Notes under the pieces: generated by a model
Seen by the model: the letters and a program-made list of their open reading frames with translations, nothing else
Told to the model about the DNA's origin: nothing
Databases searched by the model: none
Shown here: positions 1 to 64,000 of the stretch, one piece after another
How positions within the stretch are numbered: the stretch's first letter is position 1
How the letters are laid out: every line of letters begins with the position of its first letter
Translations under genes and position numbers: made by a program
Source of the DNA: Tubulanus polymorphus
Taxonomy: Eukaryota; Animalia; Nemertea
Length of the DNA stretch: 64,000 nucleotides
Reading direction: 5' to 3'
NCBI RefSeq assembly: GCF_964204645.1
Contig: NC_134029.1
Coordinates: 22,748,950-22,812,949, forward strand

Positions 1-30
1 TGTCTATTGAATAACGAGTAATTGTAGTGC

Positions 31-38
31 TATATAAA
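31..38 (+). promoter_or_regulatory. TATA box, probably of the SKOR gene
   Basis: TATATAAA at 31-38. It is followed by a probable non-coding first exon ending at a GTAAGT donor (~157) and an acceptor TTTCAG at 530, just before the SKOR ATG. Confidence 0.5.
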
Positions 39-549
39 CCCGCTTTAATGTCCACAGGAAGCCACAGATCATCAATACTAAATACCTGACACTGGCTCTT
101 TCAATCTCGCACATAACCGATAGGAAATTCTCGTATCAGCTTTTTCTCAAGTTCATGTAAGTAAATATATGAATTTCTGATACTTTCAAGTAATTTCTTT
201 GCTAATAAATACGTATGTTTTTTGGTAACTGTGTTTTGAACAATGTAAAAGTATGATTGATATCATCGATAATATTTATCTAAATAAAGCTCACTTAAAT
301 TTGAATGAAATCCATGCTATGCATACATCCTGTAAAATGTTTTCTTCTTTAAACATTGCAAAAAATTGATTTAGAATTAAAATCTGATAGAATGAGACTT
401 AAATCCTGTTCAATTGTCGAGCGGTGTAGTTTGTAAATGATTTTTTCGCTCAAATATTGTTTTACTTTCATACAAATTGTGAGATGAAGAGTTTTGGGAA
501 CATTGGAAATATATGTTATTTTCATTTCAGTGATAGTAGAGAGTTAACG

Positions 550-2985
550 ATGGAAACTCCGCCACACATGCTCAGTCGATCGCGATCCTGTAGTCCGGAT
601 TCGTCTGGCTCGTCGCCGAGACCGACGAACGGCGAAGATTACCGAATATCCGCGAATCAAGGGGTTCTCGGCAACCAAGCGCAAGAAAACTGCGGCGGCA
701 ACGAAAGCCGTCAGAACCACGTATCTACAGTCGTACTTCGTCGGGTTCCGATCGTCAGTCTTTTCATCGACGGAAAAGAACGACTGTGTCTGGCGCAAAT
801 ATCCAATACGCTTCTTCGAGATTATAGCTATAATGAAATACACAATCGTCGCGTAGCGTTAGGCATCACTTGTATCCAGTGTACCCCTGTTCAACTGGAG
901 ATATTACGGAGACAAGGTGCGATGCCCGTATCGTCCAGACGGTGCGGTATGATCACTAAACGCGAAGCCGAACGACTCGTTAAATCGTTCCTCGAAGAAA
1001 TCGCACCCCCGAAGTTACCGGAAAATTTTGCTTTCGACGTCATCCACACTTGCGGCTGGGGATGTCGCGGTTTCTTTCTGCCGTCTCGTTACAACAGCTC
1101 CAGGGCAAAATGCATCAAGTGTTACTACTGTAATATATTCTTTTCGCCGAACAAATTCATATTTCACTGTCACAGGATGCCGACATCGACATATCGACCT
1201 CCGGACGCGGCAAATTTCAATTCTTGGCGTCGACACATCGTACTTTCCGAAAAGGACGCTAGCGATGATTTGGCATACGCGTGGGAGGACGTGAAAGCGA
1301 TGTTTAATGGTGGAAGTCGTAAACGGGTGGTGAGCGGAGGAGGAACCGCGACAGAAATAACAACTACCAGATCTCCAGTAGATGACGAACAACCCGAGGA
1401 TAGTAAGCGACCCTGCCTGGAGACAGTTCCCGCATTACCACAACGTGCAACCTACCCGTATCACATCTTCCCGATGGCAAATCCAAGTTATGGTTTTTAT
1501 GGGAACTTTTTCCAACGACAACCATCATCACACCCAGCGTTTCCGTACTTAACGATGGAGCGTCAAAGTTTCGGTCACGCCGCCTCAGCAACATCTCCGT
1601 CATCACCACCGCAAGAGCGATGTAAGTTCAACATGGCAGATATACTTCGAGGTTCGACTGCTGCTGGTGTGTCGCCGTATTCGTTATTCTGGGAGAAAAA
1701 CTTCGAAAATCGCCAAATGAACTTTCCATATTCTCCGAAAGGCGACAAAAAGCAGTCGAAATATTTGGCTCACGCGAATTGGTCGAACGAATCGTCGGTG
1801 ACCTCGCAACATCGCGACAATAAAACAGAACTGATCAAAGACTTTTCTCTCAAAAATAGAAACCAACAACAAGCGCATAGATCGTCTGCATTTAAAGCCG
1901 TGACAAATTCCGATATTATAATTCAAACGCCGGGAAAACAACACGCATCTATCGTGAAATCATCAGAATCAAAGGATACACATGATAATCCGGGGTTACC
2001 GGTAGCAGAAGATTTAAGTGTTCACGACGTTCAAGTTGATGTCTGCACTCGAGACAACATCCCGGAACCTTTAGACATCAAAGCCACGGCTGCCGAGAAA
2101 CTAGTAAGTAAAGTGTAATACATCATCCCACCGTAGAAAGTAATTTATAGCAGTTAATATATTTTTTGTCACTTGCAGGGCCAAACAATGGACAATAGGA
2201 AAGAATCGCCAGTTTCTGAAAGTAAAGAAGCGTATAAGTCAGGTAAGCTATGATCTAGTGATCGGTATTGACTTAAAGCGTATTAAATTTATCGTTAAAT
2301 TTTAACGCATTTTATGTTCTTTTCAGACGCTTTCCGCGAAGAAATTCAACGTCTCGTCGAATTAAGAGAAAAAGCCGACCACGAATATAAAATTCTGAAA
2401 GGTATGCGTATCTGATAACCCTCCGATTACACCGTTTATTCTAAGTATGAAAATATTGATTTAACCTCGTATTTCGCCCCGAGGGACTCGTCATGAACTG
2501 TCCTCAATCTTAACTAAAGTATCTAAATGATTTATGTATAAATTCGATAATTACAATAAAATGATGAAATCTATATTTCATATGCTATGAATGAATATTT
2601 TTATCACGCAATGCGGAGTGAATAAGTCTCCAGCATCTTTTCCTAAATGAGTTCACCATTCGTCGCTAACTACGGAATCGAATATTGATTAACTTATTGT
2701 CTGACCACTCGTCGACAGACAACAATACGAAGATACTCATAATTCCTATTATTTATTTTTAAGAAACGATGTACCAGGGTGACATGAACGCCGAAGACAT
2801 AAAAAATAAATTATCAGGTAAATGAAACGTAACATTTTGTCCAGGCAAATTCACGGTAGTTACTGCATCAGTTAATTATTATATTGAATAATCTGGTTAA
2901 TTTTTTTACAGAAGCTCAAAACGCACTACGAGAATTTGCAGCACGGATCGATGCTATTAAAGAAATTTCGTCACTTAATTCATAA
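550..2985 (+). CDS. SKOR: SKI family transcriptional corepressor (SKOR1/2, Fussel/Corl); coding exons 550-2103, 2179-2242, 2327-2401, 2764-2817, 2912-2985
   Basis: Ski/Sno/Dac domain (VPIVSLFIDGKERLCLAQISNTLL...CTPVQLEILRR...RRCGMITKREAERL) and SMAD4-binding SAND-like domain (CGWGCRG...KCIKC...FSPNKFIFH...NFNSWRRH). Short coiled-coil exons are joined in phase by GT-AG introns. Confidence 0.92.
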
Positions 2986-3444
2986 TCTGAAGAGGCGCTC
3001 GGTGGGCCATGATCGCTGCCATTTTCTGACTAGTTCATCACAAACATTTACTTTGATTGGCTGTTGAATTAGTGTTTTTGTATATATTTAAACGTCTTTT
3101 GTAAGAAAAAATGAATACAATTTTCTGAACATAAGTCTTCTTTCTAATACTTGTCTGATTTGGTAATATCTTCTGAGTCCGTAGTGATTCCACTATGTCG
3201 GAGCCCTCCCCGTCGTGATGATTGTTTCATTGAAAGTCCGGTATACACGTCCGCATTGTTCCGATTGCAACCCGATCAGTGCTGCCATCTCTAAAGACCA
3301 CGTGATTTCTATACGGACCAATCAGAAGCCGTACTTTTAGCACGAAATAGGAATTTCTATCCGTTATTTCTCTCAGTCTCGCGCGTAGCAAGCAGCTTAC
3401 CAATTTTTTGCTCTAAAGACAGCAACTGCTTTTCCCACATCAAT

Positions 3445-4383
3445 ATGAGTAGTGCAAGCAAGAATATTTACTATTCAGAAAAATACACTGATGATGAAAA
3501 TGAATACAGGTAAAAATTGAAATCTCGCTCTGCCTGCAGTCGCAGACAGACTACTACTGTCCCCCTCTGTCTGTGTCTAATTTTTCCGAGCCTTCTCTAT
3601 TATTTTTTTCAAAGTTCTCAATTCTCCGGATTTGCATTATAAATAATGATTATTTCAGGCATGTTCATCTTCCAAAAGAAATCTCGAAACTTGTACCGAA
3701 AGATCGACTGATGTCTGAGAATGAATGGCGAAAAATCGGAATCCAACAAAGTCATGGATGGATCCACTACATGCATCATAAACCTGGTAATGTCCATAAG
3801 AAACTTCGAGACGACGTTGGACGCCATAATTCAGTCGCTTTATAATTTCTTGCCTGCAGTGATGTACCTGATAAAACATGATTTTTGGTCCATTTGACAC
3901 TGCGAACATACTCTTTACATTGGATCGAGATTCAACTTGAGATAACTTTTTGGCAATCCGTCAATACAGTTCGAAATGGATGGTAAAATCTTTACATAGA
4001 CTGTGCTGGTTATTTGAAATCTTCATTAGGTAATGCGTACAGTAGACTCCCCCAATTCGGATCTAATTGACTCAGATTACTGATCAACACCATCTTTTGA
4101 AATGTTTTTTGTGACACTATAGGGCGTATACGAAATACATTACATCCGATTCGTATATCACTCTCAAGTCGGGCACATTTTTTTGTCCCTCAACTCTGAC
4201 TTGAGCAAAGTCCGCTGTACTACTTAACTACCTTATGACAAACCAACATCCACTCAAACAAGTTATACAATATCCGTAATGTCTTTTGACCGTTTCCTAA
4301 TCTCTTTCTTTTGCGCATTTTCAGAACCGAACGTTGTGCTATTCCGCAGACCGCTGTCAAACACTCAAAATCAAATGCGATAA
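3445..4383 (+). CDS. CKS1: Cyclin-dependent kinases regulatory subunit (Cks1/Suc1); exons 3445-3509, 3659-3786, 4325-4383
   Basis: Spliced translation is [80 protein letters not shown] box lies at ~3318. Confidence 0.95.
4040..4217. mobile_element. Degenerate Tc1/pogo-type MITE in CKS1 intron 2
   Basis: TA|CAGTAGACT ... AGTCCGCTG|TA: imperfect CAGT-starting TIRs flanked by TA. Confidence 0.5.
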
Positions 4384-5701
4384 TAACGATATGAAACCGT
4401 CTGGAAATTTGAGTGAGTCAAAGCAGCTTGGATTCTGTGATCAAAGTAGAGGCCTGTTTATGGACCGTTAATAGTTTTGGTGCGCTTATACGACTCGAGA
4501 CTACCTCGCCTTTAGTTGTCAGTTTGTGTTTAGTCGTAATTATTGTGCTGGGTGATGGATTTTTAATTATCGATTAGATCTTCTGTTCATGGAGGAATTT
4601 TTTTAATTTCACACACACAAGGCCTGTGCGTTTTTGTTTTGGTTTAAGCTAATGTAATCCGCTGTATCTCGTTAACTTGTTTACATGAAACTGATTTAAC
4701 TGAATGGAAGTTGATCTCTATAGCGTTGACATCGTCAGGATTCTCTGCCAGTGTTGTCCGTTTGTGTTGTATGACTGATGGATTTTTGTATATATGGAAT
4801 ATTGATGTATGAAACATGGACTATGATAATTGGAGTATGTATTGGGTTCGATATTAACTCCCGAGACTTTTCTTGTGTAGAGTCATGATACGACTTGTTT
4901 CATTTTATACACTTTGTCAAAATAAATGTCTGTATATTTGAACTATTTTATTGAAGTTTCTTCATTTTAGATTCAGTTTTATCATCTGTATTGATTAGTA
5001 CCGGGTGTAATACTCCCTCTGTACTGCAGCGCAAGTAGTATAGACTTCATCACCGGTCACACGACCATGTATTTCTGCATACAGTAAACGTGACCGTTGA
5101 AATTTAGGATCAAAGGTACCGACTTAATTGGAGAATAAATATGTTCTGTCAGGACAAGGGTGAGGTTTACTTCGTAATACTGACAGGTCAAGGGAAAATC
5201 ACATTCAGCCAACCTGCGTCATATCGTGGACATGTATAAACTAGTTATCAGTCTGATTACTCTCAAGATTGAACGATACGAGCTGGTACAGTTCATCAGA
5301 TGGTGCACTAAGGACAAATGCCGTCGAGCGTCTACAGCTGGGGTTTCTCATCATTTCTAACATTCGTAACGTCACCATTCTCCGCCTGCTGGCTAACCTT
5401 TCAGCAGATTGAGCAGTCCATCAAATTGAGCTGTATCTCTTAGTAACCTTTGGTATCATATTCTACATACAGTATTTTAAATTCCATAACTCCTTTTCCA
5501 AGTTAAGCCCTAACCTCATGTATCACAGGCAACAATTCAATCATTCTCATCTGGCTTTTGGTCTATGCAGAGCCTGTTGTAAGTCTGAATTCACCAATCA
5601 CTGCATGACCACAAAAATCAACGAACATAAAATGTCAATTTGAAGGGATATTTATTTTCCATTTGATAAGATTTAAACACACATTATGTTTGGTGCAGTG
5701 C

Positions 5702-8432
5702 TTATTTTTTGCCTCCCTTTCCCTTCTTGGTTGGCTCTGCCTTCTTCGCCGTCTTTCCCTTCTTGGCTGCCCTTTTGGCGGCAGCACTTTTCTTCTTTGG
5801 GGGTTTTTCAGTTGGAGCGGCCTGAAAATATTCCAGAAATCATTATTAATGTTAATTCAACATCGGCCTCACGATTGGACCCAACTCATTTAGGCTTATC
5901 CACTTTTCCCAGATTCCCTGAGTTGCTGCGTTATTATAACGTCAAACTTGTAACACAAAATTCCACGAATGAATCTGCCATGGATTAATGCAGAAATTTC
6001 TTGGTTCAAAATATTCTATTTTTCATGTATAGCGCTTAAGAAGATGTGTCATCAACGAAAATAGCATATGTGAATTCCCCAAGTTTATAGGTCCGCTCTA
6101 CCCTGACATTACATAATGATTTATTGACAATCAAAACTGTTAAATTATTATCGAATATGTGTCGGGCAGAATGAACATGACACTTACACCACGTTTCTTC
6201 ATGATCTCCAATTGTCTGTTCTTGCGTTGTCGTTCCTGAGCGAGAATCGCGTGTCGTTTCTGAACAGACGCGTACGGATTCAATCTGATCATCGTTCTGA
6301 TGTTCTTCAACGGATTCTTCTTCAGAACCTTTCTCTGAACGCGAGACCTGAAATTGATCACGATACAAAATTAAATACAATTCACTTAATTAACATATTT
6401 TTCTCTTTCAACGTATTCCCCCTTACAGATCAGGGAATCCAAATATCTGATATTTCCTCAACCAACTAAAATACTGATTCACTCAAAAAATATGCCGAGC
6501 TGTTTTGTAAGAGGCTATCTGTGCAACGAGACACCAAATATTCATATTCCCTGCCAGAATCCTGATCCCTAAGGAATACCAAACTAATATCTTACTTTCT
6601 CGGTCGAAGGGCGCTCTTGATTTCGTCACTCTTCAACAATCGAGCCAAATCGCTGTTTGTCATTTTCGGCATCGGTAAGTTGTAGTCGGTCTTTTCCTTC
6701 GAGGGTGTTTTCCAGGTTCCGTAAAGCTTGTCGAGACGTTTAAAAGCGGACTCGGTCCAGATACAAAATCGTCCGACGTGACCACCGGGGGCAATTTTTA
6801 AAAGATTCAAACGATTGACATTGATTAAAGTAATACCTGAAAAAAAAAGAAGATGATTATATTTAATTTGAAATTCATCATCATTAGGTCAAAAATATAG
6901 ATAAGTTTAATCTTAACTAATTCATAAATTCCATCCCGACCTCTGGGTACACAAATATTGCTTAACAGCCTGGATGGAACCTTCATATAAACTGAGGTGA
7001 GGGAATAGATCTTATAACACATTCATCAGTATCATATTTTCTTGCACTAACCTGGGATATTACGGAAAGCTCGGCAGATTCCATTGTCCTGGTTATAGAT
7101 AACAAGAGGACCTCGTTTCTGGATGCGGCGACGATTCCTCATTTTACCTTTACCGGCACGGAATCGTTTCGATTTGTAAACCTTTTCGATATCGGCCCAC
7201 GCCTTGAAACTCTTCAGAACTTTTACGGCCTCTTTCGTTCGCTTGATTTCTTCGACTTTGTCGGCGATGACCAACGGAACTTCGGGAGTCTCTTCAATTC
7301 GGTGACCTATAACCAGACGAGGGAACACGCGATATAATATCAATTGGACATAGGAGTGAGTCCAGGGGGACTTAACTTGTACAAGTCCATCAAATTTGCC
7401 TAAGATCTATCCATCTATTAGTCCCATTGATAAGATTTCAATTTATTTTATTTGACCATACACCCTTGAAAATCATAACCCAAGTATGGGACAATTGGAT
7501 CCTGGGCCCATACTATTAATCCTACTGAAGTGAACTCAACAGTAAAATCAAACCAAGAACATTCAAACTCTGATGTCTAGACTCAATATGTTCAGATATA
7601 TACCTTTAGACATGACGAGAGCTGGGATACCAGTAGCAGCGATTGCCGAGCACATGGCGTATCTCCTCTGGTTGATGTTGATACGTCTGTGCCAGCGTCT
7701 GTAAGTCTTAGTTGGAGCGAACATACGTCCTCCTCGGCACATGTTACCGAACGCACCCTGACCAGAACGATGAGTACCACCACCTCGTACACGAGGAATA
7801 CGAGCTACAGCTCGTCCTGTACCCCATGACTCAGCAGATGTCTGGTGACCTATAAACAGAACATTCATCAATGTTTACAACAATTTTCACTTCTTCGACA
7901 ATAATAAAATTCTAAATATCATTACAGGTTACTTCTCAATTAATTTACAATCTTCTTACAGTTGATCTTATTTCATTGAGACATCATCTTGTTGACTTAC
8001 CGGCATCTTTGCTGACAGCGTATGGTTGTCTGGTGTTCTTCAACATTTGGAAATGAACGAAGTTGACGATATCCGGCCTGATCGGGGCTCGGAATACTGC
8101 CGGCAACATAATGTTACTGTCGGTAGCTTCATTTTTATCACTATACACCGATATCAATGGACGGGCAGCCTGAAATAGTAATTCAAGAAGGGGATGCTTA
8201 GTTATAAAGTGATGGTCGAACTTACTCAGGCGGCCCGGGCAGCAAGCAAGTGCCGCCTTTAACATCAACTCAAGCCGCGCCGCCGGACCAGAAAATAAAA
8301 TCGCACCAAAAACTACTCAAAATAAACGATGTCTCCATCAACCCATACATCAATCATTTACTCATCACACAATTAAACATTTCAACTAATTTATAAGAAT
8401 AATTACGAACTAATTAAGGCAGAAATTACCAT
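5702..8432 (-). CDS. RPL4: 60S ribosomal protein L4 (uL4); exons 8432-8430 (ATG only), 8169-8001, 7849-7604, 7306-7052, 6836-6596, 6347-6188, 5821-5702
   Basis: Translation includes [10 protein letters not shown]...[18 protein letters not shown]...[49 protein letters not shown]...[23 protein letters not shown] and a Lys/Ala-rich tail. All introns are GT-AG and in phase. AATAAA lies at 5656-5651. Confidence 0.97.
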
Positions 8433-8472
8433 TTTATTTGGAGAATTATTTTAGCGTGACCGCTTCTACACG

Positions 8473-8481
8473 TGTCCGACC
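8473..8481. repeat. Left 9-bp target-site duplication (TGTCCGACC) of the MULE
   Basis: The identical 9-mer occurs at 20822-20830, each copy directly abutting a TIR. Confidence 0.95.
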
Positions 8482-8525
8482 GCAAAAGGTTGAAAGCCTG
8501 TTTTGGTCGATGGCTAGTGACGTCA
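8482..8525. repeat. Left terminal inverted repeat (44 bp) containing the CRE palindrome TGACGTCA
   Basis: GCAAAAGGTTGAAAGCCTGTTTTGGTCGATGGCTAGTGACGTCA. The reverse complement of 20778-20821 differs only at TGGC(T/G)AG. Confidence 0.95.
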
Positions 8526-8644
8526 TCAAGATCGCCTTTTTGTTACTCCCACAGCTAAACAACTCACTTTTAACGGTTAACCGCTGAATTTGAATTTTCT
8601 GTCAAGTGTATTCTTGCTGGCTGTTGATTAAAAGATTGTGAATC

Positions 8645-11600
8645 ATGTTTTCCGAACGTGTTAAGCTTGTCTCCGGACCAGTTGGTGGGAATATTGGTTT
8701 GAAAAAAGAGGTAGATTGCAAGATTATAAAAAACTCACTGGGTAACACTGGTGAACGCCGCGAGGATCGTACACGGTGGTGCAGGCGAGGCGTCGCGACC
8801 GCGCGGCGGCAGGGCTTTTTAATTTTGGCTTTTGCCAGTTTTGGAGTCTTGTTATTGCCACCACGGCCACGTTACCACCACACTCACATTGTCGCTAGGC
8901 CTACTGTACTGCCACTACTTTACTTGCTTGCTACTTACTCGGCTAAATTAATTTGTCTTCATCCACGCTTACTTCCCCCCTCCCCCCCCCCATGTTAACA
9001 AGTAATTTCTGCCAACCGAACCACCAGTCGCAGTAGCCGTAGGCAGTATACTATAGTGCAGTAGTGGGTACCCAGTGGCATGCCATTGCCATGCCACTGG
9101 GTATAGGCCTATGTTGCCCGTACACAGTCACCACCTACTAATGTCTATTTATTAATTGATGAGACCTGTTTTTCTTGGATATTTTGCTTACTTTTTGGGG
9201 TACATACCTCATTTATGTCTTAACAGAATGCCAAAAATCGCGGACAACAACTGAATATCCGATATATTTCCAGTTCTGTACCATTTAGATGGATTGGCAA
9301 AAAGACTCCTTAAGTCCAGTTGAATGAGAGAGAAAATCCTCCATTTTGTGAAATTTCTTGAATTTTTACATTGTCACCATGCCTACGAAATTAAGTTATA
9401 TTTCTTGTGGGGTCTCAACAACTAAATCAGGGTGGCGTAGGCATGGTAACAATGTTCAAATCCAAGAAATTTGACAAAATGGAGGATTTTCTCTCTCATT
9501 CAACTGGACTTAAGGAGTCTTTTTGCCAATCCATCTAATTGGTACAGAACTGGAAATATATCGGATATTCAGTTGTTGTCCGCGATTTTTGGCATTCTGT
9601 TAAGACATAAATGAGGTATGTACCCAAAAAAGTAAGCAAAATATCCAAGAAAAACAGGTCTCATCAATTAATAAATAGACATTAGGCCTTAAATATTCCA
9701 ACAACCATTCCAAATCCAGCAACAAAAAATAAACAATAAATTTTAAGGCCTCGAAACAGAAGAATGGTAGTTCCCTGTATTCAGAGTCAATGAAAATGTA
9801 TTTCTTGTTGCAGATAGATAGCCTAACCAATTTCAGGATAAGTACTTTTCATTCCTTTATTTATATACGTAGCCTAACTGTTTAATCCTGGCCCTGGCCA
9901 CTGAGGGTGTATGCATTAGGTCTGGTCCCAGTTTCACTGAGCTAGTTAGCCAACAATTAAGCTGAGAAATTTTGTTAATTTGATTTAGAGGAATCTTTTA
10001 ATTTAGTGCCTGATGTTAGGCCTTCCACAGCCTGGTAGAGGTGGTTTAGGTGAACAAGTTAGTCTTCACACTGCAGGACTTTTAGGTGAAGGTGAAACTG
10101 GCCCTTGTTTATGCATAGGCTACTGTGTGTGCACGCTTATCTTTATGCTTATTCAATTAGAATACCCATGTAGCTACCAAATAAGCACCGCTTCAGAGGA
10201 TTTTAGAAATTTTCACTTCAATAACACTGTGTTCTATTTTTGGGCACTAGCTACTATTATGCACAATTTTTTCAATCAATTCTATCACATTGATATACAT
10301 ATATGTGTCACTTCTTTTGCATGTAGTAGGGTCTTACAGTAACCAGTGTGCTCTCTCACACCTCCCTGTGATATTGGCCTGAGACTGACAAATAATCTTT
10401 TTTGTAGCGTATTGGTCTCGTAGCAGACAGCATTTTAAAGTATGCTGGGCTAGATGGTGTAGGCTTATTTGAATGGACAAGGATCGTGTGCCCCGGAGGA
10501 ACCATTGAAACATTGATGGAAGGTAATTTCTCGGTTCAGTACTGATTTATATTGTTCATTTTCATTGGGTTACTGATTAGTTGTATATTACAGAATTGAA
10601 AAAGGTGAAGATGCTGAATGTGGAACAACTAATCGTCCATGTTGGAACAAATAATATGACGTGTGATGTCCCGCTTGAGATTGTTCTGCGAAGACACGTT
10701 GAATTAATTCGATTGTTGCTCTATAAATGTACTGGGACCATCATTGTACCAGCTCTTTTTCCTCGATGTGATGAGTAAGTATCAAGAATAGATTTTTCTT
10801 GAAGTACTATATTTATGATCGATGTAATGATTTTTAAATTTCTTTCTTTTTTAAAGTTTCGATGCTGACACAAAAATATTTCATTACAATGAAATGCTGC
10901 ACCGCGAATGCTTTACACTTGGTGTAAAGTTCGTTGATTTTCACTTCTCAAGAGATCTCCTTTCACCGTAAGTAATCGTTTAATTTTAATAAGCCCAGTA
11001 GGTTATGTGCATTTTTTCGCGATTTAAACTAACTTGTTTTTTTCTAAATTTTGTGATCTAGGACTGACTTGTTACACCCCAGCCGTAAGGGAAATCAGTT
11101 CATAAATAACAGGATAATGGAACTACTGCTATTGAAAAATGAAGATGAAATGTACGTAGAATTGCATTATTTTATCCAATTACCAGGTATGCAAACTACA
11201 TAAATTTTATGATTGTACTGGAAATAATGAATGATTCTTAATCAGGTGCCCTCAATACTTTCCATATGAGATTGAAAAGATGCAAAGAAGTAGAGCAGTC
11301 CATCGACGAAAGGTAATCATTTAGCATTGATATCCTAGAAAATGAATGATTTGCAATTAGTTTTTATAACTTGAATACGAAACCACTTTATTCAAAATCC
11401 TTGCATTGAATTAATGAATCATATTGATAGCTGATAGCAAAAAACAAATTGAAGGATGATCAAGCAAGAGCATGGGATGATTCAACAATAGTGGTAAAGT
11501 TGTTTTCCTAAGTGATTTGTACGTGATTTATCTTTATAAAGTTAGATATATTTTAACAGTTTTTTGTATCCTTCAATCCAGTATAGCAGTTTTGACGTTG

Positions 11601-14600
11601 CGCATCATACAAGGAAACAATTCTGTTGTGAAGATCAAAGAGCCTTTTTCACATTCGACCAGGTACATATCATCTCAAGAACTTATGATTTAATATTAGT
11701 TTGGTCACTTTTATTTCACAATTACCTAAAGGCTGTGCATGCACAAATCTGTCTTTTTTTTCCAGTACATGACTAAAATTGATGTGGCTGGTGTTGCTAT
11801 TTGTTTAAAGCCTCAATTATTTACTCCTTTTTATCAGACTAAGAACGTGAGTAATATGTTTCTCGAAATGAAATTATAGAAATTCATTGGTATTGGTATG
11901 ATTTATGCTGTAAAGCTTTGTTTTCATATTCAGGGATGCTACAATAGAAGTTGTCACAATACTAAAAGATTTAACAGAAAAAGGAAGTCAGTGGAACATG
12001 TAAGTTTGATGCCCTTTCTGCGAGACGCGGGTTCATTTTTGTTATTTTTGCTTAGATGTTGAAGCAAAAACAGATTAATGTGCTCTTCCACATTAGGTTA
12101 TTCATCCACAGACGGATCCTGCTGACTCGACATGTTTTTGCGGAGTTGAATTCACCAATTGGAAAGATCTTCTAGACCATGTTAGTTTAAACCATACTGA
12201 AATGTAAGTACAACATAATTCAATTAATTTAGTACCTACAAATCTAAATGACTTAATGCAAATGACTCAGAGATACCCATGTTTTATGTTAGGCCTATAT
12301 GGGTAATTTCATACTCTATCTATTCATATGTCTAAAAAAAGTGAGTTGATAATGTGTATTTCAGGCGGACAATGGAGGAAGAAGGAAAGGACGCGGCTTG
12401 TGACAATTTCTCGGAAGGAACGATAGAGGAAGCAGAAAAGATGCAGGAAGATAGTTTGAAAGAAAGGATAGAAAGATTAAAGATGCAGGAAGATAGCTGG
12501 ATGGAAAACAAAAAACAGCTAAGTATCACAGGTGGTGGAGGTATCGAACCAATCATAATTGATGATAGTGATGAGAATGATTCTGATGATGAACATGTAT
12601 GTAGAAGAAATTTTAGTTACAATCCAACAGAAATGTGCCTCAATGACTATCAGTTTTTGAAAATTCCTCCTGTTATGCCATCAAAGGTCACGTCATTCAG
12701 AATTTGTGACATGTCTAATTCATGTCATTTGGCTGATGATGCCCCCACTATGCCCCACAAAAATCAGTTGGAGGACATAAAAGCACAGATGCAGTCAAGG
12801 ATTGTCCGTGACCCTTCCATTAATATCCATGTGAGACTCGATACAGGCTGCTATTCTATTGATCAGATTAATAGGTTTCTTTTCTTACATTATGCTAAAA
12901 CCAAACAACAAGATCTTTTTGCCATGAATCTTTGGGTAAATAGTAAGCCTTTAAGCCCCACTGATTCAGTCGATTGGGAACAGATTCAAGCATTTTCAAA
13001 TATGCTCTTTTCCTTAAAACCCTCTCAACAATTTCCAGTTGGTAATAATAATAGCGTATCTGTATCAGAACTTCAGACGATGACTAATCAAAAATGGTTT
13101 GAAGGATCTGTGTTAAATGCTTTTGCATCTATGATAAATGAACAGTACTGTAATATTCATGCATTTATGATGCCACTTACATTTGATGCTAAGAAATATG
13201 TTTCAAATTTATATAAAAGATTCGGTCCTAATCCACTCATAAGTTGTGATAAACTAATTTTTTTCCTGCATGTTGGCACCCAAAACGATTTCGTATTTCT
13301 AAATTCTTATGGACATGTTGTTGCCAATCATTATGCACTAGCAGTTTTTTACCCAAAAAGTAACAAACTGTGTTATGCTGATACACTAGCATGGGATTGT
13401 CCAAGGGAATTTAAAAATCATTTAAGATCTGTTTTGAAAGGTTTGAATTGCCCTGATCCTGTTTATATCCACCTCCATGATCCTCATTTTGTTACTGAAA
13501 ATTCAGTGCATGTATGTAGTAATAATTGTACTAGTTATTACCCACTCCAATCATGTTCATCTGTCTGTGGCCCTGCTACATTAATTGGTGCTTGCATTGC
13601 AACCTATTATGAAAAGGATATTTCAAGTGTATTTTCATCTCCCAATGAATTATCTTATCTTAAGAACATTTCTAACTATTCTGATTTTGTTAGATTGATA
13701 TTGATTAATTGGCTTATGAAACATCTAATTGATATTACTCAACTCTTCTCAAAGTCATCTCAACCTACTGCTAATAGTACTACTTTCTCTAAGATATCAC
13801 GATTATCTCGCAGACAGAGACATAAACGATCAACTGAGTCAAATAATACACTAGCTAGTTCTGAATTAAAGATGTCAGACTCTTATATTGCCCCTAAAAA
13901 AAGCAAATCAGTCTTAACTACAGCCAAATCTAAATCTACACCAATTTTGAATAATGAATCAACACTTGAATCTACACCAATTTCGAATTATGAATCTGCA
14001 GCAATTTTGACTAATGAATCAACACCAATTTCGAATAGTGAATCTGCACCAATTTTGACTAATGAATCAACACCTGAATCAACACCAATTTCGAATAGTG
14101 AATCTGCACCAATTTTGACTAATGAATCTACACCAATTTCGAATAGTGAATCTGCACCAATTTTGACTATTAAATCTACACCTGAATCTACACCAATTTC
14201 GAATAATGAATCTACACCTGAATCTACATCCTCAATTTTGAATCTTCAATCCTCATTAACTCTAAATTCAGCTGAACCATTAACTTCCCATATTAATGGT
14301 TCTAAAACTACTATCTCCCATCGCATCAGGAGAGGAAAGCATTATCTTGAAGTTGCTTTTCATTCAACTGGCAGTAAGACGAAGTATAAAAGTTTTCATT
14401 GTACAGACCAAGGTACAAATGACCAGGTAGCCATTGACACTATCAAGAAATACCTCAACAACCAGAATCCACTTAGTGATGAATGGGTTGAAAATGGGGA
14501 AGTAATGACTGGTGCTGACACAAAATATTATTTCGATAGATTCACTTTTGATTTTACAAAAACAGTTCGTCTGCATAAGAATGTGCGGCCTTCATTTGTT

Positions 14601-17600
14601 GGTAACCAGACAACGATGAAAGCTTCCTTAACATTAAAAAAGAATTGGCAAACCCATAGATTAGATAATAAATTTGAATTTATTGAGCCAATTGTTGAGG
14701 ATACTTCTCAATTTGTGGCTGCAGAAATGCTCATAAAATGTTCGTCAAAGTCTTCAGTTTGTAAATCATCATGTGGATATTATCTTTCAAAGTTGAATAT
14801 GTCCAGTAACATCACTAATTGTCCCTCATGTCAAATTGACGTTGTTTTAAATGATAAACAATGTATTCATTGCTCCATTACCATGTCTAACAAATGGAGG
14901 AAAAATGCTGATGGTGAAACACTTTGTTCCAACTGTTACAACTATAAGCTGAAGAATAAACGTGATCGTCCTGTGAAGTTAAGGCAGCAGTTTGAGCCAA
15001 AAAAATTAATTCACCCTCATTTTATGTGTTATTGGGCAACGAAACTTGTATTATTTAGTACTGATTTATCCAAGTGGAGAATCTTCAGCAAACCACTTAA
15101 TGGTCAATATCATGACAATATTCCTTTACAAATTAAAAAGCGACCTAATTTATCTACTAGAGATAGATGGGATGAAAATAGAGTCATGATGAAAGCCACA
15201 GCAATGAAGGTTCTTTCTGCCACCAATGCTCACAATAACCTTCATGTATCAAATGTAAATGATGGCGCCGGTCATGACCATACCCTAGATCAAATTTCAA
15301 ATAGATTGAAATATATTGATAAATCTTCGATAAAATTACATATGAAATCTCAAGACGAAATACCTATTCTAAGTTCTGATTGGAGAAATACTGAAAAATT
15401 ATTAGAGGGTAACTATGAATCTGTCCTTTTATTTCAACGAGGGGATGCCACACTCAAACGTAATTATCACATTATTCTCTCTGATCCTCGTTCTCTGGAA
15501 CATTTATCCAACTTTGGACAATCTGTCATTGGTATTGACGTGAAACATGATTTCAATTCGTGGAAATTCAAAACTTCATTTGTAACTTTTGCAGACAACA
15601 AAAATGAAGGACGTATTGCTGCTGCATCAATTAGTAGTGATGAAGGGGGGCTACTCATGCAACTACCATCCAGTTAGTTCTAGCCAATACACCATGTAAA
15701 GACGAAAAATGTAATCATCCATCTGAATTCTATATATTTAATGATGGCAATGGTTTTTTCAGAATCAAGCCATGTTCATCAACATCTAGATTTTGTCCTT
15801 TTGTACAACATGATAAAGATGCAAGTCTAAAGCAAGGAGCATCTGACAATAATCTTAAATCAGTACTATGTAATTTTCATGTCCTGCAGTGTATTCGTCG
15901 CTTCATGAATGAAAATCAAGAACTTCGCTTATTTTGCAAGCCTCTAGAAACTGGTTTCAAATGCATTATGAGATCATGGGATGCTTCCTCTAGAACTGAT
16001 ATAGCCAATTCATTTATTAGTTTTATTGAGAATGATATTTCTTTAGACCTTATGTCGCAAGATACAAAAACATTATTTATTGATTACCTAAAGAAGAATT
16101 GGTTTAATTCCCAAATTTGGTCTGATGCATTCAATGCTGAATCAATTTATCAGTCAGACCAATCTAACAGAAATAACCCTTTGCTATTAACTGATAATAT
16201 TACTGAGCGCAAATTCAAACAAATAGATGATGTCTACTTAAGTGGACACCTAAATAAACTGATATCATCTTTTGTACGATTACTGTTTGAAAATGTTTTT
16301 AATGATGAGATCAAAGCGACAAATATGAACAATCTCCAATTTAAGCAACTTGACCAACGAGTTAAGAATATACGTCACCTTGAAAAGATAGAAAAGTGTT
16401 GCAAAAGAGCCTTTGATTTATTACAGAATAATGAGATTTTAAAATATGATGAAGAAACTAATTGGTTTGTTGTGAAGAGTTCTTCACGAAAGAACTTAAA
16501 TAGGTTAGAAGATAATGATAATTTTTTCAATGGTGATACTCAATATACATTCAATCAGCTTGATGTTTTAGAAGAAAGATTCCCCGATAAAGTATCAATA
16601 TCCGAGGAACATTCATATGACATTTCAAAAAAATGCCGAAGGTACATAGGAAATTTAGATTCAATATCCAGTCGTATCTTATTCAATTACGTTATTACAA
16701 TCGTTCCTGAAAATTGTCTTTCATACGTAGATGGTAATTGCCATTTAATCAATTTGAAACTAGGTATATGTACTTGTGAAGCTTTTATAATGATTGGACA
16801 ACCATATTTTTGCAAACATCTTTTTGCCTGTTTTGCCCAAAAAAACAATATAACCACAACGAAGGCTTTAATTGATGCATATAAATTCCACATTGTGGAG
16901 CCTCTGCCAACTTACAATTTTACTCGACAAAATATTTCTGTTTCATCTACCCTCATTGATAAGTTAAAAGATCATTCCCACATTGCTAGCTCGAATGATA
17001 TCAATGCTGCTCGGAAAGGGCACATTCTAAGTATTTTACATAATGAAAGCCACTGTGGAATTAAGTTAATAAGCGGACGACCTGCCAAACGACAACCTCA
17101 CAATATGGCTCATAGGCGTGCTGAGGGTCCAATCAAGGACAATCAGGTTGCCATAAACCTTCCTGAACTTGAAGTGATAGACCCTTACTGCCCTAAGGTT
17201 ACAATGCCTAAAGATGCTGAGAATGCAAGACACGGAGGGCGAAAGATAATTAGACCTGCTAACAGAGGTGTATCCTTTTCTGCTATGGTTGAAAATGCTG
17301 CTATCAAACTAGGTAAAAAAGCTAAAATATCAGAAATTGAAACCATAGACTCCACTGATCCAGATCCTGGCAATGATATCGAATTTTCAGCAGATATTTT
17401 AAGTCAGAATAAATCATCCTTACCAAAAAAATCAAAAGATACCAAACCAAAAGATATTAAGTCAATACCAGTTGTTAAAAATGACTCGAAGTCTGTTTTA
17501 TTTGAAAAAAGTATTGTCTGTTCCTTTTGTATTAAAGACAAAATAAATCCTCCATATCTTTGTTCATGTCGCAGGGAACTAGATAGGCACATATCCACTT

Positions 17601-18100
17601 CTCATTCATCTTTGAAACCTATCTCATGTGCTATTTGTTGGGCAGATGGGGTTATTAATTCATATGCAAGTGAAACATTCCTTCAAAAGCACATTCGTAT
17701 TGAACATAATCATCATAAGAAAAAATCTATTGTAATCGATTATAATAATAGAGATGATTATCTCAACAGTTCTCCTATTACAGAAATCAATAATTCCAAT
17801 TCTGAAAAAGAATTAGAAATTCTTATAGATCAACCTGGAAATGCAGGCCTCCAAAACCTAGCAAAATTGAAACTAGATAATCTTTTGTCATCAAAAGTTG
17901 AAAAAACCCCTTCTCAGTTAGTTGCTGAAACCTGCCCTGTCTGCCACAAAAACTGCAATGCTAATCCTAAGAAAAAGTCCACATTCTCAATTGAATGTGA
18001 TAATTGCCATAGATGGTATCATTGGAAATGTGCTCCAATCAATGAGGCTCCTCCTGAACATATCAGGTGGTTTTGTTTTCATTGTGACCCGATTTCCTAA
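8645..18100 (+). CDS. Giant multi-domain MULE transposase of about 2250 aa (SGNH hydrolase, C2H2, Ulp1/C48 protease, repeats, GATA finger, DDE, SWIM, 2x C2H2, PHD); exons 8645-8710 (tentative), 10408-10522, 10594-10774, 10857-10967, 11062-11151, 11246-11312, 11431-11493, 11582-11662, 11766-11846, 11934-11999, 12097-12203, 12365-18100 with a -1 shift at the G6 run 15645-15650
   Basis: All eleven GT-AG junctions are phase-compatible with no stops. Motifs: LVADS/PGG/HVGTNN/DLLHP (SGNH); KWFEGSVLN/NHYAL/YADTL/QSCSSVCG (Ulp1); CIHC-x17-CSNC..RDRP (GATA); GIDVKH, QHDKD, LCNFHV, TDNITE (MULE catalytic core); CTC...CKH (SWIM); CPVC...CDNCHRWYHWKC...WFCFHC (PHD). The first exon is the least certain. 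Confidence 0.82.
9138..9685. mobile_element. Fold-back element/MITE with ~250-bp inverted arms and a 48-bp spacer, nested in intron 1 of the transposase gene
   Basis: 9138-9387 is the near-perfect reverse complement of 9436-9685. The ends can be read as TA|ATGTC...GACAT|TA. Confidence 0.85.
13933..14240 (+). repeat. Coding minisatellite (ESTPISNSESAPILTN-like units) between the Ulp1 and GATA/DDE regions
   Basis: Repeated in-frame GAATC(A/T)ACACCAATTTCGAAT and GAATCTGCACCAATTTTGACTAAT units. Confidence 0.9.
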
Positions 18101-18877
18101 ATAGTTTGTATAGAATATTATTGATCGGGTTTCGAATGAATTCCTGACGTTAGAAATATTTTCATTTCCCATGGTGAACGTAGAAGCCTATAATGACCGT
18201 CACTTAGTCACCTATATATTTACTCGATTATATATAAGGTTAAGAAGCGATGTATATGCACTGGTGTTTATAGTGCTCTATTTCAGGTTTTTTCTTTCAG
18301 GAAAATATATTTTGTGAATAGATTACCGCTTGATTTTTTATGTTACAGGTTACTGCAAAATCATCAGTTATTGTGATGCGTGCCGATGTCTCTGGATGAT
18401 TCTGACCATGTCTAGAACTTCAACATCCTTGACTTATCATCAATTGGCAGCAGTATACATACATGCATGTTCAGAGAGTGTATGAAGAGAGTGTATGGAC
18501 ACATCAACCTCGGTTCAAGGCTGTCCCTGATTAAATTGTATAATCCATATATAATATATATAGATTGGTCCCATTTTAACTTACTCAACTGCTTGAATGT
18601 CTTGTTTGTTATTCGTAAATTTTCACTTATTCATTGATTGTTTCTGTAGAATTTTATATGTGATATATAAACGTGGAAACCAGGGCCCATTGCACTATGA
18701 AAGACACTTGACATTTTTTTGGGACAGATCTTTCTATATGTTTATGTCCTCGAGGCATCTGAAGTTAAGAAAATTCCCTTTGAAAACTGGAAATGACATA
18801 ATGAAATAAGTTGTGGAATGTTTACAAATGACAAAATGAATGAATTTTGCATTCCTAAGGCCCTATATATTTACTGC

Positions 18878-19745
18878 AGTTAGTCCTGTATGTCTTTTTT
18901 ATCGCAATTTACTGTGGTTTATTCCTGTTTGTCCTGTATGTCTTTGTGATCGCGATCGCAATTCATTGGTTGCATTGTTTACTGTTAGTCCTGTATGTCT
19001 ATCGCAATTAAGTTAGTCCTGTATGTCCTGTATGTCTTAGTTAATCGCAATTCATTGGTTGTTGAATTGTCTACTGTTAGTCCTGTATGTCCTGTGGTTT
19101 AGTCCTGTATGTCTTAGTTAATCGCAATTCGTTGGTTGAATTGTCTACTGTTAATCCTGTATGTCCTGTATGTCTATCGCAATTAAGTTAGTCCTGTATT
19201 TCTTAAATAATCGCAATTCATTGGTTAATGAATTGTCTACTGTTAGTCCTGTATGTCCTGTGGTTTTGTCCTGTATGTCTTTGTGATCGCGATCGCAATT
19301 CATTGGTTGCATTGTTTACTATTAGTCCTGTATGTCTATCGCAATTAAGTTAGTCCTGTATGTCCTGTATGTCTTAGTTAATCGCAATTCATTGGTTGTT
19401 GAATTGTCTACTGTTAGTCCTGTATGTCCTGTGGTTTAGTCCTGTATGTCTTAGTTAATCGCAATTCGTTGGTTGAATTGTCTACTGTTAATCCTGTATG
19501 TCCTGTATGTCTATCGCAATTAAGTTAGTCCTGTTTGTCCTGTATGTCTTAGCTACGAGCAATTATCAAACTTGATAATTGCTCGTAGGTCTTAGTTAAT
19601 CGCAATTCATTGGTTGCATGGTTTACTGTTAAAGCTGTATGTTCTGTATCTCTATCGCAATTTCATTGGTTGCATTGTTTACTGTTAAAGCTGTATGTTC
19701 TGTATCTCTATCGCAATTTCATTGGTTGAATTGTTAACAGTCCTC
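18878..19745. repeat. Compound satellite array inside the MULE (modules GTCCTGTATGTC, ATCGCAATT, CATTGGTTG) with a ~337-bp higher-order duplication
   Basis: Dozens of module copies. GTCCTGTATGTCTTTGTGATCGCGATCGCAATT occurs at 18931 and 19268. Confidence 0.9.
19546..19595. mobile_element. 36-bp perfect hairpin (17-bp arms) flanked by a 7-bp direct repeat; probable transposon excision footprint
   Basis: GTCTTAG|CTACGAGCAATTATCAA-AC-TTGATAATTGCTCGTAG|GTCTTAG. Sister satellite units have a single GTCTTAG. Confidence 0.7.
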
Positions 19746-19885
19746 TGTATGTACATGTAAAAATAATTAAGGTTCTGACAACAGGTTTGTAAAGTAATCA
19801 GCTATCTGTTTTGTCTATCGTTGCTTAAATTGTTAACTGTTGTTTTAGAGTTCTGTATGTCTTTGTCGATCATTTTGTCTGCACT

Positions 19886-20118
19886 CAGGGGCGGATCCAG
19901 CATTTTGAAGGCAAATGAAAGCAACAACAGATGGCTGTAAGCCATTCCAGAGCAAGCACCGATAACGCGAAGACCCTCCCTAAAAATTTTTTGGAAAAAT
20001 AGATGCAAGCAGGTGCATTCTGAGCATTACTTAATAGAAAGATTTCATTCGGTTTTTACTCAGTAACGCATAGATTTGCGGCTACATCGGTAAAAATAGA
20101 GGGGTGGAACCGCCACTG
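19886..20118. mobile_element. Degenerate non-autonomous element with CAGGGGCGGATCC-type termini, nested in the MULE
   Basis: Imperfect inverted ends CAGGGGCGGATCC ... GGAACCGCCACTG; no clear TSD. Confidence 0.45.
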
Positions 20119-20777
20119 AATAGCTATTGTTTTGTGTAGGATTGTATCTGTGAATTAAGTAAAGTTACTTACTCCAGTCTGATGTTATTGCTTATTGCTC
20201 GTATTTTATTGTTTTAAGTGTGCGAATACTTTTCTTAGATTTATGGAGATCAGGATGACGAGGGTTCGATTTGAACCAACAAATAAACAAAAACATTCAA
20301 ACCTCAAATTAATCCGTTTACTTGTCTTTATTTTTGGGGAACATTTTTTTACCTAGTTCAGATTTGATAACACAGTAGTCGCTTGTTCCAAAGCGATGTG
20401 CCGTTGAAGACAGACATGAAGGTCTTTGCCGACAGCGATGCTATCCAGGATTTCAAAGGATGTGAAGAAGGTGCATCTTCGACAACCATAGTTTGCAGTT
20501 TTAACAATTTAAAACAATAATAGTTTCATTAAACAACTTAAAATTTAAAGATTTAGTGGACTTACTGTTTAACCAGGGCAGGGATTTCTCGCAACCGTAC
20601 ATGATATATACATACACTAGCAGTAAATACAATGTACTTCTAACCCTTATAAAACTTAAACTATTTTTAGTTATTTTACAATTATTAAACGGCAACGTTG
20701 AAATGCGATGTGCGCTCAGAGCGGCCGTAGTGATTTTGGCGTATTGTGGGATTCGAACCGCTCGGAATTTGTACTAG

Positions 20778-20821
20778 TGACGTCACTCGCCATCGACCAA
20801 AACAGGCTTTCAACCTTTTGC
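20778..20821. repeat. Right terminal inverted repeat (44 bp)
   Basis: TGACGTCACTCGCCATCGACCAAAACAGGCTTTCAACCTTTTGC, followed directly by the TSD TGTCCGACC (20822-20830). Confidence 0.95.
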
Positions 20822-20831
20822 TGTCCGACCT

Positions 20832-20846
20832 GAAAAAGAGAGAAAG
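20832..20846 (-). promoter_or_regulatory. Native RPL4 TCT initiator / 5'TOP tract, displaced 12.3 kb from the gene
   Basis: Minus strand reads CTTTCTCTCTTTTTC, 1 nt from the TSD. Removing the element and one TSD copy places it ~50 nt upstream of the RPL4 ATG, as expected for a ribosomal protein gene. A GC box (GGGCGG) lies at ~20861. Confidence 0.75.
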
Positions 20847-21360
20847 TAGATCGACGAGGTGGGCGGTGAACAGGGTCTGAGAAATAGTTCAAAATTTCAC
20901 AGCAATAACAGCTATATTTCGTTTATACTTCTTATTCCAAGCATATTCTATTTGTGAGATAGGAAATTTATGGACATTCCAATTATATTTTATATACATG
21001 AGATAAGAACTTAACATGCCAATTATCTTTCCAATTAGCGTAGGGATATATTAATTGAAGAGGGCAGCACCAGCTGGGAATATAAGGACTTACTATCATT
21101 AACTGGCGGGCCGCTACAACGGGTCCACCGGAATGTTACTCCTAAGACTGCATGAAAATCCTTTTATATGAATGAAGACGAAATATAAGTCCATATATAG
21201 TCTATATAAAATTTATTTTATTGAAAATATATAAATTATCTTCTATTGTTCTTAGTTTACTGGACGGACAAAGTCTAGGTGCTGCACCAGGCTCGTAGTC
21301 AGGCTTCATTGGCAGTTCCATGAGATGCAACAGTTGGCAGATTACTCATCCAAAAATCAA

Positions 21361-24349
21361 TTACTTTGATCCTGCTACTGGCTTGCTCCGACTAACTATC
21401 GATGAAAACCTTGGCCGGTCAGACAGAGGAGCTTTTGATGACATTCTATCTTTCGCCGCAAGATTAGGGTTACTGATAAAAAAACAAGACAGATATTTCA
21501 AAGTTAAAATCAGTCCATCATTTACAGTAGTATCTCAGTGAATTAGTCGAATATCTGATGAGAAATATACATACGCCAATAAGACATCAATGTTTGCCTG
21601 GGTCTCTTTAGTTTTCTTATGATTACTACCATACATCATGGTTTGAATAGAGAGACACTGGAAAGAATTTAAGATGACAATGATTTCAGAGTTAAATATA
21701 CGAGGCAGGTTTCGATTCAAGGAATTCCTGTTTAGGAATACTGATTCCGTATCACAAACTCTCTACCATAAAGAGATATTAGGTTTACAGATTACGCTAT
21801 GCCAGAATAAGTAAGAGCATATTCTGGTTGAAACTAACACGCTGGATGAGAAATCCAGAATCTGTAGAGACCAATCAAAACCTGCCATAATGACGTACGT
21901 GTACTTATTTGACTCCTTACAATTATTCATCATTACCTTCCTGAAAGCCTTTAAAGCTAGTTCCATATTTCCGTTCGAAAGATGAATGGACGCGATTAGT
22001 TTATTTGTATCGGCAGTCTCGTCTGAAAATTCTCCAAATACTTCTTGTTTTGCTGGTATAGTCGATTTCAACAATGATATCGAATCCTAAAGAAACAAGC
22101 ATCGTCATCATTACTGGAGCATTTTCCATATCAATTCACCTTTAACGAAAAATCTCTTAAAATATTACCGTTTTTCTATCCGTCCTGATCATAAGTTTTG
22201 CCAGTTCATCGTGAATTCCAATTGTTTTTTCGTGATTCGGTCCGTAATGCAGTTGATACATAGCCAAACATTCGTTCAAATAACTTTCAGCAGAGGCTGT
22301 AACACAATGTTTAAAAACCTCAGGCTAGAGCCAGTTTTATAGACAGTATTGGGTCTAACTAAATCATTGTCAATTGAGTTAAAATATTTAACAGGGTGAG
22401 ATTAACACCCTTCTATAAAATAGGTTTCATATGGGAATCAGTGAAGAACTCATTATATCTTAATACTAACCTTCTCCATGGGGATCAGCTGTGTTCGAAT
22501 AAGCCGATGCTAAGGCTTTAGCTGTTGATGCTAGTTCTACACTATTAGTCTTGTAACTGTAATAAATAAACGCATATGGAATAAGACTTGAACATTGAAG
22601 AAAGTACGGGTAACTCTATGGTTGTACTTACTGAGCAGACGCAATTGAATGACCTTGTAGATACATTTCAATCGCATGTTCCTGGTTGGCATGTTTTCCT
22701 TTAGATTGTTCTACGTAAAAATATGTGTTAAAGAAAACCAAGAGAGTCGCCGTCATTAAAAGTGTAAATTTATCAAATCTATAGATAAAAGGATATTTGT
22801 CCCATTCCTTGGTAAATCGGTATCAGATCGAGACTATCGGCTCCTTTAGATTTAGTGATTAAATCTTTCGCGTGTTCGTAGTAAGTCATAGCTCCAGCTT
22901 GTTTCTGCTGTCGCAAATTCACTCTAAATGGAAAAATGGAATATGGCAGATGTTACATGATGATCAGTCATGTTTACCGGCGTCTGTAAATTTCGAGAAT
23001 GAAACAAACTTTGCTAGAGCGATGGCAATTTTGATATCCCACACGCGAGAATCTTCAACTGAGACAGATGGAGATTTTAATCTTTGTTTGGAGATTGAAT
23101 CGGCTTTCAGGAATGCTTGTTCGGCTTCATTTTGCGTACAGAGAAATAAAATTAAGGATACTGACATCTAATAACTATAATCTGGATGAGTCTAATGTTA
23201 CTCAGTCGATGGAAAGTTTTCAACCGATTAAAAGGATATTTTTTCAACACCGAACAAGATCGTCCCATTGTGTAATATATGTCCATAAAAGTCGATAACA
23301 TGGCAGCTTTATCAGAATCCGATTGTGATGTATGCAGACCTGACATCATTATATTCTTGGCTGTCTCAGCGTGTTGGTATGCCTGTGGGGCATAACCTAA
23401 GATAAAGAAATGTTTATAGAGTAAAATAAGGCAGGATTACCGGGTATCTGGTATGACGGGTAATGCCGGAACAAGGCAAGCATCGGACCGACCACAGATA
23501 GATTTCCAAGCTGGGGTCCCCCGCAGAAATTCATTTTAAAAATTCTATGAATTCTGACTGCTTCTAGATTCGGTATCCTCTCACTAGTCACTAGTGTACT
23601 ACAGTCACGCGTGCAACAAGACGTATCTGTCAGTTTACGGCTGAAGGTCGAAAGTATAATCAATTTTTGCCCCAGTGGTTCCGACACCCCTGTACGAGGA
23701 GGAAAGGACTTTTCCATAACGGTGCAAACCTTTCAAATCAAAGTATCCTTGCGCTAAATTGCTGTAAGCCTGAGCATGTTTCCAATGTTTATCACCGTAC
23801 ACAATACGTGTTAGCGCTACGCATCGAGTTAACTGACGAATTGCTTCATCATTCTGAAATAAAGCGACAACAATATAAAAATAGTCCAGATCACATTCAT
23901 CAAAACTGTCAAGTTTCTTTCTTTTTTTTCTATTTACCTTTTCATTGTTTGTCAACTCTTTAACATCTCTTTCTGCTAATTTCAGTAGTTTTTCTGGTGG
24001 TGTCATGTCGATATGCCGCAGGCCGTTTCTCTTCTTCTTCTTTTTAGTCGTTTTAATTTTTTTCTTAGTTTTCGGGGCTCGATTCTCCTCATCGCTGATC
24101 TCGTTGTTTTCTGAGTTTTCATTTTCATTTAAATCCTCCTCGATTTCATCTTCTTCTTCCTCAAATTCATCAGAGCTGAAATACACGATTTGATTTGTAG
24201 CATTATTATTGGGCACCACTAACTAACAACAACCATTATCATCAAGTTCAAGTTCATATTCTTCCCGGATAGAATCAAACAAATATCATTACTCACTAAT
24301 CACCCCCATATCCTGGGACATCAACTATTGATAAAGCAGGGTCGTCCAT
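21361..24349 (-). CDS. TTC23: Tetratricopeptide repeat protein 23-like, multi-exon
   Basis: AIRQLTRCVALTRIVYGDKHWKHAQAYSNLAQGYFDLKG resembles the TTC23 N-terminal TPR. First exon MDDPALSIVDVPGYGGD splices in phase, and the last exon ends GSK* at 21361. AATAAA lies at ~21212-21222. Confidence 0.82.
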
Positions 24350-24720
24350 CTTCACGGCTTGACAATGGTATCAATAAACTTAACTTTGAATTTGTATTTG
24401 TTGAACGTTCTTCGACACTAACACTCGTTTTTGAGAATAATCGCCTAAAATTTGAGTTTTTATTTAGTACCAATAATTATGCAAGTGCCGGCACTTATAC
24501 TAAAGCATACGAAATTACAACCATTATAGCTAAGGAAAAGAGGTAAAAAGAAACAATATTTACCAAGCTGACAAGTCGTAACTAGGAAGTAACTTGTTGG
24601 GGAATTCCACACTTTACTTCCGGGTTCCGGTGCCTTATTAAACCTTGGTGCCCTATTGAACCTTGGAGTGTCAAATGATTACCCCAAGATTGAACTGACT
24701 TTTTACGAGATTCGCCAACT
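24350..24720. promoter_or_regulatory. Bidirectional promoter region of TTC23/MAT2B with ETS-type sites
   Basis: The genes are head-to-head. GGAAGT at 24585, ACTTCCGG at 24616 and TTCCGG at 24625. Confidence 0.5.
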
Positions 24721-25088
24721 GCATAAGAACATTTGATTTACCGGTCTGCTTTATTCATTTAATTCATTGTTTTAATGTTTAATCTTAGGCCTAACTTTAG
24801 GGATGTCATTGTAAAATCTGTTTTTAACTCCGGTGTCGACATAGAGGGGTTCATTTTTCAGTATCCTGCTGCTGTCTGGTGACAGCTGGTGTAGAACATA
24901 AATAGATCATTATAATTCAATATTGATTCTCTATGTACTAGGGTACAAGTACTGTCTGCTGTGTAAGGTCTCTTGTTCTGGTCTATTGGCATTTATAACA
25001 GTAGGCCTAACGGCTAAAATAAATGGTTTGTGAAATTTTCTTACACCCTTTTTTAACTTGCAGCTTTCGGACTATTCATTGATCAAGA

Positions 25089-26304
25089 ATGGCAACAAAA
25101 AAAGTTCTCATCACTGGAGCGTCAGGACTGCTAGGACGGGCACTATTTGAAGTTTTTTCGGCTTGTCCTCAATGGGAGGTGCTGGGATTAGCATTTCGAC
25201 GAACGAAAGGAAATTTGAGAAAAGTTGATCTCACTGATCGCGATGAAGTATCATCGGTCATAAATAGCTTTAAGGTAATCAACGTTTCTTGAAAACCCGA
25301 GTAAATTTTAAATTCATAAACTGAATTTGAATCTTTATATTTGTAGCCAGACATCGTGATACACAGCGCGGCTGAGCGAAATGTTGATAAGATTGAAAAT
25401 GAGCCCGTCGGAACAAAGGCATTGAACATTACAGCAACTCAAGTTATATGTGAAGAATCCAGTAAGTAAATAGCAACATTGTCATCGCAGAATTTGTTGA
25501 ATTCAGTTAACTCGAATCCATCTGAATCTTTTAGAAAAGATTGGTGCTTGGGTACTGTTTATCAGTTCGGTCTACGTATTCGATGGAAAAAACCCTCCGT
25601 ACAGCATCGACGCTGAATGTAATCCTTTGAATAGTTACGGTTTGTCTAAACGCGAAGGAGAGATAATTACCTTAGGCGTAGATCCAAGTAAGCACTTCTT
25701 TTCATCTCTCAGCTAAACGAAGAATTTGGTTCAATTTTTGCATTAAAGCTAACTTTTTCGTATTTCCAGACAACGGCGTGTTGCGCATACCACTTTTATT
25801 CAATAAAGTCGAGTATTTGGGCGAGAGCTCGTTGACAGTTTTATTTGAAAAAGTGAAGGATACGTCAAAACAATGCGTAATGTCTTCCTATGAGCAGCGT
25901 TTTCCTATACACTGCAAGGATATCGCTATGACTTGTAAACAAATAGTAGAACGCCAGCTTCAGGTATGAGCAGCTCCTTAATTCCTACCTCTGTAAACTA
26001 GTGATTCAGCTCTTCACAAATTTTTCGTTTGAAATCTCTAACATTTCAGAACAAAGATATGTGCGGTTATTTCCACTGGAACGGCAACGAACAAGTGACA
26101 AAATACGATATTGCGATAATGATGGCGGAGATTTTTGGAATTTCAACCGATCACATTCAAGCTAACCCAATTCCTTCCACCAGTGCTTCACGTCCTCATA
26201 AACCCTGTGTAGACTGCAGCCGTTTACAAGCTATGAATATCGGTGTTAGAACTCCGTTAAGGGAAGGTATTAAAGAAGTATTGGAACCTTGGATGGATAA
26301 GTGA
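25089..26304 (+). CDS. MAT2B: Methionine adenosyltransferase 2 subunit beta (RmlD-like SDR fold), 5 coding exons
   Basis: MATKKVLITGASGLLGRAL (Rossmann fold), PDIVIHSAAER, FISSVYVFDGKNPPY, PLNSYGLSK (YxxxK), LRIPLLF, HWNGNEQVTKY. Confidence 0.9.
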
Positions 26305-26850
26305 TCCCAGTCTTTCCCTTGAGTTTGCTCCGATTTGATGGAACTTTAGATGAGATTTATGTTGAAATGTATCAAATCACTGGTTATTAAGCGTGATGCA
26401 TTCACAATGATGCTTTAAGCATATAAAAATTGATGTTGTGGGACAAGGTCTTGGTTAATGAAAATGTTTGAGCTTAAATCAGTCAAGTTTGAATTGTGGT
26501 CAAATAGCCGTTTAACCAAAAATTTGAGGTAAAGTGTTTCATGAAATTGGACCCTTTATTTGAAATTACAATCTATCCACACTAGTGATCCCTTTTCTGC
26601 TGTTTGTCACGTGCCATGATGCCTACTGCATAATCCATAACAAAAAGTGAAAATGCGCTAATTTTTAATCTATGAAATAAATCTATTTCTTGATATTTCA
26701 ATGACTTAGTTAACTCATTTATTTACATCAATTTAATCATTTCATTCAACTATACACATCCGGATAACTGTACACAAATATTCGATCGGTCCATATATCT
26801 CCGCAGTGAATTGTGTTCTTGTGTCAAGTCGAAGCTCTGTAATCTCCTGA

Positions 26851-29800
26851 TTACTCTTTTACAGATTTAACAATTCCATTACCGAGAATTATAAAGTCAT
26901 TCAATATCGCTTTTTTGTTAGGAACCGACATTTCCTTTTCGACACTCCTTAACAGGTCGATTCTACTGTAATTTGCCTTTTGAATCTGAGAGAAAAAGAG
27001 TAGAGAGGGCTTGTAAAACGTAATGTAAGCTCATGACAAAACACTGCAAATGAATACGGCTTACACTTACTTTAAATGGAGTTGGTTCAAATACATTTGG
27101 CTTCCACAAAACGGCAATTGTGTCGCCACCATATTTATCATAGAAGAACAAGGCGATATCTCCAAATGATTCCTGGAAAATTGATGGAAAACTTGCTTAA
27201 AAATCGATTATGTTGAAAGGTTTTAGAAAGTTCGGAGATTTTAGACTTACTTCAAGAGTCCTGATATAATATTCAACTGGGTCAAAATCTGTGACTGGAA
27301 ACTGAAACTTTTCGGTCCATTCATTTAAAAATTTCGGTAGACGGTACATTTGTGAGTGGTTTTTTGCTTCGAACGATTGAAAACCTCTGGTTAGACTTTG
27401 GGGTTGAAGTTTTATGAGCAGATTGTATTGTTCTAGAGGTGGTCTGAAAATAGCCTGAATGAAAAAAACAACCACTATCAATTCACAACATCCTTGAAAC
27501 TTACTTTTAAACATTAAACACTATTTGAGAGTAGTTTCAACTCTTTTTAACTCAATCACTCCCAAATATATCAAAATATTCTCAAAATCAGAATATTTCA
27601 TTTTAACTAGGGTACTATTTTTGATGTAAAATCGATCTAAACATTGCCGAAAACGACTACAGATGGAGATATCAGGTAGTCTGATCAGAATCAGAACATT
27701 TTCAATCAATACTGACCTTTAAATTGGCAGGTGAAATCATCGCGGTTGTCTGTAGTTGAGACTCGAGTAAATTCAACGATTCTCGTGCGATAACTGTGAG
27801 CAGATTCAGCACAAGAGCAGACGGACAATCCTTCGTCCACAACGACGTGAATTTATCGAACGGAGTCGATAGAAACATCAGCGGTAATTTCGCTCGATTC
27901 TTCGTAAAGGTTGATTGTATCTCGTTATAATCTTCCTCTGAAATAAAACGAAAACAATCGATACGAGCTCGAAATTGTGTTGATTTTCCGTAATGTGCGT
28001 TACTGAATATTTACTTGTAAGTTCTGAGTTGATGTTGATAATCAAAGGGGTCGCATTCCAATCGTGAGTTGAAAGCAAGTATAGGAACCGCAGAAAAACA
28101 GCCAACGGTGAACTGAAAATAGTGAGCAAGATTGTTTAATCCAAGCGCATTTCGTACATTGATTTAGATAAAACTGAACATTGTCCAATACTTACTTCGA
28201 TACTTGAAATGGAGCTGGATCTACGAACAAACTGGCAACTAACAGATCTATAGCTTCATCTGGTATTTTATTCGATAACAACTGTGCATTAATCCATCGT
28301 TTAGCGAAACACGTGGCAGCACCGAAACTACTATATTTCTGTTGTAACCTGTAATAATATATATACATTCTTTGCATTAGCTGAATTATAGTTACAACTT
28401 GGCTTCGAACATGAAAATAATGAATGTTAATTCACTTTACCCGTGCAAGGCACTCGTTAATTTAGGTAATTTCACTATATCAGTTTCTAACTTCAACGAT
28501 TCGTCCGTATCCAGAGTTTTAACCATTCCTTCCGGAGTCGTAACTGTACGAAGCACTGATATCTCCATCACGTAACCGACTATAATCCTGAATACATATC
28601 CATCCTGAAAATAATACAATATCAACCATGAAAAATGCACATTTAAAGAGGTCAGAGGGCGAGAAAAAGGGAAACGAAACAACCTCACCTTTAGAACATC
28701 TACATATTCTGGATTTATGCGCGTTTTTAATGAACATTGTTCATCTAAAAGTTGCCCAATCTTTATGTGAAATGCAGCTTTCATTCTACGAATGGCCTCC
28801 TTGTCGTCTGGCCACTTACCACTACCCTCTAATGTGCACACCACTGGAATACATTACAAGATGCAATATTCACGTTCCATAGGGATAAACTGAAGGGCTG
28901 CCAACCTCCCAAAAGTGCTATCAGTAACAAATTGAACTTTTTTCAGTAACATTTCATAGAGATATGAAAGAAATTGTTCAATCAATCAGTAATTAACAAT
29001 AAACCCTCAGTAACAGTTTTCATTTTTCTGTAAGTATCATAGCAAAACAATATTTCTTGTTATTGTTATAGAATAGTAACAAATACTGAAAATCACGGAC
29101 AGTTGTGTGACAGCTCTGATTATTGTGTAGCAGTCAACAGGAATCTTGCTGTCTGAACAACATACCTTTAAAAGTTGGCATCATCGGGGAATGGGGTCCT
29201 GATTCTTGCACCATTCTCACAGGTGGAAATACCTAAAGACACAGAAGGTAACAACATCGCCATCAAAACAATATACCTGACTAGAAATGATAAATAAACG
29301 AATAATCATCGAAATTGATGTACCTCAGTGAACCTGAAGACCGGTGATGTGCCTTGAATTGAGTTGATCGTTAGGGGCAAGTCTTCTAGCTGTCGAAGTT
29401 GTTTACACAGACTATCATAAACTTTGATCAAGTCAATTGTCTGCTCTTCGCCAGTGCCGTACTTAATCGAATACCTTTCATCCGATGTTGGTTTCAGAAT
29501 ATCATCTAACTGATCACAAATAAACTGGATTTTCTTAGTTTCGAGTCCGACATGCCTGAAAATGGAAATATTACACGTAGGAAAAGACTTGATAACTTTT
29601 TGAACTAATTCTCTTCAGAGAAACTTACAGATGGATGATATATTCAACGATTCTTTTTACCACAGTTCGTCTTTCAGCGATAGTCTTACTCGGCCAAACG
29701 ACCGCCTCACAAATACTGCTGTCTTGAAAGCGACGTAAATCTGACTTTTCGCCCCAAAATGCCCTGAATTCTGCAGCCTGTTCAAACAATAATAAATTAG

Positions 29801-32800
29801 TTATGACGTTAATGCTCTGAGAATTCAGCCATGTGAAATGTATAGATCACCTCATCAGTATCAGCGCCAGGTCCTCGGTCTAACACGCTGTAGCAATGAT
29901 CTTTATCGAGCAGTAACCCGATTGTTAGATCCTTTCTTACTTTGGCACCGATAGGTTTCATAGCTTCATAGAGATCCCACTGAAAAATTTCATATCAATT
30001 TCATAATTGAAAAATTTCTTTAACGAAAGCCAGAAGAAAGGATATTTCTAATGAATTCGTAACTTCACCTCTTTGATGGGCTGTAGCTGACATTGTATGA
30101 GTTTCACTCTGTCTCCTAAAGCCTTTTTCAGCAAGTCAATAATTGCCGGAGTCATCGCTAGTTCCATATCACTGCCATTGTCGAACATTTTACTTTGAAC
30201 ATTGAGTTTGTGTAAATACATCTTCTTTTGGAAATGTGACAATCTACGGAAAATGAGCATTCAAGTTATAAAACAGGTGCAGAATAATCTATACTTGCAA
30301 CTGAATTCACCCGATACTTACTTCACTATGTTGTCGAATTTGTGATAAAATGAGACCGGTTTCATAAACAGCGCATCAAATCCGCCGTTCTGTGTCTGGT
30401 TTGATAAATGCATCACCGACAACTCTGCTTCGTGTTTTACCTAGAAAGAAAGAGTTAAAATCATGCTTAATCTTAACACAGAAAATAACGCAAAAATCTA
30501 TCAGTGCAGTTGTTTTTTATTCGATCAAAAATACCCAAATAGCATCACAGAATACATGCGTGTTCCATTAATGCAGAATATTTTTACTTACTCTGTGAAA
30601 TGTACCGATATTCATGTACGCGCAAATGTTCAAATATCCCGAGTTATCGACGAAAGTAATTCGGAAATGATCGGTAAAATCGTTCAATAACGGACACTGT
30701 TGATCTGATCCATCCGCCAGACTAATCGGATGATTTATCCAATCAGCTTCAGCTGTGACAGTAAAGGATGACAATGAAATTAAAGATTGTTTCATGTCAG
30801 TGGTAGAGCAGGATCCAGTTCCACAGTATAGTGAGTTAAGGTTAACTCTGAGTTAAAATCAGTTAATTTTCAGTGAGTAAACTCAAGAGTCAAATCTTAA
30901 CTCACGAATGTGGAACTGGATCCAGTAGATTACCGCTACATACCGAGTTGTAATAATGTATTGCGCATGATCTGATAACTACTCATTTGCCGATTTAATT
31001 TCCGCTTCTTTAACAGGTAACAAACGTACATCGACATGACGAACCCGCTGAAACTACCCTGTCCCTGAAAATCAAACGAAACCCACCATTGCTATAGCAC
31101 GTTTGTTAAATTCATATAAGGATTGAATATTTTTTCTCAAGTGTAACAAACGAACGCTTACGATATCGAGTTCTCGTTGATGTAACCACACTTTCAATAG
31201 AGCGATTCCGTCTCTGATACCGTGAGAATTATCAACTGCATCTTTTATCAATTCTAGATGATTCATATACAACAGATCGACCAATACAGTTGTATTATAG
31301 TACGGAGTTCTCATCTTGTTACCTACAAATATTCAATAGTCATAAATATTAATGATCAGGATCATCAGGCGGATATTTCATCAACAGGTTTCATTACCTA
31401 CCAGTAGTGGTTTTTAGATCGCGATGTTTTTCGAAAGACACCCTATCAACGCTGAATTTGTTTAATTCAAAAATGGCGGGATCTGCTGAAGCGTGGAGAT
31501 GTATTTTAAATTTTCCACTGGCTAAAATAAAGCAGATTTAAATAATAAAGTATTTTATTTTCATTTAGAATATTCAGTAGTACTAATGTAATAGCTCAGA
31601 TCTTAAGTGAGCGAAAGTCACACTATTTCCTTCATAACTTACAAGCAGTTGTTTTAATGACAAGCATTGGTCTTAAAATGTTTCCAAGATGATATGAAAA
31701 TTTCACGCTTGCGATGCTGTTCTTGTATTTATCACTGGTCAACATGCTGGCAATAATTGACAAATAAAAGGCTCGTTTCCACGAATAGAGTTTATCATAG
31801 AAATCACCTTCATTTACCAAACCCTAAAATGAACAAATCGAATTGGTTTTGACTCTTGTCAGCTATAGAAAAGGGTAAAAATAAATCTATCCCCATATTT
31901 TTTATTCACAGATCAAAATCAGACATCCATGGATTGCGAAAGATGAAATGGCATTTGACTCAATCTTAACAGTGTCAGTAACTCAGTGGGTTAATGCTAA
32001 TGCTGTTGCATTCACTGCTGAGTGGGTTCTCCACTCCTCCTAGTCAGTAACCTGTCTGTGGTTTCGTTTCACAATCGGATATTTTCACAAACCACATTCT
32101 AGTTGGTATAAGCCCATCCGTTTATAAAAAGCTTACCACCAACGATTAGGTAACTAACTCCTCCTGGCTGCTTACAGTGGACGGGCAAGACTTGGACCGT
32201 GGTCCCATTTTGTGGTCAAATTTACAATACAATGATGTTAGTCTTGGGAAACCAAGATCCTAATAACATTTAAACATGACCAGTAAACAAATACCTCAGG
32301 AATTTGAACGACCATGTCGACATGGGTGTGCGGTTTGACAACTGTTCCTGTGAGATAACTTCCTATAACTCGCACTTCGTCTGGAGCTGTAAATCTTATC
32401 ATTTTCACAGCTTTCATATTCGGCGGCTTATGATGTATAGGGATAGCAATTCGGCCGTCATTGATCGAAGAATCATCTAACTGAAATATAAACCAGTAAT
32501 TCAGCATTTAGAATGATTCCCGATGGAATTCCAAGCAGAATCTCAGATTATCTCGTAAGCTTACGTCATACTCTTGTTCCGATGACAAGTTCACCAAAAT
32601 ATCCTTCAGTTCGTGTAAGAATTTATCAATTTTAGCATTTTTTTCTTTCATCATCACTTCCTTTAACAGCTCTTTTATCTGAAACATTGAACGACAACGA
32701 TGAATTATCACAGATTGCTGATTTGTATATTTCTGAGACATCGAAGGCTTCACCCGTACCTGCATTCGAAATAAACTCGAATGAAATAAGTTCTCCGTAT

Positions 32801-33164
32801 CTTTCAGTTGATTCAATTCTTCATTCGTCGGAGGTTTGTAGAGAAATCCCTTTGAAAGTTTCGGAGCTTTTGCGGCTGCGTCAGATGAAGGGATACCTCC
32901 GCCCGATGGTTCCATATCTGTGTCGCTCTAGATGACAGTAATATCGTTCAAATAACTCATTCTCATACATCATAACTTACAATCGATGTGATGAAAAAAT
33001 TAATTAATTCATAATTGCATAAGTGGTAAAAGAATGCTTCTTTGACTTTGAATTTTTATGTATTGTATGTCGCTCATATTGTTGTTGTTGTTGGGAAAAT
33101 CTTAGAAATTAAACGTATGTTTGTTTGAAGAAGTCGATCTTACATTTTTTCTTTTATTGGCCAT
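26851..33164 (-). CDS. NOL6: Nucleolar protein 6 (Nrap/Utp22), multi-exon
   Basis: YKPPTNEELNQLKDTENLFHSSLFRMQI, KRAFYL, TPYYNT, LLKVWLHQREL, FRAFWGEKSDLRRFQDSSICEAVVW, LEGSGKWPDD, AKRWINAQLL, FFYDKYGG..IAVLWKP. ATG at 33164; stop at 26851. Confidence 0.93.
30812..30922. mobile_element. Short MITE with G(A/G)(T/C)CCAGTT(C/T)CAC TIRs and a 3-bp TSD (PIF/Harbinger-like), in a NOL6 intron
   Basis: CAG|GATCCAGTTCCACA...TGTGGAACTGGATC|CAG. Related copies lie at 39101-39207 and 57543-57615. Confidence 0.6.
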
Positions 33165-33487
33165 GTTTAATTCTATATCATTTCTGCATCTAGAGATAAC
33201 TAAAATTGGTCACTGGCGGGTTCATTTAGTCGGGAAAAACTCAGAAAATACAGCCTAAAAATACACGTGTGGAACAATAATCGCCGGGAGTGCCGCCTGG
33301 CGGATAGTCAAAGTGCAAAGATTGCGCAATACCAATTCAATTCAATACCGGGAACTAGTAGATGGCAGCACAAGCCGGTAGAGTAAAAAGCCTTCCACAT
33401 TTATCAGCTGTCCCTAATGTTTTGTTAATCAAGTTTTGCTTAAAACTTGGCTGTAATTACGTAAAATAAGCACTGTCACATCAAAAA

Positions 33488-33840
33488 ATGGACGTCAATA
33501 CAGCAAGAAAAATGCGGAAATACTCGACCGCACAGATGCTACGATATCCGCTCGTATTTGGAGGAATAATAGCTACTTTTAGTGGGATGTTTTACTACAG
33601 GTAAGATTTAGTTTGGTCTTTTTTGCTTAAAGCCTAAGCGTAAAGTTTCTTATTTATTCACGTTCTCACAGTAATGATGCCTCTCATTTCGATTTCAGAC
33701 GAACATTCTTTGCAGAAGATATTAAACAAGTTCAATCTAAAAACGCTGAAGAACGAGAACGATCGAAAGATTATATGGATAGATTCGCCGCTACTAATCA
33801 GGAGCTGATAGATAGACAGAGAGCGAATAAAAAGAAATAG
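33488..33840 (+). CDS. Unannotated two-exon 84-aa single-pass membrane microprotein (exons 33488-33600, 33699-33840)
   Basis: AAAAATG start context, AG|GTAAGA donor and TTTCAG acceptor in matching phase 2. Translation is MDVNTARKMRKYSTAQMLRYPLVFGGIIATFSGMFYYRRTFFAEDIKQVQSKNAEERERSKDYMDRFAATNQELIDRQRANKKK. AATAAA lies at 33994, and the gene is head-to-head with NOL6. Confidence 0.7.
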
Positions 33841-34546
33841 CAATGAACTTTCGTATATTGTTGTGCTAGCGATCGAAGTCCACATTGTGCTCAGTATTTG
33901 GAAAGAAATTTTTTAATAGCTAGTCTTTCCAGTGACTTAGAATTGGGATGTTATAATATAAATGTACATGCATAGGTACTGTGATTTTGTTTAAATAAAA
34001 AAAAAGAAATTGAAAATTCATTGATGTTAATTTTCCATATTTCGTGTTTGAAACTCTAGGATGATTTTTCGGTTGAGGTTCTCAGAAGCATAGATGAGTG
34101 TGATGCTTCTCTGTTTGCCGTGTTCTTGCTTGATCCAATGCGACGGTTGAATGCAACGTTTTTCGGATGAAATCAAATCGATAATAATTCGTTTCAACGA
34201 ATAAGTTATCATTTTATTATCGTTATAATCAACAACAAATAAGTTACAGATTATTATCACATATCTATATAATCTAACTCGCAAATTATAATAATCAAAA
34301 TAGACCTGAACGAATTGATACTTAACAGCAGTTCTTAACGCACTTTTATGCCTTAATCGTTAATCACAAGTATCTACGTCCGATTCGCTTCAGTTTCGCC
34401 GATAGTCTAAATCATCACCCCTTTACCCACAACAGCATGACTTCCATATACTATGGCGCGCACGAGTGTCTCAGAAAAAGTGTTACCGAAGCTAAGATAA
34501 GTTATCCGTTAACCCCAGTGAAGTTTATTACTTGTTGCTTATTCCG

Positions 34547-34672
34547 TTACTTATTGAGAATTCATCTCCCAATAAGGAACAAGTTACTTGTTATTGGGAG
34601 TTGAATTCTCAATAAGTAAAGACGAAAATCTGAATAAGGAACAAGTTACTTGTTCCTTATTGGGAGATGAAT
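34547..34672. repeat. Cluster of nested palindromes, probably a MITE relic
   Basis: TTACTTATTGAGAATTCA...TGAATTCTCAATAAGTAA, plus a second hairpin AATAAGGAACAAGT-T-ACTTGTTCCTTATT. Confidence 0.6.
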
Positions 34673-36234
34673 GTAACTATACCTTTAATTAATTTTTTCT
34701 AGGGGGGGGGGGTGTCGTGGGCCTGGATGTTTGCTTGGGAATAAAATGTTAAAATGCAATGATTCGCCACGCATGGCTGAGCACTAGCGTGTTTTCCAAT
34801 GGTCATATAATCAAAAACAAGAAATAAAGGATTGTTCCATTCTGAACATTTATTGATAAATGACCAGCTGCTGTTCGAGATACGACGATAAAATCAACTG
34901 AGACAGATTTATCCTTAATAAAAATTATTGGCCCTCTTACTTAGTCACGCTGCTCGAGAACTTGTGCTCGTGACCTCATTTACCTCACAGAATGTTGACA
35001 CATCAGATTACAGTATTTCTCAAAATCTGTTACTTTCCGAACACTAAAGTCCTTGATTCGTATTAATGGTGTTTTGAAAACCTTCGATTTTACAATTCCC
35101 ACTGGAAAATATCACAAGCAGTGAAATCGGGTGATTTATTGTTTCCAAATCGACGTCTCAACTGGTCATTCAACAATAACGAACACAATGGAGAAATCGT
35201 TATTTCATATGTTTTTTTTTCGAGAATCCATTTTCATGGCCATTCAAAATCACGGTAGCGCTCACCCGAGCACGGCTTATCGCTGCATTTCAACATTTCA
35301 TTCTTGAGCAAACGTCCAGGTCAACTAACCCCCCAAAAAATTAATTACATTACAATTAAAGTTAGTGAATAATTAATTTCAAAACTTAGTAACATATTTT
35401 CTGGGACACCCTGTATATACTGTAAAATTGAAACTAATGAACCAATCAAGGTTTCATATTGTACTTGTCAAAGTTACATATTTTCACAAGTAGAAAATAA
35501 AAATCAAATTTACCCGTCAAAACATTTGACGCGTCAATTCTAATCGTGGATTTCTAAGCTGGATCGCTATATAAACTGCACGCTTACTTGCTTTCTGAAA
35601 TAAGGAAAATGCCGTGTTAACATGACAGTTTGACTTGTTACTGGCAAATATGAAGTTCCTCTAATCCTGTTCATCTACGATAGCGATTTGATGAAACAAA
35701 TATATAAATATTTAGTCTTGATAGTACATGTATATCCGCAATGGGATTTGATGCGCGAACATCATGATGTTTCGACGAGCATATTTCTGTAGAGATTCGA
35801 CGGGTGAATTAAGAACTTTGACGGGTAGAATATGAAACTTTGACGGATAAATTCGATATTTCATTTTGACAGTATATCCATGCCATAAAAAACCTGCGTT
35901 GAGAAAAATTCAATAGTGTCAATATCAATAAAAACTCTAGACTAAAGTCTAGAAAAAGTTGGCTACGTAGAAAAATCTTGATATGCGTAACACAGCGACT
36001 GAAATCCGTTAGCATTATTTACGTCTTTCATTTGAAATAGTATCAATACATTTAATCTTGATTATAACATGTTGTTGAGATCGACTGCTTAAACCAGCGG
36101 CACCTAGAGAATCATGTCGATATCTAGGACCTATCACACTCGTTAGTTAGACCTTGGAGAAGCAGAATCTCCAAGCTTACACTCTCCTTTACACGTAAGA
36201 ACCTCCACGGTCTGTAAGCGTTGACTAGTTTATT

Positions 36235-44286
<8,052 letters not shown>

Positions 44287-46135
44287 TATAACGATTCTGA
44301 CGAAAAGCACGCGACAGGTTTTATCGTCGATTGACAGATGTCGATCTCTCTCTCTCGTTCTCGAGACTATAATATCACGCTCAACTTACGTCAGATGACT
44401 GACTACTGACTGATGAAAGCGCTACAAGTGCTTTATAACATAATTTCAGCAAATGAGATTGACAACTCGATAGTCTAGTATATAGCTAGCAACAGTTGGC
44501 ATTTGTTGTGACTGCATGGTTTTTTTTCTAAACGACACGAAAATAATGAAGTGTTCTGTGATGTGATATAGATCGCGCGTCTGATGTTGCGTTGAAAAGA
44601 ATAGTCAGTTCGATCAATCGAGGTCCCATCTACTGCCAAATTCTTCCGGGTATTTTTGAATCATCAAAATATCGAATGATGATTTATTTTGACTCACTTG
44701 TCGGTGAGCTATTTCCTGGAATGTTGCTGTAATCAAACGTGAATATTGATTCAAGCAGACGCCAGCTGAAATCGCAACAGGATCGAGAGAATGTGTGACA
44801 ACTATATTAGAGCTACATCGACATATACACGTGAACACGTGTAAGCTTTCATAAAACAGCAAAAATCCCATTTCTATTTCAAAGATATTTATATTTATCG
44901 AATGCGAGGATGTTGACTTTAATATATTAATTGTGACGTCACATTATTTGGCAGTCAGTCTAACCAATGGGAGGAAACGAATGGATCCGATTGGATAATT
45001 TCAATGAATATTGATATCATGATTTACAGGACATGTGCGTATCAGGAAATATCAAACTAATCTATCTTTAAAAAGTGTTACTCCTTGAGGTAGCAGAAAC
45101 AAGTCAAAAGTCATTCTTGTTCTACGTAATCAGAAAAATGTCGTTGGTCTTGTAGAAACCCGGTATATGACTCGAAGCTAACGAGTTAATGACATATGAC
45201 AAACAAAAATTGGCGATTAATTCAAAAGCGGATGATCACCTATTATCAATGAATGAAATGTTGGCCGAGTATCAAAATCAATCTACCTAGAAATCCCAAT
45301 AATAGGACACCCCTCCACGTGCGTACGTCGCAATTGAAATCGATGTGTTTATGTCCAATCCGTTATTTGATAGTGCTTTAATTGACAATTCAGCATCGGT
45401 TTACATAGTCCAATATAATGAATCCAAACAAATACCTGAGCAACGTGGTTTCATGTAATTAAGTTTTCCGCCACGGCAGCCGAGAGTCGTACCAGTTCCA
45501 AGAATATGCGATGTTGCCTCGTTTGACAAGTTGTGTAAGATCACAACATCGCAAATGTTTCCACAAGGGGTGAGAAAATGTTGTAAAGCCAGTGAAAGTT
45601 ACAACTCTACTTCCATACGCTATTCCTTTTTGATTTAGGTTGTCACTGAATACATATACAATGAACTTCAGTTCCAGAAGTGACGCAAACAAGTTCTTCC
45701 TCGTATTCGAATTATCAATGACTTGATCCTGGGAATTTTAAACTTCATATTTGGATTTCCCGGGTCTGAGATGAACTTCGATATAAAGCACTAATACAAT
45801 ACAATCTAAGTCATTCCACGAATTCAATTCACTGCTGTCATGAGACATAATCACTAATGTTCTTTTTGAATAAGATTAAAATGGAATGTAAATGTTTCGT
45901 TCGGAAAATGATATAGAGGGAAAACAAGATAGCAAAATGCTTGAGTTATCACCGGCCTGTTGATGGCTGTGAGCGAAAGACAAAGCTTTCTTCATATTTC
46001 TAATTTTCACATAGTGAATTGTTCCGATTTTTATTCATGGATTTGTGTCTTCAAATGATCAGTTATGAAAAGCAAGTTTAGATAAAATTATTCTATATTG
46101 AACGAACTCGTTGATAAATTTGAAAGCGTTATTTC

Positions 46136-49098
46136 TCATACTGGGTTAGAACTTCGATGTTCATATCTTCCATTTTCGCGAATATTTTGCGGTGCGTTTT
46201 CGCTGTTAGTGAACGGCACAAGGCGAGATCTGGTCGATCGCACCTTCGAACTGATATACGCGACGGCAACGACTATCACCTCCAACAGGTGTATCACACT
46301 TACAGCAGAAATGCCAGCAAGAAATACTAGAATCGCAGCCAAATCACCTTAAAAAAAGAAAAATCTAGATTTTGACGTTATCCTTCGCTGACAAAAACCT
46401 TGGATTTAAGTTAGAATAACGCAATTATTTAACTTTAAATAAGTCTTTGAAACCTTGGAAATATTTAGCTAAATTGCTTCGTTTTACAAGTTACCTACAG
46501 AATAGATCATATTCGTCATAGACCGGAAGCATAGTTATCTGTTCAATCATCAGATCTGGTAGAAATATTCTGAGACTCCGGTGTGACCTGAGAACAGAGA
46601 TAGAAAACATTTAAAAAATTCTATTCGACAAGGAAAAGTTCTGAAATAATGTTTAGCAATTCATATACAACTCAGGAAGTGTGTCCTTCAGTCGTTTTTG
46701 TCTACTATTGGACCATGGACGTATAAACTAGTTTAGGATAGATAGTTGACTTCCAAGTTATAACTGACATTACAATATCATAAAGAAATATTCCTTCTGG
46801 CGAATAGAAATAAATTGAAACGGCTTACTTTGGATCATGGTTTGGTTGTCTGGAAGTGCGAATCAAATATTCAATCCTTGTACACTCAAAAGGACAGTGA
46901 CAAAAAACACCATATTCAAGTGATTCTGAAGTAGATAAAACATAAACTAAGTACACCATAGATTGCTATGAGTGATAATATATCATTTATAAAATGTAAG
47001 AAAAGATGAGTGATCTGTAATCACCTAATATCCTTGATGCGCATTTCTGTTCAGATTGTGTGATGCACGGAGCAGAATTACCTACAAAATATAACAAGAT
47101 ACAACAAAATATAATGGCACATTTAACAAGAACAATGTCATATTTCAGTAGCACATCTAAACAGTTTAGATATGATAGTAACCTGGATGATGATGAAGTC
47201 TACACCCACATCCACGATGAACCATTTCTGTTTCACACTCGACGATACAACGACTGCGAGTGTATTTGCCGTAATGTCGTAAACCGTTCGAATATGGCCC
47301 CTTGGATGAGCTGGTACAATTACTAAATGGCATCGGTAATTCTTCAATCTGCGAAAGGCAATGAATGCAATAAGAACCATCGTTTTGACTTCTTTCGACG
47401 TGAAGTAAGCTTATATTCAACAATCGAACACTCGAATCAACTTTTTCTTATTTAGAAATGAGCTCTGCTTTCCACAAAGATAACTGATACCTGTCGAGAT
47501 TGAACTCGTATGGCTGTTTGCGATGAGGCAAGCAAATATTCGGAGAAATCTTCGTTTTTCGCAACATCGTCCTGAGCGTATATATACACCTGAAATGTAC
47601 ATGTAAAACCTGTCAAAACATTGGTTATTCGTGGTCCGTTGTGGCTTACTCTAGAATAGATTCTCCTACCGTTGCAGTCAATATTTCTGGTACAATTTCA
47701 ACATCCAAGCCTCGTGATGAACCAGCTACTGAAACTTCGCTCGAATCGTTGAAGGTAAAACATATTCGTTTGTTGTCAAACCCAGTCCAAAATAGACCAC
47801 TGCATTCTTTGACAACGTTCTTCCATCGACAGTGAGTCAAGTATGCGTCGACTGTTTTCGCAGTTCGATTGTTGGTTTTTGCTTGGTCGTCTGACGTAGA
47901 CGGCAAGCAGATTCTTACAGCTGGGAAGAGGATCGATTGTTGTTGGTTGAAAGAGATTCGAGCATGTGTTTCCCGACGCTGGAGTCGACTGACCAGTACG
48001 ATAGCGAGAAAGATCGCCAGAGCCAGGCACACCGTTAACAGGCCTATCCATAATGTCCTGAAAAAGAAATTGTTAAATTAGATTATATATGATATACCGG
48101 TAGATATTGGTGTTATCAGAAATTAGTCACCTTCGAATAGTTGTAGTTGAAGACTTGTATAACACACTTGCTCCGTGAATCGAAGTTATCGAAGAGCATC
48201 CTTCAAAATATTCACGAAACGAATCGGTCGGAATGTTCTTGACTTTAGGTCGCAGAAACCGCTTGAATTTCACGTAGTCGAACAGTTTCTCTTTGTCGGA
48301 ATCATCGTCGTCGTGGAATCGTCGGGGTCCGAGTTCAGGAGGCTCATCGTCGTCCGGACTTTCCAAATCTTCGAAATGATGATTCCTCCATGAAGTCGAT
48401 TTCGCGGTGTCATCAGCGGGCAAGAAATGAACGCTACGATGGACGGAATTGTGCGAGAAAGATGTATTAATGCACGGCGCTGCTCGTGGATTAGGATCAC
48501 GCTTTCTACTCGCCGTATTGATATTCTCTGATAGTTTCTCTTCGTTCACACGTTTCGGTTGTTTTCTGGGAGTTAGCGTGTATTTCGGTGATGCCATCGC
48601 TAACTCTGAGCTTTCATATGTTCCGTACGTCTGCGTCAAGTAGCTACGATATTTGCCAAGTAGTTTATCGGCGGTGTTCGACAAACTCGGAATTTTTTCG
48701 CTTGTCTTTTTCTTCGGTCGTTTTTCGGATTGCCTCGATGAACGCATACGAAATAATCGCTTGGTTCGAGGACGTTTCTGTCCTGCTCCATCGCTCTCGT
48801 CCTCCTCGTATTCGATTTGGGAGCGTTTCGATTTTCGACCCGTTTCGGTGACATTTCGTCTCTGTTTACGTCGCGATACTAAAGGAGAAACCGTTGCAAT
48901 CTGCCGTCGGTGGATGGACGGACTGTGTTCATTTGTAGAAAGCGCATCTTCGGGCTTGTAACCGTTATGACGTCTAGCATTTGTTCGACTTCTGAACGTT
49001 CCCACGTAAGCCATGCTGTTGTGGATGTCTGACGATGTGGACTGATTCAGCATTGATGCATTTAGGGTGCGTAACGACCCTGTATCCCTAATAACCAT
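46136..49098 (-). CDS. Divergent DEG/ENaC (ASIC/FaNaC-like) channel subunit with a long basic N-terminus
   Basis: Pre-TM1 TSIHG, TM1 (LWIGLLTVCLALAIF), FPAVRIC, C.W...C, CFTFN, Cys-rich thumb (YTRSRCIVECE...CGC) and TM2 DLAAILVFLAGISAVSVIHLLE with a G-x-S filter. Confidence 0.82.
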
Positions 49099-49175
49099 GA
49101 CTGTATGACTGTATCACCGGTCGGTTGACAGACTCTGCTGGTCTACCATTTGGAACAAAATAATCAGCCTAGCTT

Positions 49176-49495
49176 GCAGTAGCTGATGTACTACCAGGTT
49201 GCGGTAGCTGATGTATTGCCAGGTTGCGGTAGCTGATGTATTGCCAGGTTGTGGTAGCTGATGTATTACCAGGTTGCGGTTGCTGATGTATTGCCAGGTT
49301 GCGGTAGCTGATGTATTGCCAGGTTGTGGTAGCTGATGTATTACCAGGTTGCGGTTGCTGATGTATTGCCAGGTTGCGGTAGCTGATGTATTGCCAGGTT
49401 GTGGTAGCTTATGTATTACCAGGTTGCGGTAGCTGATGTATTACCAGGTTGTGGTAGCTGATGTATTACCACGTTGCAAGAGCTGATGTAATGCC
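49176..49495. repeat. 25-bp minisatellite, about 12.5 copies
   Basis: Unit G(C/T)GGT(A/T)GCTGATGTATT(G/A)CCAGGTT with a 25-nt period (49201, 49226, 49251...). Confidence 0.95.
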
Positions 49496-51604
49496 TGAAT
49501 GCAGTTAACTGTGTTGCACAAGGTACATTTCTTTGTTGTAAAAATCATCTGATAATTGACTTACCGGTAGACACCCGATCAGACTAATAATAGTCGCCCT
49601 TTATGCCCGAACTACTGCTCCCAATGATAGAGCTATGTCCGATGTTTTTCCCGCCTTGGTCTGTAACCTTATCGCACACACATGCTATAAACACTGTGGA
49701 TCGTATTAAGGTTTTCTATATTAACTTGTTGTAAATCAAATTATCACGGCACAGGCTCATTGTAAATTCATTAGTTTGCCCTCTTCGAATGTACCGAACG
49801 TACATTGGATTCGCATAAAATATTTACAAAGATGATATTTATATTTCCACTCAAAGAACTCAGGGTTGAATGTATTTTCCATTGCAGGCACCGATGACAG
49901 TTCAATGGCAATCTCGATCTCGCCAGCCGTTATTTTCAGTTCAGTAATCCTTCACCTCAAATAGTACACCAGACAATGTTTGAATCTCGCAGTTTATCAT
50001 AGCACTGATAAAAAACAAGTTGGCCTAATTCAGCTCGGTATTCCGACGATACTCGGCTCGAAAGCTGATTTGATTAATAATTCAAACTGGAGGAGACGGT
50101 AACTAATGGTGACCAGGGAATAACCACTCCTGGTGGTTATGCTTTCGGACGCTGAGTCGATATCCAAAATCCAAAGTAGCATCGTCGTTGCTAGGAATCA
50201 ACATTACAACTGAACGCAGTACGGAGACTGCATGGCTATCGTTGCAGCGCCGGCCGGCAGATTCACAATCAATGCTAATTAGTTATCATGTGCAGTACCC
50301 ACGAGCTGTGGTAGAAACAATCAACACCCGCTGTACAGTTCACACCCCGGCCTCAAATGGTACCTTTTGGTATGGATTTCTCCTTGGTCCAGACCGAGAG
50401 AGCGTGAGAAAGGAACAAAGAAGGTTCGAATTGAAATCTAATAACATCATATGGCTCTATCTCACACTTAAACATTTATTTGCGGTTGATTCCATAAAAC
50501 TCGAAGTCTATCGGTCGCCGTGTTCATTTTTTTCTCTACATGTATTTTGTATTTCTCAACCTGCCAGGTTATTGTGCTAGTAGATGAATGTTCCTAAAAC
50601 ACAAAGAGTCCAATAGACAATTTTGTGCATGAAAAACTTGATTTATTACATAACGATAACTAATTTCGGTTAATAAAGCGTTATGGCGATTTAATTCAAT
50701 AATTCCCTGACGGGTCCTCGGTTCGCGGCTCTCCGACACGGATATTCTCGGTTAGGATGAGAGTGCTGCCCCGATGTGGATGTTTTCGGAGCAACCCATT
50801 TTCGGTATTCCGTACCCCTTCGCTGTGTCTTACCACTTCGCTCGCTCTGATCAGATGCACTTGAATCTGGACTGAGAATGAATTGATGAACCGAAGGAAG
50901 GCCTCACACAGTGAAATTAGAGTTCAACGCGGTGTCGTGTGGGGCCAGAGAAAATCCAAAATGAAACGAAAAGTTTGCCATACCCGAACTACATATATAC
51001 ATAATGATGGTACACACAGTCACGGTGGTCGTGCCGGAAAATTCTCAAAATTAAATAAAATTCTGATTTTGTCTGTTCCCAATTCTATTCTATCTATTCC
51101 ACTGGCACCAGGTGGACTTGTCACTGTTGATAGTGAATGAATAAAACCAATGTCAATGACCAGCTCCTGTATCCCTGAAAAATAAAAAATGCTCTTTTTT
51201 TACTTCACTTCAGTTGGTCTGATGTTGGAATTCATTCACTATGGGAAGTCCCCGGCCATGCCCATGGTGCTGGCTGGGGTCCTGAAAGTGGCCATGCTCT
51301 GTAAGAACTTGCATGAACTACCAGTGGTCACAACAGCGATATTTCACTGGTGACTTAATTTTTCAGTGAACCTCCTATAGTCTTTTTTTTGTCTGGGATC
51401 GATTTTTTGATATATTTCTCTTAATTTTTTTAGACCAAATCGAGGTGTTAAAAAATCGATCCTTAACAAAAATAGACATTAGGTGTTAGAAAGTTACACC
51501 CCTTGACTTCGGAAAGCGGTAGCTTATGAAATGTTATGTTTTGAAATATTGCTAGAACATTGATGAAATAGGGTAGCATAAAATGCTCTCTTCTTCACTT
51601 TCAG

Positions 51605-54600
51605 CGAAAAGCGTTATCTATCAAAGTTATAGATGTGTTGTATCATTGAATGAATGTTTCAATGATGTGAGTTTTAAAGATGATGATGAGGGCTTCAACA
51701 AGTAGGTATAACTCGAGGATTCAGGTCAGCTTCAAGGTCTTGCATGAGACCAACAGATTTCCTAAGAAAATGTTCGGTTCTAATTGTGCCTGTCATTCTA
51801 GATTCGTCGAATATATGAAAACCACCCTGGTCGCGACAAATGAGCCAAAGAAAGTTCCTTCATTCGCAGACGCTTATAACGAATCAAAGCCGACAAAGAA
51901 ACTTAAAAGTCTCATATGTGGACTTATATATGTAAGGCTGTATTACAGAAATAAGAATTCGTGTAGGAAATTGTGCAGATCATGAAATATTTCATAGGAC
52001 TTTCCTTTTCATATCCTCATTTCAGGATTTATTATTAAAAAAGGATTCTGGTGATAATGTGCTGACGTTCGCTGAAAGCAAAAGTAGCTCATCGGTGATT
52101 TCGGCTAGCAGTCCTGCGGATTTTCTATTTACAAAACCATGGCGGATTCTCCATTCAAGGTATCAGTTGAATTGGAGAGTTGCATAGCGGTTTAACATAA
52201 CTTCTGTTAGAAAAAACTCTTCACTTTTGATATTAACAGGTTTGGGGATGAAGCGGTATACAATCTGATTTCAAAGTTTTCCATTTTTGTGAAAGATGGT
52301 GAAAACTACTTTCAAATTTCTGGTAAACCTATCATGCAAGTTGTCAAGAAACCCGGTAAATTCAAACAATCATTTATCATGTCCCTGTGTTGTTATCGAT
52401 ATGAAACCCGTGAATTATGAACGAATTTTATACAGTCAAAGAAAAGCGAACAACGAGGAAACGAAAGCCTGCATCAGACGTGATACAAGATTCATCTGTG
52501 AGACCGAAAAAACGACGTCGTAAAACTGTAGGAAATGATCATCCTGTGAGCGCTTGTTGTTCCGCTATTGGCTTCAGGTAAATTATTTTAACAGGGCAGC
52601 CACTGATCTGGAAAACCTGGAAACTCGCATTGTAACATCTTAAACCAAGAAATTCCTTGGATATACTCAGTGAATGTTGTGCTATGACGTCGAAAAATTA
52701 GGGAATTTGTAAATTGGTGGAAAGTGGCCACCCTGTCTAATTCTATTTAGTCAATACCCTGGTAGAAAGAGACTTGAATGGAATATGATGGTAAAAGTTT
52801 GTTTATTTTGCAGTCATTGCTTATTGATTCAACACAAAGGAATGTATTATTGTCGAGATGTCCGCGAAAAGTTTCACCCCAGACGTAAGAATGAACCAAA
52901 CAGAAGAAAGGATTTTTAAAGACGCATTAGTTTCGTTCGTACCTATTTTTGTTTGCAGACTTGATGTCGAAAACTGATGTTTCACCAGCTCATCTTTGGA
53001 ATGATATTTCGCATACATGCGTTACTGTTGGAGATCTGGGCCGAAAGAATAAGTCCATTCCTGCCGCGAGTGATAAGGCACTTCAGATCCTCGCAGATTT
53101 CATCAACAATCACAAAAATCAGTTGAGTAAAACCCTACCGACGTTTGAGTAGTCGCATAGAATATTTCGGCGTGTTCACGATAAATGAAAATTGTTTTTT
53201 TGAAAATAGGCATCGGAGATGGAAGTATATCATAAATAACTATTGCCCGATCTTAAGCAATGATTTATCTGTCGGACAACTTATAGAAGCTTCGTCTGTT
53301 CACGGAAAGGTATTGTACAAGCTGTAGGTTACGCGTACTGTCATATTTTGTATGTTATTAACTGATAAAATGATTTTTCAGGTTTTTCTGTTCGTTCGAA
53401 GGATTTTGAAACGTGTCGTTCCACCGGAATTGTGGGGTTCCGCGCAAAATCGAAATATTTTCTTCAAAAGTATCCTTATATTCGCTATTTTACTTTATTC
53501 TTTGACGTTAGTCACCTGTAAATCTGAGTAAGGATTAGGGTAGGTACCTCTAGTCTATCATGTTATAAAAAGTCTTAATGAAATCAGATTTGCAGCGTTT
53601 GATTACCATGAAACACTATCAGAAGTTTGTTCTCGGTGATCTGATGAATAATGTAAAGGTACAAAGATCTTTGACATTTCTTGCTCCTACCCGGTTTGGA
53701 ATCCTCTACCCAAATGCTCTACCCTTTGTCATGGAACCCTATTTGGACCTACCTGTTTACCGGATTACTTTAAAGCGCCTTTGAATATTGAATCGGTGAA
53801 ATTGGCGCTATATTGATATTATTTTGTCATCATATATATTGATATTTCAAATTGTTTTTCTCATGAAGGTGTCTCATATGAAATGGATTCTAAAAACGAC
53901 GTGTTTACCAACTCGAGAGTGTCTGGCGGCTAAGATGTATTTATGGATGCTGTATTACGTGTTCTCGGTGATCAAATCGTACTTTTACGTTACCGAAAGT
54001 GAGGTTAGATCATCGAAGAAGAAAGCGGTTTTCTATAGAAAACCTGTTTGGAAAATAATCAAGGCTCAAGCGACTAAAGGTATTAGAATATCAGGTTCAG
54101 TCCATGTGTACGTGATCAGATATTTTAAATGTCATTTAACTCTTAATTTTAGATCAGGTGGAGAATGGAGATCTGCAAAAAGTACCAAAGGTAAAATTTC
54201 ATCTGTATTTATTATGCATACAATCATCAGGGAATGGATCTAGGCGTTGGTGTCTGGAGTCCAGATCCCTGCATTCCTTCCCATCGAGGTTTCCGTTTCT
54301 GTCATAATGGAGATTTTTGATGATTGTCTTCAAAAATATCTAACTCCTACGCGGGAAGCCGCAGCAAAATCAAAACTAAACAACCCGCCTTCCAATTTTC
54401 TAAGATCTGCACTTGATCATCTCTTTCATCGAATGTGTTTGTAAATTTCAATATCCATTTCAGGAAATGGTGTCTAAGATACTCCGTGAACGGAAAGCGC
54501 TTGGTATTTGTACGATGCGATTTGTTCCGAAATCTGAAACGACTAGAATGCTTTTGAATCTTAGCAAGAAATTACCCGGCGAACGACTGACGATAAATCA

Positions 54601-56326
54601 CCAGATTAAACCTTTATTGCTCGTTCTGAAGAGTATTGTCGTAAGCGTATAATTCACTTGTGCCAAATCCTAACAGTTTTAAGTGTAGAAACTTCTCATT
54701 TATATCAATGTCATTTTTTCAATACATTTACAGAAAAAGAAGCCGTCCCTATTAGGTTATACTGCTGTTAATTTTAAAGAGAAATTTCGAGAATTCAAGG
54801 CGACAAAATGGAAAAGGTAAAAAGAAAATATCTTTAGTTACCGGTGTTTAGTTTTCGCTTCTGATTTGAAATTATCAGGATCGGCTCAGGACTTATCCTG
54901 GAAATCAGGGCAATTTTGTAAAAAAGCTTAAAAATCAGGGAAAAGTCAGGGAAATTTGAAGAGATTGCTTCTAGATCATGCGTAAAATCAAACAGTTTCC
55001 ATCGATGTCTTACGTATTTGACTGTGATAATTGATTGGATTCTTAGCAGATCAAGTCAGGGAAACATCGGGCATGTCAGGGAAATGCCCGAAAAGTCGCC
55101 AACCTGATTATATTTTGACTTGTTTATTTTTATTCTCAGCCACGAACCTCTCTATTTTGTGAAGTGTGACATCAAGAAATGTTTCAACAGTATCAGACTA
55201 CAAAAACTGCTCGGCATTCTCGAATCAATTCTGAATGAGGTAATATATTCATCCCGTGTAGAAGTGAATGTTGATGGAATCTATTCGTAAAAAAAAAAAT
55301 TCATCGATAATCAGTTTTCAGAAGAGATATTCTACACGAGGAAAATGTCTACGGTTAGAATAAAAAATCAACGACGTATGATCAGATATATACAAGCCGT
55401 ACAATCATTAACGGATCTCAGTACGTTCTCGAAATTCGTCCAGGAACAAAACGTGAAAAACTCCGTCGTCGTCGACTTGGTTTCTGGATCGCATCGTAAC
55501 GGGAAATCTTTCATGAATTTAGCGCGATTGCACCTACTTTTGAACATTATCAATGTAAGTATGATTTGGGCATGTCGGGTTATTTGTTACTCTAGTCTTG
55601 AGGAATTTGTAGGCTTTTAGAAAAGTTTGATCCTGTAAAATTCTTGAAATACCAAATACAAAATAAATGTATTACAAAGTCGACTAATGTTAGTTTGACT
55701 TACATAAGTACATAATTTGACTTACATAAGTACATACTTAGATACTTGTTAATTCAACTGTTAAATATTTCTTTTAAGGATGGTCAGGAATATTACGTAA
55801 TGCGCCGTGGAATCAGTCAGGGAGCCGTGACCTCGACGATGCTAGCGAATCTGTACTGCGGAGATATGGAAAATCGTTTTCTGCAACTCGAAGATGACGA
55901 ACTGCTCGCTCGATGGGTAGACGACTATATCTATATATCGCCGCATCGAGACAGAACTAAAATGTTCCTAGAAAAGCTGCAGAAAGGTAAATTACAATAC
56001 GGTGCATTCTCCGCTGGCTTCTCAAGTTCTCGTGTTTATTGAAAAAAGTATTTCTATGAATTTAGGGATTCCTGAGTATAATCTGTTCATCAATCATGGA
56101 AAAACACTGACAAATGTGCTTCAAAATGAGATACCTGATGTTGGTATGTCTGGTAGGTATGCAGTTGATGTTGATGTCAATCGAGGTTTTTTGCTTAGTT
56201 TAAACTGCTTGTGCTTGATCTAGTATATTACCTAGGAACTTTGATGTAATCATCTTTATTTCTTTTACAGAAAATGTAAAATGGTGCGGCGTCACAATTG
56301 ACTTGATTAAACGCAGATGTAGATGA
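51605..56326 (+). CDS. TERT: Telomerase reverse transcriptase, multi-exon; start exon lies upstream and was not fixed; frame stops 10 codons after the WCG of motif E
   Basis: GQ (WRILHSRFGDEAVYNLISKFSIF...NYFQISG), CP (YIINNYCP), QFP (VFLFVRRILKRVVPPELWGSAQN), T (SYFYVTES...FYRKPVW), motifs 1/2 (RFVPKSETTRML), A (LYFVKCDIKKCFNSI), B' (GISQGAVTS), C (LARWVDDYIYI), D (GIPEYNLFINHGKT) and E (VKWCG). Exons join in phase. Confidence 0.9.
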
Positions 56327-57008
56327 TTTTCCGGCGATAACAGATTAGTCTGTATTCTGGATGATTGCTTAAAAAGAATATGATGTAAATACTAGTCATG
56401 AGCACATGCTTGTAATGTTCAGGGATTCGCCTTTGTTGAATTACTATTTGAAATAAAGATGGATTTAATGTTGATTTGTATAGTTTGTACTGGTCCTATC
56501 AATCTTCGATTCATAGCATTCTGTGGCGACAGTTTTTGGTTCAGGGCTGATCGAATTAGTTTTAAGAGTGCAAAAAACAAGAACAAAATACACATTGTTA
56601 CATGTCAAATAACTTACGTTTTATTATTTTTAACTTTACATACACTATACATAAATGTCTATACACATTATTTACACTATTTACAACAAATTGTTGGGAT
56701 AGTTTTTCGTTATATTTGATTTAATCATCACACGCACACAAACACGCATTTTTAGATCCTTGCGATTTGAATATTTGAATCAATCGTCGTTTAATATATC
56801 AATTCATTGAACAGAACTTCAATGAAGAATTGTTTTAAGCAATATGCATAGGTGGTTAGCCATTCAACTGGTTATTACGTAACTGGACTAACTTTGAGGT
56901 CTGTAAATAAATCTTTTCCAATTCAAAAGCAACAAGTTATTATTCATTTATATCTCAAACATTTACAGCGGAACGTAAGCGAACAAATTTGATATTTCAT
57001 ACTAGATA

Positions 57009-57171
57009 CAGTGGAATCTCGATATAACGAACTCGGATACAACGATTCATCGGATATTACAAACCTCAAATTGTGTCCCGATTGAGAGACTTTAATCATT
57101 TTCATACTGGATATATCAAACTATTGGTTATTATGTGGTCCCCTGAAGTTCGTTGTAACGAGGTTCCACTG
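57009..57171. mobile_element. pogo/Tigger-type MITE
   Basis: TA|CAGTGGAATCTCGATATAACGAA ... TTCGTTGTAACGAGGTTCCACTG|TA. Confidence 0.7.
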
Positions 57172-57542
57172 TATAGGGAACTATCAGTTCTAAGAAAATT
57201 GATATTCTGGTCCTCAGAAGTTCATTGTTACGAAGTTCCGCCGTTTAATTTTCTCGCAGAAAGAAACACTGTTCTTTTTCAAACTCAAATGATGTTACGA
57301 ACTGAACCCAATTCAAAACACTCGATCGATCTTATTCCCTAATATGGTTTTAATAAATATATGCATATGAACTGCCCGATCTTACTAATCTAAAAATCTC
57401 GAACAAGAAAAAACACTACGAAGAAAATATAATTTTTGGGTGTTAATTAATGAATATATAGTAGTAACGAAGTAGTTTCTATGTACATGAGAGTGGTAGC
57501 GCGCAATACGGTGAAAATGTTTAAGTCCTGTCGTGAGACCGA

Positions 57543-57615
57543 GGCCCAGTTCCACAATTGTGAGCTAGAGTTAAAAAATCAGTTCAAATTTAACTCACAA
57601 CTGTGAAACTGGATC
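57543..57615. mobile_element. MITE related to the 30812 family, with 3-bp TSD CGA
   Basis: CGA|GGCCCAGTTCCACAATTGTGAG...CTCACAACTGTGAAACTGGATC|CGA. Confidence 0.55.
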
Positions 57616-59310
57616 CGAGACATTTTCATTTCGTTATTAATATAAACAGGTTCAACATTCAATGACAGCAGCAACAACAGCAAATTAATAACAGAAAAGA
57701 AAGGAAAAAAAATGTTTGAGTAATGAAAATAATTGAAAAGCCACGAAGAATTGAAGAAGTTCCATCTAATAAAGAGACTGTTTAAATGAATGATGGTGAT
57801 GTGTGAAGTTGATAATAAAGTAATAATTTTCACCAAACAACATAATCTTAAATATACTTGTATAAATGAAGTGGTTTCTTGCCACTACTTTCATTTGATT
57901 AAAGTAAACAATTTGTTGTGCAGATGATCACATCATATAGGTTTGAGTCCCTGACTGTTTAACTGGCACACTAAACTGGCATTTGAATTTTACAAAAAAA
58001 TATATGGCAGTGACTGAACGAACCAGCTACACGGCAACCTGTGGCTACAATAAAGGAAAGGCAATCAATTACAAATCATAGTCAAACTTGCTCGAGTCTT
58101 TATTGGACGTCGCATCTTTTTTTTTCTTTTTGCATAGCATCGCAATTTGTATTTTACCAATTCAATTCACTTCGCATTAGTCTTCATTTGGATAAGACGT
58201 CAACATATATATTTATGATCATCCAAATTACGACGGATTAAGCAAATTTGATTGTGCATTTTGGAAATAAATGGGTTGACCGGCAAAAAATTAATATTCG
58301 AAACACAATAACCTACGCTCGGCCCCCCTATTTCAGACGTCAATGCATCAACTGATAATTCATCAAAAGCACCAAATAATATTGTTGAACCAGTTTATGT
58401 AGTTCATAGTTTTACCATTTATAGAACCATAAGATATTAAACACACTCGATTAATTAAGCAGTAATTATGAAATTATCACAAATGCTTAACAAATGAATA
58501 TCTGCGAATAAGATCCGACAGTCTTCAATCGGAAAGAATTACTCATCTAATTGTACTCTATACCTAAATCGTGTTAATTCTAAAATGTAGCTTTTCTGTT
58601 GTTTTAGCTATTAATATTTCTATGTGTCGAATTCGATTTCTCTGTTCTCCAAAACAGGTTTTAGAGGGGCATTTCATTTTTACATCCACTCCTCTGAAAA
58701 TCAGCTACCCCTCATGAAACATCTGCTTCCCATACCAGAGTGAATGTCAATATTCAATCAATGCCGAGCTATGAAAGATTACACCAGAATTGAGCTTAAT
58801 TCTCAGTATTTTTTTGGAAGATCGAAAGCCTCGCTACTTCAACAGCCACGACGTCGTACACATAACAATGAATGCAGCCCGTTTAAAATCCCAGCAAATG
58901 GAGAACAATGAATGATCTTTAGGCGAACGCAAACATTTCTGGTAGATCGATCAATCAATCTCGGTGTTACGACATAATATCAACACAAACACTTAAGTAC
59001 TACTGTAGTTATATACTAAAGAAAGTTAATGCGTGTTTATAAATTTTGTTTATGAGAGAGTATCGATTATCTTTCAGAAAGTCAGTGAACACCGGGTAGT
59101 TCGATTTTCCATAGCCACGAGGTAAAACAACACAGTCAAGTCACTGGTGGTTCCACAGTTCGTGTCTGTTATTTTTCTTTCCACGTGCGTCCGATGAAGT
59201 ATATATTTGTTGAAGAATTCCACGTTTGGAGGGTATATCGAGTATGAGCAATGAGACAAAAAGAGCCAGTACAGAAAGAGAGATCTGGCAGATTTCAGTC
59301 AAAACAGGTT

Positions 59311-62300
59311 TCAGTAATCGCGTGATTGATAGAAAAGAATATATCCCGACTCTGAGTTCTTTTGCAGATCTGACGTCAGGCCATAGAAATCTTCAATGGC
59401 CGTAGCATCAATTTTCTACAAAAAAAGATTAGTTAAATTATTTAGGGTAGGATAGGAGTAATGTAGTAAATAGTAGAACTATCATCAAAGGCAGAAATGT
59501 GTTGATATGGGAGTTAACACCACGCAGAGGTTAGGAAGGGAATTCCACATGATGTGCGCAATGTCCCGAATGGACATCTGCCAAATGACTTCAGCCAATA
59601 TTTTCTGACTGCTGTGAAGTCTGATTCTAAGTCGACTCTATCCTGTTAACATTCTATACGCCTTACTATGACATTTTAGGGTTTCCAGTGGTAAGGCCAG
59701 GGTAAAAAGAAGTACTAAGAAAGACTTTTTCGGCAATTTTAGACCCAAAAGGAAGGACTTTTTGACTCCGATGTACTATCCGGTAAAATGAGGGCCCATA
59801 AAGGAGCATTTTTGCAATGCCTTTGCCCGAATACTAGTCATGTAGACCAGTCATATATTTTAGGGTAATTCCATAACACTCTCCTGTAGATTCAATCTTA
59901 CTGATAATTGAATTACCAGTAATTACCAGGTACTGAATACGGAAATACTTCAACGGTCGAATTCGCGACAAAAATACATAGAAATCAAATTTGGAAGGAC
60001 TTTCTTAGCCAAAGGAAGGACTTAGAGTCAAAAAGAAGGACAAAGATTATGTTTGTCCAAACTTTTTCCAAAAGAAGGACTTGGAAGGACCGCTGGAAAC
60101 CCTGTTATTGGATATAAATGAAAATATTAAGAAAATATTAGTCTTCTTTGTAGATTTAATCAGGACGAAGTTTTATACCCAGTAGTTCTCAGTCAATACT
60201 TGACTCCTACAGTTATATCATTTAAATTCAGAACTGGATCCTGTAGTTGCAGGGTGAACAGATACTTACATCCACTATATCATCATCGAACAACAACCAA
60301 AATCCATGACTTTTCACAATACTGATATAGTGACCACGATTAGGTCCGCTACCGCAGTGTATAACCACAGCTACGAGGTCGTACATTCTTTCAGGATTAC
60401 ACGCGTCATCTGACTGAAATTGTGAAAACTGCTGCTTATCATGTATCTGTCTTACTACGGAACCCTGACTTATAATGGCAGCTGATATTCAAATCTCATA
60501 AATCATTTTAACAGTTTTCCAAAACGTTTTTCTACAACTTACTGTATTAAATAGTCGTAATTCCAACGGAAACACAACTCTATATGAAAGTTTTGTATAT
60601 CTGTTCAGCTGCTCCATGTATTTGAAGCGTTTCAAATGTAGAGCGAGAATATTTGGCAGTTTCTTGACTCTCATTCTGAAAATGAGATGAAATTGATATA
60701 TCGACTATGAACTCGGCTTGTCTAATAAACAAAGCCTCGACGATTCTATCCATATCTCTTTTCAGGTACTCCACTGACCTCGCTACTTTGCCAAGTATCA
60801 AAGTTCATGTATAATAAAACGAAAATCAAGGCCTTTAAAAATGTACACATCTTATCTCTACATGGTCTTAAAGCCAGGTGTAGGTCGGCCTTGAAAATGC
60901 CAACTGTTGCAAATGATCACATAATGCCACAAGCCAACTTTCTAAAGAAACCTTACGTTTTTTAATACGTAAATATAATCTTTTATTACGAATACGAACC
61001 TTTTTTGTGCCTCTTGCTTGCTACAACAAACTTCACAGTAGTATTTATACTCCGCGCACAATGTCTCCGTGCTACTGAATCCGCGCAGACAATGCGTTAT
61101 CGATGTATTCTGTTCTACATCTACTGACAAATCCAGAAAATCTTCATCTTTGCTACTGACCTAGAATCGAATAAATAAATTCCTTTAATCCCCTTTCATT
61201 TGCATCATTAATCAGTCACTCATTAGTTGAATATATCATCGTATTATTCATGGGCCTAAACACTAGTATGATGTCCAATATAATCGCTTTGCAAAATGCC
61301 AGAAAGGGGAAAAGGCCCCCGAGTAAGATTTTATATTTTCACTTTCATACTTCACTAATTTTACACTGTGCTCAAATCAGTTTATCTAATACCCAGTAAA
61401 TACTGTAACTAACCGTTTCACAGTTAAGGCATCTTGTTTCGTTAGTTAACGTTCCTTGAAATATATCGTGAACCCACGTCGGATCTGGTTTTCGGTTACT
61501 GTTATTTGTGAACGTATCCGTGTTCTTTGGTTTGATAGTTTGTTGTTTTTCAGCTGGAAACCAATGATAGATCGATATTAAAGTGATTATCAAATAAAAA
61601 TTTCTACGTTTTTATCATTGCTTACAGCTCAACTGTCATCCAAGGTTCCTACAATTCCTGGTATCCAGAATTCAAGGACTTTTTAAGGAGTAATTTTCAA
61701 AATTCAAGGAGGTTTTCGCGGTCATATATAAGGAAAAAAAGTCGAAAATTCAAAAACAAAATCCCCGTTTTTCTCAAATTTTGATCAGTTGTGTGTGCCG
61801 TTTTGGTTTTACATGTCTAAATCTCAAAGTGAAACAACTTTCACTCACAAGTCACACAATGAGGTATAATAGAATACACTGTCTTCTGAAAAGGACCTTT
61901 TGAAAATTGTTAATAGGACTTTCCCAGAATTTAAGGAGTTTTAAGGAGTTTATGGATATTTCTCAAAATTAAAGGATTTTCAAGGACCTTGAAAAATATA
62001 TTCAAAAATCAAGGAGTTTTCAAGGATTCAAGGAGTTGTAGGGACCCTGAAACCACTATATTCGCTGATAGTCCAATACGGAAACACTTACCCTGTAAAA
62101 TATCAGCTACTGTATTCAGGAGATAGTTTAAAAATTCGTGCGCATCTTGTTGCATATAATTATCGAATAGTTCTGAAAATTAAGGCGTTTTTTGTTTAAT
62201 TCAACACAAATTCATGTTACAGCGCCTTTAAAAATCAGGGAATCCAAAATATATCCTGCTATTTCCGCGTCCAAAAATTCCCCGAAGTGGCATCCTCCCT

Positions 62301-63782
62301 CGGCAGCGGGGAACCCGATAGCATCGCTAGACTTAGCCACAACCCTGCCACACTTGACCGGGTGCACAGGTGTGCCAAACAAAAACTTGCACCAATCAGA
62401 TTGCCCATTGTGTGATCTGTGACTGAGGCAAATTTCACGGAACTATAAGTGAGAAAACGCGGGTATAAATAAAACAGGATATCTGATTGGTTAAAAATGA
62501 CATCATCTAAGCTACCCGTCTACCGGTCGGGTATGTGCGCACTCAGTCTACTGTGTGGCAGGGTTCCGTATTGTGGCGAGTCTCGATGCCATCAGGTTCA
62601 GATGATCCCTACCAGGGGAGGATGTGAAGTGAGTGCTGTTTCCTTTCCAAGAGATCTCTTGTCAATAGTTACCACCAAGTACAACAAGAGAAGAAAAAAG
62701 TAAGTCTGGATTTCTCAGATCTGTAAGAGCCCTGATATTCATATTTTTCATTTTTTTTGTGATTTGCGACAACTATTTTTTAATTACCATTCTCTTTCCG
62801 TAATCTTTGGATGAACTTTTTCGGCGCGATAGTGCCAACCTTTTTCTTCTGAGTGGCGATGTTGTAGAACAAATCAGCCAGACACGTTAATAACGTTTCC
62901 TTCTTCTGGTTTTTCTGCTGCTGTTTATAATGCAAAACTTTCTCCCGAAACGGGCGACAAAAATATAAAGCCTGCAGCACAGAATTACAGTAACACGTGT
63001 TCCCGAACTGAAAAACGAAAGTGAAACTTCGACAATTGATTTGACCTAATTTATAGTTGAGCGAATAATTGAAGGAATCTTGAAATCCCAGCTGAAATAA
63101 CTTACATTCACCAGCCCAAAATAATGCTCATTGGCTGGGAATTGTTCTGATCCTATTTCCTTCTCCAGCTGCGAGGCATTGGCTCCCTAAAATAAACATG
63201 AATGAAGATTATAGCAAATAATCAGCCATTATTGATAGGCTAGCACGGCAGTATTAAAAGGTAAATCACACTTTTGTACCCCCTCCCAAACATTTTCATT
63301 TCTACATGATATGAATCAAAGGAGTCTTTCTACATGATATGAATCAAAGGAGTCTGGAGAATCAAAATGAATTACTTTTAATCAAAAACTTAACATCTTT
63401 ATGAGATTTTAGTAATTTTGGCTAGCCTATACTAATGAGTAGGCTATATAGTACTACTCACTCTATCATCATTATTATACACTAAAGACTTTGTAGTAAT
63501 AATAATTTATCTGAAATCTATATTGATCGGGTTCTAGAACATGGTATTGGTAGGGTCAGGAAAAAAAGAGAAACAGAAAAGAACTAAAGAAGTGGCCTAA
63601 TTGACAAGGGAAGAAAGTTCAGGATTTCATCAGTTTTTTGCCTGTTTTCACCCTTCTAAATCAACCCTATAAAACGGGTCTTCAAAACTTTCTGTGTATC
63701 TTACGTATATATTCAACGATGGTGCCCATTGCATTTGAAGTGATGCGCACCAATTCCACCCAGATCAACGAGAACTTACCAT
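59311..63782 (-). CDS. USP46: Ubiquitin carboxyl-terminal hydrolase 12/46, multi-exon
   Basis: M|[49 protein letters not shown] (Cys box), [30 protein letters not shown] (His box), WLLFDDD and [14 protein letters not shown]. Represents the USP12/USP46 family. Confidence 0.95.
59677..60104. mobile_element. Non-autonomous hAT-like element in a USP46 intron
   Basis: Inverted ends TAGGGTTTCCAG ... CTGGAAACCCTG with repeated subterminal GAAGGAC motifs; no TSD seen. Confidence 0.5.
61641..62049. mobile_element. Non-autonomous hAT-like element in a USP46 intron
   Basis: Inverted ends CAAGGTTCCTACAA ... TTGTAGGGACCCTG with many TTCAAGGA subterminal repeats; no TSD seen. Confidence 0.55.
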
Positions 63783-64000
63783 TTTATTTCGAATGCACGA
63801 AAGCATCACAAGCTTGCGCTCTTTACGTCGATAGTCGCCATCTTTGACATGTGTTCTCGAGTACGGATTGAACGCGCCAGGATTCCATAGTCTAAACAAC
63901 ACCTGGGCCGTCACCGTATAAAATGAGAATCCCTTTACGAAACGAGTGTCGCGCGCCCGATCTCGCTCGCTACGCGCCCGGACGCGCGGTCGGTGCGATT

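Follow-up and report, generated by a model that had tools for sequence, protein, structure and literature searches.

Within the window analysed here, a 64,000-nt stretch of the genome of the nemertean Tubulanus polymorphus, the first exon of the ribosomal protein gene RPL4 is interrupted by a 12,340-bp transposon (8482-20821). RPL4 (uL4) lies downstream of the insertion on the minus strand (5702-8481) and is annotated with a 397-aa protein (P0033) starting at the ATG at 8432-8430. What remains of exon 1 (8481-8430) ends in this ATG, the GT donor of intron 1 (8429-8170) follows immediately, and the downstream exons end in a stop codon at 5704-5702. Introns 1 and 2 are absent from RNA-like contigs; the first-pass annotation of this DNA had described the RPL4 exons as intact. 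The protein cluster of P0033 has a single member, and RPL4 is apparently a single-copy gene.

On the far side of the transposon lies what position and consensus suggest to be the displaced native RPL4 promoter (minus strand, 20831-21222). Scored against the TCT consensus (YYC+1TTTYY or YC+1TYTYY), its pyrimidine tract (20846-20832) fits at 8/8 positions at C20838 and at 7/7 at three Cs, and a GC-box-like CCGCCC (20866-20861) is located 23-28 nt upstream of the TCT start. With C20838 as the best-fitting native TCT start, the element falls within the 5' UTR, at +9 to +17. This promoter region is bounded by an AATAAA (21222-21217), about 390 bp from the RPL4 start region, which likely ends an upstream TPR-protein gene on the same strand. 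Human RPL4 has a head-to-head partner gene, and a similar arrangement was considered here but rejected, as the upstream ORFs read as those of the TPR-protein gene. Alternatively, the native tract, pyrimidines followed by CAG, could act as an acceptor for splicing or trans-splicing, in which case the element would have displaced no start. The minus strand does read pyrimidine tract-CAG-G, and a contig from one RNA-like run (X5) starts at 8480, the first base past the equivalent AG. This contig carries no leader letters, however, and the 8/8 TCT fit, the GC-box-like site, and the mere ~390 bp to the AATAAA of the previous gene all argue against an acceptor. TCT marks nearly all ribosomal protein genes in fly and human, according to the portion of the published work available to us, and our literature search returned no nemertean spliced-leader paper, making this reading very improbable.

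The element is flanked by exact 9-bp direct repeats of TGTCCGACC (8473-8481 and 20822-20830) and carries 44-bp terminal inverted repeats (TIRs) on the minus strand at its left end (8482-8525), reading outward into RPL4, and on the plus strand at its right end (20778-20821). The two TIRs differ by a single base (43/44 identical), their similarity ends at base 44, and no further TIR copy was found in the 64-kb window. Together, the TIRs, the 9-bp target-site duplication (TSD) and the 12,340-bp length substantiate the initial proposal of a 12.3-kb transposon between the RPL4 initiator and its ATG. The proposed empty site is a reconstruction, with no copy in the window. Each TIR ends in TGACGTCA (8518-8525 and 20778-20785), which we take to be a CRE/ATF site and which occurs five times in the 64 kb.

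By its sequence features, the element is a member of a young, multi-copy, Mutator-type, Rehavkus-like family, with 10 annotated loci, three of which are intact and >99% identical. It has TIRs at both ends and its 9-bp TSD falls within the 8-11 bp range of MULEs, and it shares with Rehavkus, in the portion of the description available, a 9-bp TSD, a TIR of 26-400 bp (here 44 bp), a transposase that contains a PHD finger, and a minisatellite before the 3' TIR (PMC6446971). Here, the minisatellite (18870-19740; periods 56, 74 and 166) lies ~1 kb before the right TIR. Rehavkus-1_HR, compared by description rather than by sequence, is of similar size (10,679 bp; PMC6446971), whereas the nemertean transposase adds GDSL-like, Ulp1-like, GATA and SWIM-like parts, and the hosts are a nemertean, a limpet and crustaceans; in Patella caerulea, at least 8 loci are close to full length. 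All four matches from a TIR pattern scan of metagenome contigs agreed at 20-26 of 44 bases, were unlike the element and are attributed to chance, and transposase scans confirmed 0 of 72 viral and 0 of 42 prokaryote contig candidates.

The multi-exon transposase gene (plus strand, 10411-18100) was delineated from ORFs, motifs, alignment and a structure model, and encodes a GDSL/SGNH-like N-terminus, an Ulp1-like His-Asp-Cys region, a GATA finger, a D-D-CxxH-E core, a SWIM-like finger and a C-terminal PHD finger. Protein P0016 corresponds to this copy, matching its main exon at 100% across 1103 aa; the copy is frameshifted by one base within a run of Gs near 15645-15650. MULEs are recognized by a DDE transposase with a CxxH after the second Asp, and the D, D, CxxH and E are conserved in 8/8 aligned proteins. 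The Pfam MULE domain had no match in the window ORFs or the eight close proteins, and matched 2 of 14 further proteins below cutoff. IS256 and MULE transposases are kin, and the best match of a low-confidence structure model (pLDDT 49.8) was the ISCth4 transposase (E 9.4e-4). The Ulp1-like region, a label based on its motifs, had no Pfam match and no PDB sequence match. Ulp1-bearing Mutator elements from hydra, lancelet and plants also combine a cysteine-protease-like region with a PHD finger, as far as the accessible text describes them (PMC2836005), while the protease-like region of the nemertean element is N-terminal to the core and without Pfam or PDB match. The PHD finger itself (plus strand, 17933-18085) matched Pfam PHD above cutoff, and among solved structures most closely resembled the PHD of TAF3 (E 3.4e-9). 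Its methyl-lysine cage is incomplete relative to that of the H3K4me3-reading TAF3 PHD (W868/M882/W891): W891 is kept, M882 is replaced by Ser, and W868, by our reading of the numbering, has its counterpart in a Glu that precedes the first Cys by two residues. Loss of Met882 in TAF3 lowers binding >100-fold. The PHD is absent from 4/8 aligned relatives, and a homolog search, with three candidates, returned only the element family itself.

Read outward, the left TIR comprises TGACGTCA (8525-8518), a spacer, and a pyrimidine-rich end (8496-8482), which agrees with the first-pass annotation in placing a perfect palindrome upstream of the tract. The native and TIR tracts (20846-20832 and 8496-8482) agree at 11/15 positions, at one of seven offsets tried. 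Among random window 15-mers, at least 11/15 is reached by 0.06% at a fixed offset and 0.3% over five offsets, rising to 8% for 15-mers as pyrimidine-rich as the TIR end. The best TCT-like start of the TIR, C8488, is 56 nt from the RPL4 ATG compared to 57 nt for native C20838, and fits at 6/8 and 6/7 positions, short of the consensus; by chance, a 6/8 fit is expected in 6% of slots with 3 positions and in 19% of windows with 11 positions. Hence, of the suggestion that the TIR rebuilds a look-alike initiator, the tract agreement and the ATG distance within 1 nt stand, but the mimicry is weaker than proposed (6/8 vs 8/8), and a working TCT element is not supported. Similarly, a TOP leader from the TIR tract would be a minimal one, with C+4 or C+5 pyrimidines only as opposed to C+6 to C+14. 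Since no upstream ATG occurs in the leader from 8525 down to the RPL4 ATG, the complete RPL4 protein would be encoded by an mRNA starting in the TIR.

Three sequencing runs (X2, X5 and X7) were classed as RNA-like from skipped introns, with no run recorded as RNA; this evidence consists of assembled contigs, which give no start base, strand or level and a single depth figure each. A 121-nt contig from X2 (record 15, mean depth 6,881) links exons 2 and 1 and continues unbroken to 8509, covering 8429-8509 and placing 28 nt of the left TIR on spliced RPL4. The left junction is thereby present in spliced RNA. In the same run, intron bins 7856-7969 and 8198-8425 have zero depth and element sequence at 8540-8567 has no cover, the depth of bin 8540-8596 being wholly due to an unrelated contig beginning at 8568. 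Neither genomic DNA nor element read-through thus explains the junction contig, and some RPL4 RNA likely begins in or at the left TIR. The proposed start at a C within 8484-8496 is not supported by this contig, which reaches 8509, so that some RNA starts upstream of the TIR tract. The stop at 8509 may itself reflect branching of the assembly graph into a further copy of the TIR. Assemblers clip dead-end tips, and if the native leader is short it could have been lost in this way, leaving a minor TIR-led form visible. The available description of Minia3 assembly includes graph simplification. The TIR junction was present in one of the three RNA-like runs (X2), with the X5 contig stopping at 8480 and X7 having no cover of RPL4 exon 1, although such holes prove nothing. 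In another X2 contig, TIR sequence continues into a foreign flank; its depth was back-calculated to ~1,290, compared to 145 for an element-interior contig.

Data from a DNA-like run (X1) suggest that the insertion is probably polymorphic and segregates with an element-free allele. Record 1 of this run (3,189 nt, depth 32) corresponds to 7400-8481 before continuing for 1,557 nt off the TIR; because it departs from the window at the TSD, it points to another RPL4 allele. If it represented the empty allele it would end near ~22387, where the window holds nothing for or against. No X1 contig among the pieces listed crosses the left junction, and X1 has no depth at 9053-9100, such holes again proving nothing. 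This lack of a crossing contig, together with the G-run frameshift that may reflect sequencing error, would be expected if a repeat had been wrongly joined into RPL4, yet the 9-bp duplication is exact at both ends and the left junction recurs in a run with another sample label, so that we regard an assembly artefact as extremely unlikely. The second allele and the degenerate TCT fit of the TIR would also be compatible with a recent heterozygous insertion that is weak or nearly null, the mRNA deriving mostly from the element-free allele and the TIR-led RNA being leakage. Against this, the X2 contig is unbroken over 8481/8482, with no surviving native-leader branch there, and X2 shows no allelic differences across the RPL4 exons at a 2% share, and we consider this account unlikely.

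Instead, we judge it reasonably probable that a young Mutator-type transposon landed 8 bases behind the likely RPL4 start and that its TIR acts as a small outward promoter for at least part of this allele's mRNA. An intact sister copy would have supplied the transposase, and insertion would have occurred into open promoter chromatin, in the manner of Mu and P. A CREB/ATF-type factor bound at TGACGTCA could then bring in Pol II at the TIR's pyrimidine-rich end, with starts probably spread across 8482-8525, those at C8488 or C8489 yielding a minimal TOP and the full reading frame, and the TIR-bearing allele probably segregating with an element-free one. The TCT resemblance may be useful at RPL4; its evolution for TCT genes goes beyond present support. 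A stronger version holds that insertions of this family are directed to the start sites of TCT or housekeeping genes, its TIR end having been shaped to restore TCT and TOP in either orientation. The insertion just 8 nt past the best-fitting TCT start, the substitute C whose distance to the ATG differs from the native one by 1 nt, the tract match expected in 0.3% of cases by chance, the second abundant TIR-joined RNA contig, and a TAF3-like PHD retained in Tubulanus, Patella and P0150 are all in line with such an initiator replacement. Yet this is a single mapped site picked post hoc, a 6/8 fit has the chance frequencies given above (6% and 19%), the TOP is short, and the RNA extends 13 nt past the TIR tract. 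TIR end sequences are, moreover, constrained by transposase binding, and evolved replacement appears improbable overall.

Landing at a start and supplying a promoter is a strategy already known for maize Mu and its Mu-suppressible alleles; in the part of the preprint available, outward transcripts were detected in 20/33 Mu alleles, 15/20 of which mapped fully to the TIR (bioRxiv 10.1101/2023.06.05.543741). Both Mu and the nemertean element are MULEs with a 9-bp TSD inserted in a 5' UTR, with host mRNA that begins, here likely, in the TIR and with both ends potentially usable; the nemertean case differs in its animal host, a TIR of 44 bp vs ~215 bp, a TCT/TOP-initiated ribosomal protein gene as target, and a TIR with a TGACGTCA palindrome and TCT-like end. 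Insertions of Mu and Drosophila P peak within 50 bp of the starts of highly expressed genes, and the RPL4 insertion is likewise bases away from the likely start of such a gene, but the former pattern rests on thousands of new insertions as opposed to one site, and the accessible part of that report does not describe initiator supply by P (PMC7337890). Tf1 of fission yeast is comparable in that it inserts in promoters, there with expression kept (0/32 genes reduced), yet is an LTR retrotransposon inserting upstream of genes, without a TOP leader in the part of the account available (PMC3553992). Our literature search found no animal transposon with a Mu-like outward TIR promoter, consistent with the initial statement that no described animal MULE is known to do this. 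If confirmed, this case would extend the Mu strategy to animals in its hardest form, i.e. a very highly expressed, apparently single-copy ribosomal protein gene in which the start sequence is also responsible for translational control. With only 44 bp, an end that drives RPL4 would be among the smallest natural promoter cassettes, and the likely segregating pair of native TCT and TIR starts would allow the value of TCT/TOP to be tested directly in a wild animal.

Which factor tethers Mu and P to start sites is still open in the available text (PMC7337890), and the TAF3-like PHD that the nemertean transposase itself carries makes it a candidate for such a tether. More broadly, one may speculate that an animal lineage spanning nemertean, limpet and crustaceans uses this PHD to land behind highly expressed starts, its 44-bp end being a portable housekeeping promoter (CRE plus TCT-like) that gives an initiator and 5' TOP in either orientation and renders insertions harmless in essential single-copy genes, a scenario we hold to be doubtful. 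An Rfam search over 4500-22000 gave six matches, all under the gathering score, and no snoRNA. The element also includes an internal fold-back (9138-9685) with 250-nt arms, 97% complementary, around a 48-nt loop, which is possibly a nested element.

The element occupies 12,340 bp (8482–20821) within the first exon of RPL4, a minus-strand gene annotated with a 397-aa protein beginning at the ATG at 8432–8430, and its coordinates in the first-pass annotation were borne out by direct sequence check. Its two 44-bp TIRs differ by a single base, a 9-bp target-site duplication (TGTCCGACC) flanks it on both sides, and a window-wide comparison revealed no further TIR-like sequence elsewhere in the window. 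On the RPL4 side, read along the minus strand, a 49-nt leader runs to the ATG and then to a GT donor; to the right of the element lies the native 15-nt pyrimidine tract (20846–20832). Transcription from the displaced native promoter would enter the element in antisense orientation relative to the transposase gene. The RPL4 protein clustered with no other sequence, and the best 120 of 1,903 matches include no further uL4 from T. polymorphus; the gene is apparently single-copy, and a diverged paralogue may sit below those best 120. The neighbourhood is a compact gene run (430–33000) containing, with RPL4, a SKI/SKOR-like gene (430–2118), a CKS gene (3504–3845), a minus-strand TPR-protein gene (about 21200–24222), which we take to be TTC23-like, and an Nrap/NOL6-like gene.

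The RPL4 stretch was present in eight sequencing runs, none on record as RNA, and four of these (X1, X2, X5, and X7) were compared with 7400–9100 as assembled contigs. X1 covers the RPL4 introns, whereas X2, X5, and X7 skip them and were hence read as RNA-like. One 121-nt X2 contig (record 15; mean depth 6,881, a contig mean that is uninformative for the junction itself) has exons 1 and 2 spliced together and runs on past the target-site duplication to 8509, i.e. into 28 nt of the left TIR, across the very junction that an assembly artefact, which we regard as extremely improbable, would have had to create. RPL4 intron bins contained no X2 depth, and bin 8540–8596 had a depth of 4,218 vs 4,219.5 expected from X2 record 16 alone, which covers 8568 onward, indicating that the TIR letters do not come from visible genomic DNA or element read-through. 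Hence, some mature RPL4 RNA likely starts between 8482 and 8539, with no ATG in the leader below 8526. Record 15 may end at 8509 because the assembly graph branches there towards a different copy of the TIR. In X5, which derives from a different study and has alleles with five listed differences, the contig ends at 8480 with no more letters, and X7 does not cover RPL4 exon 1. Minia3 simplification deletes short dead ends, so that a native leader of 8–16 nt could be lost from contigs. Logan contigs undergo this simplification (10.1101/2024.07.30.605881).

An X1 contig (record 1; 3,189 nt, depth 32) matches 7400–8481 with no differences and extends 1,557 nt past 8481, off the TIR; it is most simply read as a putative element-free allele. 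X1 may be the window's own source sample, and is thus not independent evidence. Such an allele could mask a weak insertion allele, an explanation we consider unlikely alongside the TIR-bearing X2 RNA. We instead favor, with moderate confidence, a young MULE that inserted behind the RPL4 start in the manner of Mu and P, and whose TIR would act as a minimal outward promoter giving at least some intact RPL4 mRNA. In maize, 20 of 33 Mu alleles are reported to produce outward transcripts, whichever way the element points; 15 of these 20 lay within the TIR, and levels were often near wild type (10.1101/2023.06.05.543741). The insertion peak of Mu and of P is reported to lie no more than 50 bp from the start sites of highly expressed genes (PMC7337890), and Tf1 reportedly lowered none of 32 genes (PMC3553992). 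The RPL4 insertion is confirmed and, with partial RNA support, is a likely animal counterpart of a Mu outward-promoter allele, from which it differs in its animal host and in affecting an apparently single-copy ribosomal protein gene. In full-text literature other than subscription journals and Repbase, no animal DNA transposon supplying a TCT/TOP start was found. A term search of a 2026 arthropod MULE survey (PMC13359780) did not return “promoter”, “PHD”, or “GATA”, and in a 2026 preprint transposases are considered to activate their own copies (10.64898/2026.08.24.746577).

The suggestion that the TIR rebuilds a look-alike initiator held in part. The 11/15 match between the native tract and the left-TIR tract (8496–8482) was reproduced, and the TGACGTCA palindrome is present as claimed. 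Against the TCT consensus (YYC+1TTTYY or YC+1TYTYY; PMC5580651), the native tract has an 8/8 fit (C20838) and three Cs with a 7/7 fit, and the TIR tract reaches 6/8 and 6/7, both at C8488. The two starts lie 57 nt (native) and 56 nt (TIR) from the ATG. Pyrimidines following +1 number 6–14 in the native tract and 4–5 in the TIR, a run we take to be the lower edge of TOP. An 11/15 match is expected at 0.3% of random window positions over five offsets, and at 8% among 15-mers of equal pyrimidine richness. Of 3-position slots, 6% give a 6/8 fit that has C at +1. The resemblance is real but modest, at a single site chosen after the fact. That the native tract, for all its pyrimidines, is a splice acceptor seems very improbable beside its full consensus fit, and an evolved TCT/TOP replacement combined with family-wide targeting improbable beside the weaker TIR fit. 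Two more TGACGTCA sites occur at 40969 and 44934, each with C next, the latter near a CCAAT-like site.

Over the 411 residues searched, the second transposase ORF shows 100% identity with a protein assigned by its source to the nemertean T. polymorphus, and the transposase cluster holds 11 members at 10 named loci. An intact 2,196-aa transposase is encoded at three loci (two distinct sequences, three positions different) and six loci are truncated; the annotated protein of the present copy (P0016; main exon 100% identical) ends early because a G run near 15645–15650 carries a one-base frameshift. X1 depth, which gives no copy number, is 666–753 at the left end vs 32 in the flank, in agreement with a multi-copy family. 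X1 contigs over 8481–8533 include TIR copies with 3–4 differences per 43–53 nt and different interiors, possibly older or non-autonomous relatives sharing the element end.

The D-D-CxxH-E core is conserved across all eight proteins aligned. The transposase also has a SWIM-like finger and a C-terminal PHD (17933–18085), and its GATA finger and GDSL-like N-terminus (Pfam) score below cutoff. A His-Asp-Cys region is presumably Ulp1-like. The top match to a low-confidence core model (mean pLDDT 49.8) was the ISCth4 transposase (E 9.4e-4). Homologues at E 0.001 comprised 81 representatives, with relatives in Patella caerulea, Oratosquilla, Scylla, and Portunus. Set against published descriptions (PMC6446971 and supplement rows), the element agrees with Rehavkus in its target-site duplication, the length of its TIRs, its PHD, and the minisatellite that precedes the 3' TIR, and was filed by this anatomy as Mutator-type, Rehavkus-like. 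The GDSL/SGNH-like domain (a sub-cutoff Pfam match, E 2.5e-6) is encoded by small exons at 10411–12204 that the longer isoform adds to the transposase, and several truncated loci retain nothing else; an in-frame 12/24/108-nt minisatellite (13933–14256) encodes Ser/Thr/Pro/Glu-rich repeats. In Patella caerulea the same transposase occurs in at least two young subfamilies, some pairs being >99% identical (P0002–P0003, P0019–P0029).

Among 17 matches to solved structures, the PHD was closest to TAF3 (E 3.4e-9), followed by CXXC1, BPTF, Alfin-like, Set3, and PHF2. The TAF3 PHD is described as coupling H3K4me3 to TFIID, with a cage of D877, M882, W868, and W891 (PMC12238850), and M882A as weakening binding >100-fold (PMC8246079). 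The transposase retains W891 and has Ser in place of M882. An aromatic residue two places ahead of the first Cys is retained in the Patella copies and a related transposase (P0150), and the PHD is absent from four of eight aligned relatives. The PHD is a lead as a possible aiming device and does not count as targeting evidence; the bolder family-level reading, start-site targeting with a TIR-supplied replacement initiator and TOP leader, is doubtful.

Further loose ends in X2 lie at 8481, with a foreign flank of at least 255 letters, and at 8525, with letters identical to the right-end interior of the element. The foreign-flank contig (depth near 1,290 by bin back-calculation, ~9x the element-interior contig) represents another abundant RNA with TIR sequence attached. 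In record 16, a 2,143-nt contig at depth 145, element sequence beginning at 8568 abuts 1,529 foreign letters, and the joint lacks an AG; this contig probably represents a rearranged, transcribed copy located elsewhere. The target site (8473–8481) is almost palindromic (GTC-C-GAC), and the foreign flank likewise has GTC at places 2–4 before the TIR, a faint hint, from two sites, of a target motif. Within the element, a 548-bp near-perfect fold-back (9138–9685; 250-nt arms, 97%) may represent a nested MITE or give rise to double-stranded RNA.

Follow-up and report, generated by a model that had tools for sequence, protein, structure and literature searches.

A probable Rehavkus-like DNA transposon of predicted Mutator type with a multidomain transposase gene in the nemertean Tubulanus polymorphus

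Reading frames for an SGNH hydrolase, a Ulp1-like protease, a GATA finger, a DDE transposase core and several other zinc fingers follow each other closely in the genome of Tubulanus polymorphus. The question that this locus raises is whether such a chain is really one gene, what kind of transposase it encodes and whether it is part of a mobile element. We have analyzed the whole stretch of DNA, of 64,000 nucleotides (from here on the window; contig NC_134029.1, positions 22,748,950 to 22,812,949), and all positions given below are those of the window. Very probably, positions 8482–20821 hold an entire DNA transposon of the cut-and-paste kind, Rehavkus-like and by homology a predicted member of the Mutator superfamily, whose single spliced gene would in intact copies code for a transposase of ca. 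2200 aa. The features are collected in Table 1.

Table 1. Positions of the element, its gene and the predicted domains in the window
Feature	Position	Strand	Basis or remark
Whole transposon, 12,340 bp	8482..20821	+	Bounded by TIRs and TSD
Left TSD copy, 9 bp, TGTCCGACC	8473..8481	.	Read directly
Right TSD copy, 9 bp, TGTCCGACC	20822..20830	.	Read directly
Left terminal inverted repeat (TIR), 44 bp	8482..8525	+	43/44 bases complementary to 20778–20821
Right TIR, 44 bp	20778..20821	-	Pairs with 8482–8525
Nested palindromic MITE-like insertion	9139..9682	.	Only in window copy; skipped by contigs of runs X2, X3, X4
Tentative first coding exon	8645..8710	+	ATG 8645, donor GT at 8711; in phase with 10408
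Ten small coding exons	10408..12203	+	Run X4 joints, GT..AG ends, frame, translation = P0016
Exons 1–5 of the ten	10408–10522, 10594–10774, 10857–10967, 11062–11151, 11246–11312	+	
Exons 6–10 of the ten	11431–11493, 11582–11662, 11766–11846, 11934–11999, 12097–12203	+	
Large last exon, through the frameshift	12365..18100	+	As assembled, stop at 15675–15677
Predicted SGNH/GDSL esterase domain (exons 2–5 of the twelve-exon gene)	10408..11151	+	Motifs ADS (Ser), CPGG (Gly), GTNN (Asn), DLLH (Asp, His)
C2H2-like finger exon, C-x-C-x12-H-x4-H	12097..12203	+	Aligned to P0005–P0008
Predicted Ulp1/SENP-like domain (C48, clan CE)	12681..13757	+	Family profile, Foldseek, ESM Atlas
Protease codons: His, Asp, Gln, Cys	13329–13331, 13380–13382, 13548–13550, 13566–13568	+	
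In-frame coding tandem repeat (24/48/108 nt), Ser/Thr/Pro-rich linker	13933..14228	+	Tandem Repeats Finder and translation
GATA-type zinc finger, C-x2-C-x17-C-x2-C	14862..14936	+	Family profile vs PDB
Predicted DDE transposase core and SWIM finger	15426..16840	+	Alignments, ESM Atlas, relatives with MULE
D1, D2 and E codons	15537–15539, 15812–15814, 16205–16207	+	
C-x2-H codons; SWIM CxC..CxH	15869–15880; 16769–16819	+	
G-run, 1-nt deletion between D1 and D2	15645..15650	+	Six G in window
Two C2H2-like motifs	17519..17715	+	Motif level only; read from translation
C-terminal PHD finger	17933..18085	+	Pfam PHD
Non-coding minisatellite array, 56-, 74- and 166-bp units	18955..19735	.	Tandem Repeats Finder

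Exons, transcripts and the esterase part

The original prediction set ten small exons in phase ahead of a long open reading frame, and this arrangement was confirmed. All 10 introns between 10408 and 12365 have GT..AG ends, and the exon ending at 12203 continues at 12365 in frame. Contigs of run X4, which we take to be RNA because they are spliced, join the exons directly across nine of the 10 introns, as expected of the junctions in transcripts. For the tenth intron (12203/12365), one X4 contig begins 33 letters ahead of 12365, and the intron is present in the NCBI gene model LOC141904894. When the exons are spliced and translated, starting with the Met at 10516 and ending with the stop at 15677, the protein agrees in every letter with isoform X1 of this model (P0016, 1388 aa), and the paralogs read ...NHTEM/RTMEEEG at the 12203/12365 junction, i.e., the HTEMRT that had been foreseen. 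A gene of twelve exons had been proposed, of which eleven are shown by the X4 joints and the NCBI translation, whereas the first one, at 8645, remains tentative. It is in phase with 10408, but an X4 contig (record 24) covers 8568–9138 unspliced, across the donor at 8710/8711, and the coding start in the NCBI model of the window copy is the Met at 10516. The models of other copies (P0011, P0017) have differing 5′ ends.

The presence of an SGNH/GDSL esterase in the chain is supported by Pfam Lipase_GDSL_2, which reached 39.2 and 33.1 bits in the paralogs P0011 and P0013 (cut-off 32.9). The window copy's protein P0016 scored 27.5 bits, under this cut-off, since blocks I and II precede its start; the Ser (ADS) and Gly (CPGG) blocks are encoded upstream of the NCBI start codon. 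Activity of the esterase would require that translation begins at a start codon ahead of the exon at 10408. Among the PDB sequence matches of this part (three in all) the best was the OSK domain of Oskar (E 0.002), and with the ORF1p esterase of ZfL2-1 (4c1b) E was 0.013. A Pfam scan of long relatives from other phyla found Lipase_GDSL in none of seven other proteins and none of the nine longest relatives. We infer that the predicted esterase, similar in type to the one carried by ORF1 of CR1/L2 retrotransposons, was added specifically in Tubulanus.

This absence in other phyla would also fit two genes, a small SGNH gene or captured fragment at the 5′ side and a transposase translated separately, the fusion being a product of read-through and annotation. 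NCBI isoform X2 (P0003 and P0010; 1995 aa) starts with MTKIDVAG in the exon at 11766, without SGNH, the start codon of isoform X1 falls behind the Ser and Gly blocks, and the exon chain was pieced together from several overlapping contigs, no single one covering it. However, the X4 contigs connect all the exons, 10410 through 12097, in a single frame, with one contig entering 12365, and Gnomon predicts the isoform X1 form at 4 loci. Furthermore, the finger in exon 12097–12203 aligns with a canonical C-x2-C-x12-H-x3-H finger at the N-terminus of P0005–P0008, to which it is homologous, and therefore the transposase body needs upstream exons. We consider the presence of two genes unlikely and favor the one spliced transposon gene that had been predicted.

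The predicted transposase and its accessory domains

The same alignment with P0005–P0008 supports the C2H2 finger claimed for the chain as a C2H2-like finger, for which Pfam gave no match. The two C2H2-like motifs farther downstream had no Pfam match either and are kept only in P0004 and P0001. The GATA finger was recovered when the family profile was compared with PDB (GATA-1, E 2.2e-11; GATA-3, E 1.3e-10), and its four Cys are invariant in 12/12 sequences of the family, with a further cluster of invariant Cys just before the finger; Pfam GATA stayed at 17.5–18.5 bits and thus under its cut-off (26.8). The C-terminal PHD finger was detected by Pfam PHD (PF00628) at the cut-off of 24, with 25.3 bits on the window ORF and 24.0 on P0012, and is also present in the relatives P0022, P0024 and P0033.

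A C48 protease with its H, D, Q and C residues retained was likewise part of the original prediction, with polyprotein processing or the removal of silencing marks as suggested roles. In the alignment His and Asp are invariant (12/12 sequences), Gln and Cys are found in 10/12, and the spacing is H607-17-D624 and Q680-6-C686, judged by the residue numbers of Ulp1. The 12-sequence family profile matched Ulp1 (1euv in PDB) with E 3.9e-5. Foldseek, run on an AlphaFold model of low confidence (mean pLDDT 55.3), placed chains of Ulp1, SENP1/2 and NEDP1 at ranks 1–25 (best E 1.1e-5, TM ca. 0.5 normalised to the target), and 27 of 30 ESM Atlas matches were in Peptidase_C48 clusters (score 0.94). Pfam Peptidase_C48 (PF02902) had no match, even at E ≤ 10.

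As to the core, predicted as a MULE DDE domain followed by a SWIM finger, the evidence is of several kinds. D1343 and E1566 (P0012 numbering) are invariant in 12/12 sequences, and the second D (D1435) is kept in 9/12, the exceptions being two crab proteins and a mantis shrimp protein. The C-x2-H motif behind the second D (LCNFH, residues 1453–1457) is kept in 10/12; a C/D-x2-H motif at this place was reportedly described by Yuan and Wessler in 2011. The SWIM residues C1754, C1756, C1768 and H1770 are invariant in 12/12. The top ESM Atlas cluster for the core (score 0.95, 172 shared features) has PF10551 in 77% of its members. A further 110 relatives were found by phmmer and then scanned with Pfam, and the only transposase families among them at E ≤ 0.001 were MULE (4/110) and ZSWIM1-3_RNaseH-like (2/110). 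Of the four relatives with Pfam MULE (P0047, P0073, P0097 and P0127) only P0127, with 34.4 bits, is above the cut-off, and our local profile aligns P0047 over the D, D, CxxH, E and SWIM of the core.

On the protein itself, Pfam supported none of these three assignments: none of MULE, SWIM and Peptidase_C48 appeared at E ≤ 0.05 on P0012, and MULE (PF10551) had no match on P0012 or the window ORFs. A search at E ≤ 10 gave SWIM with only E 0.1 in 3/8 family members and ZSWIM1-3_RNaseH-like with E 0.03 in 2/8. The MULE, SWIM and C48 assignments are thus predictions from family profiles, motifs, a fold of low confidence and language-model features, and the core is predicted to be Mutator-type by its motifs, language-model features and distant relatives.

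Several superfamilies have a CxxH motif and, behind the core, a zinc finger, and the DDE core might accordingly be a separate unnamed superfamily that merely resembles Mutator and shares these traits. The lack of a Pfam MULE match on the protein, the single scanned relative out of 110 that passes the MULE cut-off, the small size of the family (115 representatives at E ≤ 0.001 among 1.84 billion) and the absence of any transposase match in Foldseek or VIA-align for the AlphaFold model of the core (pLDDT 54.7, poor) would all agree with this. However, MULE and its derivative ZSWIM1-3 are the only transposase families among the relatives, the ESM features of the core point to MULE clusters, and the 9-bp TSD and the SWIM finger are typical of Mutator in the portions of the literature available. 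A separate superfamily appears to us slightly less probable again than two genes, and we retain the Mutator assignment.

Frameshift, ends and mobility of the element

Two plus-strand frames, 12345–15677 (1110 aa) and 15644–18100 (818 aa), overlap and are offset by -1, and the shift that had been predicted between them is real. Where the window has six G, an extra G behind 15644 is present in a run X1 contig (depth 633/633) and a run X4 contig (381/381), and the intact paralogs, annotated with 2196 aa, read DEGGATHATT. The frameshift is a 1-nt deletion of the window copy that truncates its protein inside the DDE core. Homopolymers are classic sites of programmed ribosomal frameshifting and of assembly error, and the seven G of the X1 and X4 contigs could be taken as a sign of one or the other in place of a mutation. 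But the contigs of run X2 have six G at 15645–15650 and those of run X3 break there, so both forms exist in the reads, and the intact frame is annotated in the paralogs while the window locus is annotated with 1388 aa, all of which makes either explanation very improbable. The predicted product of ca. 2250 aa has its counterpart in the paralogs, the only copies with a full transposase (ca. 2200 aa), whereas the window copy is truncated.

The gene was found inside 44-bp TIRs flanked by a 9-bp TSD, which bears out at this locus the expectation that the architecture would lie between TIRs; Mutator elements are recognized by TIRs and a TSD of 8–11 bp (mostly 9). A 33-nt core of the TIR occurs exactly twice in the window, with 0 occurrences expected from shuffles. 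The empty site was found in a DNA contig of run X1 (record 2, 3189 nt), where 6850–8472 is joined directly to 20822–22397 with a single copy of the 9-bp target site. The insertion point of the window copy is in the 5′ leader of the ribosomal protein gene RPL4. Word depth in run X1 was 570–855 within the element vs 29–47 in the flanks, an excess of ca. 18–26 times, contig word depth being no copy number. In the NCBI annotation the transposon gene is found at 11 or more Tubulanus loci, which fall into two 90% clusters. Several loci carry copies that are 99.8% identical, and at three of the loci the proteins, of 2196 aa, are 3 residues apart. The minisatellite array follows the stop codon and precedes the 3′ TIR. 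The MITE-like insertion has arms of 250 nt each (9138–9387 and 9436–9685) that are 97% complementary, ends in TA..AT and had a run X1 word depth of 10,600–14,200 over 9139–9682.

A domesticated host gene family, as might be read from the annotation as an ordinary protein-coding gene, the spliced RNA-type contigs and the crab relatives that, as domesticated genes do, lack catalytic residues, is hardly credible in view of the TIRs, the TSD, the empty-site contig, the 99.8% identical copies and the intact catalytic residues in Tubulanus.

In the transposon proposed here, the DDE core would cut and rejoin the DNA ends and make the 9-bp staggered cut in the target. Other Mutator transposases have an N-terminal zinc-finger DNA-binding domain at the place of the GATA finger, and this finger, with the Cys cluster ahead of it, is a likely end-binding domain. 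The PHD finger probably reads histone tails, which would bias insertion toward active 5′ gene ends, and the Ulp1-like domain, with H-D-Q-C intact, would probably take SUMO or a related modifier off proteins of the host or of the transposon. The window copy would be unable to make transposase but could move in trans through intact copies.

On a wider scale there may be, although we would put the chances somewhat below even, an unnamed clade of giant Mutator transposons (with Ulp1-like, GATA, DDE, SWIM and PHD parts in this order) across nemerteans, molluscs, priapulids and crustaceans that Pfam MULE does not see. It would be mobile now in Tubulanus, as the filled and empty RPL4 leader suggest, where an SGNH domain of retrotransposon type would have been gained in the form of 5′ exons with introns. 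No earlier fusion of DDE and esterase, with GATA as the DNA-binding part, would then be known, and a portunid crab gene without both catalytic centres would have been kept as a host gene.

What is described here is a complete and apparently still mobile 12-kb cut-and-paste element from Nemertea. For transposons of this phylum we found no description, the literature on Tubulanus polymorphus and transposable elements being, in the part of it available, a genome-size study. The transposase can be seen as a natural experiment in domain stacking, in which one DDE enzyme would carry a protease acting on ubiquitin-like modifiers, a reader of histones, a finger of transcription-factor type and an esterase of lipid type. 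With such an enzyme one can ask directly whether transposition is under SUMO control, whether chromatin guides it to the 5′ ends of genes and what esterases, a puzzling component, do in mobile elements. With the empty allele still present, the RPL4 leader lends itself to measuring what a new insertion costs, and the crab relatives with dead catalytic sites are possible cases of domestication. Pipelines based on Pfam will miss this transposase family, whose members genome annotation calls ordinary "uncharacterized" genes.

Comparison with known systems

An SGNH fold at the front of a mobile-element coding region is likewise found in the ORF1p esterase of CR1/L2/RTEX non-LTR elements (ZfL2-1, 4c1b), which has the Ser, Gly, Asn and Asp-x-x-His in common with the sequence encoded by the Tubulanus exons. 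However, those are retroelements, whereas here SGNH is fused via introns to a DDE transposase; the likeness is weak, and the OSK domain that gave the best PDB match is non-catalytic. The GDSL ORFs of rotifer LTR elements and of Athena also bring SGNH into mobile elements, but again into retroelements. For SGNH and GATA parts in DNA transposases we found no description in the literature.

Ulp1 has been reported in animal MuDR-type transposons of hydra and lancelet (Repbase Reports cited in PMC2836005), and in the accessible portions of these sources and of those on Ulp1-bearing plant MULEs (Kaonashi/KI-MULE, melon, rice) a Mutator-type element encodes a C48 protease, as in Tubulanus. Animal MuDR elements with Ulp1 and PHD are, besides Rehavkus, the nearest kind that has been described. 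In contrast to the Ulp1-bearing elements, the predicted Tubulanus protease lies N-terminal of the DDE core, is accompanied by GATA and SGNH parts and escapes Pfam Peptidase_C48. Ginger1 has, in the published sections available, a C-terminal Ulp1 and in one family a PHD too, i.e., DDE-type, Ulp1 and PHD domains are likewise combined in aquatic invertebrates, and the Ulp1 and PHD domains of Ginger1 and Mutator transposases have been aligned (PMC2836005, Figure 1e). But the Ginger1 core is of Gypsy-integrase type, while in Tubulanus the motifs of the core are of Mutator type, with a SWIM finger, and the TSD has 9 bp. The suggestion of an undescribed MULE lineage has to be narrowed: the marks of Rehavkus and Ulp1 in animal Mutator elements are already in the published accounts available, and what we did not find described there is the combination with SGNH and GATA.

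Rehavkus is a Repbase group in or beside the Mutator/MULE superfamily, and includes Rehavkus-1_TC. The TSD lengths of MULE groups have been tabulated (PMC6446971, Table 1), and in the accessible part of that article Rehavkus elements are 5–18 kb long and have one large ORF, a PHD at the C-terminus of the transposase, a TSD of 9 bp and a minisatellite ahead of the 3′ TIR. The Tubulanus element, of 12.3 kb, shares all these marks, and its 44-bp TIRs fall inside the published range of 26–412 bp. The known hosts include a lophotrochozoan, the leech Helobdella robusta (Rehavkus-1_HR; 10,679 bp, 9-bp TSD, 26-bp TIR; PMC6446971), with Nemertea not in the list given there, and the listed hosts were absent among 20 relatives of the transposase that were checked by name. 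The accessible text on Rehavkus mentions no SGNH, Ulp1 or GATA, which sets the Tubulanus element apart by description, not by sequence. In Tribolium Rehavkus, tandem repeats are described from both long inverted termini, whereas in the Tubulanus element they are confined to the 3′ side. On the features of the element alone, Rehavkus is the group that it resembles most.

Boundaries and mobility of the element

The element is flanked by a 9-bp direct repeat, the target site duplication (TSD), just inside which stand its terminal inverted repeats (TIRs). The TIR core was found in the window only at the two element ends, and shuffled sequences are expected to contain none. A 3189-nt contig of the public DNA run X1 passes gaplessly from 6850-8472 into 20822-22397 and so shows the insertion site empty, the 9-mer occurring in it once. 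The 52-nt inverted repeat that embraces the whole could be read as a duplicated promoter of the adjoining ribosomal protein gene RPL4, a reading ruled out by the empty-site contig and the TSD; the repeat is the TIR extended by a target that is itself almost a palindrome. Over the element X1 has a word depth of 570-855, compared with 29-47 in the flanks; a word depth is no copy number, but the excess fits the large number of annotated loci. The element is a young transposon.

Features of the window, with the host gene pieces around the element
Feature	Position	Remarks
SKI/SNO/DAC family protein	430-2118	host gene piece; Ski_Sno_DHD, 9.4e-36
RPL4 first intron	8169-8428	minus strand
RPL4 ATG	8432-8430	minus strand
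RPL4 5' leader	8430-8481 / 20822-20850	minus strand; holds the insertion
9-bp direct repeat (TSD)	8473-8481 and 20822-20830	TGTCCGACC; ends read directly
52-nt inverted repeat	8474-8525 with 20778-20829
Element proper	8482-20821	12,340 bp
TIRs		44 bp, inside the 9-bp repeats; match at 43/44 positions
Palindromic MITE-like insert	9139-9682	544 bp, ends TA..AT; arms 250 nt, 97% complementary
Acidic tract	12543-12593	IEPIIIDDSDENDSDDE
G-run	15645-15650	six G in the window
Stop codon	18098-18100
Minisatellite	18955-19735	units 56, 74, 166 bp; between stop codon and right TIR
Nrap domain 4	28437-28853	host gene piece
Amiloride-sensitive sodium channel exon	47646-48077	host gene piece
Telomerase RNA-binding domain exon	53800-54243	host gene piece

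RPL4, whose exons match Pfam Ribosomal_L4 and reach a word depth of 14,000-39,000 in run X4, was hit within its 5' leader. The pyrimidine-rich TOP-like tract CTTTCTCTCTTTTTC lies on the far side of the insertion from the RPL4 ATG, and the outward-facing TIR end likewise bears TGACGTCA and a pyrimidine tract. The MITE-like insert is peculiar to the window copy and belongs to a very abundant family, since the X1 word depth over it is 10,600-14,200. At position 19909, contigs of three runs carry 8, 9 or 13 additional G, a poly-G that is hypervariable among copies. At 9976-9978 the DNA contigs of X1, X2 and X3 break and the same loose ends continue unlike the window, so the copies are not alike in the 5' non-coding region, where the others have gained an insertion or the window copy has suffered a deletion.

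Gene model, transcripts and the frameshift of the window copy

Two long frames are open on the forward strand at 12345-18100 (1110 and 818 aa), overlapping at 15644-15677 with an offset of -1. In a word-index protein search the second was a 100% match to isoform X2 of LOC141914437 of Tubulanus polymorphus, named "uncharacterized protein" by NCBI. The 90% cluster to which it belongs comprises 11 Tubulanus proteins from ten loci, and the X1 isoforms of three of these loci, all of 2196 aa, show mutual differences of 3 residues. By mapping the 2196-aa protein onto the window and using the splice signals we obtained a model of 11 exons, in which all ten introns are GT..AG and the reading frame is kept. 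Translated between the Met at 10516 and the stop at 15677, the model gives isoform X1 of LOC141904894 (P0016, 1388 aa) without a single residue of difference; the window is therefore this locus, and the NCBI pipeline had reached the same exons.

Four public runs with the same species label (X1-X4) cover the stretch. Contigs of X4 skip nine of the ten introns exactly (10522/10594, 10774/10857, 10967/11062, 11151/11246, 11312/11431, 11493/11582, 11662/11766, 11846/11934 and 11999/12097) as well as the introns of RPL4 on the opposite strand, and because they are spliced we have treated X4 as RNA (the run type itself is not on record). Another X4 contig starts 33 letters ahead of 12365. The ten small exons of the original prediction stand, and so does its HTEM|RT junction. 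A donor at 11186, used in a first manual exon chain, breaks the frame and was discarded, the RNA-type joints placing it at 11151. The proposed first exon (ATG 8645, donor 8710/8711) would join in phase; one X4 contig runs unspliced across this donor, and the NCBI models of other copies (P0011 and P0017) have different 5' ends.

The -1 shift claimed for this copy is real. One G more than in the window is present at the G-run in contigs of X1 (depth 633/633) and X4 (381/381), X2 contigs are without it and those of X3 break there, and the intact paralogs read straight through the site as DEGGATHATT. The additional G and the intact paralogs indicate a 1-nt deletion in the window copy, which falls between the first and second catalytic Asp. 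Programmed frameshifting as the cause was rejected, as the six-G form occurs in X2 and the paralog frame is intact. The majority of copies and the expressed consensus are intact at the G-run; the family is live, the window copy dead.

Domains of the encoded protein

What we observed is structure, signs of mobility and expression; the enzymatic and binding roles of every domain would be those expected from family knowledge. For the transposase core, the original prediction of a MULE DDE domain very probably holds by motifs, features, relatives and TSD, although the Pfam MULE family does not match the protein and the fold was not recovered. D1343, D1435, the LCNFH motif and E1566 (within TDNITERKF) are conserved, as are the SWIM residues C1754/C1756/C1768/H1770 (all in the numbering of P0012, an intact Tubulanus copy). 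With the whole core of the family member P0002 (475 aa) as query, phmmer retrieved only 115 proteins at E<=0.001 from 1.84 billion representatives. Among the 110 new relatives the transposase families matched by Pfam were MULE (P0127 at 3.1e-8, above the cut-off; P0097, P0073 and P0047 below it) and ZSWIM1-3_RNaseH-like (P0047 and P0097), and no other. P0047 could be aligned with a local profile of 25 core sequences over D, D, CxxH, E and SWIM; for the Mycena MULE protein P0127 the alignment covers the E motif. In the ESM features a MULE cluster ranks first (0.95). The AlphaFold model of P0002 was poor (pLDDT 54.7), so the structure searches of the core were uninformative: Foldseek found no match in the PDB at E<=0.001, and VIA-align wide found helical segments only (Z up to 8.2). 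With the 9-bp TSD included in the basis, the element very probably belongs to the Mutator superfamily in the wide sense.

The accessory domains of the original prediction are recovered by profiles for SGNH, GATA, PHD and the Ulp1-like part, while support for C2H2 stays at the level of the motif; NCBIfam gave no match. Two paralog models exceed the Pfam Lipase_GDSL_2 cut-off of 32.9 bits, P0011 with 39.2 and P0013 with 33.1, the N-terminally shorter protein of the window reaching 27.5 bits. Each of the SGNH residues, Ser, Gly, Asn and Asp-x-x-His, is encoded, the Ser by exon 10408-10522. Against PDB sequences the sole matches of this esterase part were the OSK domain of Oskar (two chains, E 0.002) and 4c1b (E 0.013), the esterase of the zebrafish L2 retrotransposon ORF1p. 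A word-index search with it returned only 2 proteins, both from Tubulanus. One of the two, P0020, is an exon-skipped copy and no diverged esterase.

Pfam gives no match on the Ulp1-like part. A family profile of 12 members matches yeast Ulp1 at E 3.9e-5 (one of 8 members, at E 0.024). The AlphaFold model of 12612-13757 is of low confidence (pLDDT 55.3), and with it Foldseek ranked Ulp1, SENP1/2/3/5 and NEDP1 at places 1-25 (best E 1.1e-5); in the ESM Atlas 27/30 feature matches fall in Peptidase_C48 clusters. The catalytic residues are kept, as had been predicted: H607, D624, Q680 and C686 are spaced by 17 and 6 residues as in Ulp1. The GATA finger has four invariant Cys and is matched to GATA-1 by the family profile (E 2.2e-11); the PHD finger scores 25.3 bits (cut-off 24). 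The acidic tract directly upstream of the Ulp1-like domain looks like a SUMO-interacting motif, in which an acidic/Ser run comes after a hydrophobic core; it is absent in the relatives P0004-P0008.

Relatives and comparison with described elements

Proteins of several animals share the order Ulp1-like, GATA, DDE, SWIM, some with PHD and some without it. They come from the limpet Patella caerulea (6 near-identical proteins), the mantis shrimp Oratosquilla and the crabs Scylla and Portunus, besides ENA and JGI records. P0001 of Priapulus caudatus (817 aa) comprises only the C-terminal part, past the second Asp through SWIM to PHD. The esterase was seen in none of the relatives, but small 5' exons could have escaped gene models built on short contigs. 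As the 5' part has many introns and the 5.7-kb body none, the esterase exons may have joined the gene later.

More distant core relatives were found in glomeromycote fungi. P0057, P0080, P0099 and P0102, at middle distance (E 1e-5 to 1e-13), belong to the arbuscular mycorrhizal genera Gigaspora and Cetraspora, and Pfam recognises no family in them. In the crabs Scylla paramamosain and Portunus trituberculatus (P0025, P0136-P0138), the aligned pair P0025 and P0136 has E in place of the protease Gln and Y in place of its Cys, the second catalytic Asp is E and CxxH has become Y..N; P0137 and P0138 fall in the same 90%-identity cluster, which spans the two genera. These crab proteins look like a descendant that is domesticated and catalytically dead. 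P0021 of Oratosquilla oratoria has Gly at the second catalytic Asp with the protease residues kept, and P0027, an ENA record, has two tandem Ulp1-like regions (residues 96-431 and 566-948).

The finding of the original prediction is real and was for the most part correctly read. Its "undescribed MULE lineage" holds for one part: our literature search (Repbase Reports being outside its scope) found no SGNH domain or GATA finger described in a DDE transposase. The other part has published counterparts. Rehavkus elements, as described by Dupeyron et al. (2019; PMC6446971), are 4.9-18.5 kb long, with a 9-bp TSD, TIRs of 26-412 bp, a single ORF that includes a PHD finger, and a minisatellite ahead of the 3' TIR; their hosts are arthropods and one annelid. 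Compared by element features, the Tubulanus element carries all these element-level marks. Bao et al. (2010; PMC2836005) report that Mutator transposons in hydra, lancelet and plants encode Ulp1, and show alignments of Ulp1 and PHD domains from both Mutator and Ginger1 transposases. SGNH esterases are known in non-LTR, LTR and Penelope-like retroelements (PMC3905857 and PMC5408684). The kind of element was already known, and the additions of the esterase and the GATA finger are, as far as our search went, the new part.
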